64,000 nucleotides of DNA from a virus, in the IMG/VR virus record IMGVR_UViG_3300028581_002181, positions 32,001-96,000 of that record. The stretch is one strand, 5' to 3'. Positions within the stretch are counted from its first letter, which is position 1. The number at the start of each line of letters is the position of its first letter. Of the stretch, positions 1-64,000 are shown in pieces. The notes beneath the pieces are model-generated. The model was not told where the DNA came from and searched no databases. It saw only the letters and a list, made by a program, of their open reading frames with translations. A program made the position numbers and the translations under genes.

Positions 1-195
1 GTGATTTTACCAGCAGAATTCAGTGTGACTGGCACTTCCACTACCTTGACCTTGACTGTGGCACCCCCCATAAATACTCGCATTACAGTGGTGCGTAGAC
101 TGGGTAAACTATGGAATCCAGACACAGCATTGAGTCAAACAGAGAATGACATAGCAAGATTCTTGCGTGCAAAAGAAGTGAGTTTGCCGCAATAA
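1..195 (+). CDS. C-terminal fragment of a virion structural (baseplate-region) protein, truncated by the window edge
   Basis: Open frame from the window edge to TAA at 193-195, directly upstream of the tail/baseplate genes; composition matches the neighbouring structural genes. Confidence 0.55.
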   Translation: MILPAEFSVTGTSTTLTLTVAPPINTRITVVRRLGKLWNPDTALSQTENDIARFLRAKEVSLPQ

Positions 196-198
196 ATA
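192..198 (+). promoter_or_regulatory. Putative T4-like late promoter core (ATAAATA)
   Basis: ATAAATA about 20 nt upstream of the ATG at 219; the same core recurs before other structural genes. Confidence 0.6.
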
Positions 199-218
199 CA
201 TGATAAAAGGATGATCTA

Positions 219-821
219 ATGAATAATTTTAACGAACACAACGGCACGCTGATACAAGGACACATCAAAATACTGGATCCAAACACTGGTGAAATATTAG
301 TGAACAAACGCAATGCCATACACTATGAAAACATGAGCATTGGATTGGCAGAAAGTTTGGCCAATGAAGGTCAAGGATTTATTAATTCCATGGTGTTCGG
401 CACAGGTGGTACCTACATTGATCCCACAGGTATTGTGACCTATCTTACTCCCAACAGCACTGGTACCAACGCCACTTTATACAATCAAACTTTCAGCAAA
501 GTGGTGGATGACAGATCAGTCAGCAACACAGATCCAGTGAGAAATAAAATTGAAACTAGACACGTGAGTGGTACCAATTATACAGACATACTGGTAACTT
601 GTTTGTTGGACTATGGTGAGCCCAGTGGTCAAGACGCTGTGGATGCTGCTACAGGCACAGAAAGTTTATACGTATTTGATGAATTAGGATTACAAAGTTA
701 CTCCAGTGCAGGCACAGGTAGATTATTGACGCATGTAATATTTCACCCTGTACAAAAAAGTTTAAACAGATTGATACAGATAGATTACACAGTAAGAATA
801 CAAAGTTTATCAGGATTATAA
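219..821 (+). CDS. Virion structural protein (baseplate/tail region)
   Basis: 200-aa ORF after a late-promoter core and an AAGGA RBS, within the structural operon. Confidence 0.6.
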   Translation: MNNFNEHNGTLIQGHIKILDPNTGEILVNKRNAIHYENMSIGLAESLANEGQGFINSMVFGTGGTYIDPTGIVTYLTPNSTGTNATLYNQTFSKVVDDRSVSNTDPVRNKIETRHVSGTNYTDILVTCLLDYGEPSGQDAVDAATGTESLYVFDELGLQSYSSAGTGRLLTHVIFHPVQKSLNRLIQIDYTVRIQSLSGL

Positions 822-833
822 TTGACATAAAAT

Positions 834-2861
834 ATGGCATACACAGTAAATTTTACAGATGTGGTCAACAAAGGCAGTCTTACTGTGGACGACGGCACAG
901 TGAATCAGCAGACCAGTTTGTCATTGCCAGGACGTAATACCACTTCATACGGTACCATCATAGCAGAAAATTTTTTACATTTGTTAGAAAATTTTGCCAA
1001 GAACACTGCTCCAGTAAATGCAGTGGAAGGCCAGTTGTGGTATGATACCACAGTGGGTGTGGATCAATTAAAAATTTATGACGGCACACAATGGGTGGCT
1101 GCAGGTGGTTTAAAAAAAGCACTTACTCAACCTTTAGCTGGTGAGAGTGTGGTAGGTGACCTTTGGGTAGACACAGACAATCAACAATTATATCTATTCA
1201 CAGGATCAGGTTGGGTATTGGTGGGTCCAGAGTTCAGTCAAGGACTCAGCACAGGCAGTAAACCATTTGAAATAATTGGCACAGATAATCTCACATACAC
1301 TGTGGTTTTATTAGAAGTACAAACAAAACCAGTGGCCATTATCAGTACCAAGGCCTTTACACCTAAAGCTGCAATCACAGGATTCAGCACTATTCAACCA
1401 GGAATTAATCTCAGTGCTGCCAACATTGAAGGCGCAGGAGTGGGTAAACTTTATGGCACAGCACAAAAAGCAGATGCATTAATTGCTGCCAATAACGAAG
1501 TGGTTTCAGGATCTTTATTTTTAAGAAAAGACAAATCAAATATCGCTGACTTTTCATTAAAAATTAACAATAATGATGGTTTGGATGTGGGCAACAGTGC
1601 CACTCTTAACATTGGCATTGAAGGACAAGCAGCTATTATCAGTCATAAAACTGCAGGAGCCAATATAGATTTTAGAGTGAATGATCAAGGTGTCACTCGC
1701 ACAGTGATGAGAATAGATTCCAATACCAACGTGGGAATCAATAATTTAGCACCTGCTGAAGCACTGGATGTCACGGGCAATATTAAAACTAGCGGAGAAC
1801 TATATGTGGATGCAGTGACCAACGCTAACAACGTGAACACTGGTGCACTAATAGTTAAAGGTGGAGTTGGCATAGCTAAAAAATTATATGTGGGAGAAAC
1901 AACAACTTTTCAAGACAGTATTACAAGCAGAGACATTGCACCCAATGCCAACAACACATACAATATTGGTTCAGTCAGCAACAGATATTTGAACATATAT
2001 GCCAACAACTTTGTGGGCAATCTCACAGGTAATATCACAGGCACAGTGAGCGGTGCTTCAGGAACCAGTAATAAATTGACCAGTTTGACCACATTTGCTA
2101 TGAGCGGTGATGTGAGTGCACCAAGTTTTGCATTTGATGGACAAACAGGAGGCACAACAAAAACATTTGTGACTTCGGTCAGCAACAGTTTTATTGCCAA
2201 CAAAACTGGACAAGCATCTTCATTGTCCAGCGATGAATTTATATTTAATAGGGTGTCAGGCACCACAGGAGTTTTCAAAATCAATAGAGACAATCTGTTC
2301 AATGCTATTGCTAAAATACCCACAGGCAGTGTTTTCCCTTATGCTGGATCCTCAACACCAGCATATTGGTTATTGTGTGATGGATCAGAAGTGTTAAGAA
2401 GCACTTATCCTGAACTATTTGCTGTGGTAGGACACAGTTTTGGCACACCACCCAGTGGTACTGGATCATATTTTTTATTGCCTGATTTTCGAGGCAGATT
2501 GCCTTTGGGTCGTGACAACATGGGCGGTACATCAGCCAACAGAGTCACAAGTGTGTCTGCAGACTCCTTGGGAGGATTTGGTGGCACAGAAAACAAAACT
2601 ATAGGCATCCAGAATTTACCTGAACACGAACATGATTTACAAGGTGCAGCAGGTGCACAATACTACGCCATTAGAGACGTGCCAGGCATAGGCGCAGGTG
2701 AAGTCACAGCAATCACTTATGATGCTCCCACAGGCGCAGGACAAGGTTCAGCTATTGCCAGCAGCGGTGGCGTGGCCAATCCCACAGTGGGTCAACCACA
2801 GGATGTGATGAATCCATTCTTGACCATTAATTACATAATTTACACAGGACAAACACCATAA
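834..2861 (+). CDS. Tail fibre/baseplate protein with C-terminal phage tail-collar domain
   Basis: Tail-collar signature near the C-terminus (IPTGSVFPYAG...WLLCDGSEV.RSTYPELFAVVG...PDFRGR); Gly/Thr/Asn-rich body; N-terminal domain shared with the next two ORFs. Confidence 0.8.
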   Translation: MAYTVNFTDVVNKGSLTVDDGTVNQQTSLSLPGRNTTSYGTIIAENFLHLLENFAKNTAPVNAVEGQLWYDTTVGVDQLKIYDGTQWVAAGGLKKALTQPLAGESVVGDLWVDTDNQQLYLFTGSGWVLVGPEFSQGLSTGSKPFEIIGTDNLTYTVVLLEVQTKPVAIISTKAFTPKAAITGFSTIQPGINLSAANIEGAGVGKLYGTAQKADALIAANNEVVSGSLFLRKDKSNIADFSLKINNNDGLDVGNSATLNIGIEGQAAIISHKTAGANIDFRVNDQGVTRTVMRIDSNTNVGINNLAPAEALDVTGNIKTSGELYVDAVTNANNVNTGALIVKGGVGIAKKLYVGETTTFQDSITSRDIAPNANNTYNIGSVSNRYLNIYANNFVGNLTGNITGTVSGASGTSNKLTSLTTFAMSGDVSAPSFAFDGQTGGTTKTFVTSVSNSFIANKTGQASSLSSDEFIFNRVSGTTGVFKINRDNLFNAIAKIPTGSVFPYAGSSTPAYWLLCDGSEVLRSTYPELFAVVGHSFGTPPSGTGSYFLLPDFRGRLPLGRDNMGGTSANRVTSVSADSLGGFGGTENKTIGIQNLPEHEHDLQGAAGAQYYAIRDVPGIGAGEVTAITYDAPTGAGQGSAIASSGGVANPTVGQPQDVMNPFLTINYIIYTGQTP

Positions 2862-5053
2862 TGAGTTATAAAATTAACAAAACTGATGGCACACTGTTGA
2901 TAGATCTGCTGGATGGCAGCATAGATACATCAGTATCTGACATCACACTGATCGGAAGAAATTACAAAGGGTTTGGTGAGTTGATCAACGAAAACTTTGT
3001 GAAGATGCTGGAAAATTTTGCCAGTTCATCTGCTCCGGCCAATCCTTTGCGTGGTCAATTGTGGTATGACACCGCAGAAAACAGATTAAAAGTTTACAAC
3101 GGTACTGCATTTGCCACCAACGGAATTATTGTGGCCAGCACACAGCCCAATCTTGCCACTGGAGATATTTGGCTCAACAGTCTCACCAATCAGATGAGTT
3201 TTTTCGATGGCACTGATTTGGTGTTGGTGGGTCCAACACACACAGCAGCACAAGGAGTGTCAGGCTTTGTGGCTCAAAGCATATTAAACACACAAAATCA
3301 AACCAAGACTGTGCTGAAATTTTTTGTACAAAACACATTGATAGGTGTATGGAGTTCGGCTCAATTTACTCCCATAGCATCTCAAGTGATTTCAGAATTA
3401 ATTACTGGATCCAATCCATTGGGAACCATTTATCCAGGTTTTAATCTTGTCAATAATTCATACAAATACAGAGGCATTGCCACACTGGCAGAAGGATTGA
3501 TTGATGGATTAGGAACCACCATACTGGCTGATTCATTTTTGCGCAGTGATGCCAACGACATCACCACAGGCAGTTTAAAAATACAAAATAATTCAGGATT
3601 GACTTTGGGATTGAATGACAGTCTTCAATTAAAATTTGGCAGTGTGACTCTGCCCAACACTAATATTATTGTGAGCAATGTGAGCAATGCTGATATTGCT
3701 ATCAACGCTAAAAATCCTGCAGAATACACAGCCATATTTGTGGATGGCAGTGCTGCCAGAGTGGGCATATTCAACACCACTCCTGCATATTCATTGGACA
3801 TCACAGGAGATGTGAGAATACAAGGCAATCTAATCACCAGCGGCAACAGCACAGCAGTCACAGCAGAAGATTTAAGAGTGGAAGACAAAACTATTCAGTT
3901 GGCCACCATCACTGGATCAGCTTTGGGCGATGATGCCTACATAGATGGAGGTGGAATAATAATCAAGTCCACAGTGTCAGACAAATCATTGTTGTGGGAA
4001 GATTCCACAGATTCTTGGAAAAGTTCAGAACATTTTAATCTAGCCACTGGTAAAGGATACAAGATCAATGGTACCACAGTATTGAGTGCCACAGCATTGG
4101 GTGCCACAGTGATCAGTGCACCTGGCTTGACCAGCATAGGCACTTTGACCAGTTTGAATGTGGGCAATTTATCACTGTCAGGTATCACACTGAGTGCCAC
4201 AGGAAATTTACAACTGCAAGCCAGCACAAACATTATCAGCGTGCAAGGCTCTGCTCGGATCACAGGAATTGGTTTGCCCAGCGCAGCTTCAGATGCTGTA
4301 AGAAAAGATTATGTGGATGGATACTTGCCCATCAGTCTAGTGGCAGACATCACAGGATTTTCTGCATTGGCAGGCGGAGTAAATGGCAGCATCATAAGAT
4401 TATTAAATGATTTGTATCCAGTGGCAGGATATTCAGCAGCAGGATTGGGAATACCCTCAAGTGCCACAGGTAGAATAGCCAGAGTACACACGGTGGAGTC
4501 AGGCTCATTGAATGTGAATATTCCTGGAGCAAATTTAGAATCAGCTCTGGATGAATCAACCACAGCCGTGGATCAAACTTTGAATGCTGCTCCCAACACA
4601 GTGCAAACCATTCAGACCTATCTCAGCGGTGCAGCACTGTTGGATTCAGGACATATTAGAATTACCACTCCAACAGCACATTTTTATGAAGTGGGCAACA
4701 CAGTGACTATTTCAGGTTGTAATGGATCAGGAGTGTTTGCTCCCACAGGATTTGATGGCACATACACAGTGGCCAAAGTGATAGAAAATGTTATTCCCAG
4801 CACTCAGTTTGACATCAATATTTCAGCCACCATACCAGGCATAAATTCAGTGTCAGGTGCACTGTACAACAACAGTAGTGCTGCAGTGACCAGAACACCT
4901 CAACTGGGTAATTCCAACAAAACTGTGCTGCAGGATGTAGCTTTCAGCACTGTGACAGGCACTGTGACTGCTGTGGTCAACAGAGGTCTAAAACAATTCA
5001 TAGTTTCAGGGGGTGCTTGGACATTCCACAGTGATTTAACATCCACTGTGTAA
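2861..5053 (+). CDS. Tail fibre/baseplate protein (paralog 2)
   Basis: Shared N-terminal domain (GRNYKGFGELINENFVKMLENFA...GQLWYDT); beta-rich, fibre-like composition. Confidence 0.75.
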   Translation: MSYKINKTDGTLLIDLLDGSIDTSVSDITLIGRNYKGFGELINENFVKMLENFASSSAPANPLRGQLWYDTAENRLKVYNGTAFATNGIIVASTQPNLATGDIWLNSLTNQMSFFDGTDLVLVGPTHTAAQGVSGFVAQSILNTQNQTKTVLKFFVQNTLIGVWSSAQFTPIASQVISELITGSNPLGTIYPGFNLVNNSYKYRGIATLAEGLIDGLGTTILADSFLRSDANDITTGSLKIQNNSGLTLGLNDSLQLKFGSVTLPNTNIIVSNVSNADIAINAKNPAEYTAIFVDGSAARVGIFNTTPAYSLDITGDVRIQGNLITSGNSTAVTAEDLRVEDKTIQLATITGSALGDDAYIDGGGIIIKSTVSDKSLLWEDSTDSWKSSEHFNLATGKGYKINGTTVLSATALGATVISAPGLTSIGTLTSLNVGNLSLSGITLSATGNLQLQASTNIISVQGSARITGIGLPSAASDAVRKDYVDGYLPISLVADITGFSALAGGVNGSIIRLLNDLYPVAGYSAAGLGIPSSATGRIARVHTVESGSLNVNIPGANLESALDESTTAVDQTLNAAPNTVQTIQTYLSGAALLDSGHIRITTPTAHFYEVGNTVTISGCNGSGVFAPTGFDGTYTVAKVIENVIPSTQFDINISATIPGINSVSGALYNNSSAAVTRTPQLGNSNKTVLQDVAFSTVTGTVTAVVNRGLKQFIVSGGAWTFHSDLTSTV

Positions 5054-5054
5054 G

Positions 5055-5061
5055 ATAAATA
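5055..5061 (+). promoter_or_regulatory. Putative late promoter core (ATAAATA)
   Basis: Intergenic ATAAATA followed by a GAGG RBS before the ATG at 5083. Confidence 0.6.
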
Positions 5062-5082
5062 AACTTGTAAGAGGAAAAAAAT

Positions 5083-6519
5083 ATGCCATATCAAATAGAT
5101 CTAACTAACGGAACGCTGCTTACTACCATACAAGATGGTACCATAGACCAAACCACCAACCTAAAACTGGTGGGCAGAAACTATGCAGGCTACGGAGAAA
5201 TTCAAAACGAAAACTTTGTGCATCTATTGGAAAATTTTGCCAGCAACAATGCACCCAGCAGACCTTTGGATGGTCAGATATGGTTTGACACAGCAGCCAA
5301 CAAATTAAAATTTTATGACGGTGTAAAATTTAGAACCACAGGTGGTGCTGAAGTGGGCACTACTCAACCAGCTGGATTGACCACTGGAGATTTTTGGTGG
5401 GACACTGGCAATGACCAGCTGTATGCTTACAATGGCACATCATTTGTGTTGGTGGGACCACAAGGAGTTGGAGCCACAACCACCCAGTTGAAGAGTCGCA
5501 CAGTCAAAGACACACTGAATGTGAATCAACCCATCATAGAAGGCATCATAGATGATGTCACAGTATTTTTAATCAGCAACAGTCAATTCACCATCAACAC
5601 AGTGGATCCCACTCAATTTATCACAGGATTTGACAGTGTGAAAAAAGGTATCACCATGGTGAACACGCAGAACGCCACAGGTGGAGTCACCAGCACAGAT
5701 CATAGATTTTGGGGCACAGCAGCCAACGCATTGAAACTGGGTGGAGTGGATGCTGCAAACTTTTTACAGGTGGGTGGCAACACCAATTTTGATGATACTG
5801 GATTCACAGTGGGCAGCGGCAATGATCTTAGAGTGAGTATTATCAATGGCAACGAAGGTAGAATTATCAACGAAGTAGGCTCAATAATTAAAATGGGAGC
5901 CAGCAACACACACTCAGTGAGTGTGACTGCCACAGGTATTAATCCACAACTGACTAACACATTCACTTTGGGCACAGCAGGCAACGTGTTCAGCAATGTG
6001 TATGCTACCAACTTCACAGGACTGGCTTCAGAAGCCACAGCAATCAAAGTAAGTTCCACATTGTACAGTGGGTCAACTGCTGCAGGAGTAAACACAGTGG
6101 CATTGCGAGATGCTTCAGGCAATTTAACAGCCAACATTTTCAATGGAGTGGCCACTCAAGCAAGATATGCGGATTTGGCAGAAAAATATTTGGCAGACGG
6201 CAATTGGCCCATTGGCACAGTGATGAGCATAGGCGGTGCAAAAGAAATTCAAAAGGCCACTGAAGGCAGCATAGTGGTGGGCGTGGTGAGCGGTGCTCCA
6301 GCATATTTGATGAACGCTGAACTGCAAGGTGGCACTGCAGTGGCCATCAAAGGCAGAGTGCCAGTTTTGGTAACAGGTGCAGTGACCAAAGGTGACAAAA
6401 TCGGGGTGAGCAGCACAGCAGGAATTGGTATCAAAGTCACAGAAGGTGATTATTTTGCAGTGGCTTTGGAAGCTGACAGCAGATCAGGCGTCAAACTGGT
6501 TGAGTGCTATATCAAATAA
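5083..6519 (+). CDS. Tail fibre/baseplate protein (paralog 3) with C-terminal ADLAE-type domain
   Basis: Shared N-terminal domain (GRNYAGYGEIQNENFVHLLENFA); C-terminal YADLAEKY...GTV...GRVPV module typical of phage tail proteins. Confidence 0.75.
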   Translation: MPYQIDLTNGTLLTTIQDGTIDQTTNLKLVGRNYAGYGEIQNENFVHLLENFASNNAPSRPLDGQIWFDTAANKLKFYDGVKFRTTGGAEVGTTQPAGLTTGDFWWDTGNDQLYAYNGTSFVLVGPQGVGATTTQLKSRTVKDTLNVNQPIIEGIIDDVTVFLISNSQFTINTVDPTQFITGFDSVKKGITMVNTQNATGGVTSTDHRFWGTAANALKLGGVDAANFLQVGGNTNFDDTGFTVGSGNDLRVSIINGNEGRIINEVGSIIKMGASNTHSVSVTATGINPQLTNTFTLGTAGNVFSNVYATNFTGLASEATAIKVSSTLYSGSTAAGVNTVALRDASGNLTANIFNGVATQARYADLAEKYLADGNWPIGTVMSIGGAKEIQKATEGSIVVGVVSGAPAYLMNAELQGGTAVAIKGRVPVLVTGAVTKGDKIGVSSTAGIGIKVTEGDYFAVALEADSRSGVKLVECYIK

Positions 6520-6590
6520 TAATCAATATGATGTCTAAAATATTCATGGGACAGTTCAACCCAACTAAATACTCGTATAGGAAATAATTT

Positions 6591-7487
6591 ATGGCAGTAG
6601 GTGATCCAATAACAGCAGCAAGGTACAATATTATTCAGTCCACAGTGGCCAACGTGCTGAGCACAGGATCAGGAGATTCTGGATATGGACAAGCACTGCA
6701 AAGCAATCAAGTTGCACAGAATCAGTTGATCGAAGACGATCACATGAACACTTTGAGATTGGACATACGCAAAGCCTATCTGCATCAAAACAATTCATAT
6801 CCCACATTGACTGTGGTCAGCACTGCAGACACAGTGACTGATAACACACTAAACAATTCATATGCAACTTTTGAAACATTGGCCACCAACATCAATACCA
6901 ACCGCAACACCATCAGCGCCAGCAGATTGACCACAGGCAGCACAGCATCCAGTTATGTGAGAACCACCACTTGGAATGCCACACGTGTGGGCAACTTCAC
7001 AGTGACTTTTGCCAGCACCAATGCTGCTAGACATTTTTTCAACTCAGGCGGAGCAGTACAGATTGATATGAGTGTCACAGCCGGCACGGTCAAGAACAAT
7101 GATTGGAACACAATGTTCATCACCAATATGGGAACCTTAACTTTTGCTAACCTTGCTTCCAGCAGATCAGGTGCAGGTGGCACATTGACTTCATCTGTGG
7201 CTTATACCACACTGACTACCAGTTATCAAACAGTGTATTCCAGCGTTGGCAGTGGTGTGTACGCAGCCAGCAATTTCAACATTCAAGTGCGATTCACAAA
7301 CATTTCCAGCTTAGTGATAGAGTTTCAGATCACCTTGAATGATGCTGCCGCAGGCACTATAGATGAAGACGTGGCAGCTAATCTCAACATCAACGTGAAC
7401 AGACGCATAGCCAACGGTGCCTTGAGTGATCCCATCACCATCGCAGAACCTACTTTTGGTGTCATGAGCGGCACAGTCACAGCCTAA
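6591..7487 (+). CDS. Virion structural protein (tail-associated)
   Basis: 298 aa, Thr/Ser/Asn-rich, preceded by CTAAATA (6565-6571) and an AGGA RBS. Confidence 0.6.
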   Translation: MAVGDPITAARYNIIQSTVANVLSTGSGDSGYGQALQSNQVAQNQLIEDDHMNTLRLDIRKAYLHQNNSYPTLTVVSTADTVTDNTLNNSYATFETLATNINTNRNTISASRLTTGSTASSYVRTTTWNATRVGNFTVTFASTNAARHFFNSGGAVQIDMSVTAGTVKNNDWNTMFITNMGTLTFANLASSRSGAGGTLTSSVAYTTLTTSYQTVYSSVGSGVYAASNFNIQVRFTNISSLVIEFQITLNDAAAGTIDEDVAANLNINVNRRIANGALSDPITIAEPTFGVMSGTVTA

Positions 7488-7519
7488 ACCATTTAACACA
7501 TAGCCAAAATTCTACACAT

Positions 7520-7564
7520 CTAAATAACATTGCAGTTGACTTTGCAAACAAAAAGTGATATACT
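7520..7564 (+). promoter_or_regulatory. Tandem late core (CTAAATA 7520-7526) and sigma70 promoter (TTGACT-17-TATACT, extended -10)
   Basis: TTGACT 7536-7541, 17-nt spacer, TGaTATACT ending at 7564, then an AGGAGA RBS before the ATG at 7580. Confidence 0.75.
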
Positions 7565-7579
7565 TTTAATAGGAGAATT

Positions 7580-7921
7580 ATGAATAAAAAAAACATAACA
7601 CAAGACAGCATAGCCATATCTATTGAAATGATAAACTTTAATAATCAGTTAAAATTACTGAAAGATCAATTTATTGACAGCAACATATTTTTTTGTCAAG
7701 GATCGCAGTTTACTGTGAATCATTATCTATTGCAGTTATGTCAAAATTATATTGAACGCAAAAGGGATAAAGATGTGGTTTTATTGGATGATTTTCAAAA
7801 TCCAGTTTTAGTGACTGATCTTATTTCATTCCATGATACTGCGTGGAATCTATATCAAACAAATCTTAATCAATACTATACAGAGTATCAACATCTTTTA
7901 TCAAATAAAGGAAAAGTGTAA
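7580..7921 (+). CDS. Hypothetical protein
   Basis: 113-aa ORF with a strong promoter and RBS; first gene of the enzyme island. Confidence 0.7.
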   Translation: MNKKNITQDSIAISIEMINFNNQLKLLKDQFIDSNIFFCQGSQFTVNHYLLQLCQNYIERKRDKDVVLLDDFQNPVLVTDLISFHDTAWNLYQTNLNQYYTEYQHLLSNKGKV

Positions 7922-7922
7922 A

Positions 7923-8774
7923 ATGACCTCGCAAGGAGTTCTAATGTTTGCACACAATAATCAGACAGTGGACTATATCAAACAGAGTATATTTGCAGCA
8001 ATGCAGGTAAAAAAATATTTACAAATGCCTGTAACTCTAATTACGTCTAATCAGGCACACTTGTACATGCATTATAAAAAACATATTAAAATATTTGACA
8101 AAGTTATTCCTGTGAAAGAATTCGACACAATTCAAACCAGAGACTTTTACAATGGAGCTGAAAATAAAATAAATGATCTATGGAAAAATCATCTTCGATC
8201 CACAGCATATGAATTGTCTCCATATGATGAAACCATAGTAATGGACACTGACTATATTGTGGGTAATGCCAATTTACTAAGATGTTTTCAAAGCAAAGAA
8301 GATTTTTTAATACACCAAAAATCCATTTATATTAATTATTTCAATCAATCTGAATGGAAAATCAAATACATCAGCGACACAGGCATGGAGATGTATTGGG
8401 CCACAGTATTTTACTTTAAAAAAACTCAAAGAGTGTGTAAACTATTTGAAATTATCAATCATATTAAAAATAATTGGAACTACTATAGATTTGTGTGGCA
8501 AATATCAGAAACAAATTTTAGGAATGACTTTGCATTTAGTATGGCCATACATATATTAAATGGACACGTTAAAAGTGTTTGGCCTTGTAAAATTCCAGAT
8601 TCATTGTATTACATCACAGACAGAGACAAAACAGAACATTTTGAAAATAATAGATGGCAATTGTCACTGTTTACAGGATCAACTTATGTGAAAACAGCTG
8701 CCAAAAATATTAATCTTCATGTAATGAATAAATTTAGTTTGGATAATGTTATTAACAAGGAATTACAAGCATGA
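7923..8774 (+). CDS. GT-A fold glycosyltransferase-like protein (GT8-like)
   Basis: DxD motif (VMDTDY), GVLMFA N-terminus, YWATVFYF; start moved to the ATG at 7923. Confidence 0.6.
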   Translation: MTSQGVLMFAHNNQTVDYIKQSIFAAMQVKKYLQMPVTLITSNQAHLYMHYKKHIKIFDKVIPVKEFDTIQTRDFYNGAENKINDLWKNHLRSTAYELSPYDETIVMDTDYIVGNANLLRCFQSKEDFLIHQKSIYINYFNQSEWKIKYISDTGMEMYWATVFYFKKTQRVCKLFEIINHIKNNWNYYRFVWQISETNFRNDFAFSMAIHILNGHVKSVWPCKIPDSLYYITDRDKTEHFENNRWQLSLFTGSTYVKTAAKNINLHVMNKFSLDNVINKELQA

Positions 8775-9619
8775 CAACACAAGGATTTTGTATATTTGCA
8801 CAGCATAATAAGAATACAGACTATGCTAAACAAGCCTATGCACTGGCAATGAGTATAAAAATACAAATGCCCAACAGTAAAGTTTGCCTTATTACCAATG
8901 CAAACATCAATAAAAGTATTAGCAAAGTGTTTGACCATGTGTTGGATATTCCAGGCAATGATGAAGCTGTAGATCAAGATTGGAAAATTCAAAATAGATA
9001 TAAGATATATCAATGCACACCATTTGAACGCAGCATAATATTAGACGCTGATATGTTAGTTTTATCAGATATAAGTCACTGGTGGAAATTTTTACAGAAT
9101 TACAACATGTACTTTACTAGCACTGTAAAAAATTATAGAGATGAATATGTAAATAATGATTTTTATCGCAAGACTTTTACGGACAATGATTTACCTAATC
9201 TATATTGCGGAGTGCATTACTATAATCGATGTAGAGAAAATTTTAAATTTTTAGACCTTTTGGCAAATATTGTGCGCAACCATAATATTTTTTATTCAAA
9301 ATTTACTTCAAAAAATCAACAAACATGGTGCAGCATGGATGTTAGTGTGTCTTTGGCTAGTAAAATTTTGAACCTTACGTCAAAAATTACCAGCACAGAC
9401 TCATTTATCACTTTTACTCACATGAAACCTCATTTACAAAATTGGAGTACTGTGCCCAATCATTGGATGGAAAAAGTAAATGTTTATTTTGACTCTAACA
9501 TGAACATAAAAATTGATAATTTTCGTCAACAGGGAATATTGCACTATGTGGAAAATCAATTTTTAACTGATGATTTATTAAAAATTATTGAAAAAAAATA
9601 TTTTGAAAGGATTGAATAA
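8771..9619 (+). CDS. GT-A fold glycosyltransferase-like protein (GT8-like, paralog)
   Basis: DxD motif (ILDADML), QAYALAMSIK, terminal GILHY; resembles the preceding ORF. Confidence 0.6.
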   Translation: MTTQGFCIFAQHNKNTDYAKQAYALAMSIKIQMPNSKVCLITNANINKSISKVFDHVLDIPGNDEAVDQDWKIQNRYKIYQCTPFERSIILDADMLVLSDISHWWKFLQNYNMYFTSTVKNYRDEYVNNDFYRKTFTDNDLPNLYCGVHYYNRCRENFKFLDLLANIVRNHNIFYSKFTSKNQQTWCSMDVSVSLASKILNLTSKITSTDSFITFTHMKPHLQNWSTVPNHWMEKVNVYFDSNMNIKIDNFRQQGILHYVENQFLTDDLLKIIEKKYFERIE

Positions 9620-9620
9620 C

Positions 9621-10178
9621 ATGTTTGTAACCTTTGATACAGAATCAGGAAAGATTTTGAGCTGCTCTGTGAATGAATCTCTCAACAGTTTAGCCATAGA
9701 TAATCAATTAGGAGAAAAATTCATAATGGGAATTGAATCAATGTTTAGCTATAAGATAGAATATGTAGATGGCACTTATAAGTTATGCAAGAGAAATGTG
9801 GTACAGAAAGAAAATCTTATTGTGCAAAACAAAAAAAATACTATTATTAATCAAGGTGTATATAAAATTCCAAATAAAACAAATGATCACCAAGGTATTC
9901 TTATCAGAATATTAGAACAACAAAAAAAAATAGAATTTTTAATAGATGAGAATTTTAAAAATACACTTAAAATTACGGTCACAGATACAAATCAAAGAAT
10001 ACATAATTTTTATAGTTGCAAAAAACATGATGCTACTCAGTTGGATCGTATATTTGAAATTAATTTGTATGAATTAGCTATGAAAAAAATATTAAGTTTT
10101 GATTATACACCAAAAGATGAAGTGGATATTTACTGCAAAAAAGTTTTCGACTACTCTTTGGAAAGAATATATGAATAA
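9621..10178 (+). CDS. Hypothetical protein
   Basis: ORF coupled between glycosyltransferase genes; start taken at ATG 9621. Confidence 0.55.
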   Translation: MFVTFDTESGKILSCSVNESLNSLAIDNQLGEKFIMGIESMFSYKIEYVDGTYKLCKRNVVQKENLIVQNKKNTIINQGVYKIPNKTNDHQGILIRILEQQKKIEFLIDENFKNTLKITVTDTNQRIHNFYSCKKHDATQLDRIFEINLYELAMKKILSFDYTPKDEVDIYCKKVFDYSLERIYE

Positions 10179-11079
10179 AATTGCTATTAAAGATTGCGAT
10201 ATCGTATTTTTGAGCTATGATGAGCCCAATTGTGAAAAAAATTATGCAGCACTCAAACAAATAGTACCTTGGGCCAAACGAGTGCATGGTATACATGGAT
10301 CAGATGCTGCACACAAAGCCTGTGCTGCTGTGTCTGACACAGAATATTTTTTAACTGTGGACGGTGACACTCAAATTAATCCAAAAATATTAGATGTAAT
10401 ACTGGATTTGGATGCTATGGGCATGGACTCAAACTGGATATTCAGCTGGTGTGGACACATTAATGTGAACGGACTCAAATATGGCAATGGCAGTCTCAAA
10501 TTATGGACTAGAAAATTTGTGAATGAAATGAAAACACATGAAAATTACTCTGGTGCAGACAACAATGAAATAGAATTTTGTTATTTTAACAATTTATATC
10601 AGTTCAACGAAAATTACAGCACCAGTTACATTAACAACACACCCAAACAGGCATGGCGAGCTGGTTTTAGAGAAGGGGTAAAAATGAGTTTGAGTAAAAA
10701 TTATAGAATCAAACACATAAATGAACTGTGGTGGCAGAACTATCATAGATTGTTGATCTGGATGACTGTGGGTCAGGATCTGCAGAATGGTATTTGGGCT
10801 ATTGCAGGAGCTAGAGAAGGCTGTTATAGAGTACTTTGCACCATGTGGGACTATACACAGGTTAGAGATTTTAAAACATTAGAGCAATTATGGTTAAGTT
10901 TTAGTAATAATAATACTTGCAATGAAAAAGATGCCAAACAAAAAAGCATAATTTTAGGTAAAGAAATCAAAGATATTCATGCATTAGACTTTCCTATAGA
11001 ACCTTTCGACATTGATAACAGTAAATTTTTTAAAAAATTGTACCATAACCCACCCCGTACGATTAGAAAGACCATATAA
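10171..11079 (+). CDS. Glycosyltransferase-like protein (GT-A, DGD motif)
   Basis: DIVFLSYDEP...RVHGIHGSDAAHKACA...TVDGD...YGNGSLKLW...AWRAGFREGVK; paralog of the next ORF. Confidence 0.55.
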   Translation: MNKIAIKDCDIVFLSYDEPNCEKNYAALKQIVPWAKRVHGIHGSDAAHKACAAVSDTEYFLTVDGDTQINPKILDVILDLDAMGMDSNWIFSWCGHINVNGLKYGNGSLKLWTRKFVNEMKTHENYSGADNNEIEFCYFNNLYQFNENYSTSYINNTPKQAWRAGFREGVKMSLSKNYRIKHINELWWQNYHRLLIWMTVGQDLQNGIWAIAGAREGCYRVLCTMWDYTQVRDFKTLEQLWLSFSNNNTCNEKDAKQKSIILGKEIKDIHALDFPIEPFDIDNSKFFKKLYHNPPRTIRKTI

Positions 11080-11783
11080 TGTACGATATATTTTTTATCA
11101 GTTATAATGAAAGCCATGCTGACACAAATTATCTGCACTTAAAGAAAAGATTTCCACTAGCTCAGCGTGTGCATGGAATTAAAGGCATACATCAAGCACA
11201 TATAAAAGCAGCCACATTGAGTTTGACCAAAATGTTTTGGGTAGTAGATGCAGATGCAGTGATCAAAGATGATTTTCAGTTTGATTTTGTTGTGCCGGAC
11301 AAGTATCTTAATGCTGTGCATGTGTGGAGGAGTTCAAATCCCATCAATGAATTAGAATATGGCTATGGAGGTGTAAAATTATTGCCTAAAAGATTAACCA
11401 TGCAAATGGATACTAATAGAATAGACATGACCACCAGCATATCAGATGTTTTTTTTGCTAATGGACAAGTTTCTAATGTGACCATGTTTAACACAGATCC
11501 ATTCAACACATGGAAAAGTGCTTTTAGAGAGTGTGTCAAACTCAGCAGCAAAGTGATTGATCGTCAAGTGGACAAAGAAACTGAAAAAAGATTGTTGATT
11601 TGGTGCACAGTGGGTGCAGATCAGCCATACGGAGAGTATGCCATTGCTGGAGCCTTGGCAGGCAGAGTGTATGGCACAGACCACAGAAGTAATTCTGATG
11701 CTTTGAGAATGATCAACAATTTTGAATGGTTAAAATTAACATTTGTGGGACAGTTTCCACACATAGAAAAAGAAATATTATGA
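11079..11783 (+). CDS. Glycosyltransferase-like protein (GT-A, DAD motif)
   Basis: DIFFISYNE...RVHGIKGIHQAHIKAA...VVDADA...YGYGGVKL...WKSAFRECVK. Confidence 0.55.
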   Translation: MYDIFFISYNESHADTNYLHLKKRFPLAQRVHGIKGIHQAHIKAATLSLTKMFWVVDADAVIKDDFQFDFVVPDKYLNAVHVWRSSNPINELEYGYGGVKLLPKRLTMQMDTNRIDMTTSISDVFFANGQVSNVTMFNTDPFNTWKSAFRECVKLSSKVIDRQVDKETEKRLLIWCTVGADQPYGEYAIAGALAGRVYGTDHRSNSDALRMINNFEWLKLTFVGQFPHIEKEIL

Positions 11784-12781
11784 TAGACAGCAATATTCCA
11801 TTTGATAAAATCATAAACTTTGGTCAACGCACCATGCTGGACAGCAAATTATTTTCTGTGAGCTGGATCTTGGCTCGTTTTTGCAACTATGATTGTTCTT
11901 ACTGCTGGCCTTATGCCAAAAGCAAACAGAAAGATCACAGACCATTGTCAGTTTACACAGCAGTGGTGGATGAAATCAAACGTCAGGCCAGGTTGAATGG
12001 ATTCACTGACTATCATTTCAGTTTTTCAGGTGGAGAACCCACTGCCTACAAAGATTTTTTACAATTGGTACAGCACTACAGTGCTGATACTGCTCCTGAA
12101 TATCAGAGTATTCACATGACCACCAACCTTAGTCCTTCGGAAAAATGGTGGGAGCGATGGTTGGAAGCCACAAAAACATTGAACCGTCGCAGCATCACTG
12201 CCAGTTTTCATGCAGAATTTTCAGATGAACAAAAATTTGGAGATAAAATATTGTTATTGATGAAACACAATGTGTTTGTCACCATCAATCAAGTGATGGT
12301 GCCTGATAGATTCACAGAATACTATGACAGATGCGCAAGATTTAATTCCAGAGGCATCAATGTCACACTCAAACCACAGAGTGATCCCACTGCCAGTCAT
12401 GTGGTGGAGGGGTATACTTCGGATCAATTGAACACTTTGCAAACAGGTTTCCCTCAACGCATACAGGAAGGTGAAAATTACAAAGACTTGTTTCAAATTG
12501 AAATGCAGGATGCTCAAGGCAACAAGTATTACATGGATCAAGCAGAGCGATTTAATGCTTTTGGCTTCAACAAGTTTAAAGGATGGCACTGTAATGCCGG
12601 ATATCAAAGTTGTATCATCAGAGAACCAGGCGGAGAAGTCAAACGCAGTTACAGTTGTCATGATGAACCACTGGGCAGCATAGAACAAGGGTTCAAACTG
12701 TTTGACAAACCAAGAATTTGCATCACTCCCACTTGTGTGAGTTCAGCAGACTCAAAAATACCCAAGGCTAGACATGTATAG
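11780..12781 (+). CDS. Radical SAM protein with C-terminal twitch/SPASM-like Cys cluster
   Basis: CNYDCSYC, FSGGEPT, TTN, C-terminal CNAG...C...CITPTCV. Confidence 0.9.
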   Translation: MIDSNIPFDKIINFGQRTMLDSKLFSVSWILARFCNYDCSYCWPYAKSKQKDHRPLSVYTAVVDEIKRQARLNGFTDYHFSFSGGEPTAYKDFLQLVQHYSADTAPEYQSIHMTTNLSPSEKWWERWLEATKTLNRRSITASFHAEFSDEQKFGDKILLLMKHNVFVTINQVMVPDRFTEYYDRCARFNSRGINVTLKPQSDPTASHVVEGYTSDQLNTLQTGFPQRIQEGENYKDLFQIEMQDAQGNKYYMDQAERFNAFGFNKFKGWHCNAGYQSCIIREPGGEVKRSYSCHDEPLGSIEQGFKLFDKPRICITPTCVSSADSKIPKARHV

Positions 12782-13763
12782 ATACGAAGATATTAGAGAT
12801 ATTCATTTGGAAATCACCAGTAAGTGTCAAGCCAAGTGTCCCATGTGTCCTAGAAGAATCAGTGGAGGTCCTTTGAATCCGTTTATCAAGCTGGAAGAAA
12901 TAACTGTGGCACAATTCAAACAATGGTTTCCAGAAAAATTTGTTCAACAATTACACAGTTTGTTCATGTGTGGTAATTTGGGGGATCCAATCATATCCAA
13001 AGACACATTGGAAATATATCAGTATCTGCGTGAAGTGAATACTAATATTAGACTGGCCATGCACACCAACGGCAGTGCTAGAGATCCAGAATGGTGGAAG
13101 AGACTGGCACAGTTGAAGGTCAAAGTAACATTTGGTCTGGATGGTTTGAAAGATACCAATCATTTGTACAGGATCAGCACAGATTTTGACAAGATCATGC
13201 AGAACGCACAGGCATTCATCACAGCAGGTGGAGTGGCCAAATGGCACATGCTGGTGTTTGCTCACAATGAACATCAAATTGAACAAGCAAGAGCTATGAG
13301 CAAACAAATGGGCTTCGTGGATTTCTCAATCAAACACACTAGTAGATTCAAACAAGATTATTTACAAGTGATTGATGATGCGGGCAGACCCACACACAGA
13401 ATAAAGCCCACTCAAAACAGTTTGGACATGATACCACTAATTGAACAATCACAGAAAGAAGAAAAACCACATATTGTGTGCAAAGCACAAAAAGGTAAAC
13501 AAATCTATGTGAGTGCGTGTGGCAATGTATCACCTTGTTGCTGGTTGGATATGGAATGGATTCCTCCCATGCAAGAATCTAGAATTGATTACATGGAAAA
13601 AATTTCAGAATTTCCCAATCTGCATCGTCAAACGCTGGAGGAAATATTTGATAGCGGTTACTTTACCAAGATAGAAGCACAATGGGGTACAGTGGGATTG
13701 AAAGAATGCACCAAACAATGTGGTTCATTTGATAAACTAGGAGCACAATTTGTTGAAAATTAA
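12774..13763 (+). CDS. Radical SAM/SPASM-domain protein
   Basis: CQAKCPMC, GNLGDP, HTNG, C-terminal C...VSPCC...CTKQC. Confidence 0.88.
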   Translation: MYRYEDIRDIHLEITSKCQAKCPMCPRRISGGPLNPFIKLEEITVAQFKQWFPEKFVQQLHSLFMCGNLGDPIISKDTLEIYQYLREVNTNIRLAMHTNGSARDPEWWKRLAQLKVKVTFGLDGLKDTNHLYRISTDFDKIMQNAQAFITAGGVAKWHMLVFAHNEHQIEQARAMSKQMGFVDFSIKHTSRFKQDYLQVIDDAGRPTHRIKPTQNSLDMIPLIEQSQKEEKPHIVCKAQKGKQIYVSACGNVSPCCWLDMEWIPPMQESRIDYMEKISEFPNLHRQTLEEIFDSGYFTKIEAQWGTVGLKECTKQCGSFDKLGAQFVEN

Positions 13764-14358
13764 TATACAAGACGTTTTATTTTGGATGGATGCTATCAGA
13801 CAATCTGATGATAGATATCGCACACTGGAAAGTTTCTGGAAAGGTCAAATCAACAGCAAAGTATGGTTGATTGAACAATTAAAAAAATTACCTAGAGCAC
13901 ACAGTATGGATATTTTGATCTGTGGCGGATGGTATGGAGTGATGGCCACACTTTTATTCAACAGTGATCTGTATGTGAACCGAATAACCAGTATAGACAT
14001 AGACAGCAAGTGTGAACTCACAGCAAATACCATGAACAAACAGTATGAAATTGCTGGAAGATTCCGTGCTGTCACTCAAGACATGATGACTTATAAAGAT
14101 TATGATCGTTATGATATGATTATTAACACAGTGTGTGAGCATTTAACAACAGAACAATACAATGAATGGTTGAATTTAATACCCAAAGACAAAATTATTG
14201 TGTTGCAAAGCAATGACTACGTGATTCCTGAACATGTGAATCCCATGAAAGATTTAAATCAGTTTGTTTCACAAAGTAAACTGTATCCTATTGTAGAACC
14301 CAGTGAATTACAAACAGAGAAATACAAAAGATTTATGATTGTAGGAAAAAAACAATGA
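13750..14358 (+). CDS. Class I SAM-dependent methyltransferase-like protein
   Basis: Motif-I-like ILICGGWYG, acidic SIDID, INTVCEH. Confidence 0.65.
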   Translation: MLKINIQDVLFWMDAIRQSDDRYRTLESFWKGQINSKVWLIEQLKKLPRAHSMDILICGGWYGVMATLLFNSDLYVNRITSIDIDSKCELTANTMNKQYEIAGRFRAVTQDMMTYKDYDRYDMIINTVCEHLTTEQYNEWLNLIPKDKIIVLQSNDYVIPEHVNPMKDLNQFVSQSKLYPIVEPSELQTEKYKRFMIVGKKQ

Positions 14359-15023
14359 ACAATGAACAAATAACCAAACAAATATTAGAAAAATTTAAAA
14401 AAAAACAAATAGGTTGGTTACAACTGGATACTTCATTTGAAAATTACATTGATCATCAAGAATTATCTGCTGTGAATGCCTTTTACGTGGATCACAGAGA
14501 AGGAGAAAATCATAAAGGATGGCAAAGTTGTTGTGTGCATGGTTTGGGCATTACTAAAACTCAAGTGTCACAACAATATGGACATGTGGATGAGTTAAAT
14601 GCTCCTTATTATTGGACTGCTCTAACAAAATTAGCTCCAAAAGCTACTGAATTTTGGAAAAATTTTCCTGCAGAAAAATTTACTAGAGTTAGATTTATGA
14701 AATTAGCACCTAATGGATATGTAGGATTACACAATGATTCTCCAACCAACATGTTAGATAACATAGATTTGTTAAACTATCTATTACCTATTAATTTAAG
14801 CATTACTCATCCCAAAGATTGCATTATGGAAATAGAAAATCATGGAATAGTACCTTGGAAACCAGGCAGTGTATTTTTAATCAACATACTGAATAATCAC
14901 ACTGTAAAAAACAATAGTGCAGAAGATAGAATACACATGATTGCTCAAGCACACGTGGGTAATCAGCGTGAAAAATTTTGTGAATTAATTGCTAGGAGTG
15001 TAATAAAAAATGGTATACTTTGA
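14355..15023 (+). CDS. Fe(II)/2OG oxygenase (Asp/Asn beta-hydroxylase-like)
   Basis: RVRFMKLAP.G.VGLHND...HTVKN....RIH (HxD...H triad). Confidence 0.75.
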   Translation: MNNEQITKQILEKFKKKQIGWLQLDTSFENYIDHQELSAVNAFYVDHREGENHKGWQSCCVHGLGITKTQVSQQYGHVDELNAPYYWTALTKLAPKATEFWKNFPAEKFTRVRFMKLAPNGYVGLHNDSPTNMLDNIDLLNYLLPINLSITHPKDCIMEIENHGIVPWKPGSVFLINILNNHTVKNNSAEDRIHMIAQAHVGNQREKFCELIARSVIKNGIL

Positions 15024-16395
15024 TTCAGTTAACAAAAAATCAGATATAATTTTTATATGTGTGGACAACACACAGTTGATCCAAAATGATGAACATAGAA
15101 CAATTATAAAAAATATTGCTGATTACAGTATCAGCAACATCTGCAGCAAAGGTTATGATCTTATTAATACATTGGATGTGAACCAAGTCTTGCCAACAAT
15201 TACAAAAAAATATAGTCATGCCGTGGTGTTTGATGCAGATACAGAATTTTTAGGCTCTATTTTTTTTAATCAATTGACAGAATTGTGCTCAAAAGATTTT
15301 TTTTTAGCAGGTCATGTGTTGGATAGACATGAAGGGTATTTTGAATTACATTCACAATGTTATGTGATCAATTTAAAAAAATATGCCCAATACAATATGC
15401 CAAACATAACGCAAATTCAGATGAATGCCACACATGAACACTTGGAACCTATAAGAAGTGTGGAAAATTATCATGATGAGTATACTCCTTTATGGATTAA
15501 ATCAGGCACTGTAAAAAAACAATATCAGCACAAATGGCATGGCAATGAGATATTGAGTATGGCATTGGAAAATCAAGAGAATGTGTTGATATTTGATCCG
15601 ATCATACGCAATAGTAAACGTTGTTATTACGCTCAATATGAAGAAGATTTTATAAAAAACAGTGAATTTATACATGACCGATATAAATTTGCAAAAAATA
15701 AATTGTTCTATCCTATCAATACTGAAGAACCACAACAATTACAGATTGCAGGACCTATCATGCAGTTAATCACACCTGCCAGTGGATTGAACTGGCTGTT
15801 TTATTTGCACAAATATGGTTACACTGACAATACTTTGATATCTTTTTATGATCATAATGAAAATGCTTTGCGTTATATAAAAAATATTGTAGAAAAATTC
15901 AAAGGCAAAGATTATTATTCTTTTCTTAAATCAGTGATGCCCACAAATACAAACGATTGGATAAATTCTAAAGAAGAAATTGATTTACATTTTGATAAAA
16001 TCAAACATTTATGGCATATAGTAGAGCACTTACATTTCAGTTTTCATCACTGCGATATACTAAAAAATTTTAGTGTTCCTGTAATAAATGATCATAATAC
16101 AATAGTTAATCTAAGCAATGTCTTTTGCTATGAACCCAATGCGGCATTTGTCAGTCTTACACAAAGAATAAATGCAGAAAACAATTTAATAAATTATCTT
16201 AAAAAACACAAAGAAAAAATTAGTTTAATTTTATCAGACCATGCATGGTCTGGATTAGTGCATTACAACAAACTTACGGGGCGTGTGACTGATTTTATGG
16301 AACAAAAAGTAAATTCTTGTCTTAAAGCCACATGGTACATAAAAGATTTTGCACAAAATACACAACACTTAAATACAACAGGATTATATAAATGA
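15010..16395 (+). CDS. Hypothetical protein (two-domain, possibly GT-like N-terminus)
   Basis: 461-aa ORF translationally coupled within the island; VFDAD motif; no confident family. Confidence 0.5.
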   Translation: MVYFDSVNKKSDIIFICVDNTQLIQNDEHRTIIKNIADYSISNICSKGYDLINTLDVNQVLPTITKKYSHAVVFDADTEFLGSIFFNQLTELCSKDFFLAGHVLDRHEGYFELHSQCYVINLKKYAQYNMPNITQIQMNATHEHLEPIRSVENYHDEYTPLWIKSGTVKKQYQHKWHGNEILSMALENQENVLIFDPIIRNSKRCYYAQYEEDFIKNSEFIHDRYKFAKNKLFYPINTEEPQQLQIAGPIMQLITPASGLNWLFYLHKYGYTDNTLISFYDHNENALRYIKNIVEKFKGKDYYSFLKSVMPTNTNDWINSKEEIDLHFDKIKHLWHIVEHLHFSFHHCDILKNFSVPVINDHNTIVNLSNVFCYEPNAAFVSLTQRINAENNLINYLKKHKEKISLILSDHAWSGLVHYNKLTGRVTDFMEQKVNSCLKATWYIKDFAQNTQHLNTTGLYK

Positions 16396-17243
16396 CTCAA
16401 ACTGCTTACTATTCTGAAAAAAATTTAGAAACACATCGCCCAAGTCCATTAAGTGATCAAAAAATTAAGAATGAAATCACCAATGTACTCACTGGGGGAA
16501 TAGACAAAAATATAGACAAAGAGTTATGTGTTCAATTTATTCAAAAGTTTGAACAATATATTTTTTCTTCAACCATTAACAGATTCAAAGGCCATCTCAG
16601 TTTCCAAAGAAAAGACGTAATTTTAGGTTGCACGCAGTATATTGATAATCTCTACATGCAAGGCAATGTACAAGTGTTTGAAAATGATTACAGATATCAT
16701 GAAAGATTGGGTCGAGCACACATAATAAAAAAAATAGAAAATTTAAAAGAAACTGTACCATTGATAATCGCAATGCCATTTCCCAGCACAGGAGACATGA
16801 GAAAAGACATGCAATCTATTTTAAATCAAGCACTTATAAAAAATATTCCTGTACACATCGACGGAGCATGGATGTCATGTTGCAAAGATATTGAATTTGA
16901 TTTTGATCATCCAGCCATAGTGAGTTTTGCCAGCAGTTTAAGCAAAGGATTAGGACTAGGATGGAATAGAATTGGCGTAAGATGGCACAAAGATCAACAA
17001 GTTAATGATTCAATCAGTCTTATGAATGACTACAACATGGTGATCAAAGCTGCTGTTAAAATAGGCATGCATTTTATGCAAAAATTTCCAATGGATTATC
17101 TTTGGACAGAACATCAAGATCACTATAAAAAAATATGTAAAGATTTTAATCTATTAGAAACCAAATGTATACACCTAGCCATGAGTGGTAAAGGACCTTT
17201 GGGAGTATCTAAACTTATAAATTATTTGGAGACGCATGTCTAA
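16392..17243 (+). CDS. PLP-dependent fold-type-I enzyme-like protein
   Basis: VHIDGAW (PLP-binding Asp) and SSLSKGLGL (Schiff-base Lys), followed by RIG. Confidence 0.6.
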   Translation: MTQTAYYSEKNLETHRPSPLSDQKIKNEITNVLTGGIDKNIDKELCVQFIQKFEQYIFSSTINRFKGHLSFQRKDVILGCTQYIDNLYMQGNVQVFENDYRYHERLGRAHIIKKIENLKETVPLIIAMPFPSTGDMRKDMQSILNQALIKNIPVHIDGAWMSCCKDIEFDFDHPAIVSFASSLSKGLGLGWNRIGVRWHKDQQVNDSISLMNDYNMVIKAAVKIGMHFMQKFPMDYLWTEHQDHYKKICKDFNLLETKCIHLAMSGKGPLGVSKLINYLETHV

Positions 17244-17982
17244 TCTCAGTTTTTACAATATAGATAAGGTAGATATTCCATTTTCATATGATTGGAAAAA
17301 AATTTGTATCAGTATATCTGGAGGAGCTGACAGCGCACTGCTGGGGTATCTACTGGCAGATATTTTTCAAAAAAACAAATTAGATATTGAAATGCATGTG
17401 ATAAGTCACATAAGATGTTGGAAAACCAAACCTTGGCAGCGTGACAACAGCATGGCAGTGTACAAATGGCTGTGTGATAGATTTCCTAATATTACATTTA
17501 AAAGATATGAAAATTTCATTGCACCAGATCTAGAATATGCTCACACTGGTCCTAATCTCACTGATGAATACGGCAAGAAAGTTAGTGGTGATAACATAGA
17601 GATAAGAGCTTTTGCCGAATATGTGTGTGATCAAAATCAATGTGAAGCATATTACAATGGAGTTACTCGTAATCCTAGAAACATATCATTGGGCGGCATG
17701 CGTGAACGAGATATAGAGATTAATGAAGATAATAAACATTTACAGATTATGAGACACATGAACAAATGGGCATTGCATCCTTTAAGATTTGTAGAAAAAG
17801 ATTGGGTAGTACAACAGTATATGACACAAAACATACAGGATTTATTTGATATCACTAGAAGTTGTGAAGGAGAAATTCAAGGTATAAATCATACCAATTA
17901 CGTGAGTAATCAATATGTGCCAGAATGTGGTGAATGTTTTTGGTGTAAAGAAAGGAAGTGGGCCATTGAAAAAATTAAGTAA
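17236..17982 (+). CDS. QueC-like N-type ATP pyrophosphatase
   Basis: PP-loop SISGGADS; C-terminal TRSC...CGECFWCKER zinc motif as in QueC. Confidence 0.65.
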   Translation: MSNLSFYNIDKVDIPFSYDWKKICISISGGADSALLGYLLADIFQKNKLDIEMHVISHIRCWKTKPWQRDNSMAVYKWLCDRFPNITFKRYENFIAPDLEYAHTGPNLTDEYGKKVSGDNIEIRAFAEYVCDQNQCEAYYNGVTRNPRNISLGGMRERDIEINEDNKHLQIMRHMNKWALHPLRFVEKDWVVQQYMTQNIQDLFDITRSCEGEIQGINHTNYVSNQYVPECGECFWCKERKWAIEKIK

Positions 17983-19228
17983 AACATTTTGTATGCACCC
18001 ATTCACAGGACTAGCTACCAGAGAAGATGGTGCAGTAACGGCTTGTTGTCGCAGTCAACCGGTAGGTTATGTGGGCGAACAGACTTTAGAAGAAATATGG
18101 AATAATGACGCAATGAAACGTATACGAAAACAGGTACTAAATGGTGAACGCCCCAAAGAATGTGATGCATGTTTTAGACTGGAAGATCAAGGTGTAGAAA
18201 GTCTCAGACAAAGACATATCAGAGGCAATATACCTGAAGCACGTGTGAATCTTTATCCAGATGCGATGGAAAAACTAAAAGATGATTTTTCTATGCCTTT
18301 TGAAATTCCTACTATAGAATTAAAATTAAACAACCTTTGTAATCTTAAATGTCGCATGTGTCATCCTATGGATAGTACCAGCTGGAATGATTGGAGTGTG
18401 GTAAAAGAATTTTATAAAAAAGAAGGTAACATTATGTATGATATTGTGGAAAAACACAATTTAGAAACTAAACCTTTCTTAGACAAGTTTCAAGATGATC
18501 CAAAATGGTGGGCTAGTTTAGAAAAATTATTGCCTTACTTTCGCAGGGTAGAGTTTGCTGGAGGAGAACCACTAATGGATCCACAACACTATAGAATACT
18601 GGACATGTTGGCACCATATGGCCATCAAATAGAAATCAAATATGCCACCAATCTTAGCATGTTAGGCAAAGGTGATAGAACTATTTGGCAATACTGGCCT
18701 AAATTTAAAAGTGTGGCGGTGAATGTCAGCATAGACGGCATTGATTCTAACTACGAATATATTAGAGGCAATGCATCTTGGTCGGAATTAATAAACAATA
18801 TAAAACAAATACAAACTATACCAAACATCAGTAGGATAGTGGGTGCAGTGACAGTACAAGTCAGTAATGTGCTGGTTTTGGATAAAATTATAGAATATTT
18901 TCTCGATGATATAGGCATTGTGTTTCACAGTCATAGAGTTGAATATCCTAAAGTCTTGTCAGTACAAGTGTTGCCTCGCAAATTAAAAGATACAGTAATA
19001 GATAGATTAAAAACAGTGAGCCATAAAATAAAAGATTTTAAAATGATCAAACAAAATCCTAAATTATTAGCATACACATTGGGTCAAATTCAAGACAATA
19101 TAAATTATATCAATGCTGTGGATCAAAGTAAACTTTGGCCAGATTGCGTAGAGTTCAATCGTAGATTAGACCAGACACGTAATCAATCTTTTGAAACAGT
19201 GACTCCAGAATTTAAAGATTATGTATAA
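17966..19228 (+). CDS. Radical SAM protein with N-terminal twitch domain
   Basis: FCMHPF...ACC...C..C before CNLKCRMC; FAGGEP; probable TTG start at 17966 (ORF open from 17915). Confidence 0.85.
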   Translation: MKKLSKTFCMHPFTGLATREDGAVTACCRSQPVGYVGEQTLEEIWNNDAMKRIRKQVLNGERPKECDACFRLEDQGVESLRQRHIRGNIPEARVNLYPDAMEKLKDDFSMPFEIPTIELKLNNLCNLKCRMCHPMDSTSWNDWSVVKEFYKKEGNIMYDIVEKHNLETKPFLDKFQDDPKWWASLEKLLPYFRRVEFAGGEPLMDPQHYRILDMLAPYGHQIEIKYATNLSMLGKGDRTIWQYWPKFKSVAVNVSIDGIDSNYEYIRGNASWSELINNIKQIQTIPNISRIVGAVTVQVSNVLVLDKIIEYFLDDIGIVFHSHRVEYPKVLSVQVLPRKLKDTVIDRLKTVSHKIKDFKMIKQNPKLLAYTLGQIQDNINYINAVDQSKLWPDCVEFNRRLDQTRNQSFETVTPEFKDYV

Positions 19229-20120
19229 AATAACCAGCAGTTGGCCTCATCAGGATCAAATCAAAGTGGAATGGAATCTTGGCAAGCGTTGCAATCTTGA
19301 TTGTACCTATTGTCCTGCAGAGATTCATGACAATCACAGCAAACATACTGATATAGCAATGCTCAAATCCACTGTGGATGTATTGTCGCAATTGGGTAAA
19401 ATACGCATCAGTCTCACAGGAGGGGAGCCTTGTGTGCATCCTCACATTGAAGAATTACTAGTTCATATGAAACAAATGAAAATAGGTTGGATCAATGTCA
19501 CCACCAATGGTACCAGAACTGTGGAATTCTATCAAAATATTTTGGAAAATTATATCAATCACATTGTGTTCAGTGTGCATTTCGAATCTGATTGGTGGAA
19601 GGTCATAAACACGATTATAAAGGTTTATAAGCAGTCCACCAACAAAAATGTTCTAGTACACATGATGATGCTGCCAGGACGTTTAAAAGACGTTAAAGAC
19701 GCTTGCAAGGCTCTTTTAGAACACAACATATCCTATGCATTAAGACCCATACGTTGGACCAAAACACATGATGATTTTGAAGACATGATACATTACAGTG
19801 AAGAAGAAAAAGAATTTTTGGCAGTAAGCAATCATACTCCACCAAAAAATATTTTGGTAGACGACACAGTGAGTTGCAACGTGAATGATTTGCTGATCAA
19901 TAAAACCAATCAATTTAAAGGATGGAGTTGCATGGCTGGAGTGGAAAGTCTCATGATCAATTGGGATGGTGCCGTGCATCGAGCCACCTGTAGAGTGGGT
20001 GGCAATTTGGGCAACATCTATCATGGTAAGTTTGAAATGCCCAAAGATCCCATTATCTGCACTAGAAATTGGTGTACCTGCGCAGCAGATATAGCAATAA
20101 CTAAAAATAAAAATTATTAA
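19221..20120 (+). CDS. Radical SAM protein with C-terminal Cys cluster
   Basis: CNLDCTYC, LTGGEP, TTNG, CMAG...ATC...CTRNWCTC. Confidence 0.9.
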   Translation: MYKITSSWPHQDQIKVEWNLGKRCNLDCTYCPAEIHDNHSKHTDIAMLKSTVDVLSQLGKIRISLTGGEPCVHPHIEELLVHMKQMKIGWINVTTNGTRTVEFYQNILENYINHIVFSVHFESDWWKVINTIIKVYKQSTNKNVLVHMMMLPGRLKDVKDACKALLEHNISYALRPIRWTKTHDDFEDMIHYSEEEKEFLAVSNHTPPKNILVDDTVSCNVNDLLINKTNQFKGWSCMAGVESLMINWDGAVHRATCRVGGNLGNIYHGKFEMPKDPIICTRNWCTCAADIAITKNKNY

Positions 20121-21106
20121 CTTAAAAGTTTTTTATTGCAATTAATTTCAGGCTGACAAGTACAATTTTTTCTTTCACATATTGTAGGTACAATATCTGG
20201 ATAAAATTTATCTGTAAAATCTTGATCTAATAGATTAAAATAATAATTTTTCATAAAAAGTCTATTGCCACAAGCTCCTTTAATACGTCCATCTTTGTCT
20301 ATTTGAATGGTATCTACACCCACGTGACACAACCATCCTTGAAAGTGATTTTGACCGTTTAAAGAAATATAGTTTTCTGAAACTTTTTTTTTGCTGTGAT
20401 TACTGAATAACACTGTGGGTGATCGATTAAATTTTTCAAATCTTCTTCTTTTTTTACTAAAAAAATACTGCATTAAAGAAGGTTCTCTTTTGTTACAGTG
20501 ACTGATATATTTTTTTTGTTCAGAATTGTATTCAACCGTGGCGTGATATATTTCTAACACGTTAATAGCCCATTTGTGATGACTATTTTTAAGTTGTTCT
20601 ACTATGTTCACACATTTATCCCAAACATGTGGATCCATCAGCACATTGGCATCCACAACTACTTTTTTACTGTGCAAAAGATCTGCCACAGCAATGATAT
20701 GTGGCACATCCACTCTTTCGTGATGACAGCTCAGCATCACAATGTCATTGTAATGACCATATTCTTCCCACCATCTCAGTGTGCGTGATCCATTGGTGCT
20801 GATGCTGATCAAACAGTTGAATTTTTCTTTAAAGTATTTGGTGAATTCTCCAAAATCTTTCCATATAGTGGGTTCTCCTCCTATGATATGCAGATAGAAA
20901 TCATTTTTGCCAATATTTTTTCTGTAATGTTCAATGAGATGAGAAAGATTTTTTTTAATCAATTCAAGATCGGGCCAACCATGTGTGCCTTCGTTGGATC
21001 CGGGAAAACAATACCAGCACTTGTAGTTGCATCTGTTGCTGAGAAATAATTCAATCCTCAAACTATCTTTGTGCTGATTACTGTGTATGGCTACTATATT
21101 TTCCAT
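20117..21106 (-). CDS. Radical SAM protein with C-terminal Cys cluster
   Basis: CNYKCWYC, IIGGEPT, STNGSR, CHVG...GAC...CERKNCTC. Confidence 0.9.
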   Translation of the reverse strand: MENIVAIHSNQHKDSLRIELFLSNRCNYKCWYCFPGSNEGTHGWPDLELIKKNLSHLIEHYRKNIGKNDFYLHIIGGEPTIWKDFGEFTKYFKEKFNCLISISTNGSRTLRWWEEYGHYNDIVMLSCHHERVDVPHIIAVADLLHSKKVVVDANVLMDPHVWDKCVNIVEQLKNSHHKWAINVLEIYHATVEYNSEQKKYISHCNKREPSLMQYFFSKKRRRFEKFNRSPTVLFSNHSKKKVSENYISLNGQNHFQGWLCHVGVDTIQIDKDGRIKGACGNRLFMKNYYFNLLDQDFTDKFYPDIVPTICERKNCTCQPEINCNKKLLS

Positions 21107-22113
21107 TTTGTGATCTGTGTTTCAGGCATGCAAAAACAAGCAGCAAAAGGACAAGTTACTGGTTTAATTTCTGGATCAAATGTGTCGATAAAATTTGTTT
21201 TTAAAATATTATGATAATAATTCAAACCATATAATTTTGCATTGCAGGCACCTTTAAGATCACCGTTCCAATCCACATATATGCTTTCTAACCCTATATT
21301 GCATTTCCAATCTTTAAATTCATTCCATCCTTCATTGATATAGGTACCAGGTCTAGCATATTTTGTAGAGCCTTCTGACATGGTGTATTTGCTTTCATAC
21401 AGTCTTATTTCGTCTTTGAGCAATTTTCGATTTTTCCAAAACCACCATAGACTAGGCCATCTCTTCAAATCTTTTTTTAAATATTGTAATTGTTTGTTGT
21501 CATATCGTTTGACTCCAGGAGCAATTTTGTTACTGATGTGATGTGGTTCAATTACCTCTGCCACCATGATAAACCAAGGATACTTACTGTGTTTTTTCAT
21601 TTTAGCAATGGCCTCTATACCTTGTGACCAGCGATCAGGATCCATAAGCACTTTGACTGTGACTTTGGATCCAGCTGCATACAATATATCTGACACTTCA
21701 ATCATGTGATCAACATCACCTTGTGCTAAATGCAAGGTAAGATGTGCATTATCTATCTCATTGGCATGTTCTTTCCACCATCTCACTGTGCGTGACCCGT
21801 TGGATATAAGGCTAATATAGGCATTATGTTTTTTTTTTATTTCGGCCATAAAAGTTCCTAAATCTTTCCACAATGTTGGTTCTCCACCTGCAATAAAAAA
21901 TTGAAATTTACTTTTGTTAAGTTTAACTTTATAAAAATTTAATAAATGATCCCAGTTCTTTATGACCAAATCTAAATCTTCAGGAGATCTATGCGTGCCT
22001 GTGTTGGCATCAGGAAAACAATAACGACACTGAAAATTGCAGACATTATTAGGATTCCAACGCACATTTAAAATATGTTTCTTTTGAGTGGAATCTATTC
22101 TTACAGGTTTCAT
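21094..22113 (-). CDS. Radical SAM protein with C-terminal Cys cluster
   Basis: CNFQCRYC, IAGGEPT, ISNGSR, CNIG...GAC...CPFAACFC. Confidence 0.9.
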   Translation of the reverse strand: MKPVRIDSTQKKHILNVRWNPNNVCNFQCRYCFPDANTGTHRSPEDLDLVIKNWDHLLNFYKVKLNKSKFQFFIAGGEPTLWKDLGTFMAEIKKKHNAYISLISNGSRTVRWWKEHANEIDNAHLTLHLAQGDVDHMIEVSDILYAAGSKVTVKVLMDPDRWSQGIEAIAKMKKHSKYPWFIMVAEVIEPHHISNKIAPGVKRYDNKQLQYLKKDLKRWPSLWWFWKNRKLLKDEIRLYESKYTMSEGSTKYARPGTYINEGWNEFKDWKCNIGLESIYVDWNGDLKGACNAKLYGLNYYHNILKTNFIDTFDPEIKPVTCPFAACFCMPETQITKWKI

Positions 22114-23579
22114 TTGATCAAGTGAGAAATTTCAGGAAAGGTCAATTGAAAATCAGTTTTTCTATGTTGATCCATCTTTTCTATATATTGTTTAAAATCC
22201 GGCAGTAAATTGGTGTGATCTGTAGCATCCATCCAGTCCAGTATGCCTTCCCAACGTTTCCAACCATATGGATTTTTTTCCCAAAACTCCGAGTCCTGAG
22301 TATAATGATTCCATAACCATTCTTTTAATTCAGCAAACAGTTGTCGTACATGAGCTTTGTCTTCTTTAGGTAACACACGTATGGATAACCATGTGGGTAT
22401 CCACAAAAGATGCACCCCTACTAGACCACCTCCAGTAATTTGTCCTGCAGCGTTCGTGTCAAAATTTAATTTTTTAAATCCACAGCTGATTTTCCATTTG
22501 ATAAAATCTGGCACATGTTTAATGTTTAATATCTGCACAGCCAATGCAATGTTAGTCTGTATTTTTTCACTGGTGCGTTCAAGACGCCATAGATTTTTTT
22601 CTACCTGAGATGAATCGGTAGGAAAGCGTATGTAATGCAAACGATCACCTATGGCATCCATGCTTATGCCCACCTTAACTTTTTTAAATTGCTCCCAAAT
22701 TTCTATTATTTCTTCATTGATCAATGTGCCATTGGTGTTGTAACGTAAACCTATCTTGTGAGCATGTCCTCTTTTAATAATTTCTTGTAGGAAAGCCTTG
22801 TGTTCTTTTATTAATAATGGTTCACCGCCTGCAAAATATAATTGTTTTATGTGGGGTATTTGTTCATAGATCTGCTCCCAAAAAGCAGGATTTTCATGCC
22901 AGCGGTTATCAAAATCATCCTGCTGCCAACTCATTTGTTTTTTTATTAATTCGCTAGTGAACAGAGGATATACTGTTTTGTGATCATTTACCCATTGACT
23001 GGAATCATGAGGCGAACACATGATGCATTTTAAGTTGCAGGTGTGACCTAATCTCAAATCAAGATATTGTAATTTATGCGGCACTGTTCCATCTTCTTGG
23101 GTTTCTCTTATGAGTTCTTTGATGTCTGTTTGCTCCTGCAGATACCAAGTGCCTGTTTCCCAAACTCGTTTACTAACTATACCTTTGTCTTCTTCATCAA
23201 AACATTTTGTGCAGCTGGCAGGTATTTGTCCAGACAACATTAATTTTCTTACAGATTTCATGTAGTCGTTGTTGAATGCTGCCGTGGGCAAATCTTTGCC
23301 AAAGTTTGCAGGCTCACCATCTTCTTTTTTGACCAGTCCTACTTTGTAGTCTCCACTGTCTGCTCCGCTAGCGTTAGCCACACAACATATTCTCATGTCA
23401 CCATTGGGTCTAGTGGCTAGGTGTATCCATGGCAAAATACAAAAACTAGCACTGCCAGATATCTGTTTAATTTTTTCTTTCCACTCTAAAAGTTGTGAAT
23501 TTTTTTGGTCTTTATGGGTCGGCAGCAATTTTTCCGCAGCAACTTCATCGACAGATTCTGATTGTTCTATATAAGACAT
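22110..23579 (-). CDS. Radical SAM protein with N-terminal twitch domain
   Basis: FCILPWIHL...RICC...CTKC before CNLKCIMC; FAGGEP; YNTNG. Confidence 0.9.
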   Translation of the reverse strand: MSYIEQSESVDEVAAEKLLPTHKDQKNSQLLEWKEKIKQISGSASFCILPWIHLATRPNGDMRICCVANASGADSGDYKVGLVKKEDGEPANFGKDLPTAAFNNDYMKSVRKLMLSGQIPASCTKCFDEEDKGIVSKRVWETGTWYLQEQTDIKELIRETQEDGTVPHKLQYLDLRLGHTCNLKCIMCSPHDSSQWVNDHKTVYPLFTSELIKKQMSWQQDDFDNRWHENPAFWEQIYEQIPHIKQLYFAGGEPLLIKEHKAFLQEIIKRGHAHKIGLRYNTNGTLINEEIIEIWEQFKKVKVGISMDAIGDRLHYIRFPTDSSQVEKNLWRLERTSEKIQTNIALAVQILNIKHVPDFIKWKISCGFKKLNFDTNAAGQITGGGLVGVHLLWIPTWLSIRVLPKEDKAHVRQLFAELKEWLWNHYTQDSEFWEKNPYGWKRWEGILDWMDATDHTNLLPDFKQYIEKMDQHRKTDFQLTFPEISHLIK

Positions 23580-23591
23580 GTTATCAAAGTA

Positions 23592-23635
23592 TATTTACCT
23601 TAATTAAATGCCCACATAATATTTTGCGATAAATA
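23592..23635. promoter_or_regulatory. Divergent late-promoter cores (GTAAATA on -, ATAAATA on +)
   Basis: tatttac 23592-23598 and ATAAATA 23629-23635 in the 61-bp gap between divergent genes. Confidence 0.55.
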
Positions 23636-23640
23636 TCAAT

Positions 23641-24339
23641 ATGCTCCAAAAATTAGATGTAATACTATCAGCTCAAGATATTTTGAAAAATTTACCAAAA
23701 TTCAACACTGAACACAAAGACGAAGAAGTATTCATGTGTAAGACTTGGATGAATGATCCAACAGGAGATTTCTTCTATGACCCTTGGAAGTTAAAATCAG
23801 AGTGGCAAACCAAAGAACTAGTGCAACTTTTTAATACTTTAGGACCAGTGGGTGAAGCAAGAATAATTGTAATGAAACCAGGATTCACTTATCTTGCACA
23901 TTCCGATATTGATGACAGATATCATGTGACATTGCAGGGAGAACACAGCTATTTGATTGATTTGGTGAACACAAAAATGTATCCTACTTTGACCGATAAT
24001 TGTTGTTATCTTATGGATACTGCACACATACACACTGCTGTGAATTTTGGATATCTAGATAGAATTCAATTGGTAATAAGAAAATTACTTGAACGTGGTC
24101 AAATTAGAAATCGTGCTCATGTAAAAATTAAAGCAGAAAATCCTCCATACAACAGTAGATATCTTTTTGATAATTCTTTTTCAGTATGGCTCAACAAAGC
24201 AAATAAGAAAAAAATACTTGATAACTTTGTGACAATTTCACAAGAAGAAGTTTCATTGGATTTAGAAAGAGAATACTTGGAAGAATTAAAAAATATTTCA
24301 AATCATTGCGGATTTGCAGTGCAAATTACACATGATTAA
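23641..24339 (+). CDS. Fe(II)/2OG oxygenase-like protein
   Basis: ARIIVMKPG..YLAHSDID.RYH...HIHTAVNFG..RIQLV. Confidence 0.65.
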   Translation: MLQKLDVILSAQDILKNLPKFNTEHKDEEVFMCKTWMNDPTGDFFYDPWKLKSEWQTKELVQLFNTLGPVGEARIIVMKPGFTYLAHSDIDDRYHVTLQGEHSYLIDLVNTKMYPTLTDNCCYLMDTAHIHTAVNFGYLDRIQLVIRKLLERGQIRNRAHVKIKAENPPYNSRYLFDNSFSVWLNKANKKKILDNFVTISQEEVSLDLEREYLEELKNISNHCGFAVQITHD

Positions 24340-24377
24340 CAATTAAACTGATCAAGTACATTCAAATACACATTTAG

Positions 24378-25559
24378 ATGAATATTTCAAAAAAAATATT
24401 ACCAAACATAGGAGTAATAGGTGTTGGTCGCATTGGTCTTTGTTATGCATTACTTTTAGACCAAACTGGATATCAAGTGTATGCTTACGATATCAACACA
24501 GCTCATATAGAAAATTTAAAACAAGGTGTGGTGGATATTAACGAGCCAGATGTTTATAATTTGCTTGAAAATAATCACATAGTTTTTACCAACAATGCTC
24601 AAAAAATATTTCAAAATTGTGAAATAATTTATATTATGGTGCCTACTCCAAGTAACGCTGATGGAAGTTATGATATTTCTAAAGTTCAAAGTATTATCAA
24701 ACAAATATGTGAATGTAATTTAGATATAAAAGAAAAAATAATAGTTGTGGGCAGCACAGTAAATCCTGGAGATTGTAAAATATTAGAAAAACAATTGCAA
24801 GCATATCATGCGGGTTTGTTGTACAATCCAGTATTCACAGCTCAAGGTTCTATAATAAAAGACCTACAACAAGCAGAGATGGTATTAATAGGTGGAGAAT
24901 CTAATAAGGTTATAAAAAAATATCAACAGATTTATTTTGACATACAAACCATAAAACCAAACATACATGTATTGAGTTTGACCGCAGCAGAGATAGCAAA
25001 AATAGCTGTAAATTGTTACTTAACTACTAAAATATCTTTTGCAAATATTTTAGGAGAAATTTTAATCATGTCTAAACTGGATAATGAAGTTGATCTCACA
25101 TTAGATATGATAGGTTCAGATACAAGAATAGGAAAAAAATTTTTTAAATATGGACTAGGATATGGGGGACCATGTCTACCTAGAGATAATAGAGCACTGT
25201 CTCATTATGCGTCTAAAGTTGGAATAAAATTTGCTTTGGGTGATACTGTTGATCAATTTAACCAACAACATACCTTATTCTTAGCAGATTTTTTTGCAAA
25301 AAAAAATGTAGAAAATTTGCCATTTTATTTTAAAACCGTATCTTACAAATCAAACGTTACGGATATTGAACAAAGCCAATTATATTTGCTGTGTTGTAAA
25401 TTGTTAGAAAAAGGATTTATGGTATATATTGAGCCTATTCCTGCTTTACCCAACGAAATTCAAACATCATTGCAACAAAAATTTCAAGATTTAATTGCAT
25501 TTGTTACTATTACTGACCTACACAGCAGTAATAAAAAAATATTTGAAATTTTTATTTGA
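24378..25559 (+). CDS. ugd: UDP-glucose/GDP-mannose dehydrogenase family protein
   Basis: IGVIGVGRIG Rossmann motif, VPTP, GSTV, KIAVNCYLTTKISFAN, GYGGPCLPRD catalytic Cys motif. Confidence 0.9.
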   Translation: MNISKKILPNIGVIGVGRIGLCYALLLDQTGYQVYAYDINTAHIENLKQGVVDINEPDVYNLLENNHIVFTNNAQKIFQNCEIIYIMVPTPSNADGSYDISKVQSIIKQICECNLDIKEKIIVVGSTVNPGDCKILEKQLQAYHAGLLYNPVFTAQGSIIKDLQQAEMVLIGGESNKVIKKYQQIYFDIQTIKPNIHVLSLTAAEIAKIAVNCYLTTKISFANILGEILIMSKLDNEVDLTLDMIGSDTRIGKKFFKYGLGYGGPCLPRDNRALSHYASKVGIKFALGDTVDQFNQQHTLFLADFFAKKNVENLPFYFKTVSYKSNVTDIEQSQLYLLCCKLLEKGFMVYIEPIPALPNEIQTSLQQKFQDLIAFVTITDLHSSNKKIFEIFI

Positions 25560-25635
25560 TTATCATAAACCTGTGGTAATCTATAATAGCCTACATGGAC
25601 CAATGGTACAAATAAGTATTGAATAAACATTAATT

Positions 25636-26271
25636 ATGATAGAATACTGGAATAACTTTTACAAGCACGAACTAGGCACATTAGCCATTGCTAATTTGGT
25701 ATACGAGCCTTTGATCAGTCCTAACAAAAACATATTCAAAATGAATTTTAATAAAAATGAATATTTTGTCAATTCCAATATGACTGATGATCTTAGACAA
25801 AATTGGTTTTCAAGGGAAATTAATTATATGGAAAAATTAAAAAATAAACCATATGCTCCTGAAATTTTAAACATTGATCACAGAAATAGAACCATTGAAT
25901 TTAAATGGTATGATCGCAGTGTGAGTAAACTTATACACACTGGTGAAATATCCACAGTGCCCAACTGGCAACAACAGATCAAAGACATCGTTGCTGATTT
26001 AATGTCAGAAAACATACGCAAATCTAATCTTTATCCTCACACTTTTTATTTGGATCATCATAATCATATTCGCATTATGGATTTGTATGGTTGCAGCAGC
26101 ACTGAAGATAGATATGTGTCCAAAGAATTGTTGACTTCAATACTTTTTGATTCTACTCATCCTAGATTTGCTCAAAGTCTTACAGGAGCAATGTATGATA
26201 CTTTTAAACTGTATGAATTAACTATAAAAATGAATTATGGTGAATGGCCGGGAGATTTTTTAAATGCTTGA
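25636..26271 (+). CDS. Protein-kinase-like fold protein (degenerate)
   Basis: YAPEIL...IEFKWY; KSNLYP...IRIMDLYG resembles the catalytic-loop/DFG region. Confidence 0.4.
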   Translation: MIEYWNNFYKHELGTLAIANLVYEPLISPNKNIFKMNFNKNEYFVNSNMTDDLRQNWFSREINYMEKLKNKPYAPEILNIDHRNRTIEFKWYDRSVSKLIHTGEISTVPNWQQQIKDIVADLMSENIRKSNLYPHTFYLDHHNHIRIMDLYGCSSTEDRYVSKELLTSILFDSTHPRFAQSLTGAMYDTFKLYELTIKMNYGEWPGDFLNA

Positions 26272-26800
26272 ATACATGGGTAATAGTATGCACGTGATTG
26301 ATTGGGATTCTGTAATTAAAGAAGTTCAAGACCAAGAAGGAAAATGTGCCTGCAAGTATCTTCCTGTAAAAGAAGTTGCAGAACTTAAAGAGATCGACGA
26401 TGCACTGGGTAATTATTGTAGAGATTCCATTGAGTGGATCAATTATTATCCAGGCAAAGAATTTTCTATGGACATAGCTCATAAGTTTGGAGACTTTGTA
26501 AAAATGCCCAGAATGATTAAATGTTGGATATCCAAAGTGTTGCCTGGTAAAACTGCACCGTGGCATTGGGACTGGGACGTAGATTGGAAAAAATATTTAG
26601 AAAATGGTCAACCAATAAGATTCACAGCAATGATTAATCCTCCTGCTGTGGGTCATGTGTTTATTGTAGGAGACCAAGCATTATACAATGAAAAACAAGG
26701 TGATGTTCACAAATGGTCTGATTTTAGATCTTATCACGCAGGCACCAATTGTGGATTGGTTCCTAAATTTAATTTTAATTATTTGGCATACGCAGAATGA
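26264..26800 (+). CDS. Fe(II)/2OG oxygenase-like (cupin) protein
   Basis: WISKVLPGKTAPWHWD...YHAG.N.G....F. Confidence 0.65.
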   Translation: MLEYMGNSMHVIDWDSVIKEVQDQEGKCACKYLPVKEVAELKEIDDALGNYCRDSIEWINYYPGKEFSMDIAHKFGDFVKMPRMIKCWISKVLPGKTAPWHWDWDVDWKKYLENGQPIRFTAMINPPAVGHVFIVGDQALYNEKQGDVHKWSDFRSYHAGTNCGLVPKFNFNYLAYAE

Positions 26801-27354
26801 AAAATTATATTGGTAATTGTTCTCAAATAATAGATTGGCCCAGTGTGTTGTACTCTGTGCAAAATTCTAAACCTGCTTATCAAGGACCTAGACATAAAAA
26901 AGGACAAGATTTGCCTGGCATAGCTGAAATAAGTTCTTCTTGGGAAAAGGCTGGATACAAATTATTATCAGAAGGTGGAACCATTGGATGGGATATGTGT
27001 GTGCCTGAAGATAACTTTGATCGAAAAATTGTTGATCAATTTGCAGATTACGTGAATGTTGACCCTTTAAGCTGTTGGGTAAGTGTGATTCACCAAGGCT
27101 GTCATGCGCCGTGGCATTGGGACACTCAAGACAATGAGCAAGAGCTAAGAAAAATGGGAAATATAGAAAGATTTCATTGTCATATGGAAGATACTTTTCC
27201 AGGTCATGTGTTGATAGTAGAAAATGATTTATTTTATAATGCAAAGCAAGGAGATGTGTATAAATGGCCTGACAGAAATGCCTGGCACGCAGGTTCCAAC
27301 TGTGGTCAAAGACCTAAATATATTTTTAATTTTTTTGGAAAAAGTCGTACATGA
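26797..27354 (+). CDS. Fe(II)/2OG oxygenase-like (cupin) protein, paralog
   Basis: WVSVIHQGCHAPWHWD...WHAGSNCG..PKYIF. Confidence 0.65.
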   Translation: MKNYIGNCSQIIDWPSVLYSVQNSKPAYQGPRHKKGQDLPGIAEISSSWEKAGYKLLSEGGTIGWDMCVPEDNFDRKIVDQFADYVNVDPLSCWVSVIHQGCHAPWHWDTQDNEQELRKMGNIERFHCHMEDTFPGHVLIVENDLFYNAKQGDVYKWPDRNAWHAGSNCGQRPKYIFNFFGKSRT

Positions 27355-27905
27355 AAATTTTAATGACTGGCCATACTTCCCCTATAGGAAGTGTTTTGTT
27401 TGAACATCTATCTTTCACACACCAAGTCACTGGCATATCTAGGCAAAGTGGGTATGATTTAAATAAATTTGAAGATATTCAAAAAATTATAAACGACAGC
27501 ACAAATTATGATCATTTTATAAATTTAGCACACGTGGGAGATGCACAATGTCAATTGTTATCTTTAATTTATAAAAAATGGAGTGAAGTAAATCATTTGG
27601 GAAAGATAATTTCTTTTGGTACACTGGGTACTGAATTGCCAGAAGACATTTTAAAAAAAACTGGCACAGATTTAGATTATTTTAAAAAAAAAATACATTT
27701 AGAAAATATACACAAATGTTTGTCTATTCAAAAAATATTTGGCATTCAACCACAAAGTGTGTTGATTAGAATTTTAAATTTTGGAAAAAAAACTGGTTCA
27801 AGGCAGGGTGAACCTAGCTGCAATAAAGAAGAAATAATTAGAACTGTTGATTACGTATTAAATGAAACTTTATATATAAGCAAGATTGATTTAAGAAAAA
27901 TTTAA
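27351..27905 (+). CDS. Short-chain dehydrogenase/reductase-like protein
   Basis: KILMTGHTSPIG Rossmann-like start, FINLA, Y...K (YFKKK). Confidence 0.6.
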   Translation: MKILMTGHTSPIGSVLFEHLSFTHQVTGISRQSGYDLNKFEDIQKIINDSTNYDHFINLAHVGDAQCQLLSLIYKKWSEVNHLGKIISFGTLGTELPEDILKKTGTDLDYFKKKIHLENIHKCLSIQKIFGIQPQSVLIRILNFGKKTGSRQGEPSCNKEEIIRTVDYVLNETLYISKIDLRKI

Positions 27906-28708
27906 TAATTACTTAGATGATCTATGCCTAATTTTTTTCTAAATTCATCAGTGAACACACAATCAATACGTAATCCATACTCTTGTTCTTTATTAATTTC
28001 TCCTCCATGCCAATCTTGATCGTTCCAAAAAGCAGCATTAGAATTAATATACACTTTGTTCTTTGATTCAGGATTCCAGATATAGAATCCTCGTTTAGTA
28101 TTATGTCTTATGTGTATGAATTCATTTCGGTGATCACTGTAACCTTGCTGATTGCCATGTTTTCCGTCTAGATCTCTGTGTTCAAAAGGCTGACCGTCAT
28201 GTTCACAATGAAAAAATATCACTCTACCTATACGACTAATAATTTGTTGTGTAAGTAAATTTTTTATCCAAATGACCAATCCTGGAAAATATTTACTTTC
28301 TTCAGTAATCTGTCTTTCTGAATTTCTATGGTCCCAATCTCCTTCGTTCCATAGAAAGTAATATATGTAAGGATCTTTGGCACCCAGCACTGCTTTGAGA
28401 TAGCGTGTGAACTGATTTCTTGTGCGATAATCTTTGATATTGGCATAAAGATCATCACCATTTTTTCTAATAGGATGATCTGCGGAAAGAGCAAGATATT
28501 CTTTTACAGCCATATAAATTGGTTTCCAATTCAATTGATAACTCATGTCCTGCAGATTGAATCCTGGCGACATCCAAGTGCCTTCTTTGGCATATTCTCT
28601 AGCCAGAGCAAAACCTCTACATATTTCCGGATGTAATTTTCTAAAACCTTCTATGTCAAGATGTTGATCTAGAGCAATGTATGGTTTTCCACCAATTCCT
28701 CTTATCAT
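27902..28708 (-). CDS. Oxygenase-like (HxD...H) protein
   Basis: IGRVIFF...PFEHRD...FWNDQDWHGG...RID; start reassigned to ATG 28708 next to a late core. Confidence 0.5.
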   Translation of the reverse strand: MIRGIGGKPYIALDQHLDIEGFRKLHPEICRGFALAREYAKEGTWMSPGFNLQDMSYQLNWKPIYMAVKEYLALSADHPIRKNGDDLYANIKDYRTRNQFTRYLKAVLGAKDPYIYYFLWNEGDWDHRNSERQITEESKYFPGLVIWIKNLLTQQIISRIGRVIFFHCEHDGQPFEHRDLDGKHGNQQGYSDHRNEFIHIRHNTKRGFYIWNPESKNKVYINSNAAFWNDQDWHGGEINKEQEYGLRIDCVFTDEFRKKLGIDHLSNY

Positions 28709-28713
28709 ACAGA

Positions 28714-28729
28714 TATTTATTTGTAAATA
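28714..28729. promoter_or_regulatory. Back-to-back late-promoter cores (ATAAATA on -, GTAAATA on +)
   Basis: tatttat 28714-28720 and GTAAATA 28723-28729 between divergent starts at 28708 and 28748. Confidence 0.55.
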
Positions 28730-28747
28730 CATCAGCAATTAATTATT

Positions 28748-29320
28748 ATGGCTTTCAAACTTATACCATATTCCGACAATTTAGATCTCAGTGAATTTTA
28801 CAGCATAGCCAAAAACAAAGGCTTTGTGAATAATTCAACCAAAAAGATGTTGGTGGATTCTTTATCTAACGAAGAAAAATTTCAAGTTTGGATGCTGATG
28901 TGGGATGACAGAGTAATTGGATCCAGTGCAGCACACACTTTTCCTGAAATGGGTGCTGATAGTTTCCGCATAGCTTGTCGTATTTGTACCTTTACAGACT
29001 GTTTGCCTAAAGAATACCAAATGGTGCGAACAAGAGACACCATTAGATATCATCAAACCACAACTCAACAATTTTTTCAACCAGCAGGTATTAATTGGGC
29101 TGGCATAGGAAAAAATTATTATGTTACCACTAATAAAAATACTGACGGCACACAGAGACTGGTGCATTCTATTGTGGCTCCTACTTTGGAAAGTGTTGGT
29201 GTTTACACAAGAATCACCGACATGATGTACCGAGGAACCATACAGACTGTGTGGCGTGTGAATGCAGATGTGTATTTTGATCAATTAAAAAAAGTTAAAT
29301 CATGGCCCACATATGAATAG
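28748..29320 (+). CDS. Hypothetical protein, possibly GNAT-like
   Basis: 190 aa; VWMLMWDDRVIGSSA beta-hairpin resembles the GNAT core; weak evidence. Confidence 0.4.
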   Translation: MAFKLIPYSDNLDLSEFYSIAKNKGFVNNSTKKMLVDSLSNEEKFQVWMLMWDDRVIGSSAAHTFPEMGADSFRIACRICTFTDCLPKEYQMVRTRDTIRYHQTTTQQFFQPAGINWAGIGKNYYVTTNKNTDGTQRLVHSIVAPTLESVGVYTRITDMMYRGTIQTVWRVNADVYFDQLKKVKSWPTYE

Positions 29321-29999
29321 ATACAATTACTACTACAATAATGTACCAGGTCAAGGATTGTGCAGGAACAATCTTGTGTACACCAGTCTTATAAATCAAA
29401 ACAAAACAGAATTTGTGCAATGGTTTCACAATGACACAGAATATCATCGTGGACAAAATGAAGTGATGGATCCCATTCTGATGGAACAAAAATGGCAGAG
29501 AGAAGTGGACATGCTGCTGATGATGCATCACAATTTTCCAAAACACATTCCTGACATATTAGAACTGGACTATGACAATAAAAAAATTATCTATGGCATT
29601 GATGGTGTGGATTTTTGGGAACAGAGTCACACAGTGGGCATGGATGCAGTGCTGCCCAACTGGCGTGAACAGATGCTGGAAATTATGCAAGCACACAAAA
29701 CACTGGGATTATACAAGTATAGTCTACACCCCAGCAGTTACTTTGTGGTGGAAGGCAAATTAAAAAGTGTGAATTATTTCTTCTGCTATCATAAAAGTGA
29801 ACCATTTATCACAGTGCAGGATCATCTCAGTCATATATCACATGAAAGAAGACAATATTTACTGCCCAAAATGAAAGAAATGCACATTGACATGAACATT
29901 CCCACAGATTTTGCCAGCTTGCAGGTATTGTGTTTGGAAAGTTTTAGAAACAATTACCCCAAGGACTTTATAGATGCTGCCATAGCACTGTACAAATAA
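29313..29999 (+). CDS. Protein-kinase-like fold protein (degenerate paralog)
   Basis: WQREVDML...IPDILELD...YKYSLHPSSYF; similar layout to 25636-26271. Confidence 0.4.
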   Translation: MNRYNYYYNNVPGQGLCRNNLVYTSLINQNKTEFVQWFHNDTEYHRGQNEVMDPILMEQKWQREVDMLLMMHHNFPKHIPDILELDYDNKKIIYGIDGVDFWEQSHTVGMDAVLPNWREQMLEIMQAHKTLGLYKYSLHPSSYFVVEGKLKSVNYFFCYHKSEPFITVQDHLSHISHERRQYLLPKMKEMHIDMNIPTDFASLQVLCLESFRNNYPKDFIDAAIALYK

Positions 30000-30001
30000 T
30001 C

Positions 30002-31159
30002 ATGGAAGATACAAAAACTATAAGTTTGTGCGATCATTGTTATCGTCATTGTGCAGCAGAACGTGTCACACGTGCGGATGGAGTATATCTTGTAAAAACC
30101 TGTGAAGAGCATGGAGAAATGCAGCATATGGTAGAAAGAAATATCGAATTTTATCAGCAACTGCATTATGATGTTTCTGGTTACAGTATACCTCACGGCA
30201 CCATGGTTGAAGTCACTGACAGATGCAACTTGAATTGCCCCCATTGTTATCATAAACCTGATAATAAATTACAGGACCGATCTATAGAAAGTATATGTAA
30301 ACAAATTGCAGAAAAATTTGATGCTGAATCAGGTGCTGTGATATTGGCAGGTGCTGAACCCACAGTGCGTAAAGATTTACCAAAATTAATTATTCAAATT
30401 AAATCATTATTAAAAAAATTAAACAGGCCTGAAGATGTGTGCATATTAACCAATGGAGTAAAGTTGTCTGACAGAGCATGGGTGAAAGAAATCGCTGCTG
30501 CTGGAGCCACCATGGTGATGATTGGCATGAACCATCACACATATCAAGGTCACACGGTGCATCAAAAACAATTGCAAGGCATAGACAACTGTATTGCTGA
30601 AGGAATTTTTGTGTACTATGTGGGCTATACATTGGAAAGTTTGGATCATATGGAAGAAGTGTTGGAAGAAATTCAATCTTTGGGTAATAAGAGTTGGCAG
30701 TATAGGATCAGAGCAGGTTCCGACATAGGTAGATCACCCAATGAACCTAGATTCTTTCTCAGTGATCATGTGGCATTAATAAAATCTATCTGTGATCGCA
30801 AAGGATGGACTTGGGAAAAACACACAGCCGATGACAATCTTTATCACTACATGGTGAACATCAACGGTATCACTCATAGGATAATACAGTGGAGTGATCA
30901 TAAGACCATTGACTTGGAACAATTGCAGTGTGGACCTTGGTGTGACTTTGTGCCGGGAAAACCTGTAACAAATTTTTTACATCAAATTATGTTGCGAGAT
31001 GCTGTGGTGAATAAAAAAATGTTATTGCACGACACTGTGCCTGATCGTTATGTGATTCAATCAAAAAATATAGATTATAAAGAGTCTCAATGGACTTATC
31101 TCAGTTGGGCTGATTATAAAAAATTACAACAAAAAAGTATTAGTATGCTACGAAGTTAG
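30002..31159 (+). CDS. Radical SAM protein with N-terminal Cys/His metal site (MJ0619/Tes-like architecture)
   Basis: SLCDHC...VYLVKTCEEHG followed by EVTDRCNLNCPHC, LAGAEPTVR, LTNG. Confidence 0.8.
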   Translation: MEDTKTISLCDHCYRHCAAERVTRADGVYLVKTCEEHGEMQHMVERNIEFYQQLHYDVSGYSIPHGTMVEVTDRCNLNCPHCYHKPDNKLQDRSIESICKQIAEKFDAESGAVILAGAEPTVRKDLPKLIIQIKSLLKKLNRPEDVCILTNGVKLSDRAWVKEIAAAGATMVMIGMNHHTYQGHTVHQKQLQGIDNCIAEGIFVYYVGYTLESLDHMEEVLEEIQSLGNKSWQYRIRAGSDIGRSPNEPRFFLSDHVALIKSICDRKGWTWEKHTADDNLYHYMVNINGITHRIIQWSDHKTIDLEQLQCGPWCDFVPGKPVTNFLHQIMLRDAVVNKKMLLHDTVPDRYVIQSKNIDYKESQWTYLSWADYKKLQQKSISMLRS

Positions 31160-32513
31160 AGAAGTGTACTTCGTATTTGAAAATCGTACCAGATAAAAAT
31201 GTGTTAGGTGTCTGCACTCTTAATCTCACGTTTGCTCCACTGATATCAGCTGTGACTGCATTCACTGGGTTAGAGCCGGTGAATGTGGATGCAATAGATT
31301 GTATGCTGGCTAATCCAGTACCGTTTGCAATCAAAAATTCTCCGATATAACTGTCATTGGCACTATAATGCACGTGAATGGTCACTTTGGCTGCTCTGTA
31401 AATTGCGTGAGCATAAGTCAATGCTGTGTAGGTTTCCAGAGTGCTGCTGGTCACTTGTGTGTATGTGCCTGAATTCATTCCGGTTAAAACTTTTTCCACA
31501 CCAGCTGTGGTGTTGAAAGATGCATTGCCTGCCACTGATAATGTGGCAGTGGGATTGATCATGTTCACTCCCAGTTCACCAAAAGAATTGAAAACTAAAA
31601 ATTTTAAAGATGCTCCACCATCATCTGAAGTGGCAAAACCTATTGCGCCTGGTACTGCACCTGGTGCTACTGGATTGTTTGAGTCTGTTTCTACACTGGC
31701 AAATAAAGCACTGGAAAATCTATAAGCAGTGCCGTCATGTCCACTAACATTCAGTGTGAACAATGGATCGCCTTGTTGCAAAATTGTAGGCACACTGAGA
31801 GTGCCTCTAGACACATTTATTTCAAAACTGTCATTGCTGGTGCCATCAGTTAACGAATTAATTCTTAAACTTTTATTAGAGATTACAGGAGCTTTAATAT
31901 TTAAAGCTGTGCCCAAAGCTGAATTGTTTGCGCCTATTTGTAAGGTGTCCAAACCGTTCAATAGAGTCACTATATTGTCAGTGATCACCACATCGCCGTT
32001 GCTGACTATATTGGTGGCAGGATTAGTGCTCAATAATAATGTGCCTGCTGTGCTGTACACATCTGCTTTGATTCTTTTTTGTATGCCATCCACCATTGCT
32101 GTGGAGTCATCTGCAAACACTGAACCGTTGAGATCTCCTGTGACATCACCGCTCACGTTGCCTGTAAGGTTACCAGTGACGTTGCCAGTCACGTTGCCGC
32201 TCACGTTGCCTGTGACGTTGCCTGTTAAATTTCCTGTGACGTTGCCTGTGAGTGCTCCGTATATGTTTACAAAACGCCCTTCAGCCCAGCGATTGCCCGC
32301 TGCACCTATGTCACGTAAATTGTCTGCATCTGGAGTTACGTCGGTAGTAATGCCTGAAAATGCCACAGAGCCAGTGTCTACGGCTGTGCCGCCCACTGTT
32401 GAACCATCACCCACAAATAATTGTTTGGTATCTGTGGTGTAAATCAGTTCTCCCTGCAATGGAGTGATCAACAGTCTTTGTGCGTTTGTGCCACGTCTTA
32501 ATCTCAATGCCAT
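31140..32513 (-). CDS. Tail fibre-like protein
   Basis: MALRLRRGT...LQGELIYTTDTKQLFVGDG N-terminal motif typical of phage fibre proteins; GNVT repeats; perfect late promoter and AAGGAG RBS. Confidence 0.75.
   Translation of the reverse strand: MALRLRRGTNAQRLLITPLQGELIYTTDTKQLFVGDGSTVGGTAVDTGSVAFSGITTDVTPDADNLRDIGAAGNRWAEGRFVNIYGALTGNVTGNLTGNVTGNVSGNVTGNVTGNLTGNVSGDVTGDLNGSVFADDSTAMVDGIQKRIKADVYSTAGTLLLSTNPATNIVSNGDVVITDNIVTLLNGLDTLQIGANNSALGTALNIKAPVISNKSLRINSLTDGTSNDSFEINVSRGTLSVPTILQQGDPLFTLNVSGHDGTAYRFSSALFASVETDSNNPVAPGAVPGAIGFATSDDGGASLKFLVFNSFGELGVNMINPTATLSVAGNASFNTTAGVEKVLTGMNSGTYTQVTSSTLETYTALTYAHAIYRAAKVTIHVHYSANDSYIGEFLIANGTGLASIQSIASTFTGSNPVNAVTADISGANVRLRVQTPNTFLSGTIFKYEVHFSNFVAY
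32128..32252 (-). repeat. Coding 12-bp-period repeat encoding about 10 copies of G[ND][VL][TS]
   Basis: TGNVTGNLTGNVTGNVSGNVTGNVTGNLTGNVSGDVTGDL; the DNA units differ at synonymous sites. Confidence 0.85.
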
Positions 32514-32545
32514 ATGCTGTGTTGCTCCTTGTGTGTATTACTGTG

Positions 32546-32553
32546 TATTTATA
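32546..32553 (-). promoter_or_regulatory. Perfect T4 late promoter TATAAATA
   Basis: tatttata on + at 32546-32553, 33 nt upstream of the ATG at 32513. Confidence 0.75.
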
Positions 32554-32583
32554 TCTACAATTGGGTTTATGGCCTTGAACATT

Positions 32584-32898
32584 TTACTTTTTAAAGAACT
32601 TTTTGGTGTGTTTTTCAATGTCTTTTTTGACCTTTTCTGTGTCCAGTCTAAAATCCACATTTTTGATGCTGTCTGTGTAGGTCTTAAACAGCTCATTTAA
32701 TGTCTGTTCTAGATTGCTGTTGGTGAGTTTTTTGGTGTTGTTTTTGACCTTGATGTCCCACTTTTTACCATCTTTGAAAGTGACCTTGATGGCCAGCAGG
32801 TACTGTATGGGTATGGCCCGCACAGTGACATCACTGAACACTTCGGGCCAATGATCCACCACATTTTTGGGCAAATTTTTCTTGCCAAATATCACCAT
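32584..32898 (-). CDS. Hypothetical protein
   Basis: Basic ORF of about 104 aa; start at 32898 or 32907. Confidence 0.65.
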   Translation of the reverse strand: MVIFGKKNLPKNVVDHWPEVFSDVTVRAIPIQYLLAIKVTFKDGKKWDIKVKNNTKKLTNSNLEQTLNELFKTYTDSIKNVDFRLDTEKVKKDIEKHTKKFFKK

Positions 32899-32907
32899 AT
32901 TGTGCAT

Positions 32908-33486
32908 CTATTCGGTGGATTTGTTTTTGAGTTCGTCTGCTTGTTTTCTCAATCGTGCTGCTTCTTTGTAGAGTCTATCTGCATCACTTCTCAATTTGGC
33001 AGCCAATTGCTCGTCAGTCATCACAGTTTCTTTTTTCAAAGATTCCATCACTGGATTCACTATCTGTCGGGCCTGTGTGCTCACTGGTTGTTCATCACTG
33101 GGTGTGATGGCCAATTCTGCAATCTTCAAACCTTTTTGTTGTGCTATGGCAGCATTCAAAGCATCCAAACTGATTGTGGTGTTGACATTGGGAGTCATTT
33201 CTATTTGATCAGCTTTGACTTTTTTCATCAATCCTTTCACATGGAATCTAGCCAGCATGATGGAACCATCACCCAATTGAGTGCGGGCCATGGCTTCGGC
33301 CAACTCATATGAAGTTTGACTGGCAGCACTGTGGATCAAATCCATCAGTCTTATGTGCTCATCTGATTCTAAATTGCTGGTGGGTACCACCAATGCATGT
33401 TCAGGATCGCTGGGCAATACTCTATACACCACTCCCACTACTTCTTTGGTGTCTTTGAATCTGCCCAAATGTTTCACTTCGCTCAT
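32908..33486 (-). CDS. Hypothetical protein with C-terminal coiled coil
   Basis: 192-aa ORF translationally coupled on both sides. Confidence 0.7.
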   Translation of the reverse strand: MSEVKHLGRFKDTKEVVGVVYRVLPSDPEHALVVPTSNLESDEHIRLMDLIHSAASQTSYELAEAMARTQLGDGSIMLARFHVKGLMKKVKADQIEMTPNVNTTISLDALNAAIAQQKGLKIAELAITPSDEQPVSTQARQIVNPVMESLKKETVMTDEQLAAKLRSDADRLYKEAARLRKQADELKNKSTE

Positions 33487-33785
33487 TACTTTTTATCTCC
33501 AGTCACGGGTGCTGCTGGTTTGGCAGCTGGTGCGGCTGTGGCTTGAGCGGCTTGTTGTTGAGCTTGAATGGCATTTAAAAATGCTTCCAGTTTGTTGTAT
33601 GTGGTGCCCACTGCTTGCATTTCGCCTGCTTTGAATGCACCTCTTTGTGATGCCACTTCAATGATGGCTTTGATTGTGTTTAAATCCTGCACAGTGAGAT
33701 CACCTGATTTATTGTCAGGAGCTCCAGCAGGAGTGGCAGCTTTGGCCTGTTCAGGCGTGGCTGCAGTTTTTGTTTGTTCGTTCAT
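33486..33785 (-). CDS. Hypothetical protein (Ala/Pro-rich termini)
   Basis: AAGGAGA RBS before ATG 33785; core DLTVQDL..IK.IIEVASQRGAF. Confidence 0.7.
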   Translation of the reverse strand: MNEQTKTAATPEQAKAATPAGAPDNKSGDLTVQDLNTIKAIIEVASQRGAFKAGEMQAVGTTYNKLEAFLNAIQAQQQAAQATAAPAAKPAAPVTGDKK

Positions 33786-33817
33786 TATGGTTTCTCCTTT
33801 GTATATACAGCAGTTAT

Positions 33818-34102
33818 TTAACTGTTGATGATATAAGGGCAACCTAAAGTGAATAGAGTGAGTTCTTTGGCGTCTTCAAAACCAATTTTGATGGCATACT
33901 CCACTTTTTTATCCTGGGAGTTCTGTACCATTTTTGCTGTGTAAAATCTGCCTTTGAGATTGATGCGAATCCAATCATCCAATTTGTCCTGCACACCATA
34001 ATCAAATCGTATCTGCATGTAGGTGAAATGTGGCAAAGGCTTGACCACTTTTCTAATACCAAAAAAATTTAGAGCATTGGGCTCACCATTTTTTTGCAAC
34101 AT
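33818..34102 (-). CDS. Hypothetical protein
   Basis: 94-aa ORF coupled to the upstream VWA gene. Confidence 0.6.
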   Translation of the reverse strand: MLQKNGEPNALNFFGIRKVVKPLPHFTYMQIRFDYGVQDKLDDWIRINLKGRFYTAKMVQNSQDKKVEYAIKIGFEDAKELTLFTLGCPYIINS

Positions 34103-35340
34103 CAGTCCTCGTATTTGGTAGTGATACCGAATGGTGCTTCGATTCTATCGTTGTGGTTGTCATGTATCACAAACACTGTGTCACAATAGTTGGGATCACC
34201 CCAACTGTCGTAGGTATATCCATCTGTGAACATGATTAATCTTTTGGGCACAATGTCATTTGCCTTCATGTATTCCCAATTGCACATAAAGTCTGTGCCA
34301 CCACCACCTGTGATGCTGTACTGACTGATGTCACCATCATTAGGACCATAATCTTGTTCATTGTACACTTCTGTGTCAAAAGTCCACACTTTTATCTTGT
34401 AATCTTTGTATTGATCCATGATGGATTTGATTTCGCTCAAAAACACAGTCAATTGTTTTTCACTGATGGATCCACTGGCATCAATGGCCACAGCAATGTC
34501 TATGGTTTGTTCAAACTGCGAACCTGGCAGCACCACACCTGAATGCCATCCTTTGCGGCTGGGTCTCATAAAACTGTAATCACTTTTGATGGTGCTTTGA
34601 ATTTGTGTTTGCAATATTTCTCTCCAATTCATTTTGGGATTGGTCATGCTCTGCACAATTCTTTCCACTTCTTTGGGTAAGTTTCCTGCACCTGCTGCCT
34701 GAGCTGATTGCAGTATGGAATCTTTGATTTCGTCTCTTATTTTTCTCAATTCTTCTTTGCTGAATGCGGGCTTTTTTTGTTTGCCTTTGTCTTTGTCATC
34801 TTTGCTGGGTCCTTGGCCATTGTCATCACCCCAATCCAAATGTTCATCCAACAGTTGACCTAATTTTTGCAATTGTTTTTCGTCATATTTTTTATAAATT
34901 TCATCATACACTTTTTCTGAACTCCAACCTTCATATTTGAAGTCTTGGAATATGGGTATGTCTTTGGGTTTTTCACCAATGTTGTCTCTCACCAATGTGT
35001 TGTTCACAATGTAGTCACAGGCCACATTGTAGATCTGTCTATCTCTTTGTTCAGTTCTGCCAATGTGGTCAAACACACAGTGCAGTATTTCATGTGCTAT
35101 CACAAATTCAATTTCTCTTGAAGAAAGTTTACTGAAAAACTTGGTGTTGTAATAAAGATTTCTGCCATCAGTGGCTGCTGTGGGACACCATTCATCACAC
35201 TCTTGAATGCCCAATCTAGTGGCCATGTTGCCAAAGAAAGGATGTCTCAACAACAATCCTACTCTGGCCACAATAATTTTATCCAACACTTCTTGTTGTA
35301 TTTTGTTTAATTTTTCTTGTTGTTTTGTGTTCATAATCAT
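34102..35340 (-). CDS. HExxH metallopeptidase-like + VWA domain protein (DUF2201-like)
   Basis: TAATDG, IAHEILH, MIDAS-like IDASGS, GGGGTDF. Confidence 0.85.
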   Translation of the reverse strand: MIMNTKQQEKLNKIQQEVLDKIIVARVGLLLRHPFFGNMATRLGIQECDEWCPTAATDGRNLYYNTKFFSKLSSREIEFVIAHEILHCVFDHIGRTEQRDRQIYNVACDYIVNNTLVRDNIGEKPKDIPIFQDFKYEGWSSEKVYDEIYKKYDEKQLQKLGQLLDEHLDWGDDNGQGPSKDDKDKGKQKKPAFSKEELRKIRDEIKDSILQSAQAAGAGNLPKEVERIVQSMTNPKMNWREILQTQIQSTIKSDYSFMRPSRKGWHSGVVLPGSQFEQTIDIAVAIDASGSISEKQLTVFLSEIKSIMDQYKDYKIKVWTFDTEVYNEQDYGPNDGDISQYSITGGGGTDFMCNWEYMKANDIVPKRLIMFTDGYTYDSWGDPNYCDTVFVIHDNHNDRIEAPFGITTKYED

Positions 35341-35352
35341 TTAATGAAATTA

Positions 35353-35371
35353 GGGCACCCTAAGGGTGCCC
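35353..35371 (-). terminator. GC-rich hairpin between the AAA and VWA genes (terminator, attenuator or processing site)
   Basis: GGGCACCC-TTA-GGGTGCCC perfect inverted repeat, followed on - by a weak U-tract (TAATTTC). Confidence 0.5.
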
Positions 35372-35379
35372 CAATATGG

Positions 35380-36492
35380 TTACTCTTTTGGAGTAACCTT
35401 TTGTGCGGCAATCACATACTTGCCGTACTTCTCATGGAACTCATCGAAACATTTGATACTGTCTGGATCAATTGGCAACTGATACTGTGTGAGTGCAAGT
35501 TTAATGCCCATCACCACTATTTCAGTGTCGAAGTTATCCATAGAAAATCTAAGAAACTTATTGACCTTGTCATTAAACTTCTTATCTTTCTTATCACATG
35601 CGTCTTTCAGTTCGTAGCAAAGGGAGACCGTCAAGGAATACATGGCACTGATTTCTTTGGTCTTCATTTTTTCTACCTTCCCTGACAAGATGTCAGATGG
35701 ATTTGGTAGGTCCTTAGCTACTTTCCTATGAGCCATGAATTTTACTGCGAGTCCTTCACCCACAGCACCGCTTACTAGGTCGGCTGTGGTACTCTCGTCT
35801 ATTTCGTCACCAAGTAATTCGCTGACGAATGTCCAAGATCTAGGAGTTGCAAATGATCTGCCTGAACTCTTGGGCTCAAAATCGTATAAATCTTTTTTGC
35901 TGAATGTCAAAAATCCCACCACATCTTTGTGTATGTTGTGTTGCACAGCCCATTGAAACCAATCCTCAAAATCCACTTTCATTTCAATGTGTATAAATCT
36001 ATTGGCCAGCGGTGCAGGCATTCTGTATGTGATACCTCTGTCCGCTTCTCTATTACCAGCGGCAATAATCACCACATTGTCAGGCAGTTTGTATGTGCCC
36101 ACTCTTCTATTGAGAATCAATTGATATGCTGCCGCTTGTACTGATGGAGCGGCTGAATTCATTTCATCCAAAAATAGTATAATTTTTTTATGATTTTTAG
36201 ACATTGCTTCTGTAGGCAGTTCACTGGGAGAGGCCCAAATCATATTGTTTTCTTTGGCATTGTAATAGGGAATTCCTTTGATATCTGTGGGTTCCCATAA
36301 ACTTAATCTGATATCAATCACTTTGGCATCTATGCTGTCTGCAATCTGATGCACTATATCGGATTTACCAATACCAGGTGCTCCCCATAAAAATATAGGA
36401 CGTTGTTTGTTGATTGCGTGTGTGATGCTTCTCTTTGCGTTGTTGGGACTAATCTGCCTTACTGCTAGACTGTCTTTGTCTGACTTTGCCAT
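35380..36492 (-). CDS. MoxR/dynein-related AAA+ ATPase
   Basis: Walker A GAPGIGKS, Walker B LFLDE, AAGNR, PLANRF, ATPRSW. Confidence 0.9.
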   Translation of the reverse strand: MAKSDKDSLAVRQISPNNAKRSITHAINKQRPIFLWGAPGIGKSDIVHQIADSIDAKVIDIRLSLWEPTDIKGIPYYNAKENNMIWASPSELPTEAMSKNHKKIILFLDEMNSAAPSVQAAAYQLILNRRVGTYKLPDNVVIIAAGNREADRGITYRMPAPLANRFIHIEMKVDFEDWFQWAVQHNIHKDVVGFLTFSKKDLYDFEPKSSGRSFATPRSWTFVSELLGDEIDESTTADLVSGAVGEGLAVKFMAHRKVAKDLPNPSDILSGKVEKMKTKEISAMYSLTVSLCYELKDACDKKDKKFNDKVNKFLRFSMDNFDTEIVVMGIKLALTQYQLPIDPDSIKCFDEFHEKYGKYVIAAQKVTPKE

Positions 36493-36538
36493 AATGTACT
36501 CCTTTTTTTAGTTTGTTTCAGTGCCTTATTGTTATTAC

Positions 36539-36567
36539 ATAATAGCATCTGAAGAATAATAAGTCAA
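36539..36567 (-). promoter_or_regulatory. Sigma70-type (early) promoter of the AAA-VWA operon
   Basis: TTGACT (36567-36562), 17 nt, TGc-TATTAT (36544-36539); AAGGAG RBS downstream. Confidence 0.7.
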
Positions 36568-36632
36568 ACTTTTTTGAAAGAAAAAAGTGTTCAGATTCAG
36601 TGGCTTAAAAACACTTGTAAATTGTGGATAAT

Positions 36633-37019
36633 TTAAGATTCTAATGGTCTAGCCATGGCTTTGATCAAACCATATTTGCGTATGTCGCCTGAAAATAAGT
36701 GAAGTTCCATGGCCTTTTTCTCATTGGTCACAATGATGCCATCAGCGGCCAAATAGTATGGACAGTCTATAAACTTGTCTAAAAATATCAACACCTGTGT
36801 GGTGATGGTGAATTCCTGTGGAAAAGGCACATCATAGGTGTGCAGTTGCAGGCGATCCTGCACAAACTTCAAACCTTCTTCAGTGAGACGCAATCCTCCT
36901 TCATCTTTCACACGACTGTTGCGCCACCAAACGGGTAGGTATTCCTTTATGGTAGTTTCCGTGATGCTTATGTTGGCCTGCTGGAGGAATATTTTAGTGT
37001 AGGTGGTTTTCCAGTCCAT
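36633..37019 (-). CDS. Hypothetical protein
   Basis: 128-aa ORF coupled to the upstream gene. Confidence 0.7.
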   Translation of the reverse strand: MDWKTTYTKIFLQQANISITETTIKEYLPVWWRNSRVKDEGGLRLTEEGLKFVQDRLQLHTYDVPFPQEFTITTQVLIFLDKFIDCPYYLAADGIIVTNEKKAMELHLFSGDIRKYGLIKAMARPLES

Positions 37020-37336
37020 TATTTTTCGGTGACTGTTTCACCTTGTGTGAGTTTGACCACTGTGAAATCCTGCACATTGAAAAGAGTGTTGAGTTTCTTG
37101 GCAAGATTGAATGCATGTCCTGGATTGGAAAAAGAAACCTTCTTGTATTTGGGACCAGGATAATTGGTGGTCATGTTGGATGATTTGAGATTGAATGGTT
37201 TATTCTTGTAAAACACGGCCCAGATGGCTTCTGCATCCAAAACTTGTTCGGATTTGTAGTCTTTTTTATTAACGTTCTCCAAAAGAACTGTGGGCTTGGG
37301 TCTACTCATGTTTTCCTTGTGATATGAGTTAAGCAC
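37019..37336 (-). CDS. Hypothetical protein
   Basis: MSRPKP... start probably at 37309 (AAGGA RBS); ATAAATA core at 37346-37340. Confidence 0.65.
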   Translation of the reverse strand: MLNSYHKENMSRPKPTVLLENVNKKDYKSEQVLDAEAIWAVFYKNKPFNLKSSNMTTNYPGPKYKKVSFSNPGHAFNLAKKLNTLFNVQDFTVVKLTQGETVTEK

Positions 37337-37401
37337 GTATATTTATGTCTTTTGGTAAGATATTTTTTTGGTACAGTGGTATCAACACCATACAATCTGT
37401 G

Positions 37402-37614
37402 TTAAAACAGGGTGTAAAACAGCACACACACCAATGCAATTGTAGACATCAAACTGATGGCAAGCAAGGGAAAAAACGCCTTTAATTTGAATCTAATCCA
37501 CATGTTTTTGCCCTCTTCTTGGAAGTATTCAGGCGCAGTCATGTAGGGATTAAAATGGTTGTTGGGCAGTGTGGTGTTGGCTATTTGTTCTATTTCTTTG
37601 TCAGTGATGCTCAC
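37402..37614 (-). CDS. Small protein with C-terminal transmembrane helix
   Basis: FFPLLAISLMSTIALVCVLFYTLF hydrophobic tail. Confidence 0.55.
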   Translation of the reverse strand: MSITDKEIEQIANTTLPNNHFNPYMTAPEYFQEEGKNMWIRFKLKAFFPLLAISLMSTIALVCVLFYTLF

Positions 37615-37871
37615 AGTTTGCCTCCATCCATCTGTATCTGTATGGTTTCTTCTTTGTCTTTTTTGGTGAGTAAATCTTCATAATTGCCTGCCAATCTACT
37701 CATCACAATGCCCAATGTGTAGGCTACATTTTTGGCAGTGGTGATATCGATTCGCACTTCTTTTTGGTTGCTTTGATCAGCCACTTTGATCTGTTGTATC
37801 AATTGCTGTATGGGTGCTGTGTTGATGGGTGCATTACTCATTTGAGGTGTGTCCTTCCTGTTTGTTGGCAC
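37611..37871 (-). CDS. Hypothetical protein
   Basis: Real start probably MSNAP (37841); coupled to neighbours. Confidence 0.6.
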   Translation of the reverse strand: MPTNRKDTPQMSNAPINTAPIQQLIQQIKVADQSNQKEVRIDITTAKNVAYTLGIVMSRLAGNYEDLLTKKDKEETIQIQMDGGKL

Positions 37872-38340
37872 TGCTGAGTTCTTGTTTCATTTCCAGCAAT
37901 GTTTTGAATGGTCCTTTGTTGGGATATCTGTCTATGGTGAGCAGTTTGGGACAGAAACTTTTGACCCATCCTTTTTCAAATTTAATAATATAATATCCAG
38001 CACAGTACAGTGATTTGGATTTTTTACTTTTGGTGAACAATGGCAATTTCTTCTGCACGTCAAACACTGGATTACAAGGTTCAAACTTGGTGGGATATCC
38101 ATACACTGTGTTGATGTCCACAGTGGATTCCTGTGACACAGTCACAGTGGTGTTGCCCCACAACCAATCACCTTGGAATTCTTGTCGCAATTGCTGTTCA
38201 GTGTCAAACATTTTTGTACCAGTGGCACAACTGAACATGTATCTGTGATCTTCTTGACGACACAGTGTGCCCAACTTGATACCTTCTGATTCCAGTATCC
38301 AGAATTTGCCGTCCAATATGGGTTTAGCAATCACTGTCAT
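37834..38340 (-). CDS. Hypothetical protein
   Basis: 168-aa ORF with ATGA overlap with the upstream nuclease gene. Confidence 0.7.
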   Translation of the reverse strand: MTVIAKPILDGKFWILESEGIKLGTLCRQEDHRYMFSCATGTKMFDTEQQLRQEFQGDWLWGNTTVTVSQESTVDINTVYGYPTKFEPCNPVFDVQKKLPLFTKSKKSKSLYCAGYYIIKFEKGWVKSFCPKLLTIDRYPNKGPFKTLLEMKQELSSANKQEGHTSNE

Positions 38341-39338
38341 GCTGTGACCTCCTCTTTAATTTTATATTTGGCATTCAATGGTTCAGCATAACTCTGTGCT
38401 TGGTCCACAATTCTTTGCATGTCCCATTTGGCACAAAATTTGATCAATTTGATTCCCACTTGTTCCACTGCTTTGGGTTGGGCTGCTTGTGCCACAGTTT
38501 CAGCCATAATTTGTTTGATTTCATCTGGTTGTGCTCGTAAATCACACAGTATCACGTTCCTATTGTAATCATCCAATACTCTGTGTTCCACACCTTCGTG
38601 ATCCATCCATCTCTGCAACATCATGTTGTTCCAATTGAATCCTTTGTTCTTTCTGTCTTCATATGCTTCTCTCAATCCCACTTTGGTCTTGGTACCTTTG
38701 GTTCTCACTCCTGGAAACGCAGAAAATATATTGTCAGTGCTGTCTCCACGCACACATTTTTCAAACAATTGCCATTCTGGCTCAGGCGCTGTTTTGTTTT
38801 CACCTGTTTTGTTGTCTTTGACCGGATTGCCTTTTTGGTCAAAATAACCTTTGTCAGTGATGGTCACTTCTGAAACGCCATTGTATTGCTTCACATTGGC
38901 AGCAATCAGTTGAGCAAAATCACTGTCTGTGCTGATGATTACATGCTGATCTCTAGGATGTGCTTGTATCCAAGCAGATATCAAATCATCTGCTTCCAAT
39001 CTTGGATTTTGCAACACTGTGCAATTGGTTTTGTTCTGTATGAATTCTTTAAAATTATCGAAAGTTTCCCAAAATACTGTCTCTTCTTCTTTTTCTTTGT
39101 CAGTGAGTGCTGCACGTGCATCCGATCTGTTGCGTTTGTAGGGTGCGTAAAAATCTTTGCGCCAACTGCGTCCTTCCAAACAAAATACCACATGATCTCC
39201 TTTGAAATCTTTCCATACTTTTCTTACACCGTTCAAAGTGATGTGCAAAGCCATGCCTATTTTTTCCGCCACATCTCCATTGGTCACATGGCGTGATCTA
39301 AAAAACACATTGGCTAAATCCACAAGCAAGTAAGTCAT
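38337..39338 (-). CDS. rnh: T4 RNase H-like 5'-3' exonuclease (FEN family)
   Basis: LLVDLAN, EGRSWRK, YKRNR, EADD, ISTDSDF.QL, GDSTDNI. Confidence 0.9.
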   Translation of the reverse strand: MTYLLVDLANVFFRSRHVTNGDVAEKIGMALHITLNGVRKVWKDFKGDHVVFCLEGRSWRKDFYAPYKRNRSDARAALTDKEKEEETVFWETFDNFKEFIQNKTNCTVLQNPRLEADDLISAWIQAHPRDQHVIISTDSDFAQLIAANVKQYNGVSEVTITDKGYFDQKGNPVKDNKTGENKTAPEPEWQLFEKCVRGDSTDNIFSAFPGVRTKGTKTKVGLREAYEDRKNKGFNWNNMMLQRWMDHEGVEHRVLDDYNRNVILCDLRAQPDEIKQIMAETVAQAAQPKAVEQVGIKLIKFCAKWDMQRIVDQAQSYAEPLNAKYKIKEEVTA

Positions 39339-39739
39339 TAACTGATTTCGGATCTATCCTTTCCTAATTTGTTCACATTGATGTATCCAGCACCACGTGT
39401 GGCATCTTGTCCTTGCTCCTGCAGCACATTTCTAGTGACTTCTCTAAACCAACCTTCCACTATTTCTTCATTGGTTTCACCTTTGTATCCTGCTGTGATC
39501 AGTTCTTCTATGAAAGCATTGTTCCAATCCAATTCAAAGAATCCATTTCTAATGTTTTCTTTGTTGATGTGAGTTTCCAGCACTGCCACCCAAGGTTTGC
39601 CTGCTTTGGTTGCTGCTTCTTTTTCACGCAACATTGCTTTGTGTGATTCGCTTTTGTTTTCAGTTGTGTCTTCTTTTTTAAATATTTTTTTAACTTTATC
39701 AAATATTCCCATATCTTTTTCCTCCATTATGTACCCCAT
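39338..39739 (-). CDS. Hypothetical protein
   Basis: ORF coupled between queE and rnh. Confidence 0.65.
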   Translation of the reverse strand: MGYIMEEKDMGIFDKVKKIFKKEDTTENKSESHKAMLREKEAATKAGKPWVAVLETHINKENIRNGFFELDWNNAFIEELITAGYKGETNEEIVEGWFREVTRNVLQEQGQDATRGAGYINVNKLGKDRSEIS

Positions 39740-40587
39740 GCATTTTTAAACAGAGGCACCTGTAATCTATCACTGTATCTATATCCCATCTTCATTGCCA
39801 GTTCCGCCACTGTTTTGTTGTTCATATGATAGACACTTTCCACTCCACCCACAGGCATCAGATACACTGATCCTGAGAATCCTGCTTTACGATAATCCTT
39901 CACTGCTTCTATGGCTTCCAGCACATCTGCTTGATTTGCCACCACAAATTTCAAATACACATGACCCACTTCACCATATTCTGCCACCACTTCAGGCAGT
40001 ATGGCTTCTTCACGTTTTTCTCCGCTCACACTCAATTTTGCACTCACAGAGAATGTCACACTGTCTTTGTTTCTGTTGTTGCGTTGCGTCCATTCTTTCA
40101 AATATTTTTTAAAATCCACATGCAACTTTTGAGTGCCATTGGTTTCAAAAGTGATTTCTTTTAGATCCTGCATCTTCACATGTTCCAACACATCTGGATA
40201 TGATCTCTGCCAACCCAGCAATGGTTCTCCGCCTGTGAATATAAAATGTTCATCCACCCATCGTTTATGAGGTAATATCTCCATGGTTCTTTCCACAATG
40301 GCATCTGATGTCAGCATGGGAGATAAATCTTTGAATCGCGGATCCCAAGATGCATATGAATCGCAACCTGTGTTCACCAATGGCAGCTCTTTGTAATCTT
40401 TGAATGGATGCAGTTTGTGCTGTTCAAACACTCGGTCATTCTCATCACTGCGCATGCCTCTGGGCAATCCAAAGCCAGCACAAGTGAAGTTGCAGCCAAA
40501 TGTTCTCAAGAACACCGAAGGCACACCCATGTATCTGCCTTCTCCTTGTATGCTGTAGAATAATTCTGCTATCTTAATCTTGCTCAT
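39727..40587 (-). CDS. queE: 7-carboxy-7-deazaguanine synthase QueE (radical SAM)
   Basis: ELFYSIQGEG...G.PSVFLRTFGCNFTC...CDS (extended Cys spacing), FTGGEP, ETNGT, SAKL, LMPVG, RYSDRLQ. Confidence 0.9.
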   Translation of the reverse strand: MSKIKIAELFYSIQGEGRYMGVPSVFLRTFGCNFTCAGFGLPRGMRSDENDRVFEQHKLHPFKDYKELPLVNTGCDSYASWDPRFKDLSPMLTSDAIVERTMEILPHKRWVDEHFIFTGGEPLLGWQRSYPDVLEHVKMQDLKEITFETNGTQKLHVDFKKYLKEWTQRNNRNKDSVTFSVSAKLSVSGEKREEAILPEVVAEYGEVGHVYLKFVVANQADVLEAIEAVKDYRKAGFSGSVYLMPVGGVESVYHMNNKTVAELAMKMGYRYSDRLQVPLFKNAWGT

Positions 40588-40751
40588 ACTAATTCTTCTG
40601 CAACTCCCAATAGTTCAGCTATTATCAATAATGATCCTGCTGTGATAAAATGTCCGTATATCAATGCCACTCCTGCAATGATTCTAAATCCACTTTTGAT
40701 CAGTGATATGTAAAAATGTCCTCGGCTGGTGTCTTTAGGCTGTATGTTCAT
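40584..40751 (-). CDS. Small membrane protein (55 aa), not in the ORF track
   Basis: Translated by hand: MNIQPKDTSRGHFYISLIKSGFRIIAGVALIYGHFITAGSLLIIAELLGVAEELV; its stop overlaps the queE ATG; GGGAG RBS. Confidence 0.6.
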   Translation of the reverse strand: MNIQPKDTSRGHFYISLIKSGFRIIAGVALIYGHFITAGSLLIIAELLGVAEELV

Positions 40752-40941
40752 GTTTAATTTCTCCCAATGGCGTTGCTGTGGATGAATCAGTGTAATCTAA
40801 ACCTGATTTGTTGTATTCTCTCTGCACAGTTTCTTTAATCATAATGCCATCTCTAATTTTGTATGTGATCAACTCTTGTCTAATCACGTTTGCAGTATCT
40901 CCTTGAAATGCTGCGTAGAATGGTCCATCTTTAGTTTTCAT
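40735..40941 (-). CDS. Hypothetical protein
   Basis: AGGAGA RBS, 68 aa, between folE and queE. Confidence 0.6.
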   Translation of the reverse strand: MKTKDGPFYAAFQGDTANVIRQELITYKIRDGIMIKETVQREYNKSGLDYTDSSTATPLGEIKHEHTA

Positions 40942-40949
40942 TTGTTCTC

Positions 40950-41636
40950 CTATCTTGGTGCAAATTGTTGTTGCAAGTTAATATTATCCATAAATTCTTT
41001 TTTAGTGCCAGCATCATCTTTGAAAGCACCTTTCAGCACAGTAGTCTGTGTGAGTGAACTGTGAGCCATTATGCCTCGGTTTTCACAACAACCATGTATG
41101 GCTTGTATGTAAACTCCAAGATCTCTGGCTCCTGTGGCTTTTTGAATTTCATTGGCAATATCATTACACAATGCCTCTTGCAGAGTGCCTCTTCTAGCAC
41201 ACCATTGTGCTATTCTTGTGTATTTGCTCAAACCTATCACTTTGCCATTGGGAATGATTCCAATGTATGCCACGCCGCTCACTGGTTGATGATGATGACT
41301 GCACACTGATTTTAATTCAGAACGCACCACCAACATGCCTGTGTAAGCATTTTCTCCCACATTGGGAAATGCTGTGGCATCGGGTCTAGATTCATATCTT
41401 CCACTCATTAATTCTTTCAAATACATCTTGGCCAATCTATGTGCTGTATTTTTGCTATTAGGATCGTTGTTGGTATCAATCACTAGACTGTTCAGCACAG
41501 ATGAAAACGATTCAGATAGTTCCTGTTCCAACAGTTCTAATTCACCTGGTTGAATGTGATCTGAAATGTTGTCATCAGCATGATAATTCACGCCAGCCGC
41601 AATCAGTCTTTGTTTAATCTTTTCTGATACTTTCAT
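40950..41636 (-). CDS. folE: GTP cyclohydrolase I FolE
   Basis: TAHRLAKMY, SVCSHHHQP, IGLSKYTRI, RGTLQE, HGCCENRG. Confidence 0.93.
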   Translation of the reverse strand: MKVSEKIKQRLIAAGVNYHADDNISDHIQPGELELLEQELSESFSSVLNSLVIDTNNDPNSKNTAHRLAKMYLKELMSGRYESRPDATAFPNVGENAYTGMLVVRSELKSVCSHHHQPVSGVAYIGIIPNGKVIGLSKYTRIAQWCARRGTLQEALCNDIANEIQKATGARDLGVYIQAIHGCCENRGIMAHSSLTQTTVLKGAFKDDAGTKKEFMDNINLQQQFAPR

Positions 41637-41656
41637 TATACTCCTTATATTGTATT

Positions 41657-41685
41657 ATTTTAACAGATTTGTTCCAGTTTGTCAA
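41657..41685 (-). promoter_or_regulatory. Sigma70-type promoter of folE
   Basis: TTGACA (41685-41680), 17 nt, TGt-TAAAAT (41662-41657), embedded in the 3' end of the upstream gene. Confidence 0.75.
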
Positions 41686-42277
41686 TGATTTGTGCCAAAA
41701 CAATTTGATTACCTTCATCATTGTAATGATTGATCTCCCCTCTGTAGTTAGGCCAGATCATGCTGAAGTCCAACAGATTCCGTTCCTCCACAAAATGATT
41801 ACTGATACCAAAATTGTCTATGTGCAGACTGGTGATTTGCTCCAATCTTCTGTGTATGTCTCTGCGTATCAATCTGTAGATATCTTTTTGGTATTGATCA
41901 TCATAGTGATATCTAAACCAATTTTTAGCAGTATCTAAACTTTTATTAAACCAACTGTTGCGAGATTCAATGTCATTTAGAATGAGATCACAATCTTTGT
42001 GCAATCCTTCTTTGTGTATGGGATGGTTTGGTGTGTGTACTCTACTGGGACTGGTATGACTCACAATCACACAGTTATAATCATGCTGCCACCAAGGATT
42101 GACCATACTGAAATCCATCAGCTGTCGTAGTATTTTGTATTCACTCACCCCTGCCTGTGCAAGATTAGTCACTTGATATTTTGTGGCCAATTGACTGGGC
42201 CATCCTGTGACACCATTGGGCCATTCACAGGCAAAGCTGTCACCAATAATTAAGATTTTTTTTGATTTTTCATCCAT
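41660..42277 (-). CDS. SGNH/GDSL-like protein
   Basis: ILIIGDSF, NLAQAG.S, C-terminal NHYNDEGN. Confidence 0.55.
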   Translation of the reverse strand: MDEKSKKILIIGDSFACEWPNGVTGWPSQLATKYQVTNLAQAGVSEYKILRQLMDFSMVNPWWQHDYNCVIVSHTSPSRVHTPNHPIHKEGLHKDCDLILNDIESRNSWFNKSLDTAKNWFRYHYDDQYQKDIYRLIRRDIHRRLEQITSLHIDNFGISNHFVEERNLLDFSMIWPNYRGEINHYNDEGNQIVLAQIIDKLEQIC

Positions 42278-43077
42278 GGTATATATTTCTCCACAATCAA
42301 TTTGTGATAATCAAAATTGTAATGTTCTTTGTCATGCAATAGATAATCAGTGGGATTCACATTTATATCCAACATGTATTGTTCAATGGTTTTTTCTGCC
42401 ACAGTGGTATTTTGCAATGCACCATAGTATTCCAAACTCTTGGGCCATTTCAATCTATTCATGAAGTTAAACACATAAAGTTTGGCGTTGTGATCTCCAC
42501 ATATCCTATCCCATGCAAACACGTTCAATAGAAAATCACGACGTTCCAAATGTGTGTTCAATTCAAAAAACAATTTGATCTCCATAAAAGTGTTTTTTCT
42601 AATATCTGGCTTCTGTAGTCCTTCTGTTTCACTGATCTGCAAGCCTGGAAATCGATTGTAGTCTTCTGCTGTGGGTTTATTGTATAATTGAACTCTGCCC
42701 TCTTTTACTAATAAATCTAAATATTTTTTCACTGCATCTGTGCTCTGTTCACATTCATGCACAAAATAATCCAATGGCAATGCTTCATCTGTGAGTTTCT
42801 CATCAAAAGCCAACACAAATCTATTCAATGGCGCTAAACAAAGAAACACTTCATCTGTGTCTGGAAATTTATTAAACATGTGTTTCATCCAATCAGTGTA
42901 CATTCTGTTGGTTGTGCCTGCATGTGCATAGATGCACACAGGTTTATTGTTCACTGTGTTGTAAATTTCAGCATAGTTGTTATCATTCCAATAGGTATAA
43001 CTGCCTGGCCCTGTTTTGTCAGGCACAGTGACATATCCACAAGTGTGACTGTCTCCTATGAAAAGTGCTCTGTTCAT
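42250..43077 (-). CDS. SGNH/GDSL-like protein (paralog)
   Basis: LFIGDSHT, YAHAGTTN, C-terminal DKEHYN (DxxH). Confidence 0.55.
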   Translation of the reverse strand: MNRALFIGDSHTCGYVTVPDKTGPGSYTYWNDNNYAEIYNTVNNKPVCIYAHAGTTNRMYTDWMKHMFNKFPDTDEVFLCLAPLNRFVLAFDEKLTDEALPLDYFVHECEQSTDAVKKYLDLLVKEGRVQLYNKPTAEDYNRFPGLQISETEGLQKPDIRKNTFMEIKLFFELNTHLERRDFLLNVFAWDRICGDHNAKLYVFNFMNRLKWPKSLEYYGALQNTTVAEKTIEQYMLDINVNPTDYLLHDKEHYNFDYHKLIVEKYIPWMKNQKKS

Positions 43078-43451
43078 TTTTTATAATTTCCTTTGTGAGG
43101 TATCACATGACGCACACCACCTGTGGGATCCATCATATCTCCTTTGCGTCTTGGAATCAGATGCACGTGTGGATACATGCAAGTCTGCCCTGCTGCTGCT
43201 CCCATGTTGATGCCAATGTTGTAACCATCTATCAATCCTTTTTGAATGTTTTCGTTGCCAATCTTCAGTGCCAATTCAAAACACTTGGTGATATTCTGTT
43301 GACTGGCTTCTCGAGGCACTATGAGTGCGTGTCCTTCTGTGACAGGATATGCATCTTCATACCACACACAATCTTTCAAATCATACACTATTTTTGACCA
43401 AGGAGCTCGGCCTTCTTTTTGTGCTTGTTCCAGAGTGTCTGTGGTGTGCAT
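43074..43451 (-). CDS. HIT (histidine triad) family nucleotide hydrolase
   Basis: DAYPVTEGHALIVPR, NIGIN.GAAAGQT.MYPHVHLIPRR. Confidence 0.9.
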   Translation of the reverse strand: MHTTDTLEQAQKEGRAPWSKIVYDLKDCVWYEDAYPVTEGHALIVPREASQQNITKCFELALKIGNENIQKGLIDGYNIGINMGAAAGQTCMYPHVHLIPRRKGDMMDPTGGVRHVIPHKGNYKK

Positions 43452-43452
43452 G

Positions 43453-43908
43453 TTACCATTGCTCCCAAGGAAACACAATCCATCTAGGATCTTCCAGTTT
43501 GTTGATCACATAACCTTTGTAATCTATTTCTTGATAGGTGCTGGCAGTGTTGTGCAGTATGGCAGCAAACTTCAGTCTTTCAGGCTTGCCAAAATTGTTC
43601 ATAATGTAATTCCAAGTGGCTCCTGTGTCATTGATATCATCCAAGATCAACACCCGTTTCTGCCAAGCATACACCTTTTCCAGTGTGCGGAGATCTGGAA
43701 TATCTGCGTGATCTCGCAAGCTCACATTCAATGTTTGATGCGGTATATCCAATTTGTGCGACAGATATATGGCTGGTATGCAGCCTCCTCTGTTCACACC
43801 CAATATCACTTCAGGCAACCATTGCTGATCCGTCAGTTGTTGATGTATGTTCAACAGTGCTGCACGCATCTGGATCATGGTAAAGTAATTTTTATTGACA
43901 GTTTCCAT
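43453..43908 (-). CDS. Type I phosphoribosyltransferase (purine/xanthine PRT-like)
   Basis: GVNRGGCIPA, PRPP-binding VLILDDINDTGAT, WIVFPWE. Confidence 0.88.
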   Translation of the reverse strand: METVNKNYFTMIQMRAALLNIHQQLTDQQWLPEVILGVNRGGCIPAIYLSHKLDIPHQTLNVSLRDHADIPDLRTLEKVYAWQKRVLILDDINDTGATWNYIMNNFGKPERLKFAAILHNTASTYQEIDYKGYVINKLEDPRWIVFPWEQW

Positions 43909-44259
43909 TTAAAAAGGCATTCTCAGTTGCATCTTGTTGTCATAATCATCCACCACAATGTTGTAGATGTTCTTAAATTTTTGAAACGCAATGTCCAATG
44001 TGGGATATTGTTCGCACATCTCTTTCACTCTGTGCATTTCAGGCATGATGTCTTCCCATAAGATAGGCAGTTTGTAATCTTCAAAATTAACACCTTTCAT
44101 AGCATCTGCTTCAAAATCAATACCTGTGGTAGTGACCGATGCGGCTCCAAATCCATAGGGCACTGATATGGTGGTGGCTGATACTGTGTTGGTGCCTGTG
44201 TTGGCAGTGTAATTGAAATCTGTTTGATAGACATTTTGTTTGATATTTTTATCTTCCAT
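43909..44259 (-). CDS. Hypothetical protein
   Basis: AAAGGA RBS before MEDKNIK (44259). Confidence 0.55.
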   Translation of the reverse strand: MEDKNIKQNVYQTDFNYTANTGTNTVSATTISVPYGFGAASVTTTGIDFEADAMKGVNFEDYKLPILWEDIMPEMHRVKEMCEQYPTLDIAFQKFKNIYNIVVDDYDNKMQLRMPF

Positions 44260-45340
44260 TTGCGATCCTTTGGTAAAGTTGTTTGCCACTAAAAAAGTTT
44301 TCTGCCAATGATATTTTTTGTTTGTGTACCAATGGAGCATATTTCTTGTAGTTGGTCATATAATCTTCTATTTTTCCTTTCAGCAGATGTTTGTGTTTTT
44401 GATAGTGCTCCAAAGATTCTGTCCACGCACTGGGATATTTGAACTCTTCATGAGCCATTTCTTTATAACTTAAACGATCAGGAATCATAGGAATCACTCC
44501 CAATACTGCACCTTCATACCAACTGATGCCCAATGTTTCTTGTAAATTAGCACTGAAAATCAGTTTGGCTTCTGCTAAAAGATTGTGATAGTCATTTTTA
44601 TTTTTGCACACTTCCAAACAAGTCACAAATTCATACTGTGGCATTTCTTTGGCCAAGTCTTGAAATATGTTGTGTTGTTTTTCTGGAGCTAATCTGTGTG
44701 GAAAAAGAATAATGTTCTTTTTTGTGATATTTTTATAACCTGTGAGATCAGCATCCAAATATTCCATGGGCCATCCACATCTCACAATCTTGCCTGTGTG
44801 AAACATATGGTCCACTGTTTCTTTGTCTGCCATTCTACCCAGATCCATCAAATTGTGTAAAAACATATCGATATGAAAATCTGTGGCAAAGTAATTGTGA
44901 TCAAATGATTCAAACAAGCTCTTCTCTGCCCAACGCACCCAAGGTTTATCACCTATCAGTCTGCCCAAAAAGTCTTGTGGATCATAGGATCCTGCGTGCC
45001 ACATGCCACCTATTTTAATTTTTACATTCAATAGTTCTGCCATGTACTTGAGTTGCAACACAGTGGGATTCCAAGCATCTGTGTACAGGAAATAATCACC
45101 ATCTTTGATGTCTCCTGCACTGAACATTTTAGCAATCTGTTCCAATTGTCTACTTTTGTATATGTTGGTGAATGCAAAATTTAAAAAAGCACCCGGAGTG
45201 GTATTTTTCACAGCATCTCCGCCGCTGATCACTTGAACTTCAGTGTTGGTGTGTCTTTTTAATTGAATGGGTAGATATTTTTTCCATTGCTTGGTGTATC
45301 TAGTTTCTACTTCTTCTAGATCCACAATATAAATCTTCAT
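44249..45340 (-). CDS. GT-B (GT4-like) glycosyltransferase
   Basis: ILFPHRLAPEKQ and the E-x7-E signature QETLGISWYEG...P. Confidence 0.75.
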   Translation of the reverse strand: MKIYIVDLEEVETRYTKQWKKYLPIQLKRHTNTEVQVISGGDAVKNTTPGAFLNFAFTNIYKSRQLEQIAKMFSAGDIKDGDYFLYTDAWNPTVLQLKYMAELLNVKIKIGGMWHAGSYDPQDFLGRLIGDKPWVRWAEKSLFESFDHNYFATDFHIDMFLHNLMDLGRMADKETVDHMFHTGKIVRCGWPMEYLDADLTGYKNITKKNIILFPHRLAPEKQHNIFQDLAKEMPQYEFVTCLEVCKNKNDYHNLLAEAKLIFSANLQETLGISWYEGAVLGVIPMIPDRLSYKEMAHEEFKYPSAWTESLEHYQKHKHLLKGKIEDYMTNYKKYAPLVHKQKISLAENFFSGKQLYQRIANGR

Positions 45341-45348
45341 GCACTACC

Positions 45349-45750
45349 CTAATTAATTGTTACAGATTGATCAGCAGGCCAAGTTATCACTGCCCCGTTC
45401 TCACCATCTTCACTCACATCTATCGTGACTTCTCTTTTGGGATATTTTGCACTAATCTGTTGATACAGATCAGTGGCCATCATTTCACAACTTTTGTAAT
45501 CTAATTCTAATACACCTTTGCCATATAAGTTTTCCAGCCATCTTTTAAACTGTATAAATTCAATTTCTCTATCATCATGAAACACTTCTATGGCTATTTT
45601 GAAGTGAAACATGTGTCTGTGAGGATAACCCAAAAAACTCACATCATATTCATCACCTGTTTTGAATTTTGGATCTGTCAAAGCAGCAGGAAATTTGTGC
45701 GTGCCTTCTCTGCGAAATGTTACCCAAATTTTAGATTTCATATTGTTCAT
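45349..45750 (-). CDS. QueD-like T-fold protein with LxxxHRHxF motif (DpdL-like)
   Basis: H16-region HKF, LGYPHRHMF, SCE, VSEDGENGA; lacks the canonical QueD CxxxHGH. Confidence 0.7.
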   Translation of the reverse strand: MNNMKSKIWVTFRREGTHKFPAALTDPKFKTGDEYDVSFLGYPHRHMFHFKIAIEVFHDDREIEFIQFKRWLENLYGKGVLELDYKSCEMMATDLYQQISAKYPKREVTIDVSEDGENGAVITWPADQSVTIN

Positions 45751-45759
45751 GTGTTTCAG

Positions 45760-45801
45760 TATTTAGGTTTATAGTATAACAACCTTTTCAATGTTTGTCA
45801 A
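45760..45801 (-). promoter_or_regulatory. Dual promoter: sigma70 TTGACA-17-TATACT plus late core CTAAATA
   Basis: TTGACA 45801-45796, TGtTATACT ending at 45773, CTAAATA 45766-45760. Confidence 0.75.
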
Positions 45802-46309
45802 TGTCCACAGGATAGTCGCCTTTGTATTCACTCCAATCTGTGTAGGTTTTTTTGGTCATTAACTTGTCCAAATCATGTGTCCAAACTCCTGAATTGGTTG
45901 CTCCCCAAGTGACATCGTCCAGTTTGATCACTGTGTTGGCATTGAAGTTTTTAATATTAGGTATTTTTACTGATATCATGTTGATAAAATGATTGTTCTT
46001 ATGCCAATTCATTCTTGATACCATTTCTGCATACTGCACATCATAATCCAATGTGACCCAATGTCCCAAATCTAATAAATTTTTAATAATGTTATTCCAA
46101 TCTGTCCAATTTTCTTCTGTCACAGGAGTAAAACTTTGACTGGTGCCAAGATATACATGTCTTACATTAGTTTTTTGAGTGTGTCGCACAATGTCTGCCA
46201 GTGCTGGCGTGCCTACAACAAACAGAGTCTTTTCACCTTTCATAGCAGTGTTCTCCACTTCTTTGCCTATGAAAAATTTTACTTTTTTTCTTGATTGTGT
46301 GTTCAACAT
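45788..46309 (-). CDS. Hypothetical protein within the deazaguanine cluster
   Basis: GGAGA RBS, TAATG coupling; VRHVYLGTSQSF, WVTLDY, MISVKIP. Confidence 0.65.
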   Translation of the reverse strand: MLNTQSRKKVKFFIGKEVENTAMKGEKTLFVVGTPALADIVRHTQKTNVRHVYLGTSQSFTPVTEENWTDWNNIIKNLLDLGHWVTLDYDVQYAEMVSRMNWHKNNHFINMISVKIPNIKNFNANTVIKLDDVTWGATNSGVWTHDLDKLMTKKTYTDWSEYKGDYPVDIDKH

Positions 46310-47217
46310 TATTTTCTCCAATCTATATACCCTCTTGCATAGCCATTGGTTCTATTTGTAGCATCTGCAAAAGCATCACGCCATTCAGTGCTTCTGCTGT
46401 AACCTTTGGTCCAAAAGTTAGAAACATCCAGTTTGCCTGTGCTAATAAAATCCACTGCTTCACGCATGCATTCTATAAATTTTTTATTTCTAGGACTGGG
46501 AAATCCCACAGTCACAGCATTCCATAACAGATGAGCAAAATTAGTGCGAACTGAATCTGTTTTTTCAGCAGCCAGTATTAATAATGCTTCAGCATTGAAC
46601 ATATTTCTATCAAACACTTCTGATTTAGTATTCAAATCTATTATAACATCAAACAGTCCTTCAGCATTGTGGGTAAGTTTTTCACCCCAAAATGCTTTGT
46701 TGTGATGGCCCAACACAGTGACATCAAACTGATAATTTTTTATTTGCAAATAGGTATACACCACATAAGACAGAAATCCACTGCCTATGATCAATAATCT
46801 ATTATTATTGCCTGCTTTGTTTTTGATTGCTGTTTCAAACTGTTTGATCACATTGATGCCACAAGCCACAGGCTCCACAATGTATTTGGGATCTGCTGTG
46901 GGCACTTTAACATAGGTTTCTGCATCACAATTGTACTGATCAGCATAAGCAGGTTCTCCTCTGGTGGCCACAAAATCTCCCACTTGAACATCATTTACTT
47001 CACTGCCCACATGAGTCACTTGACCCAATCCTTCATGTCCTTGCATACTCAATGGCAATGTTTTGAATTTACCCAGCATCATGTCCACATCACTGCGACA
47101 CACTCCAGTCATAATATTTTTTACTCTAATTTGTTCAGGATTTAATTCAGGAATATCTATACTGCCTTCATGGAACATGCCATCTCCTTTGGTATATAAC
47201 AGTTTAGTTTCAGTCAT
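46309..47217 (-). CDS. Zn-dependent medium-chain dehydrogenase/reductase
   Basis: GVCRSD, GHEGLG, VGDFV, EPVACG, IIGSGFL; lacks the structural-Zn loop. Confidence 0.8.
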   Translation of the reverse strand: MTETKLLYTKGDGMFHEGSIDIPELNPEQIRVKNIMTGVCRSDVDMMLGKFKTLPLSMQGHEGLGQVTHVGSEVNDVQVGDFVATRGEPAYADQYNCDAETYVKVPTADPKYIVEPVACGINVIKQFETAIKNKAGNNNRLLIIGSGFLSYVVYTYLQIKNYQFDVTVLGHHNKAFWGEKLTHNAEGLFDVIIDLNTKSEVFDRNMFNAEALLILAAEKTDSVRTNFAHLLWNAVTVGFPSPRNKKFIECMREAVDFISTGKLDVSNFWTKGYSRSTEWRDAFADATNRTNGYARGYIDWRK

Positions 47218-48097
47218 TGATTGTATTATGAATCCAAACATCATGTTCTTTGTGTTGGTTCCAAAACTCCTCATTGTTAATATTATTGAAAACATCTTGA
47301 ATCATAGTGGCATAAACTGGTTCAGGACACAGTCCCAGTTCAAAACTTTTAACTAATTTTTCTCTCTGATAGCAATGGATTGCTCTGTCATCTTTGTCCA
47401 TGCTGCGCCAATCAGCAGTTAGAATATATTTTTTCTTACCATCATTCAGTATGATTTCATTCCAATCATCCACATTATATGTGCCATCCAAATTGATCGA
47501 ACCATATTCTGTGCTAATGAGTTGATCCAGTTTCCAATTTTGTTTAACAATATTGCTCTCTATTTGAAATTCTTTGTAGTGGTTAGGATTCATATAAATG
47601 AATATGCTCAATAGATGTGGCATAAGATCTCTGCTGACTCCACCAAATGATAATTTTTTAGTGGTAAACCAGCTGCCTGGTGCTGGCACTCTATCACGAT
47701 TGATCCAATTGATATGAATCACTTCTGCTGCTGCTGTTCTGATATTGAATTCTTCTTCCCATGTTCTCCACATGTTGTTTTTGATCATTATGAATCTAGT
47801 TTGAGGATATGTGAGTTGTAGTGTCTGCCATCTTTTGGCATTGAGTACTCCTGGTTTTTCCACAAACACTATTCGACAATGTTTGGCAATCTTTTGAGCA
47901 ATTGTATCATGTGTATAGTTGGGAGTGCAGATGAACGCAGCATCCAACAGAGGATGTGCATACAAGGCTGTGTCAAGATTGGCAAATGTGGCCTGCTTGC
48001 TTTGATCTGTGTCCATGGTGATCACTTCATGCCCCAACTGTGTCAAAATTTTTGCATACAGTTGCCCCATGCCTAAACCTATCACCAATGTTTTCAT
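47210..48097 (-). CDS. Gfo/Idh/MocA family oxidoreductase
   Basis: VIGLGMG, ICTPNYTH, VFVEKP, GGVSRDLMPH. Confidence 0.85.
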   Translation of the reverse strand: MKTLVIGLGMGQLYAKILTQLGHEVITMDTDQSKQATFANLDTALYAHPLLDAAFICTPNYTHDTIAQKIAKHCRIVFVEKPGVLNAKRWQTLQLTYPQTRFIMIKNNMWRTWEEEFNIRTAAAEVIHINWINRDRVPAPGSWFTTKKLSFGGVSRDLMPHLLSIFIYMNPNHYKEFQIESNIVKQNWKLDQLISTEYGSINLDGTYNVDDWNEIILNDGKKKYILTADWRSMDKDDRAIHCYQREKLVKSFELGLCPEPVYATMIQDVFNNINNEEFWNQHKEHDVWIHNTIND

Positions 48098-48288
48098 ATT
48101 TTTAATTGTTTTCTATATTCTTCTATTTGTGTTTTGATCGCCAGTTTAATTTTCTTATAATTCTTTAATAATGCTTTGCTCTCCCAACTTCTATCATGTT
48201 CTCTTTCCTGTTCCATTTCTTCAGTTTTTCTATGATAGTAATCAAATTCGTGTTCTAATTTTTTTAAACTTTTATTCTTTTTGCTCAT
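48094..48288 (-). CDS. Small basic coiled-coil protein
   Basis: GGAGG RBS; LKKLEHE...KKIKLAIKTQI. Confidence 0.6.
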   Translation of the reverse strand: MSKKNKSLKKLEHEFDYYHRKTEEMEQEREHDRSWESKALLKNYKKIKLAIKTQIEEYRKQLKI

Positions 48289-48289
48289 G

Positions 48290-49753
48290 CTATACCTCCT
48301 CAAATAAGTTAGAAAATTGTGTTGAAGCATTCACTGTTTTTTTGCCTGTGGCGCCTCTGGTGCCTATGATACTCATCCAAAATCTATTGTATTCCTCAAT
48401 CACTGCTTCTGCTGTGTCTCTGCTGTCTGTGGCAAATATTGCTTCCACTATGTCTTTGAATGCCACTTTATCAAATTTTTCTTCCACCAACATGCGTGGA
48501 GTTAATCCTGCGTCATACTGTCTGTTGGCTTCCTGCACAGCATTGATATGTGTCCAAACATTGTGTGCCATTTGTAATGTGTAACTGAATGAATCCCAAG
48601 ATGTTTTGGGATCACCACCCACTTTGTTTTTGTCTCCTGGCGCATAGCAGGTCACATCTTTCAACTGTAATCTTTGACTGATTGGGCTATCTTGAAAATT
48701 ATCAAATATCTTTTCTTGCAACACAGCATCTCTAAACATTCTAGTGTCACCAGCATATTTTTTATCATCTATGCTGGCAGCCATTCTATATGACCATTTT
48801 TCTCTGTCTTTGATATCCACTTCTGTGTAAATTTGTCCATTAGCAGATGCTAGGAATGGAGAAGCACAATCAAAACTCATAGTGAAATTTTCATTGTGAT
48901 ATTTTCGCACAGCTCTTTGTATGTCTGTCAACAACACTGCCCATTCCAGTTTGGATGTGCCTAGGAAGTGCATCCAATCATGCACACCTTTTTCTAATAA
49001 GCCATCAAATCTCAATGCCACCAATCTTTTCAATATAAGATGCACATCACACATGTTCTGACCGCCCATTGCCCAACCATTAAAATGAGTGGTGGGATAT
49101 TTTTTAGGATCACAGTAATCTTTCATCTGTTGATACCAATCATCTGCTTGTTGAAAGTTTTCACCTTGCAACACATTTAAAAACTTACAAGCACCCGTTC
49201 TAGTCTTCATGAAGTAATCATTGTTGATTCTGGTGCCATCCACTGCTTCTTGATAGGAATTGATATTGCTGGCTTTGGCACCTTCTGGAGAACGTGAAAC
49301 CCATGCTGGAATATCCAATATCATACCATAGTCCATGTTGGCATCCATCCAAGTGAGCACCTGTTCTCGCTTCTTCTTGGCTCGGGGACAAGTGGGATCT
49401 TTCCAATTGCCTTCCCATACTCCTTTACCAATCTGAAACCCTCCTGAATCACCCAGTACAAAACTGGTTTTTCTATCTCGGTTTCTTATGATGTCATCTC
49501 TGGCACTAAATTTGTCCATGTTCAAGTCAGCATGACCTGCACTGTACAAATGCCATCTGTAATGAAAATATGTGTTGGTGGGCACAAGATAATTCATGCC
49601 TTCTATGCCATGATTAAAAGCAGCCGGAATCCTATGAGGCAGAATATAATCTTTCTCATGTCTGGCTTTGCCTATATCTCTCGCATAGAAACTGCTCAAC
49701 GCCGGCAGAAAAATAGCGTAATCCTTTTGTTGTGCTGTTAAGTCAGTGTGCAT
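48290..49753 (-). CDS. dpdA: DpdA/TGT-family 7-deazaguanine transglycosylase-like protein
   Basis: TGT catalytic motifs GDSGGFQ, ILDIP, NVLQG, GWAMGG, HFLG, SFDCASP; co-located with folE, queE and the QueD-like gene. Confidence 0.75.
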   Translation of the reverse strand: MHTDLTAQQKDYAIFLPALSSFYARDIGKARHEKDYILPHRIPAAFNHGIEGMNYLVPTNTYFHYRWHLYSAGHADLNMDKFSARDDIIRNRDRKTSFVLGDSGGFQIGKGVWEGNWKDPTCPRAKKKREQVLTWMDANMDYGMILDIPAWVSRSPEGAKASNINSYQEAVDGTRINNDYFMKTRTGACKFLNVLQGENFQQADDWYQQMKDYCDPKKYPTTHFNGWAMGGQNMCDVHLILKRLVALRFDGLLEKGVHDWMHFLGTSKLEWAVLLTDIQRAVRKYHNENFTMSFDCASPFLASANGQIYTEVDIKDREKWSYRMAASIDDKKYAGDTRMFRDAVLQEKIFDNFQDSPISQRLQLKDVTCYAPGDKNKVGGDPKTSWDSFSYTLQMAHNVWTHINAVQEANRQYDAGLTPRMLVEEKFDKVAFKDIVEAIFATDSRDTAEAVIEEYNRFWMSIIGTRGATGKKTVNASTQFSNLFEEV

Positions 49754-49770
49754 AAATTTACTTGTGTAAA

Positions 49771-50499
49771 CTATTTGGTCTGTGCTGGCAATATATAATT
49801 GTATTCAGCGATACCACTGTCCACAGTTAATTGCATAGCACCTTGATCACTAAGACTCATTTTGATCTTGCCATCAAGATTCAATATGCTGATTACCTGT
49901 TGAATGGGCCAACTCCAACCTTGTTTCAATTCACCCACCACATTGGCTTGGAATATAAAACTTCCTGCATGCGAATTAGCATCTCCAAAGTAAAACATCA
50001 AATTCTTGTTTTCAGTTTTTACTGTGAACACAGTTTCTTCTGTGTGTGCTGCTGCCTGCAGTTTTAATCTTTGAATACTGGCCAGTGTGGGTTCAAATTC
50101 TATGCTCCAAGCTGTGCCTTTAAACTTGATTGATTTAAGTTTTTCATTGATGATTTCAGTGTTCATAAATCTGTAATCATTTTGGAAATCACCTGATGAA
50201 TTTTCAAAGTGAATATGAGTTGGAATTTCCACTCCATTGCGTGTGGCTTTGACCACATTTAATTTAGCGTCTTTTTGATACTCAGGACATTTCAAATGCA
50301 ATGCCAGTTTGTCCAAGTTAGGCATACCAAATGTACCTGTAAATTCAAATACTTTTTTATTGGTTGTTGCTGAAAGAATAACTGATCTGTCTTCAGCCAT
50401 ACTTTCAATTTTGGTTTTTTCTTCGTTGGTAACTTTTACTAGACTCAAAAATCCTAATTGATGAGTGTGTGCTACCACGTCTTGTAAGATGTCTTTCAT
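49771..50499 (-). CDS. Probable DNA polymerase sliding clamp (gp45-like)
   Basis: 242 aa with a repeating beta-alpha pattern, near PolB; context-based call. Confidence 0.6.
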   Translation of the reverse strand: MKDILQDVVAHTHQLGFLSLVKVTNEEKTKIESMAEDRSVILSATTNKKVFEFTGTFGMPNLDKLALHLKCPEYQKDAKLNVVKATRNGVEIPTHIHFENSSGDFQNDYRFMNTEIINEKLKSIKFKGTAWSIEFEPTLASIQRLKLQAAAHTEETVFTVKTENKNLMFYFGDANSHAGSFIFQANVVGELKQGWSWPIQQVISILNLDGKIKMSLSDQGAMQLTVDSGIAEYNYILPAQTK

Positions 50500-50523
50500 T
50501 TTGTGTTCTCCATTGTTGTGTTC

Positions 50524-50552
50524 ATTATATTTAGGCCTTAGTCAGAAGTCAA
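50524..50552 (-). promoter_or_regulatory. Dual promoter: sigma70 TTGACT-17-TATAAT overlapping late core CTAAATA
   Basis: TTGACT 50552-50547, TATAAT 50529-50524, CTAAATA 50534-50528; GGAGA RBS. Confidence 0.78.
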
Positions 50553-51305
50553 GTGATATTTGTTTTTAATGTACTCAATCACATTAACTTTTGGTTCCCA
50601 ACCTAAATCTCTTAATTCTTTGATATTGGCACAGTTGTCCATTCTTTCGAACTCATCACCTTTAACTGATGCATAATTCGTTATGCCTGCCGAATCCACC
50701 AAAGTTTTTAAATTGTTGCTGATTCCACAGCCCACGTCTATTACTCCTGTGATGTCTTTGGTCATCAATAGATCTATGGCAGACACAATATCACTCACAT
50801 GTATGAAATCTCTGGTATGATCAGTGATGTACTGTATGTTATTTTTGAATAATTTAGACATAAACATATCTGCACGGCCATCTTCAGCCCACACAGTGGT
50901 AAATCTTAATCCCAAACTATTTTTTGGTGCAATTTTTTCCATAGCAAATTTACTGAATCCATAAGGATTCAATTCTGGTTCGGCAGCTGAACTGCTGCTG
51001 GCATATATTATCTTTGTGTTGGGAAAGGCAGCAAATAATTTTTGACTTGCCAACACATTATTTTGCCAATATTTTATAGGATTCTGTAAACTGTCTCGCA
51101 CAGAAGCTATACCAGCCAAATGTATCACTAGATCCACATCATAATTTAAATCACAAGTGAGTAGATCTTGCTGATTGTTTCGATCCAATCCAATCACTGT
51201 GTGTGCAAATTCCAGCACTCCATTTCGCATCACTCTCACTGTGCTCAAATAATCACGCAGATATGACCCTATAAATCCTAGATGTCCTGTCAATAGTATT
51301 TTCAT
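50538..51305 (-). CDS. NAD-dependent nucleotide-sugar epimerase/dehydratase
   Basis: TGHLGFIGS, VIHLAG, YASSS, YGFSK (YxxxK), LRFTTV, RDFIHV.D. Confidence 0.9.
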   Translation of the reverse strand: MKILLTGHLGFIGSYLRDYLSTVRVMRNGVLEFAHTVIGLDRNNQQDLLTCDLNYDVDLVIHLAGIASVRDSLQNPIKYWQNNVLASQKLFAAFPNTKIIYASSSSAAEPELNPYGFSKFAMEKIAPKNSLGLRFTTVWAEDGRADMFMSKLFKNNIQYITDHTRDFIHVSDIVSAIDLLMTKDITGVIDVGCGISNNLKTLVDSAGITNYASVKGDEFERMDNCANIKELRDLGWEPKVNVIEYIKNKYHLTSD

Positions 51306-51841
51306 TTTTTCTTCACTCCCAGTTGTTTAAAAACTTGTTGCACACATTTGGCCTGATAGTAACAGTCAGCCAATGCATTGTGTAGACTGCTCTGCATGCT
51401 CTTTCTAGGATCCTCAGGCATCAGATCAAACAGTGTGCGACTGTCTCTAATCTGCCAATAGTTGAAAGGCACAGGTGTACGAGCTTGTTCATATAAATTT
51501 TGTATGATGGCATAGTCAAACAATGGACCTTGACACCACAGCTGATCCAATCCCACACACCATTTGTTGAATTCTTTGGCAAAGTCTGCAATGATCACTC
51601 GATCTGTGTCTCCCAATGCTTCATCACGTATCTCGGGTGCCTGTCTGCCCCACCATTCGATGGTGCCTTCATCCACAGTTCTACCCAATGCAGTCTGTTC
51701 ATCCACATTCAATCTCCAGTATCTGCCTTCATAAGGTTCCGAATCTGAGTGTGGATCAAACTTGATAGCGCCCACAGTCAATATGGCAGCATCTGGTCGA
51801 GTGCCTAATGTTTCTAAATCTACCATGCCGTATCTTGCCAT
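51302..51841 (-). CDS. DEDD 3'-5' exonuclease (DexA-like)
   Basis: MVDLETLG, GPLFD, WQIRDSRT, HNALADC. Confidence 0.85.
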   Translation of the reverse strand: MARYGMVDLETLGTRPDAAILTVGAIKFDPHSDSEPYEGRYWRLNVDEQTALGRTVDEGTIEWWGRQAPEIRDEALGDTDRVIIADFAKEFNKWCVGLDQLWCQGPLFDYAIIQNLYEQARTPVPFNYWQIRDSRTLFDLMPEDPRKSMQSSLHNALADCYYQAKCVQQVFKQLGVKKK

Positions 51842-54514
51842 CTAATCTCCCAAGTCAAATAATGTGTTGAATGTGTTGCCTGTTTCTGTGCTTTGAATAT
51901 CCCAATCCAGCACTCCCAACAGGTTGCCCAATTTACTATCGATCACTGTGGTCTCCATGGCTGCATGATCAAAAGGTAATTCTTTAAACCATTGTGGTAT
52001 TCTCAATTGATCTGTGGGATAGGCCACACTGGTATAATCTAACGGGTTATTTTTAAGTTTGCACACAATCACTTTCATACCATCCACAATCTCTATACTG
52101 TATCTGTCATTGTTCATGCGTTTGAGTGTGTTCCAATTGATGCTGGCTCTCACATGTCCTGGCATGTTGGCTTTGCCTTGTGCTTTTTCTTTCTTTTGAT
52201 AATCTGCCACATTGTTGGCACGTTTGGGTGAGCCTTTTTCCCAACCTGGACGCAGTTTGAATTCATTTCTAAATGTGCTGATTCTTTCCAGCACTGCTTT
52301 CTCATCCGATTTGGTCAACACCATCAGTAATATCTCACTCAAAAAATCCTGCACGAACACCGGAGTGTCCGAACGTTTGAGATCCAATCCCATGGCTTTT
52401 ACTTTGCCTGGTTTTCCTTCTACATCCATACGATTGCCTTCCAATTCATATATCAGCACAGCATATCTTTTTTTAGTGATAAACAATCCTGTTTCACTGA
52501 TGGATTCACGACCTGCTTGAATCACTTCTGCTCTTGTTTTTGGACAATGAAATGCTTCACTCATGAATGCTTTAAAACTGTTGTTGACTTCTTCAGCCAC
52601 TTGATCATACAGTCTAATCACACTCTCTTTGCTCCAAGGAATCAATCCAGCATCAATATCTTTCTTTAAAACTTTGTAAGCACTAAAATAAGCAGAGTCT
52701 GTGTCACCATATATCACAGCATCACCCAGATGATCGTATGTGCCTGTGATCACTTCGTTGATCTTGGCTGCCATGTGTTTGCTGATGGTTCTACCTGTGA
52801 GCGTGGTGGATTGACCTATGCGTTTATCAAAGAATCTACAGCCTGGATTCAATATGGCACCATACAGCGAATTCAAATTAATTTTTTTGACCAATTGTCT
52901 TTTGTCCCAAAATTCAATTTCTGCTTGATTGCTGGCATGTTGTGCTTTCTTTTTCATGGCTTGCATTTCTGTTCTTTCCTGATACCATGTTTTCAACAAG
53001 CCAGGAATAACTCCTTCAAACTCTGTGGTAAACATGGTGCCATTGGCACTGATCATGATGGGATTTCTGCTTTCAAATATCATTTTGTAAATTTCTGCAC
53101 CACTTTTTACCTCGGTTCTACCATCTTCCCAATCAATGGTGATGGGCTGATCTCGTCTCTGAGTCATCACATATTCATACTCCAAACTGCCAAATTTGTT
53201 TTCCCATGCTGCTGCAAATGATTTGCCTTGCAGATTAATCTGATCCTGTAGGAATGCTTCAGTGTAGGTGGGTCTCAATTGTCCTACCACACATTCAGGA
53301 GCCATGTTGAGTGCTCTGATCACACTAGGATACAGTGAATTCAAGTCCATGGATCCTATCCAGTCATGCAGTCCTTTTTTGGGAAATGCCACATAAGCAC
53401 CTGCTGCAGTGGTGTCATCACCCTCTGCTCTGTGTGGTCTATTGGGCACTTGCAATCCTCTTTTGTGTGCTTCATTGATAATGGCTTGCTCAGTCACGGC
53501 CACTGCTCCCATAGTGGTTTGCATCAACACAGTGTTGGCGTGTGCCAGTTCATTGCTGAGTTCTAAAAATTTAAGTTTTTTATCCAAATTGTTCAGCAGT
53601 TGCACGTCCTGTCTATTGTATTCCACAAAAGTTTTAAAATCTTGGTTGTACAATTGATCCAAGGTGCCTTCATACACTGTTTTCTTCTCTCCCAACTCCA
53701 TTTCACCTATGGCATCCAATCTGTATGTGTGGCGTTCTTCATAGGTATATTTTCTATACAGTTCCAAACTGTCTATGTGTACTCTGCCCACTAGATCATA
53801 GGTTTCTTGCTCACGTCCATACTTTTCAAAAGTTCTTTTTTTGGGCATCTGTGACCACAAACAAAAACGTCTGGTGTCATCTTTGCTCAATACTTTGCTG
53901 ACTCTATTCACTAGATAAGGCATATCATAGCCTTCTGAGTTCCATCCACTCAGCACATCCACATCTTCTATGATGTCCAAGAATGCCTGCAGCATGTCTG
54001 CTTCACGCTCATACAGATACAAATTTTCAATGTGCTTGGTCTGCTCTCGGGCTTGCTCCATGTTTAATGTCTTGGGAATCAGTGCAAAAGTAACCATGCT
54101 GTTGATCCATTGTAGATACACAGTGATGGCAGTGACTGGCATGAAGGGGTCTGAGGGATCAGCGAATCCTTTTTCAGGATCAAAGTCTGCTTCTATGTCA
54201 AAAAATGCCACATTCAGTTTGGGAGCATCGTGGTTGAGATAATTGGCACTGAGACATTGAAATATGGGATTGATGTCGGATTCAAATAATTTTTTGTTCC
54301 TATTGATGGCCAATTCTTTGTGAAAGTCTTTGGTGTTTTTGCTGACGATCCTGCTGAGACTGTTGCCATAGATACTTCTAAATTTGCCATTGGCATCTTC
54401 ATAAAAAAATGTGTATCTAATGGGATATTCTTTGTAGATTCTTTTGCCTTCTTTGCGTTCTACCACGCGAATGATATCGTGATTTCTATCGAAAAATGCG
54501 TCTATGTAACTCAT
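51842..54514 (-). CDS. polB: Family B DNA polymerase (T4 gp43-like)
   Basis: FDIE, GWNSEGYD, DLNSLYPS, KINLNSLYG, YGDTDS, KKRY. Confidence 0.97.
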   Translation of the reverse strand: MSYIDAFFDRNHDIIRVVERKEGKRIYKEYPIRYTFFYEDANGKFRSIYGNSLSRIVSKNTKDFHKELAINRNKKLFESDINPIFQCLSANYLNHDAPKLNVAFFDIEADFDPEKGFADPSDPFMPVTAITVYLQWINSMVTFALIPKTLNMEQAREQTKHIENLYLYEREADMLQAFLDIIEDVDVLSGWNSEGYDMPYLVNRVSKVLSKDDTRRFCLWSQMPKKRTFEKYGREQETYDLVGRVHIDSLELYRKYTYEERHTYRLDAIGEMELGEKKTVYEGTLDQLYNQDFKTFVEYNRQDVQLLNNLDKKLKFLELSNELAHANTVLMQTTMGAVAVTEQAIINEAHKRGLQVPNRPHRAEGDDTTAAGAYVAFPKKGLHDWIGSMDLNSLYPSVIRALNMAPECVVGQLRPTYTEAFLQDQINLQGKSFAAAWENKFGSLEYEYVMTQRRDQPITIDWEDGRTEVKSGAEIYKMIFESRNPIMISANGTMFTTEFEGVIPGLLKTWYQERTEMQAMKKKAQHASNQAEIEFWDKRQLVKKINLNSLYGAILNPGCRFFDKRIGQSTTLTGRTISKHMAAKINEVITGTYDHLGDAVIYGDTDSAYFSAYKVLKKDIDAGLIPWSKESVIRLYDQVAEEVNNSFKAFMSEAFHCPKTRAEVIQAGRESISETGLFITKKRYAVLIYELEGNRMDVEGKPGKVKAMGLDLKRSDTPVFVQDFLSEILLMVLTKSDEKAVLERISTFRNEFKLRPGWEKGSPKRANNVADYQKKEKAQGKANMPGHVRASINWNTLKRMNNDRYSIEIVDGMKVIVCKLKNNPLDYTSVAYPTDQLRIPQWFKELPFDHAAMETTVIDSKLGNLLGVLDWDIQSTETGNTFNTLFDLGD

Positions 54515-54527
54515 ATGTTCCCATCCA

Positions 54528-54575
54528 TGTCATTTGAGGCTGACACATACCAAACAATCGCTTATGGCCGATTAT
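54528..54575 (-). promoter_or_regulatory. Tandem 5-bp-stem/8-nt-loop hairpins in the polymerase leader (putative translational operator)
   Basis: On -: AATCG-GCCATAAG-CGATT and TGTCA-GCCTCAAA-TGACA, the second ending 13 nt before the ATG. Confidence 0.5.
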
Positions 54576-54578
54576 GCC

Positions 54579-54827
54579 TTACCTAATATAGTATAACAGT
54601 ATACCACCTATGCCCACACATGTCAACACAATGTTGGTCACTATGAGTGCCGATTCTCGCCAAATCAATGCCACCATCAACCAAAACACGCCACCCAAAG
54701 CCAGCAGTGCCGGACCCATGGGGTATAGTTCTGGAAAACCAGCATTCACAAATGTGCCCACTATCAGTATGGCAGTGGCAATCCATTTGAGGATTTGATC
54801 TAGCTTATTTGGTTTCATGTCTGTCAA
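54579..54827 (-). CDS. Small 3-TM membrane protein
   Basis: Three hydrophobic segments; WIATAILIVG...W...W. Confidence 0.7.
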   Translation of the reverse strand: MTDMKPNKLDQILKWIATAILIVGTFVNAGFPELYPMGPALLALGGVFWLMVALIWRESALIVTNIVLTCVGIGGILLYYIR

Positions 54828-55857
54828 AAATTCTATTGATCACATTGTTCACTCTCACAAAATGAGCACACTTGGGCATGTCTTTGATGCGTCTGGCTCC
54901 AATGTAGGTGCAGGTGCTTCGCACACCACCCAATATCTGTTCCACTGTGTCTTTCACAGAACCTCTGTCTTCCAACAGCACAGTCTTGCCTTCGGTGCCT
55001 CTGTAGCCATCTTTCCTTGCACCGTGTTGTTCAAATGCTGATTCCGAACTCATGCCGTAGAACACTCGCTTGCCATCTTGCAGTTCCAATTCTGATTCGT
55101 CATGTGCTGCCAGCATGCCTCCCAGCATCACCATGTGAGCACCTGCGCCTAATGCTTTGGCAATGTCTCCTGGCTGTGTGCAACCACCATCTGCTATGAT
55201 GTGTCCGCCCACGCCGTTGGCAGCATCTGCACATTCTATCACTGCTGAAAATTGTGGCACTCCCACTCCGGTCTGTGTTCTTGTGGTGCACACTGATCCT
55301 GGACCTATGCCAATCTTGACCACGTCTGCTCCGTTGATAATCAATTCTTCCACCATTTCTGGTGACACCACGTTGCCTGCTATGATGGTCTTGTCGGGAA
55401 ATTCTGATCTAATTCTTTTGACAAAGTCCACAAACTGCTCGTGATATGCGTTGGCCACATCTATGGTGATCATGTTGACATCTGGGTATTTTACCATGAC
55501 CTTTTTCAAGGTTTGATAGTCGGGAGAATTGTTGTCCCATATGGCACCTGTGCCTGTGCATGCACTCACATATTGTAATTTTAATCCAGTGCCCATTGCT
55601 CTGTCCCAATCTTCAATGGTGTAATGTTTTCTTAACACAGTCAGCAGTTTGTATTCCTGCAATGCTCTGGCCATGCTGAATGTGCCCACGCCATCCATGT
55701 TGCTGGCCACTATGGGCACAAATGCAATCTGTTGTTTGCTATTACGAAATGTGAAATCTCTGGTCATGTCCACATCACGTCTTGAACTCAGTGTGGATCT
55801 TTTGGGTTTTAATAGTACGTCTGCGTAATCAAGATGTATGTTATAATCTATTCTCAT
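54805..55857 (-). CDS. guaC: GMP reductase
   Basis: DYADVLLKPKRSTLSSR, ASNMDGVG, IDVANAY, KIGIGPGSVCTTR, IIADGG, FYGMSS, EGK, GGVRSTCTY. Confidence 0.93.
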   Translation of the reverse strand: MRIDYNIHLDYADVLLKPKRSTLSSRRDVDMTRDFTFRNSKQQIAFVPIVASNMDGVGTFSMARALQEYKLLTVLRKHYTIEDWDRAMGTGLKLQYVSACTGTGAIWDNNSPDYQTLKKVMVKYPDVNMITIDVANAYHEQFVDFVKRIRSEFPDKTIIAGNVVSPEMVEELIINGADVVKIGIGPGSVCTTRTQTGVGVPQFSAVIECADAANGVGGHIIADGGCTQPGDIAKALGAGAHMVMLGGMLAAHDESELELQDGKRVFYGMSSESAFEQHGARKDGYRGTEGKTVLLEDRGSVKDTVEQILGGVRSTCTYIGARRIKDMPKCAHFVRVNNVINRIFDRHETK

Positions 55858-56147
55858 TTAAAAAAATCCTTTGCGTTTACTGCTCTGTCATCCACCCAAA
55901 CATCATACACTGGTTTGCCCAAATTTACTGAATGGAATCTGCAACCCCATTCTGTCAATTGTTGACGTGTCAACTCACTCCAATCTTTGCCGGAGTTGCC
56001 ACCTCTTGCTGTGTAATAATGAATTTCGTGTCCATCATCATACAACTGATTAACCTGAGCAATGCGTGCGATGTCAGGTGTACTGTTGACATAATCGCTG
56101 CCTTTATTATAACAGATTGTGTTGTCAATGTCAATGATGTACTTCAT
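55854..56147 (-). CDS. Minimal HAD-superfamily phosphatase
   Basis: IIDIDNTIC, YTARG, GKP.YD.WVDDRA. Confidence 0.8.
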   Translation of the reverse strand: MKYIIDIDNTICYNKGSDYVNSTPDIARIAQVNQLYDDGHEIHYYTARGGNSGKDWSELTRQQLTEWGCRFHSVNLGKPVYDVWVDDRAVNAKDFFK

Positions 56148-56151
56148 TCTT

Positions 56152-56376
56152 TTACCAAACGTGTTTGAGCCAATTGTGCACTGCTATCAGTGCAATGACG
56201 AGGAAATATATCTGCTGTGTTTGTCTGGCTCTATCCTTGTCCAGTATGGCAATGTAATACCATAAGGATATGGATGCTAGGCAGATCAACCATCCCAACC
56301 ATTGAATGCTGATGATGGCCGTGGCGTGTATGGTGGCTGCTGTGATTCCAAAACCTGCCGCTACCCATCTGATCAT
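56152..56376 (-). CDS. Small 3-TM membrane protein
   Basis: Hydrophobic throughout; similar layout to 54579-54827. Confidence 0.65.
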   Translation of the reverse strand: MIRWVAAGFGITAATIHATAIISIQWLGWLICLASISLWYYIAILDKDRARQTQQIYFLVIALIAVHNWLKHVW

Positions 56377-56382
56377 TGGGTA

Positions 56383-56640
56383 TTACTTGTCTTTGCCCAC
56401 TGCTATCACCAAGTTTTCTAGATTATCAAACTCTTCAGCAACTTTGTTCCAATCACCTTTTTGAGCAATTTTGATCGCTCTGTTGATGATGGCTGGTTTA
56501 ATTTCCAATTCTTCTGCCACTGCTTTGATGGTGTCTTTCAAACCTGTGTTTAAATCTTCAATTTCTGAAAGCACATTCACACCTTCATCCACTATTTTTT
56601 TAAGTTTGGCTTGTTCTTCTGGGCCATATGTTCTTGCCAT
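56383..56640 (-). CDS. Small helical DNA-binding protein (T4 DsbA/GapR-like)
   Basis: LKKIVDEG...IEDLNTGLKDTIKAVAEELEIKP.IINRAIK; strong promoter and RBS. Confidence 0.55.
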   Translation of the reverse strand: MARTYGPEEQAKLKKIVDEGVNVLSEIEDLNTGLKDTIKAVAEELEIKPAIINRAIKIAQKGDWNKVAEEFDNLENLVIAVGKDK

Positions 56641-56668
56641 TTGTGTCTCCTTTGGTTAAGATTGTTGT

Positions 56669-56697
56669 ATTTTACTGTCATATTGTGTCAAAGTCAA
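56669..56697 (-). promoter_or_regulatory. Sigma70 promoter heading the replication operon
   Basis: TTGACT 56697-56692, 17 nt, TAAAAT 56674-56669; AAGGAGA RBS. Confidence 0.72.
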
Positions 56698-56711
56698 TGA
56701 TTTTATTTCAA

Positions 56712-58250
56712 TCATTTATTATGAAGTTTTGATATAAATTGGTAATATTCTTCAGTTTGATTGCTGATGCCGTCCGCCCAAATTTGTTTCTTTGTGAGGT
56801 AATCATGCAATTTATTTTGTAGGTCTTTGGGAGAATTTTTGCTCCAATTATGTAAATTATCTAACCAAACACTGGCCAACTCTGCCCACATATAATCTGG
56901 AAATATGGTCAAAAAATTGTATGAACGCGATACTGTGTTTTTTTCGGAATTATATTTTTCCTTAAGCAGTTGTTTGTGATTCAATTCAATTCCTAAATCA
57001 TACATGTCTTGCCAAAATTTATTTGTTTTTTTTGAACACAATGTATAATGCACACTGATAAAGTCTGCGATGTCATCCAAAGCATAACAAACTTTTTCAT
57101 TGTAATCTGCCCAATCATTGTTGTTTTTTATGGCCATAGTGGCTGCAAATATCGTTGAAACTGAAATGAACAGTGCGTTGGCTTCCATGGGCTCTATAAA
57201 ACCTGCTGCCATGCCCACAGCACAAACGTTTTTTATTGCTGGAGTTTTAAATCTTTTTGGTTCCCACTTGATCAGTCTTGGTTCTTTTAAATTTTTTTTA
57301 TCTATAATTTTTAAAAATTCTTCTTTGGCTTGTGCATCTGTAAAATATTTGTCATTATAGACCAATCCACAACCCATTCTATTCAATAAACCAATTTTAA
57401 ATATCCAACCCATGGAGTGCCAGATGGATTGAGTGTGATTCTTACACTCTTGGTCAGCATCTGAATATTTCAAAGGACTTACCCAAGCACTGTTGGCAGG
57501 ACAATGAGTGTATGCATGATAATCATTGGTTAATTTGCTGATCAATGTTCTGTGAAATCCTGTGGCGTCTATCCAAATATCACTGCTGATGATTGCTCCT
57601 GATTGGAGTTCAACGCTGGCTATGCCTTGTTGATCACAATTTACTTTTGTGATTGTGTCTATGATTTCTTTTACACCACTGGGTTTGGCATGTTTTTCAA
57701 TCAAATAAGGAGCCAGTTTTTCCGCATCAATGTGATAAGCATAGGAAAAATTTTCACTGCCCAAATAACATCCATTGCTATCAAAAGGAGCTTTGTTTTT
57801 GTTCATGAATGAATACAAAGGCACAAATGAATCACTGTAATTTTGTACTTTTTTGTTATTAAATAAATCTATCCATACATCTGTTGCTCGCATGTCTGTA
57901 GGACCTATGGAAACAATGTCTTCTTTAGTGATAGGTTGATTATTAAAAATTTTTTCCAAAGGCTCATTATAGTTGAAAGCAAAATATACATCTTCTTTTT
58001 CATTTATCCAATCTTTAAAACAGTTGGCATATTTAAAAATACTTTGAGTGGCCAGCATCATGTCTTTTTCATCCACACCTATTTCATTCAAAAATCCTTT
58101 CACATGAGGTGTAACACTTTCTCCCACTCCTATGGTAGGAATATGATCACTGTGTAGTAAAATTATTTGATCTGTGGGAAAATGTTTTTTTAAAAAACAC
58201 GCTGCTAGAGCTCCAGCAGTGCCTGCACCTACCACAGTAATGGTTTTCAT
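56712..58250 (-). CDS. Flavin-dependent tryptophan halogenase (PrnA-like) family protein
   Basis: VVGAGTAG, IGVGES, ATQSIFK (catalytic Lys position), YAYHIDA, IDATGF, GWIFKIGL, GFIEPMEA. Confidence 0.88.
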   Translation of the reverse strand: MKTITVVGAGTAGALAACFLKKHFPTDQIILLHSDHIPTIGVGESVTPHVKGFLNEIGVDEKDMMLATQSIFKYANCFKDWINEKEDVYFAFNYNEPLEKIFNNQPITKEDIVSIGPTDMRATDVWIDLFNNKKVQNYSDSFVPLYSFMNKNKAPFDSNGCYLGSENFSYAYHIDAEKLAPYLIEKHAKPSGVKEIIDTITKVNCDQQGIASVELQSGAIISSDIWIDATGFHRTLISKLTNDYHAYTHCPANSAWVSPLKYSDADQECKNHTQSIWHSMGWIFKIGLLNRMGCGLVYNDKYFTDAQAKEEFLKIIDKKNLKEPRLIKWEPKRFKTPAIKNVCAVGMAAGFIEPMEANALFISVSTIFAATMAIKNNNDWADYNEKVCYALDDIADFISVHYTLCSKKTNKFWQDMYDLGIELNHKQLLKEKYNSEKNTVSRSYNFLTIFPDYMWAELASVWLDNLHNWSKNSPKDLQNKLHDYLTKKQIWADGISNQTEEYYQFISKLHNK

Positions 58251-58251
58251 A

Positions 58252-58896
58252 TTATTCTTTTTTGGATTCTTTGTAAAAGTATTCATCTGAATCACCAAAC
58301 ACCCATTTGGCATTCTGTTCACAGTGCCAATATTTGGTGCTCACTTTGAAATCTGGAGTTTTGAGTTTGCCAGGATTGGCACTGGCTTCGTGCCAGATCA
58401 TTCTATTGTTGGGTTGGGCAAAGAATTGACCATTGTCCAATTGACCTATGTTGTGACCCTTGTGTTCAGTGGGCACTTCTGATTCAGTCACATTCACAGT
58501 GTTGGGATCTGTGTGAGCACTGTCCACAGTGAACAAATAAACTCCTGACATCTTTTTACCATCTTTGAGTATCACATCCACTCTGCTGTATTGTAGGTAT
58601 TGTTTCTCAATGATGGTGATGTGATAGCTGAAACCATCCCACAGTTGCAAATAATCCAAAGGCAATTGCTCTTCTGATTTGATATCTGTGCGCCAAGTGA
58701 ATGCACTGATGGGCAGCTTGTCATACAGTGCACCATATTCTGGCAGATATGCTTCTATGTAGAATGCTCTGCGTGGAATAGATTTCAGTGTGACCCAAGT
58801 GCAGGGCACAAATTCACCGTGACCTTTTTGAAAGTCATACAGATATTCTTTTTTGATGTAGGCTTGGATGTAGGGAGTGTTCACCACGAAGTTCAT
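58252..58896 (-). CDS. Conserved hypothetical protein
   Basis: 214-aa ORF (EYGALYDKLPISAF...AQPNNR); function unknown. Confidence 0.7.
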   Translation of the reverse strand: MNFVVNTPYIQAYIKKEYLYDFQKGHGEFVPCTWVTLKSIPRRAFYIEAYLPEYGALYDKLPISAFTWRTDIKSEEQLPLDYLQLWDGFSYHITIIEKQYLQYSRVDVILKDGKKMSGVYLFTVDSAHTDPNTVNVTESEVPTEHKGHNIGQLDNGQFFAQPNNRMIWHEASANPGKLKTPDFKVSTKYWHCEQNAKWVFGDSDEYFYKESKKE

Positions 58897-58932
58897 ATAC
58901 TAGTAATTATCTTGAGTAACGAATAGCTAAAG

Positions 58933-59541
58933 CTAAAATGGCTTTCCACTTTTTTGTAAAATAGAGGACTGTCCTGGGGGTGTAGTTTTTGGTGCTGCAG
59001 TAGCTGGGACTTTAGGGTCTTCAAATTCATTTGGTTTGATATTTAGAGATTTTAGCACAGATGAGAATTGTGTGTTGAAATCTCCATGAGTGATGTTAGT
59101 CATTTTACGTAAAAAATCTTCGATGCTTGTGATTATAGTATTTTTGGCTGAGCCATCTGATGGATTTTCCAATCTAGTTTTGATAGCTGCTGATAATTCT
59201 TTTTCAAAACCTGCGTCCTTGGGTTTACTCTGCATCATTGATCCCACAAACATATTTAGGTCGTCTTTGGTAACACCTATTTTGCTGTAATCTTTTACAC
59301 CAGCGCCTTTGTTCATACTGCCCAATGCTCCACCCAACTTGCTGGCAAAACTGTCTTTGGCAGCATCTGTGTCTTTGGGAGCAGTCATAAATTTATTCAC
59401 AGCAGTGTTGGCTGCACCCACAGCAGTTTTCACAGCACCACCTGCCTGTGCAAATTTATTCATCACTTTGCCCATAGTGCCTGGAGGTTTGGCTGCAGTA
59501 GGTTTGCCCAAAGATGGAGTGACCAATTCATTGATCTTCAT
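58933..59541 (-). CDS. Putative internal virion protein (MKINEL tag)
   Basis: N-terminal MKINELV; Ala/Lys-rich. Confidence 0.55.
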   Translation of the reverse strand: MKINELVTPSLGKPTAAKPPGTMGKVMNKFAQAGGAVKTAVGAANTAVNKFMTAPKDTDAAKDSFASKLGGALGSMNKGAGVKDYSKIGVTKDDLNMFVGSMMQSKPKDAGFEKELSAAIKTRLENPSDGSAKNTIITSIEDFLRKMTNITHGDFNTQFSSVLKSLNIKPNEFEDPKVPATAAPKTTPPGQSSILQKSGKPF

Positions 59542-59546
59542 GGTGA

Positions 59547-59933
59547 TTACTTTTTGTCTTGGTTGAATTTTTTTTCGTTAACTTTTTTGTCTAGAATTTT
59601 GAACAACACTTCTTCGTAGGTTTCCATCTTGCCATCACTGGGCTTGACCACTTGTTGTACAGGTATACTGGTTTCCAGTTCGGCTTGATTGAATTTTTCA
59701 TCGTAGTCCATATAATGATACACAGAACTGATGTAATCAGCGGCTTTGGTGATCTTTGCTTGAACCCAACCTTCCAAACCTTCTGCTTCAGACACGTTCT
59801 TTAACAGTTCATGCAGTTTGATGCTGTACTTGGCCAACTTGTAAAGATCAGCACGTGCCATCTGCACTTCGTGATCCATCTCTGCTTTGTGAGCTGCGTC
59901 TGCCAATCCTTCTTTGATATCTTTGTGTTTCAT
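59547..59933 (-). CDS. Putative internal virion protein (MKHKDIKE tag)
   Basis: ATAAATA at 59945-59939; core DHEVQMARADL...LEGWVQAKITKAADYI. Confidence 0.6.
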   Translation of the reverse strand: MKHKDIKEGLADAAHKAEMDHEVQMARADLYKLAKYSIKLHELLKNVSEAEGLEGWVQAKITKAADYISSVYHYMDYDEKFNQAELETSIPVQQVVKPSDGKMETYEEVLFKILDKKVNEKKFNQDKK

Positions 59934-59941
59934 ATGTGTAT

Positions 59942-60142
59942 TTATCTCTTCATTGGGCCACCGAATATGCTGACGTCCTTCATGTCCAGTGCGTTATCAG
60001 TGGGTTTTTGTTTTTTGGGCTTGGCTTTGGCTGATTTGTAGGCATAAGGATTGGTCACATGGGGGTTTGCTATGCTGGCAATGTTGCCTGCTGATGTGGA
60101 TCCCACAGATGCCACTTCTCTTATGATGTCTCTAATTTTCAT
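59942..60142 (-). CDS. Small putative internal virion protein (MKIRDIIRE tag)
   Basis: ATAAATA at 60164-60158; tag followed by VASVGSTSAGNIAS. Confidence 0.6.
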   Translation of the reverse strand: MKIRDIIREVASVGSTSAGNIASIANPHVTNPYAYKSAKAKPKKQKPTDNALDMKDVSIFGGPMKR

Positions 60143-60177
60143 CGTTTGCCCTTGCTGTATTTATGTGGTGTTTGTGA

Positions 60178-60372
60178 TTATTTGCTAACTTTGGGCACAG
60201 TGATGCCCAGCTTTTTCACTGCTTTGCCGCCTTTGTACAGCCTAGCGTGTGGCACTTTTAAATTCTTTGGACCATATATGTCGCCCACTTTGAATGTGTA
60301 ACTCAAGCGTGCAGGATCCAATCCATAGTGGTAGTCTGCCCATGCTTCATGCACTATATCACGTATCTTCAT
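60178..60372 (-). CDS. Small basic putative internal virion protein (MKIRDIVHE tag)
   Basis: Tag; ATGA coupling. Confidence 0.6.
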   Translation of the reverse strand: MKIRDIVHEAWADYHYGLDPARLSYTFKVGDIYGPKNLKVPHARLYKGGKAVKKLGITVPKVSK

Positions 60373-60713
60373 TTTTTTGTCTTCACGTTTTTAGCAGCAC
60401 CACGACGTTCCGGATTGGGATCTTCACGTCTTTTTCTTGAGGCTGCTGATGCACGCCCTTTCTTGCCCAATGCATGTGCTTTGGCTTGCGGCAAACATTT
60501 GGGCTTGCCTTCTTTGCTGCTGCCTCTGGCACAATCACCTTTGATTTTGCCGTCTGGACCAAATCTCACCCACTTCTGTTTAAACCATTTTTTTAAATCT
60601 TCTTCCATCTCCTTCACGGGCACACAGTTGGGCACCATTCTGTTGCCTTTGGGTTTCATGCCGCGCTGTACATAACCTTGCCAGCACTTCTCTAAAATCT
60701 CTCGGTATTTCAT
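60369..60713 (-). CDS. Basic putative internal virion protein (MKYREILE tag)
   Basis: Start reassigned to 60713; modules KCWQGY...VPNCVP and DLKKWFKQKWV...GKPKCLP. Confidence 0.6.
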   Translation of the reverse strand: MKYREILEKCWQGYVQRGMKPKGNRMVPNCVPVKEMEEDLKKWFKQKWVRFGPDGKIKGDCARGSSKEGKPKCLPQAKAHALGKKGRASAASRKRREDPNPERRGAAKNVKTKK

Positions 60714-60714
60714 T

Positions 60715-60876
60715 CTATTTGCTCTTGTTGCCCCAGTTGGCTGCACCTTTTTTACGACACTGAACCAACGCACCTGATGCATAGGCACTGGGCCAAACTT
60801 TATATCTGGATTTGACCTTGCGATAGCAGGCGTCCTGTTTTTCTTGCAGACCTTGAGTGATTTCTTTGAGCTTCAT
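60715..60876 (-). CDS. Small basic protein (53 aa, MKLKEIT tag), not in the ORF track
   Basis: Translated by hand: MKLKEITQGLQEKQDACYRKVKSRYKVWPSAYASGALVQCRKKGAANWGNKSK; ATAAATA at 60901-60895. Confidence 0.7.
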   Translation of the reverse strand: MKLKEITQGLQEKQDACYRKVKSRYKVWPSAYASGALVQCRKKGAANWGNKSK

Positions 60877-60893
60877 AATAGTGTTTTACACTA

Positions 60894-61349
60894 CTATTTA
60901 TTGCGTTTACGACCTTGACGCATGTTTATCTGCCAGTGTGCCAGTTGCTTTTTGCGTGCAGATGCTGTTTTAGAACTGCGTATCCGTTTCAATTGTGTGA
61001 TGGTAGCGCCTTTGGGTATGCCTGCTCGTTTGGAATCACCAGGTCTACCTGGTCCTCGGCCATCCGCAAAGTTCTCATCCACGTTGCCCAATGGACTGGC
61101 AATGGGATCACGCATTTGAGCATATCTGTTCATGTCCAACACAATTTGTGCTTTGAGACTCACATGTGGAATGTCTGTTTTGATCAGCAGTTTTAAATCT
61201 TCATCCGACAAAGATTTCAAATGTTGACGCAATGCCTGACCTTTCACAGCTGGCAAAGCCTTGTCTTTGAATGGTGTGTATTGAGTTCGTAGATCATCTA
61301 TGTCAGATTGTTTAAGTTTATGCTTAAACACTATTTCACGAATCTTCAT
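60894..61349 (-). CDS. Basic putative internal virion protein (MKIREIV tag)
   Basis: Tag; C-terminal Arg/Lys-rich module after VDE (NFADGRGPGRPG...). Confidence 0.6.
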   Translation of the reverse strand: MKIREIVFKHKLKQSDIDDLRTQYTPFKDKALPAVKGQALRQHLKSLSDEDLKLLIKTDIPHVSLKAQIVLDMNRYAQMRDPIASPLGNVDENFADGRGPGRPGDSKRAGIPKGATITQLKRIRSSKTASARKKQLAHWQINMRQGRKRNK

Positions 61350-61353
61350 TGAA

Positions 61354-62085
61354 TTACACCAGTTTTAATTTGCGAGCCTGTCTGCGGATCTCACCTGGTT
61401 TAACATCTCGGGTAGTGTTCTGTTTGGTAATAATTCCCACACCTGCTGCATCTTCCACAGGCACTTTTTCTTTTTGTTTTTGTTTATGATTGTATTGTTC
61501 CAATGCTTGTGACACCTTGCTGAGTGGATGCTTGTTGGCTTGATACAGTATGCCATAGCCACCTTTGCTCTGCCATTTGTCTATGTTGATGGGACGATCG
61601 TCTATTAAAATATTTTTAACACCGTTTTTGACAGCATAGGTTTCTTTCACACCAGTCACAATGATAACATCTGGCTTCACTATGTTTTTGCCAATCCATA
61701 CTTTTTTGTAGTAACCACTGTTTTCTGTGTCACCTCTCAAAGGCGAAGTGAGTATGCTGTACTGCCCACCTGTGAATTTCTTGATCATCTCGATCAATGT
61801 GTCTGCACTGCTGAACTTGGGTAGATGTGCAAAAAAATCTGTGCCTGCTATTCTGTCAATCACATCTTGGCGTAGGTCTTTGGTCTTGTCAGATGTCAGT
61901 TGTTTCCAGTGATCCACACCGTACAAACGTTCTACTCCACCAAAGAAATCTGCAATCACGCCATCCATATCCAAATACACAATGGGTTTGACATTAGATT
62001 GTTCTGTCATGTGTTTATTATACAACTGTTTGTTGTATAAATCAACAGATATTTTTTGGTTAGATAGTATTTCGGTAATCTTCAT
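61354..62085 (-). CDS. 5'(3')-deoxyribonucleotidase-like HAD hydrolase with MKITEIL tag
   Basis: YLDMDGVIADF, ILTSP, K..W, ILIDDR..NI..W...GG.GI. Confidence 0.8.
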   Translation of the reverse strand: MKITEILSNQKISVDLYNKQLYNKHMTEQSNVKPIVYLDMDGVIADFFGGVERLYGVDHWKQLTSDKTKDLRQDVIDRIAGTDFFAHLPKFSSADTLIEMIKKFTGGQYSILTSPLRGDTENSGYYKKVWIGKNIVKPDVIIVTGVKETYAVKNGVKNILIDDRPINIDKWQSKGGYGILYQANKHPLSKVSQALEQYNHKQKQKEKVPVEDAAGVGIITKQNTTRDVKPGEIRRQARKLKLV

Positions 62086-62246
62086 TAGTCTTTTTCACAA
62101 TTGGCACAGTGACAGCGTCTGCACACTTCAATCACCCATTCTCGTGTCTTTTTGTCGCCAATATGTTCGCTTTCTTTTCTTTTCAAAGTTTTTTTGCAAT
62201 GACTATCATTGCCACAATTGATGCAATAGGGTTTTTCCTTAGCCAT
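62085..62246 (-). CDS. Small Cys-rich (zinc-finger-like) protein
   Basis: Start reassigned to MAKEKP (62246): CINC..H..C and C..C.C..C. Confidence 0.5.
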   Translation of the reverse strand: MAKEKPYCINCGNDSHCKKTLKRKESEHIGDKKTREWVIEVCRRCHCANCEKD

Positions 62247-62250
62247 AAAT

Positions 62251-63060
62251 TTAAGATCTGTCTTGTTTGGGACTTTTTCTTTGTTTGAATTTTTTATCAG
62301 TGGAACACCAATATCTACCATAGCTTTCATTGGATTCAGCCTGCACATATCCTTTTTTTTCATAGTCCGGCCAAGACTTTTGTGGAATCTTAATTATTCC
62401 TTGTTTGTCGTTAGGATTAATCACCATGATCAATTCATTATCACTGTTGTAATCTTTAACAGGTTGAACAATTTTTTTTGCAATTTTATCTTTGAAACTT
62501 AAATTCTCTTTTTTGTAACCTGCGGGCATGAACTTGGCATATCTGTCTTGCATGTTTTTCACTGTGTTTAAATCTCTGCCTGAATCCAAACTCAATCTAG
62601 CCACTTCGATGTCTTGTTTGATATTCTGTATCAACTGGGCATCACCTTTTTGATTGGCCATATCCAACGCTTTGTTCATGGCTTGTATCACTGGCACATT
62701 ATTATTGATAGCATTATTAATGGAACCTATGCCTGCCACACTGCCCACAATAATTCCAGCCACAGCCATTTTTTGTAACCAATCTTTTAATCCTTCGTCT
62801 AATTCTGTGCTTTCAAAATGTCGGGAGTAAGGACGACCTTTGGCAAATTCTCTACCATAGCTGAACTCCTGTCTCTGTGCTAATTCTTTGGCTGAAAAAC
62901 CTGGACGTATAACTCCTCCAGCATGTTGTTTGGCAAAATCTTCTCTGTTCTTGAAGAATGCTCGGATTTCATCTGGGGTCATCATGTCCAACTTGGCTTT
63001 GGTCTTGGCCATGCTGCTGGGCAATCTAGAACCTTCTGATATGATGTGTCTTAGCTTCAT
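62251..63060 (-). CDS. Putative internal virion protein (MKLRHIISE tag), multi-module
   Basis: Tag; internal LDE|GLK, hydrophobic VAGIIVGSVAGIG, terminal NE|SYGRYWC module. Confidence 0.6.
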   Translation of the reverse strand: MKLRHIISEGSRLPSSMAKTKAKLDMMTPDEIRAFFKNREDFAKQHAGGVIRPGFSAKELAQRQEFSYGREFAKGRPYSRHFESTELDEGLKDWLQKMAVAGIIVGSVAGIGSINNAINNNVPVIQAMNKALDMANQKGDAQLIQNIKQDIEVARLSLDSGRDLNTVKNMQDRYAKFMPAGYKKENLSFKDKIAKKIVQPVKDYNSDNELIMVINPNDKQGIIKIPQKSWPDYEKKGYVQAESNESYGRYWCSTDKKFKQRKSPKQDRS

Positions 63061-63275
63061 TTCTTTCTTCCTCTGAATTTATTCTGCAATGACCCAGTCA
63101 TGTAAGGCAGACTGAACCACAATTTGAACCAATCTGGATCGCCTGGTTTTAGGCCTAATTCTTTTTCTTTGTCCTTCAAAGCCTGTGCTGTGTGACTGAT
63201 ATTTTCCACAGACGGCATAGTATTGCTGTAAGTGTCTATGCCTGCCAGTTTTTTCAATTTATCAATCTCGTTCAT
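63057..63275 (-). CDS. Small late protein
   Basis: ATAAATA at 63286-63280; LKKLAGI motif. Confidence 0.6.
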   Translation of the reverse strand: MNEIDKLKKLAGIDTYSNTMPSVENISHTAQALKDKEKELGLKPGDPDWFKLWFSLPYMTGSLQNKFRGRKK

Positions 63276-63282
63276 ATGATAT

Positions 63283-63849
63283 TTATGCTGGTTGTTTTAA
63301 ATTTTGACGTATTTTTTGATATATCTCTGTGGCTGTTTTTTCATCTGCAGGAATAGTGGTTAAAAAACTACGTTTAGCACCTTGCACAGCATACTCTCTA
63401 GCTCTGCTGGCACTCACACCTGCTGCGCCTTCTGCATCTGGATCTCTCATTCCAGCATTCACTGTTCTTATGCTGTTGAATTGGTAGTCTTTGCCATTGT
63501 ATTTGTTCAGTAATTCATCAAATTGTTGCACTCTGTCTGATCCCGCCACATATATGATGTCTTGATAGCCCATGCTTTCTAATTTTTTCATTGCATCAAT
63601 AATGGTCTTTACTCCAGCATCTCCCACTGTGACTGTGGGGAACATTTTTTGAGCATACAGTACTTTGTCCGCAAAACTGAGAGGATTTGATTTGGCATCT
63701 TGAGTGTGTGTTAAAAATAAAAAGTGATCGCCTGGTTGAGCAGAGATGGCGTCTATTAATTTTTTATGACCAGTGGTGGGTGGATTCATTCTGCCGTAAG
63801 CAAATGCGGCAATTTTAGGCGCTGGCTGACTTATTTCTACGAGTCTCAT
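63283..63849 (-). CDS. HxGH nucleotidyltransferase (cytidyltransferase/NMNAT-like)
   Basis: YGRMNPPTTGH, NPLSF..K, VAGSDR, SASRAR; N-terminus MRLVEIS. Confidence 0.8.
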   Translation of the reverse strand: MRLVEISQPAPKIAAFAYGRMNPPTTGHKKLIDAISAQPGDHFLFLTHTQDAKSNPLSFADKVLYAQKMFPTVTVGDAGVKTIIDAMKKLESMGYQDIIYVAGSDRVQQFDELLNKYNGKDYQFNSIRTVNAGMRDPDAEGAAGVSASRAREYAVQGAKRSFLTTIPADEKTATEIYQKIRQNLKQPA

Positions 63850-64000
63850 TGTGCATTCTTCACTGGATGTTTGGACAGTCCTTGCACGATCTTGTTGGTG
63901 AGGGTCACTCTGTCCTCTGAATTAATGATCTTTTCTGACTTGCCGTTGATTTTAAATTTTTCAAAGTATTCGTTGATTGCTTTATCCACACATCCACCCC
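63846..64000 (-). CDS. C-terminal fragment of a protein truncated by the window edge
   Basis: Open frame ...CVDKAINEYFEKFKING...KNAQ*, with TGA overlapping the ATG at 63849. Confidence 0.6.
   Translation of the reverse strand, partial: GGCVDKAINEYFEKFKINGKSEKIINSEDRVTLTNKIVQGLSKHPVKNAQ

Follow-up and report, generated by a model that had tools for sequence, protein, structure and literature searches.

A glycosyltransferase within a DpdL-type 7-deazaguanine gene cluster of a large marine phage and its possible role in DNA modification

Results

Gene content of the cluster

The analysed window, a stretch of 64,000 nucleotides from IMG/VR record IMGVR_UViG_3300028581_002181, belongs to a 116-kb record of a large uncultured marine phage, of whose genome about 32% is covered. 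A preliminary description had placed here a GT4 glycosyltransferase (GT), a QueD-like gene, dpdA, a Gfo/Idh/MocA enzyme, a Zn-dehydrogenase and an NAD epimerase. All are present at their proposed positions on the minus strand (Table 1), and the six products look catalytically intact. The arrangement is not a product of chance, as the order DpdA-like, p177, DpdL, GT, PRTase, HIT, FolE, QueE is kept in 76 of 80 related viral loci.

Table 1. Features of the cluster, in window coordinates
Feature	Position	Strand	Basis or occurrence
QueE-like radical SAM enzyme (CDG synthase)	39727..40587	-	phrog_2076 QueE-like, E 1.2e-48; weak Pfam Radical_SAM
GTP cyclohydrolase I (FolE)	40950..41636	-	Pfam GTP_cyclohydroI, E 5.2e-41
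HIT-family protein, 134 aa	43074..43478	-	Pfam HIT, E 7.1e-12; NCBIfam HinT-like
Phosphoribosyltransferase (PRTase), 151 aa	43453..43908	-	Pfam Pribosyltran, E 1.1e-10; phrog_8995
143-aa ORF	43909..44340	-	present in 46/80 loci
GT4-like GT-B glycosyltransferase (GT), 363 aa	44249..45340	-	AlphaFold model, motifs, weak Pfam match
DpdL (QueD-like T-fold protein, predicted CDG decarboxylase)	45349..45750	-	LxxxHRHxF motif; phrog_17812
Sigma-70-like promoter site ahead of DpdL and GT	45773..45801	-	TTGACA-17-TATACT, consensus match only
p177, 177-aa core protein	45788..46321	-	present in 75/80 loci
Zn-dependent medium-chain dehydrogenase (Zn-ADH), accessory	46309..47295	-	Pfam ADH_N, E 6.5e-11; GVCRSD, GHEGLG zinc-ligand motifs
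Gfo/Idh/MocA oxidoreductase, 295 aa, accessory	47210..48097	-	Pfam GFO_IDH_MocA, E 1e-8; GLGMGQ, EKP motifs
78-aa basic ORF, pI 9.7	48094..48330	-	present in 41/80 related loci
DpdA-like transglycosylase, TGT superfamily, 487 aa	48290..49753	-	motifs; Foldseek on model
Sliding clamp	49771..50499	-	phrog_12062
Extended-SDR NAD epimerase/dehydratase-like, 255 aa, accessory	50538..51305	-	Pfam Epimerase, E 8.7e-20; phrog_540

The gene ahead of GT had been read as QueD-like. Its residues 40-48, LGYPHRHMF, carry the LxxxHRHxF signature of Cui et al. 2023, which identifies it as DpdL and not QueD. The gene is 54-68% identical to the GT-adjoining genes of PAC2, Phosso and ACP17. DpdL also lacks the Cys that is catalytic in PTPS and QueD (Cui et al. 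2023, PMC10516641). The rest of that proposal, a GT with an E-x7-E motif directly downstream under the same promoter, stands for the gene and, as a consensus match, for the promoter: 8 nt separate the end of DpdL from the start of GT, and a promoter-like site matching at 11 of 12 positions, with TG upstream, sits in the gap between p177 and DpdL. The predicted DpdL product is plain 7-deazaguanine, with no obvious O- or N-acceptor at C7. Since this base would lack a C7 hydroxyl, amine or carboxyl, the choice of acceptor would narrow to N2, a ring carbon or a precursor, for instance 7-carboxy-7-deazaguanine (CDG).

The DpdA-like protein gave no TGT match in Pfam. Nevertheless its fold is that of TGT, and the motifs with the catalytic Asp are present: the model (pLDDT 77, pTM 0.82) finds only TGT, QTRT1 or DpdA (7ui4) among its best 50 Foldseek matches in the PDB, and the sequence contains GDSGGFQ (101-107), VLQGEN (194-199), HFLGTS (262-267) and FDCASP (294-299). 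It has at least 7927 metagenome homologues.

Between this gene and the epimerase lies a sliding clamp, 36% and 32% identical to annotated PCNA/sliding clamp genes of PAC2 and Phosso, so that the epimerase does stand two genes upstream of dpdA, as had been described. PRTase occurs in 73 of the 80 loci and in PAC2, and is absent from ACP17, X1, BCSR5 and Phosso; the HIT-family gene occurs in 71. A GMP-reductase-like gene lies nearby. A p177 homologue (29% identical) sits just upstream of dpdA in ACP17, and p177 itself had no match in Pfam, PHROG, NCBIfam, PADLOC or Atlas. Family searches, including PHROG and Pfam, gave no match for the 78-aa ORF, and the 143-aa ORF likewise had no family match.

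The glycosyltransferase and its genomic partners

GT matches Pfam Glycos_transf_1 weakly. Its AlphaFold model (pLDDT 95.8) shows a GT-B fold and, among solved structures, comes closest to retaining GT4 enzymes, with VIA-align Z scores of 26.0 for sucrose-phosphate synthase (SPS) and 25.1 for BshA. The E-x7-E motif (ETLGISWYE, residues 268-276) and the diphosphate motif R216/K221 in FPHRLAPEKQ are present, and across 60 relatives of 27-50% identity the donor-binding residues R216, K221, E268 and E276 vary little or not at all. In the same relatives the N-terminal (acceptor) domain is also unusually conserved, including residues peculiar to it such as Q65, W90, E139 and others. The family comprises 1148 clusters at 50% identity and its median pI is 5.7, not basic overall. 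The closest structures, BshA, SPS and PglA, are GT4 enzymes that act on small molecules or glycans and are not DNA glucosyltransferases. The modelled fold does not discriminate between DNA, a free base and some other small molecule as acceptor.

Genomic context says more about GT. Across 75 viral loci the DpdL-GT gap is 12-280 nt, and in five independent cultured lineages besides this clade (PA5oct-like, Phosso, ACP17, X1 and BCSR5) GT adjoins DpdA and/or DpdL: it abuts or overlaps dpdA in PAC2/PA5oct, ACP17, X1 and BCSR5, its immediate neighbour is DpdL in PAC2, Phosso and ACP17, and DpdL lies within 1.5-3 kb in X1 and BCSR5. A DpdA-like gene also lies within about 2 kb of GT in 16 of 17 alphaproteobacterial and MAG loci, and roughly half of the bacterial GT/DpdA-like loci carry DpdL. 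Around these bacterial islands no FolE or QueE was found within the ±8 kb examined, and DpdL is often absent too; it is the DpdA-like transglycosylase that accompanies GT most consistently, more so than FolE or DpdL. In four viral loci with a GT 69-72% identical, on contigs between 7 and 42 kb long, DpdA and DpdL are both missing. One bacterial island contains a weak, sub-threshold match to Vut_1 (YhhQ-type transporter family) and another adjoins a resolvase. The association of GT with the deazaguanine genes that had been proposed is thus upheld, and the view that GT belongs with them functionally is supported.

It is conceivable that the product of GT is a small-molecule glycoside that is never incorporated into DNA, a metabolite that the oxidoreductases and epimerase would tailor. 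The candidates are a pterin derived from the FolE product, as with the cyanobacterial tetrahydrobiopterin glucosyltransferase BGluT, or an N-glycosylated free deazapurine base, as in huimycin- and dapiramicin-type natural products. The combination of FolE, a T-fold protein like PTPS or QueD, a GT4 enzyme and reductases does look like a pathway to a pterin glycoside, BGluT (5zer) is among the structural neighbours of GT (Z 20.2), BshA and MshA at the head of these neighbours take small acceptors, and the GT family is acidic overall. However, dozens of other GT4 enzymes are as close to GT as BGluT is, DpdL lacks the Cys characteristic of PTPS and QueD, the genes are embedded in a replisome operon, G is apparently the modified base in PA5oct DNA, and GT keeps company with the DpdA-like gene even in islands devoid of FolE and QueE. 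We regard a small-molecule product as unlikely.

Slightly less probable still is that GT assists the DpdA-like enzyme and leaves the final base undecorated, by glycosylating that enzyme or another protein or by acting on a transient intermediate, and that the DNA carries plain dDG as in phiST. The abutting or overlapping of GT and dpdA in four lineages would fit such a role, as would the want of an obvious acceptor group on 7-deazaguanine. In addition, ACP17 dpdL and dpdA expressed in E. coli yielded no dDG, and the authors suggested that further enzymes are needed (Cui et al. 2023, PMC10516641). Yet phiST makes dDG with DpdA3 and DpdL and no GT, the NDP-sugar site of GT is conserved, and it is difficult to account for the variable epimerase and Gfo/Zn-ADH modules unless the sugar belongs to a product under diversifying selection.

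Accessory oxidoreductases and epimerase

The Gfo/Idh/MocA enzyme and Zn-ADH had been placed directly downstream of dpdA; both are there, and the order dpdA, 78-aa ORF, Gfo/Idh/MocA, Zn-ADH puts that description off by one small ORF. The best PDB sequence match of the Gfo/Idh/MocA enzyme is the C-glycoside 3-oxidase DgpA2 (E 9.6e-6, N-terminal part only). Zn-ADH, whose true start is likely 47217, giving 302 aa, matches threonine, sorbitol and alcohol dehydrogenases in NCBIfam and the PDB. The SDR epimerase carries GHLGFIG (GxxGxxG) and YGFSK motifs, falls in a PHROG family annotated as nucleotide-sugar epimerase, and has GalE, MoeE5 and UXS types as its best PDB sequence matches.

Gfo/Idh/MocA and Zn-ADH always occur together, both in 41 of 70 loci and neither in 29, and the epimerase is present in 23 and missing in 32 of the 55 related loci covering its site, marking all three as optional tailoring genes, not core. 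Of those 55 loci, 30 have the pair only, 18 the epimerase only, 5 both and 2 neither, so that 53 carry at least one of these modules. The epimerase and the pair largely alternate, a pattern that may represent only two or three clades and not independent events. The custom NDP-sugar that had been suggested is not borne out: the cluster holds no NDP-sugar synthesis gene, neither nucleotidyltransferase nor dehydratase, and the tailoring genes are dispensable.

These enzymes, singly or together, might instead act on a deazapurine side chain or a PRTase-made ribosyl intermediate rather than on the sugar of GT, for example by reducing the C7 carboxyl towards a hydroxymethyl acceptor. A C7 hydroxymethyl would offer GT an hmC-like acceptor, and PRTase, HIT and the GMP-reductase-like gene bring to mind the reactions at the nucleotide level in toyocamycin and tubercidin biosynthesis. 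We consider this improbable: GT, DpdL and DpdA are kept in the 29 loci devoid of the pair, four of the cultured lineages have no PRTase, the carboxyl would be removed by DpdL, and its reduction needs an activating enzyme, none of which was identified.

Search for a pyrimidine acceptor

Glucosylation of hmC and hmU in DNA is a known precedent, and GT might act on a hydroxymethyl-pyrimidine or other non-purine DNA base, as in T-even phages, with its place among deazaguanine genes incidental. T4 AGT is a distant structural neighbour (Z 18.6), a hydroxymethylase could lie in the part of the genome outside the record, and PAC2 and Phosso each have one TS-family gene. However, neither the 116-kb record nor the complete ACP17 genome (156 kb) contains a PF00303 gene (thymidylate-synthase-type hydroxymethylase). 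The TS-family gene of PAC2 carries the annotation of an ordinary thymidylate synthase, and that of Phosso matches the full profile strongly (E 1.4e-126), as expected of such an enzyme. Small bacterial islands hold the DpdA-like gene and GT with no pyrimidine enzymes, and restriction resistance in PA5oct maps to G. A hydroxymethyl-pyrimidine acceptor, the alternative for which a search had been advised, finds no support, and we think this reading very improbable.

Discussion

The best explanation of the region is that it forms part of a DpdL-type 7-deazaguanine DNA-modification module within the replication operon of a large marine phage. From their family identities, FolE and QueE, with a QueD outside our view, would make CDG, which DpdL is predicted to decarboxylate to 7-deazaguanine, and the TGT-fold DpdA-like enzyme would exchange guanine in DNA for this base. 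GT, as fixed partner of the DpdA-like enzyme, may then transfer a sugar from an NDP-hexose of the host pool to the deazaguanine-type base, either as the free base before insertion or in DNA afterwards. The SDR epimerase and the Gfo/Idh/MocA and Zn-ADH pair would serve as interchangeable modules altering the stereochemistry or oxidation state of the sugar, in which case related phages would carry different sugars. The outcome would be virion DNA in which a sugar-decorated deazapurine blocks restriction. The apparent modified G of PA5oct DNA and the further enzymes called for by the ACP17 experiment also speak for this scheme. Against it speak the missing C7 acceptor group of plain 7-deazaguanine, the likeness of GT to small-molecule and glycan enzymes, its non-basic family, the four GT loci with neither DpdA nor DpdL, and the lack of an NDP-sugar synthesis gene in the cluster. 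We found no description of a sugar-bearing deazaguanine in DNA in the literature, and the recurrence of GT within the deazaguanine gene set, here and in several unrelated phages and bacteria, makes it a serious candidate. Its presence in this phage's DNA is plausible but unproven, with the balance lying about even, and we hold the whole scheme of DpdL-type module, sugared deazaguanine and accessory tailoring with neither more nor less assurance.

Retaining GT4 enzymes with small acceptors, such as BshA and MshA among the best structural matches of GT, and BGluT have the same E-x7-E and R/K diphosphate motifs as GT and likewise take an NDP-sugar as donor. They differ in being only 10-15% identical in sequence, while the acceptor domain of GT has conserved residues of its own, and in belonging to thiol or pterin pathways, where the genomic partners of GT are DNA-modification genes.

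The T4 alpha- and beta-glucosyltransferases are likewise GT-B phage enzymes, and they use UDP-sugars to place a hexose on a DNA base that already bears a modification, allowing escape from restriction. Their likeness to GT is of the general GT-B level (AGT Z 18.6 vs a highest score of 26), with undetectable sequence similarity, and their acceptor is a pyrimidine hydroxymethyl group, that of 5-hydroxymethylcytosine, for which the 116-kb record offers no hydroxymethylase.

In animal tRNA, a TGT-family enzyme first inserts a 7-deazaguanine base and glycosylation follows, giving mannosyl- and galactosyl-queuosine. We know of no 7-deazaguanine other than glycosylated queuosine that bears a sugar in a nucleic acid. 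Unlike the system considered here, its substrate is RNA and its sugar sits on the cyclopentenediol of queuosine, which this phage pathway cannot make.

The DpdL/DpdA3 system of Cellulophaga phage phiST also clusters FolE, QueE, an LxxxHRHxF DpdL and a TGT-superfamily DNA transglycosylase beside DNA polymerase, and like our phage it has no QueC. It lacks the glycosyltransferase, oxidoreductase pair and epimerase, and no HIT gene adjoins it; its transglycosylase has 259 aa vs 487 aa here, and profile comparison gave no tie between the two. The DNA of phiST carries plain dDG from the DpdL-type pathway (Cui, Hutinet et al. 2023, PMC10516641).

Wroclawvirus (PA5oct, Paride, PAC2) shares the order polymerase, clamp, DpdA-like, GT, DpdL, epimerase-domain gene, PRTase, QueE, RNase H. 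In this Pseudomonas jumbo group the DpdA-like protein, GT and DpdL are 34%, 44% and 54% identical to those of our phage; the group differs in lacking the Gfo/Zn-ADH pair and in having FolE and QueD elsewhere, adjoining thyA. No publication on the chemistry of the PA5oct modification was found in the literature searched. PA5oct DNA withstands five restriction enzymes, and the pattern of this resistance suggests a modified G (PMC12191111).

Genomic setting

The glycosyltransferase (GT) and deazaguanine genes lie within a minus-strand operon of replication genes, which is set out in the table below. The window spans bases 32,001-96,000 of a 116,456-bp IMG/VR virus record, which is about 32% complete by CheckV, so its source is a large or jumbo phage.

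Genes of the operon, in order from high to low window coordinates, and further genes of the window discussed in the text
Order	Gene or product	Window position	Strand
1	family-B DNA polymerase	51842-54514	-
2	Rv2179c-like exonuclease	between polymerase and SDR epimerase	-
3	SDR epimerase	50538-51305	-
4	sliding clamp	49771-50499	-
5	DpdA-like 487-aa protein	48290-49753	-
6	78-aa ORF (p78)	between DpdA-like and Gfo	-
7	Gfo/Idh/MocA oxidoreductase (Gfo)	47210-48097	-
8	Zn-dependent dehydrogenase (Zn-ADH), longest ORF	46309-47295	-
9	177-aa protein (p177)	between Zn-ADH and DpdL	-
10	DpdL (QueD-like)	45349-45750	-
11	GT	44249-45340	-
12	143-aa ORF (p143)	after GT	-
13	phosphoribosyltransferase (PRTase)	between p143 and FolE	-
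14	HIT-family protein (HIT)	between p143 and FolE	-
15	two unknown proteins	between p143 and FolE	-
16	FolE	40950-41636	-
17	QueE	39727-40587	-
18	133-aa protein	beyond QueE	-
19	5'-3' exonuclease	beyond QueE	-
	IMPDH/GMP-reductase family protein	54805-55857	-
	halogenase-family protein, then ferredoxin-annotated protein	56712-58896	-
	UDP-glucose/GDP-mannose dehydrogenase family protein	24378-25559	+
	radical SAM/SPASM protein	17915-19228	

The preliminary description placed a glycosyltransferase with an E-x7-E motif right after a QueD-like gene under the same promoter, and this arrangement holds: the two genes are 8 nt apart, and a promoter-like TTGACA-17-TATACT site lies in the gap upstream of both. 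The epimerase is indeed two genes upstream of dpdA, with the sliding clamp between them. Gfo and Zn-ADH are downstream of dpdA as described, although not directly so, since p78 intervenes.

Searches of Pfam, NCBIfam, PHROG and PADLOC gave zero family matches for the ORFs p177, p143, p78, p205 and p275, and p177 had no usable ESM Atlas match. A megablast query of 8 kb found no match in 50,697 phage records. None of PF01702, PF00303, PF01242 and PF06508 matched over the 116-kb record; because so much of the genome lies outside it, a missing QueD, QueC or hydroxymethylase is no proof of absence. One candidate for the missing QueD, the ORF p133a (39338-39739), was dismissed because it has no HxH motif and matches a virion-protein PHROG.

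Several other genes of this phage merit mention. Just upstream of the DNA polymerase is a 350-aa protein of the IMPDH/GMP-reductase family (Pfam E 1.2e-69), and 33 of the 80 related loci keep it at that site. It and the PRTase bring to mind nucleotide-level reactions in the pathways of deazapurine antibiotics (ToyE/ToyH, TubD/TubE); alternatively, it might simply change the G nucleotide pool. About 12 kb from the GT lie a 536-aa flavin-dependent protein of the tryptophan halogenase family (Pfam E 5e-76, phrog_2928) and, after it, a protein whose PHROG carries a ferredoxin annotation (phrog_3704, E 2.4e-88). The carbons attacked by enzymes of the tryptophan halogenase family are electron-rich ones of pyrroles and indoles, a description that fits C7/C8 of 7-deazaguanine. 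A large enzyme island between tail genes holds the radical SAM/SPASM protein, seven further ORFs without a Pfam match, and a gene of the UDP-glucose/GDP-mannose dehydrogenase family (Pfam E 9.5e-34) that could supply UDP-glucuronate. Elsewhere in the genome (97344-100924; L003 1344-4924, a locus of the same record), a ClpB-like double AAA+ chaperone (748 aa) and DnaJ (283 aa) are adjacent, with PhoH and a T4 gp44-like clamp loader nearby.

A transglycosylase fold and a DpdL signature

The DpdA-like protein was modeled with a pLDDT of 77. In a Foldseek search of the PDB with this model, each of the top 50 structures is a TGT, a QTRT1 or DpdA (7ui4), the enzyme that inserts preQ0 into DNA. With E values of 6e-5 to 4.5e-4 and TM-scores of only 0.31-0.48, the likeness is at the level of the TIM-barrel TGT fold. 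The motifs GDSGGFQ (residues 101-107) and FDCASP (294-299) are invariant in 30 relatives, and their aspartates are presumably the equivalents of catalytic D102 and D280 of Zymomonas mobilis TGT; VLQGEN and HFLGTS are also present. The protein has no match in Pfam, NCBIfam or PADLOC and none to a TGT or DpdA model in PHROG, and phmmer found none among PDB sequences. With a query Neff of 1.8 and single-sequence templates, hhalign gave only insignificant probabilities, of 12.5% to phiST CGPG_00065 and 0.9% to ACP17 DpdA, and likewise to X1 DpdA. Despite the 0.9% probability, the DSGG-Q, QG, H-LG and FD motifs line up with those of ACP17 DpdA. A chain of homology also runs from the DpdA-like protein to bacterial DpdA-like proteins (tblastn, 24-30% identity) and from these to ACP17 DpdA (BLASTP E 6e-5).

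The gene previously called QueD-like is present, but that label does not fit. Where QueD has CxxxHGH, its residues 40-48 (LGYPHRHMF) carry LxxxHRHxF, the motif that defines DpdL, the predicted 7-carboxy-7-deazaguanine decarboxylase (Cui et al. 2023, PMC10516641). By tblastn, the protein is 54.5% identical to ACP17 DpdL (E 3e-36) and 34.4% identical to phiST CGPG_00067 (E 3e-9). When dpdL and dpdA of ACP17 were placed in E. coli, no 2'-deoxy-7-deazaguanine was obtained, and the authors suggested a possible need for further enzymes (Cui et al., PMC10516641). The GT, with a gene that overlaps dpdA in ACP17, is the obvious candidate for such an enzyme.

A divergent GT4-like glycosyltransferase

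Folded with an alignment of 60 relatives, the GT gave a confident model (pLDDT 95.8, pTM 0.93) with the two Rossmann-like domains of a GT-B fold. Its best Foldseek matches are all GT4 enzymes. Its nearest solved structures, aligned by VIA-align over 304-319 residues, are retaining GT4 enzymes: sucrose-phosphate synthase (6kih, Z 26.0) and BshA (6n1x, Z 25.1), and also PglA, MshA and PimA. The E-x7-E motif is ETLGISWYE (residues 268-276), and the Arg/Lys pair for the donor diphosphate lies within FPHRLAPEKQ (213-222). Among the 60 relatives E276 is invariant, and each of E268, R216 and K221 is retained in 90% or more. The GT falls below the gathering score of Pfam Glycos_transf_1 (17.1 bits against a cut-off of 26.4), and the family is a divergent GT4-like branch. 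PDB 8xsg, the best sequence match of the GT profile, was taken up as a candidate pteridine glycosyltransferase and set aside; it is an Actinobacillus glucoside-glucosyltransferase.

The fold comparison fits a DNA acceptor and a small-molecule acceptor alike. The DNA-modifying T4 AGT (1y6f) scores Z 18.6, at rank 33, and the GT of phage HY126 scores Z 18.4, with many cellular GT4 enzymes as close. The median pI of the GT family is 5.7, which is not basic.

The glycosyltransferase travels with DpdA

The gene set is very widespread. Relatives of the DpdA-like protein number at least 7927 among metagenome proteins, many from Tara ocean samples, and 1148 clusters at 50% identity match the GT (E <= 0.001), many from ocean metagenomes. 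In IMG/VR, 283 loci have a GT at least 61% identical to that of the window. Gene order was examined in 80 of these, and 76 share the order polymerase, (exonuclease), (epimerase), clamp, DpdA-like, (p78), [Gfo, Zn-ADH], p177, DpdL, GT, (p143), PRTase, HIT, ..., FolE, QueE. The association extends to isolated phages of several hosts, as listed below.

Gene order around the GT in isolated phages (identities are to the proteins of the window)
Phage	Arrangement
Pseudomonas jumbo phage PAC2 (PA5oct group)	end of dpdA-like (34% identical) = start of GT (44%); then DpdL, epimerase-domain gene, PRTase, QueE
Acidovorax phage ACP17	QueD, FolE, p177 homologue, DpdA, GT (36%, overlapping), DpdL, QueE
Xanthomonas phage X1	FolE, ..., GT-like (25%), DpdA, DpdL, QueE
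Burkholderia phage BCSR5	DpdL, ..., GT, 446-aa gene, QueE, FolE
Sinorhizobium phage Phosso	DpdL and GT adjacent; FolE, QueE nearby

The DpdA proteins of ACP17 and X1 are 38% identical to each other and only remote kin of the DpdA-like protein of the window, so the GT accompanies two DpdA subtypes. Among the genomes compared, PRTase and HIT are confined to the clade of the window and PA5oct.

Bacteria carry the combination as well. Species-representative genomes gave 17 loci with a GT 38-47% identical to that of the window. In 16 of them a DpdA-like gene is no more than about 2 kb away, and a DpdL-motif gene is also present in about half. The genera include Methylobacterium, Aurantimonas, Pelagibacterium, Devosia, Ochrobactrum, Azospirillum and Roseobacter. 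Islands in Aurantimonas sp. (L111 3678-9607) and Pelagibacterium mangrovi (L104 3042-9035) hold two unknown proteins of about 310-345 aa, the DpdA-like gene, a small gene and the GT. Aurantimonas has two small genes in that place, of which the second is DpdL and the first, between DpdA-like and DpdL, weakly matches Vut_1 (23.6 bits, under the cut-off of 27.2), which we take to be the family of the queuosine-precursor transporter YhhQ. Ordinary bacterial genes flank the Aurantimonas island, a serine resolvase lies beside that of Pelagibacterium, and no PADLOC model matches any member of either. These may be undescribed DNA-marking or defence islands.

A few related glycosyltransferases keep other company. 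Four viral loci (L014, L015, L016, L020) have a GT 69-72% identical to that of the window, and neither DpdA nor DpdL is found on these fragmentary contigs of 7 to 42 kb. In this setting (L015 1-14635, on a 41,662-bp IMG/VR contig), genes for a non-specific endonuclease, a fusion of AMP-binding and methyltransferase domains, a polysaccharide deacetylase, a protein like the N-terminal domain of CTP synthase and a DNA ligase surround the GT. The PhiXhv phages have a more distant GT; in Xanthomonas phage PhiXhv-12 (L092 5669-8903) it is 26% identical over residues 67-302, and the annotations of its neighbours are BshB-like GlcNAc-malate deacetylase and GlmS. DpdL has no match in PhiXhv-12, and this locus may be a different sugar-based modification system. 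The deacetylases near the GTs of these two kinds of locus give a weak hint of a HexNAc donor.

Tailoring enzymes are accessory

The sugar-tailoring enzymes named in the preliminary description keep their cofactor and catalytic motifs. The epimerase (PF01370, E 8.7e-20) has GHLGFIG (GxxGxxG) at residue 7 and YGFSK (YxxxK) at 115; its 255 aa fall short of the 338 aa of GalE, and substrate binding may differ accordingly. Gfo (PF01408, E 1e-8) has GLGMGQ at residue 7 and EKP at 80. Zn-ADH, of the medium-chain dehydrogenases (ADH_N, E 6.5e-11), has the zinc-ligand motifs GVCRSD (residue 64) and GHEGLG (86) and also GSGFLS (171), with profile matches that cover the N-terminal domain only. The longest Zn-ADH ORF overlaps the end of Gfo by 86 nt. 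A Met at residue 27 (ATG at 47217) lies 2 nt past the stop codon of Gfo. A start there would put ADH_N where that domain usually lies, and the real protein is probably 302 aa.

These enzymes are optional. In 70 loci with DpdA-like and p177, Gfo and Zn-ADH occur together in 41, are both missing from 29 and never occur singly. Where polymerase and clamp are also seen (55 loci), 30 have only this pair, 18 only the epimerase, 5 both and 2 neither, although these loci are kin of each other and the alternation may reflect few evolutionary events. The five loci with both are close kin of the window. A sugar hydroxyl can be inverted by an epimerase or by a pair that oxidizes and then reduces it. The near-alternation is thus consistent with a non-standard sugar reached by either of two routes.

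Discussion

We consider the tie between the GT and deazaguanine DNA modification to be strong. The earlier proposal that a custom NDP-sugar is attached to the modified purine has partial support: this tie is its firm part, and the tailoring enzymes are optional. On whether the DNA bears a deazaguanine-type base with a sugar on it, the case seems to us evenly balanced. A pyrimidine hydroxymethylase elsewhere was to have been the competing explanation for the GT, and no thymidylate-synthase-family gene was found in the incomplete record or in the complete ACP17 genome. PAC2 and Phosso have one such gene each, that of PAC2 being its annotated thymidylate synthase.

The GT might instead serve a pterin-glycoside route, as with BGluT, which would account for FolE, the T-fold protein, the GT4 enzyme and the reductases together. 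However, such a route leaves the DpdA-like protein, the most faithful partner of the GT, without explanation, and BGluT (Z 20.2) is no closer to the GT than many other GT4 enzymes. For a sugar on the deazaguanine itself, Cellulophaga phage phiST is instructive. Its DNA carries plain 2'-deoxy-7-deazaguanine (PMC10516641), and it has DpdL and DpdA3 and lacks the GT. As 7-deazaguanine has no C7 substituent, the sugar would have to go on N2, a ring carbon or a precursor.

Slightly more tentatively, with the balance just short of even, we propose a model where the virion DNA of the marine clade, PA5oct, ACP17 and Phosso holds a glycosylated 7-deazaguanine made with a GT4 enzyme and a DpdA-type protein. 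The sugar would vary through swappable epimerase and oxidoreductase modules, and DpdA with GT would mark the DNA of some alphaproteobacteria. A modified G was inferred for PA5oct, a therapeutic-candidate phage, and QueE and PTPS-like genes were noted (PMC12191111); our model, if true, could account for that modification, and likewise for the failed reconstitution of the DpdL/DpdA pathway in E. coli. It also bears on evasion of restriction and END nucleases, and on the sequencing and enzymatic handling of such DNA. A direct test is possible in cultured phages: PA5oct, Paride, ACP17, Phosso, X1 and BCSR5.

We found no description of a glycosylated deazaguanine in DNA in a literature search that lay outside most subscription journals, and it would be the first case, in any DNA, of a purine analogue that carries a sugar. 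To our knowledge, DNA glycosylation is confined to hydroxymethyl-pyrimidines, and the deazaguanines of DNA are all small variants at C7. If a deazapurine did carry a sugar, both strategies would be joined in a new class of base.

Follow-up and report, generated by a model that had tools for sequence, protein, structure and literature searches.

The capsid-targeting sequences of bacteriophage T4 are the closest described counterpart of the locus presented here. In T4 a short N-terminal peptide, MKTYQEFIAE (PMC8442874), is common to otherwise unrelated and mostly small internal proteins encoded by late genes whose content varies among relatives; these internal proteins are basic, and the head protease gp21 cleaves after L/I-x-E (PMC9026906). 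The T4 vertex protein gp24 starts with MAKINELLRE/S (the slash marks the cut); it is annotated in the T4 record as cleaved by gp21, and its propeptide has been placed in the class of 10–20 residues (PMC5694885). In the phiKZ-like giant phages (SPN3US, 201phi2-1; PMC5694885) a protease related to gp21 likewise cuts head-internal ejection proteins after Glu.

We analysed a window of 64,000 nucleotides (positions 32,001 to 96,000 of IMG/VR record IMGVR_UViG_3300028581_002181). The record, a fragment of 116 kb, covers about 32% of the roughly 350-kb genome of a giant phage of the T4 superfamily, which is marine and uncultured. Between positions 58933 and 64178, on the minus strand, 11 of 13 consecutive genes start with a tag of the form M-[KR]-hydrophobic-x-[DEH]-hydrophobic (Table 1). 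As in T4, the tag starts with M-K, followed by two hydrophobic positions at a distance of three or four residues and then by hydrophobic-x-Glu, and it stands on late genes of variable content whose otherwise unrelated products are mostly small and basic. In contrast to T4, the consensus has one residue less and is based on Ile/Leu instead of aromatic residues; three proteins are tagged in T4, whereas the present array alone has 11 tagged genes and the clade at least 18 cargo families. The cargo here also includes a predicted deoxyribonucleotidase and a predicted cytidylyltransferase. The gp24 propeptide is matched nearly residue for residue (K-I-x-E-L/I-L/I-x-E, then Ser or Thr), but in T4 it is found on a shell protein and here on about a dozen non-shell proteins. 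The phiKZ-like phages differ more clearly, as they form a separate lineage with propeptides mostly longer than 100 residues and the cut motif A/S-x-E.

Table 1. Genes and late-promoter cores of the tagged array (positions in the window)
Feature	Positions	Strand	Remarks
Tagged gene, 202 aa, MKINELV	58933..59541	-	Lys/Ala/Gly-rich, low-complexity, pI 9.7
Tagged gene, 128 aa, MKHKDIKE	59547..59933	-	DHEV...WVQAKIT module; E 6e-7 to S-RIM8 gp114
ATAAATA late-promoter core	59939..59945	-	6 nt ahead of the start at 59933
Tagged gene, 66 aa, MKIRDIIRE	59942..60142	-	tag followed by capsid N-arm-like segment (STSAGNIAS), Lys-rich tail
ATAAATA late-promoter core	60158..60164	-	16 nt ahead of the start at 60142
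Tagged gene, 64 aa, MKIRDIVHE	60178..60372	-	ADYHYG module, pI 9.9
Tagged gene, 114 aa, MKYREILE	60369..60713	-	ATG at 60713; CWxGY...VPNCVP and KKWF...KPKC...RREDPNP modules, pI 10.3
Tagged gene, 53 aa, MKLKEIT	60715..60876	-	DUF5872-type module
ATAAATA late-promoter core	60895..60901	-	19 nt ahead of the start at 60876
Tagged gene, 151 aa, MKIREIV	60894..61349	-	C-terminal ENFADGRGPG module
Tagged gene, 243 aa, MKITEIL	61354..62085	-	32-residue N-terminal extension, predicted NT5C-type 5'(3')-deoxyribonucleotidase domain, C-terminal EDAAGVG...KQNTT module
Untagged small Cys-rich ORF	62085..62363	-	putative start; overlaps the end of the next upstream gene
Tagged gene, 269 aa, MKLRHIISE	62251..63060	-	mostly disordered, pI 9.6
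Untagged conserved gene, 72 aa	63057..63275	-	starts MNEIDKLKKLAGI; own late promoter
ATAAATA late-promoter core	63280..63286	-	5 nt ahead of the start at 63275 (untagged gene)
Tagged gene, 188 aa, MRLVEIS	63283..63849	-	cytidylyltransferase-family enzyme
Tagged gene, 110 aa, MKAKEF	63846..64000	-	3' part in the window; start at 64178, beyond the edge

Given how closely the tag matches the peptide that the T4 head protease removes, the tagged proteins are most likely packed in the virus head. We suggest, with a probability of about 0.7, that the array is a late cluster encoding proteins which are loaded into the assembling prohead by an N-terminal propeptide that is cut by a T4-type protease. 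The propeptide would comprise about 7–12 residues, with M-K-I-x-E-I-hydrophobic as its consensus and in many cases x-E behind it. If T4 is taken as the model, the tag would carry the protein into the prohead by binding to the scaffolding core; there, a head protease of the T4 type (gp21, S77) would cut after Glu in a hydrophobic-x-Glu context, a step for which the sequence support is strong. The mature products, mostly small and very basic, would then lie alongside the DNA. The tag is portable, and two ordinary enzymes, the predicted deoxyribonucleotidase and cytidylyltransferase, have acquired it.

A common start on otherwise unrelated proteins

The genes of the 116-kb record were called with a crude procedure of our own which always takes the first ATG as start and yields 126 genes. 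The loose tag pattern given above is present in 11 of the 13 array genes and in none of the 113 others (p = 4e-14), and the strict pattern MK[IL]x[DE][IL] in 6/13 compared to 0/113 (Fisher p = 3.5e-7), both patterns having been chosen post hoc with the data already seen. Highly expressed structural genes are among the 113 genes without the motif. In a six-frame scan the ATG-led strict motif is confined to six starts of the array. The preliminary description had proposed a genome-wide search of N-termini, and by these counts the tag is restricted to the array; all ten N-termini that it quoted are present at the genes it named, and an eleventh, MKAKEF, starts just outside the window. Only two array genes, the conserved gene at 63057–63275 and the small Cys-rich ORF at about 62085–62363, do not carry the tag. 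No clear Shine–Dalgarno sequence is found at the array genes.

After removal of the first 12 residues, no pair among the ten tagged proteins other than the MKAKEF protein, plus one untagged protein, is more similar than E = 0.09. Thus, the ten compared tagged proteins are otherwise unrelated, as had been claimed. At the nucleotide level the tag is poorly conserved: identity over codons 2–7 is only 55%, synonymous codons vary broadly with no single codon fixed, the DNA upstream of the array genes is not alike and the flanking DNA is unrelated. The varied synonymous codons and the dissimilar upstream DNA argue that it is the peptide and not the DNA which is conserved. Within the peptide, conservation is as strong at positions 5 and 6 (Glu, Ile) as it is at positions 2 and 3.

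The tag is also found in related phages. The 114-kb contig G001 has five clustered tagged genes and none among its 120 other genes. At 65 further IMG/VR loci, identified with the gene at 62251..63060 as seed, 181 of the 788 called genes are tagged, and every one of the 181 has the same orientation as the seed gene. Related phages use another consensus (MRLxELF, MRAxEFIxE), which is then common to all array genes within one genome. In one family the tag peptide is retained by over 200 homologues spanning large distances, and array content differs between close relatives, indicating a fast turnover.

Late expression and candidate cleavage sites

The motif ATAAATA is the T4-type late promoter of this phage. 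It is found 21 times in the record compared to 56 expected copies, and 18 of the 21 copies precede a gene start in sense direction by 5–33 nt; the genes preceded by it include baseplate wedge, tail fibre and virion protein genes. The same placement is seen again in G001 and in G006, another related contig. Four of the 21 copies lie in the array, all on the minus strand, and these are the four cores listed previously. The array thus shares its promoter core with structural genes, as expected for late expression together with the head genes.

The tags MKIRDIIRE, MKIRDIVHE and MKLRHIISE fit the T4 capsid-targeting and gp21 pattern, and [IL]-x-E occupies positions 3–5 in most tags, with D or H at position 5 in a few. 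A second Glu at positions 8–10 is present in 10 of 18 tagged families compared to 12% of untagged genes. Roughly half the tags, among them those of the two predicted enzymes, are without this second Glu, so that a cut would need to follow Glu5 or else none occurs. The family of the 66-residue protein has an invariant Glu after the tag, with a spacer in front of this Glu whose length varies by 0–5 residues. The product of T4 gene 61.1 (54 aa) resembles this 66-residue protein (59942–60142) in having a capsid-targeting-like start, a copy of the capsid N-arm just past the cut site and a Lys-rich tail; nevertheless, there is no significant identity outside these short motifs, and the T4 gene is located beside the primase gene and not in an array.

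A head protease or capsid gene is found neither in the 116-kb record, which covers about 32% of the genome, nor in the nearest fragments. The link to a protease therefore rests on relatives whose PolB is about 68% identical. In the related contigs G006, G007 and G008 (188–238 kb) both Peptidase_S77 and Gp23 score above the Pfam cut-offs. G006, the one contig in which gene order was examined, has a PolB with 68% identity to that of the phage studied and contains the same array in the same order DnaJ–PDF–ClpA...array...PolB. The capsid protein of all three contigs reads YLSE/SATAGATSAGNVAT at the position aligned with the T4 gp23 maturation site E65/A66, and in G006 and G007 a copy of this predicted capsid cut site, E/SATAGATSAG[NS]IA, is found in the small tagged proteins. 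The capsid cut-site context is thus present in the relatives, and the capsid gene of the phage itself lies outside the fragment. G006 has in addition four tagged genes outside the array, three of them with late promoters, and one of the four holds the position of T4 gp67 beside the portal gene.

The preliminary description had proposed that late proteins carry an N-terminal tag in the style of T4, which directs them to the prohead and is removed by a cut behind Glu. The late promoters, the likeness to gp24, the second Glu, the copied capsid cut site, the S77 protease in the relatives and the cyanophage homologues detected in virions (see below) lend this proposal good, if indirect, support; its cleavage step is a prediction.

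Cargo modules and their cyanophage homologues

Three array genes have cyanophage homologues that were detected in S-SM1 virions, where mass spectrometry gave 25 counts for the T4-GC190 cytidylyltransferase and 13 counts for T4-GC119 (Sullivan et al. 2010, PMC3037559 Table S8). T4-GC119, also called gp114, is SSM1_115 in S-SM1, and it contains modules homologous to the products of 60369–60713 (E 9e-13) and 60715–60876 (72% identity to a segment, E 6e-24). The latter product belongs to the DUF5872 and gp114 module family, matching phrog_727 with E 3e-22 and Pfam DUF5872 with 20 bits, which is under the 27.5-bit cut-off. The DHEV...WVQAKIT module of 59547..59933, the sole acidic member of the array (pI 6.0), is also found in gp114. 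The array and the cyanophages hence share the DUF5872, CWxGY...VPNCVP, KPKC...RREDPNP and DHEV...WVQAKIT modules as well as the cytidylyltransferase. They differ in that the cyanophages have small modules fused in one protein of 230–700 aa encoded between the terminase genes, whereas here the modules are separate genes, each with its tag. The S-SM1 cytidylyltransferase starts with MKKFSAFLNE and the S-SM1 T4-GC119 protein starts without such a tag. As the latter is nevertheless detected in the virion, presence in the virion does not need the tag, and detection of the homologues gives no location inside the head.

The predicted enzyme at 63283..63849 is homologous to T4-GC190 (phrog_3041 with E 6e-48; 36% identity to the S-RIM8 enzyme, E 2e-37) and contains GRMNPPTTGH, a nucleotidyltransferase motif region of the H-x-G-H type. 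Its orthologue in GAP32 has no tag, which argues that the tag is an add-on. The second predicted enzyme, the deoxyribonucleotidase at 61354..62085, reaches 24.2 bits with Pfam NT5C, just below the 24.8-bit cut-off, matches phrog_2643 with E 5e-24 and has the DMDGV motif. The product of 58933..59541 matches no Pfam or PHROG family.

Across the clade at least 18 cargo families bear the tag. The same module may be stand-alone and tagged in one phage and an untagged C-terminal fusion in another, and the ENFADGRGPG module, which forms the C-terminus of the 60894..61349 product, is a separate tagged gene in a relative (L006). The earlier notion of a plug-and-play tag fits these observations well. 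Most cargo is basic: 9/10 tagged array proteins, and 10/11 of all those analysed (9.2–10.6), have a pI above 9, compared to 14% of the other genes.

Alternative readings of the tag

The tag might load the head with cargo of a structural kind, namely core or DNA-condensing components like IPII, IPIII, gp67 and gp68 of T4, whose task would be to balance charge or to give the packaged DNA its shape. Such a reading departs solely in the role of the cargo from the preliminary description, which saw in the locus a likely reservoir of anti-defence or takeover effectors that would be delivered at infection. The high pI of nearly all analysed proteins, many of them short, Lys-rich and of low complexity, the concatenation of the same modules in one cyanophage virion protein and the tagged gene at the gp67 position of G006 would all suit such components, but two cargos are predicted to be folded enzymes and the quick turnover of the array among close relatives is more typical of arms-race genes. 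The many small, very basic cargos of low complexity would suit a core or DNA-condensing function no less than an effector role. We regard a structural role as possible, though less likely than not.

The remaining alternatives do without head loading. N-terminal signals are read by ClpA-type ATPases, and genes for DnaJ, a deformylase and a 748-aa ClpA-type ATPase adjoin the array just upstream, in an order that is seen again in G001 and G006. The tag could hence address its proteins to the phage's own ClpA-like unfoldase for timed degradation or remodelling. However, the matches to the T4 gp24 propeptide and to the capsid cut site, the late promoters and the virion-detected homologues in cyanophages not known to carry ClpA would be left unexplained, and in G001 about 8 kb separate the ClpA gene from the array, making this reading improbable. 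A lysine as second residue and A/U-rich early codons favour expression; accordingly the shared start (AUG AAA AUU ...) could reflect an optimum of translation initiation or early elongation in genes without Shine–Dalgarno sequence, the likeness of the proteins being a by-product. That the motif is missing from all 113 other genes, even the highly expressed structural ones, that conservation at Glu5 and Ile6 equals that at positions 2 and 3 whereas the synonymous codons differ, and that related phages have a different consensus throughout their arrays renders this very improbable. Finally, modules shift between stand-alone and fused forms and gene content differs among close relatives, as would be seen if the common start were a functionless recombination remnant left at gene boundaries by cassette shuffling. 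Yet no recombination site is conserved at the DNA level, given the low nucleotide identity within the tag and the unrelated flanks, and the peptide is retained over large distances; we give hardly any credence to such a remnant.

The reading as a head-loading propeptide places the array within a known kind of system, represented in T4 by the capsid-targeting sequences and by variable loci for internal proteins. The scale is larger here, as the tag is carried by at least 18 cargo families, two of which are predicted enzymes.

The tagged array and its late promoters

All ten N-termini listed in the preliminary description were found on the minus strand of the window, and together with an eleventh one (see the table) they belong to a run of 13 consecutive genes, 11 of which start with the tag M-[KR]-hydrophobic-x-[DEH]-hydrophobic. 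A search of the whole 116-kb record for the N-terminal motif confines the tag to this array. The underlying gene calls are crude (first ATG taken, codon-usage scoring, greedy choice) and give 126 genes on the 116-kb record in the final count. The strict pattern MK[IL]x[DE][IL] is found in 6 of the 13 array genes and in none of the 113 others (p = 3.5e-7) and the looser tag pattern in 11 of 13 versus 0 of 113 (p = 4e-14), both p-values being generous as the patterns were picked post hoc with the data already seen. In a six-frame search the ATG-led strict motif hits nothing but the six strict array starts. The tagged proteins had been called otherwise unrelated, and in fact a comparison of ten of them revealed no detectable likeness past the tag (best E = 0.09).

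In 17 related loci, retrieved with the 269-aa protein (tagged gene 62251–63060, MKLRHIISE), tagged genes are likewise confined to the array and to the array strand. The related 114-kb contig G001 has five adjacent tagged genes and no tag on its remaining 120 genes, and the 65 loci retrieved with the 66-aa family (the tagged MKIRDIIRE gene and its homologues) contain 788 called genes, of which 181 have the tag, all of them on the seed strand. A further related contig, G006, also has tagged late genes outside the array, one of them between the portal and scaffold genes, which is the position of T4 gp67.

The sequence ATAAATA is depleted in the 116-kb record (21 sites, 56 expected), and 18 of the 21 copies precede a gene start by 5–33 nt in sense direction. 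The genes behind it include gp6-like and gp25-like baseplate wedge genes, tail fibre genes and virion structural genes. G001 and G006 display the same pattern; across the three, depletion is two- to three-fold and nearly all copies are found 5–35 nt before gene starts, in sense direction. By this distribution ATAAATA behaves as a predicted T4-type late promoter core, and as it is depleted and nearly confined to the region upstream of gene starts it is usable as a late-gene marker for the clade. The array contains four of the record's 21 sites, exactly at the positions first listed (59945, 60164, 60901 and 63286).

The window comprises positions 32001–96000 of the 116-kb IMG/VR record, for which completeness is put at ∼32%. 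Its family B DNA polymerase (PolB) is closest to those of jumbo T4-superfamily phages (Phosso, Atu_ph07, Rak2-like; 43–49% identity), and T4-type baseplate wedge and tail fibre genes are also present. A near-identity search found no close relative of the array among GenBank phages, and tblastn with the 269-aa protein and with one member of the 66-aa family gave no match. In the cultured relative GAP32 the cytidylyltransferase is present without the tag, and the array is absent. Head protease and capsid gene were not found in the 116-kb record nor in five related fragments, and the S77 protease is absent from five further contigs of 37–43 kb, which are only 9–12% complete.

Features of the array, its surroundings and its counterparts (window coordinates unless stated otherwise)
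Feature	Coordinates	Remark
MKYREILE gene	60713	true start (ATG)
Eleventh tagged gene, MKAKEF	64178	start, just beyond the window
Untagged gene within the array	63057–63275	
Small Cys-rich ORF, untagged, within the array	near 62085–62363	
66-aa family and the predicted capsid cut site that it copies	59942–60142; G006 66420–66611 and 149195–150373	loci L109 and L113
Tagged late genes of G006 outside the array	G006 145598–145846, 136214–137467, 236012–236392	
DnaJ, peptide deformylase and 748-aa ClpA-type ATPase	L023 1544–5124 (65344–68924, beyond the window)	just upstream of the array
Tryptophan-halogenase-family gene and gene matching a PHROG family annotated 'ferredoxin'	56712–58896	directly downstream of the array
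S-SM1 virion-detected cluster T4-GC1453, 190, 1454, 1455	NC_015282 146446–151332 (locus L029)	mass spectrometry

The tag, T4 propeptides and the capsid cut site

The consensus over 40 distinct tags is M-K-I-(R/N/K)-E-I-(I/T/V). When tagged families are defined by the module following the tag (n = 18), 10 of the 18 have a second Glu at positions 8–10, compared with 12% of untagged genes; about half of the tags are without it, among them those of both enzymes, the NT5C-type nucleotidase (61354–62085, MKITEIL) and the transferase of the cytidylyltransferase family (63283–63849, MRLVEIS). The capsid targeting sequence of T4 is MKTYQEFIAE (PMC8442874); its residues 4 and 7 are needed for targeting and its residues 8 and 10 for processing, and gp21 cleaves after L/I-x-E (PMC9026906). 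T4 gp24 is among the head proteins with propeptides of 10–20 residues (PMC5694885); in the T4 record its N-terminus is MAKINELLRE, followed by STTT, and the protein is annotated as cleaved by gp21. The array tags MKIRDIIRE, MKIRDIVHE and MKLRHIISE match the T4 targeting pattern, and the tags MKINEIIQE and MKIRELLET of the wider family are almost identical to the gp24 propeptide. Related genomes use their own dialects of the tag (MRLxELF, MRAxEFIxE), each version being common to all array genes of its genome. A signal recognised by a single co-evolving partner would be expected to change in this concerted way.

The strongest single piece of evidence that the tag directs proteins into the phage head is the copy of a capsid cut site in the 66-aa family. 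This family has more than 200 metagenomic homologues, and the members P0068 and P0072 come from contigs of 340–370 kb. When the homologues are aligned, 0–5 spacer residues separate the tag from an invariant Glu, after which comes x-A-T-A-G-A-T-S-A-G-N-I-A. Three related contigs, G006 (238 kb), G007 (210 kb) and G008 (188 kb), with estimated completeness of 53–67%, carry a family member; the T4-type capsid protein and the S77 protease that they also encode both score above the Pfam cut-offs. G006 has the gene order of the source phage (DnaJ, deformylase, ClpA-like, array, PolB), and its PolB is 68% identical to that of the source phage. In all three contigs the capsid protein reads YLSE/SATAGATSAGNVATL, where the Glu of YLSE falls on Glu65 of T4 gp23 (alignment with T4 gp23 and S-SM1 gp23; residue count from the T4 record), the established site of gp23 maturation. 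In G006 and G007 the small tagged proteins have the sequence E/SATAGATSAG(N/S)IA. Thus a tagged protein reproduces the predicted capsid cut site along with the dozen residues at which the mature capsid protein begins, which is hard to explain unless one protease sees both. T4 gp61.1 is built in the same way, with a capsid-targeting-like start, a TTSGAV segment resembling the N-arm of gp23 and a tail rich in Lys. The 66-aa family could act as a competitor or regulator of the head protease or as a ligand of the capsid interior.

The array proteins and their cyanophage homologues

The pI is 9.2–10.6 in 10 of the 11 array proteins analysed (9 of the 10 tagged ones) and exceeds 9 in only 14% of the other genes. 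Several array proteins are single copies of small modules which cyanophage gp114 strings together. The module ENFADG(K/R)GPG forms the C-terminus of gene 60894–61349 and is a stand-alone tagged 67-aa gene in locus L006; the EDAAGVG module is found at the C-terminal end of the nucleotidase and forms a separate tagged gene in locus L010 and in G001. Both enzymes carry the tag as an extension ahead of their catalytic domain; this N-terminal extension is 32 residues long in the nucleotidase and ∼11 in the transferase.

For the 269-aa protein an Atlas search returned low-confidence unrelated folds only. A frameshift joining its gene to an overlapping 92-aa ORF at an A8 run was rejected, since the orthologue in locus L002 stops at the same stop codon. 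The Cys-rich ORF is zinc-ribbon-like and, beginning at the A8 run, shares 113 nt with the 3′ end of the 269-aa gene; its true start probably lies further downstream, at a Met near 62246. The other untagged gene codes for 72 aa, has its own late promoter and is kept in all relatives with a conserved start (MNEIDKLKKLAGI; MELSELKRLAGI in G006) and a conserved PxWFxLWF motif. The position of the DnaJ/deformylase/ClpA-type module is kept in G001 and G006.

Purified virions of S-SM1 were found to contain two cyanophage relatives of array proteins: T4-GC190, a putative cytidylyltransferase, with 25 peptide counts, and the T4-GC119 cluster protein with 13 counts (Sullivan et al. 2010, PMC3037559, Table S8). 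According to GenBank notes T4-GC119 is the family of PHM1_110, SSM1_115 and 'gp114', and it is located between two terminase genes. Segments of SSM1_115 match the array genes 60715–60876 (72% identity, E 6e-24) and 60369–60713 (E 9e-13), and the transferase matches the S-RIM8 cytidylyltransferase (36% identity, E 2e-37). The cytidylyltransferases of S-SM1 and S-RIM8 start with the T4-like targeting pattern MKKFSAFL(N/T)E, and at the aligned cut site the capsid protein of S-SM1 reads ILTE; the T4-GC119 protein of S-SM1 has no such tag at its N-terminus. Neighbours of the S-SM1 cytidylyltransferase are further proteins positive in mass spectrometry, rich in Lys, Ala and Gly and similar in composition to the array gene 58933–59541. 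The starts in this cluster are MKKFSAFLNE, MNLNELPD and MLSFKELQE, and it looks like a cyanophage counterpart of the array.

Alternative explanations and implications

The DNA upstream of the array genes is unrelated between genes, and codons 2–7 of the tags share only 55% nucleotide identity, with broad synonymous variation and no single codon fixed. What is conserved is the peptide rather than the DNA. With no conserved element at the DNA level, a recombination scar is an unlikely origin of the tag. An optimum for translation start can be excluded as the main cause of the tag, since the tag is restricted to the array and positions 5–6 are conserved with free synonymous variation. The ClpA-like gene adjoining the array invites the idea that the tag is a signal for degradation or remodelling; however, this would leave unexplained the copy of the capsid cut site, the likeness to gp24 and the cyanophage virion data.

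The preliminary description had proposed that the tag targets proteins to the capsid and that these are delivered at infection as anti-defence or takeover effectors. Head loading as the mechanism is supported by the gp24 likeness, the cut-site copy, the late promoters and the cyanophage virion homologues, and we put its probability at roughly 0.7. The array would then probably be a large new case of T4-type capsid targeting. An anti-defence role of the cargo is a guess; its composition is just as compatible with a function in DNA condensation or as a component of the head core. Head loading in T4 has been known since the 1990s and is not new; of such tag arrays in marine phages we found no description in the searchable literature.

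A wider reading, which we consider rather doubtful, is that throughout a clade of uncultured ∼350 kb jumbo phages the tag is a general address label that sends proteins into the host. If so, any gene gaining seven to ten 5′ codons would have its product packed into the head and injected together with the DNA, and the arrays would be a catalogue of first-minute effectors, including enzymes acting on nucleotides and small capsid cut-site mimics tuning the head protease.

If the tag is a head-loading label, one could tell directly from the sequence of an uncultured giant phage which of its proteins are packaged and perhaps also injected. In this clade they would comprise at least 18 protein families, among them two enzymes and small basic modules that form one widespread family and are also carried in cyanophage virions. 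Head loading would also suggest that the tags share an origin in the propeptide of the capsid vertex or major capsid protein. It would provide a candidate function for T4-GC119 and T4-GC190, unexplained since 2010, and a short list of candidates for counter-defence.
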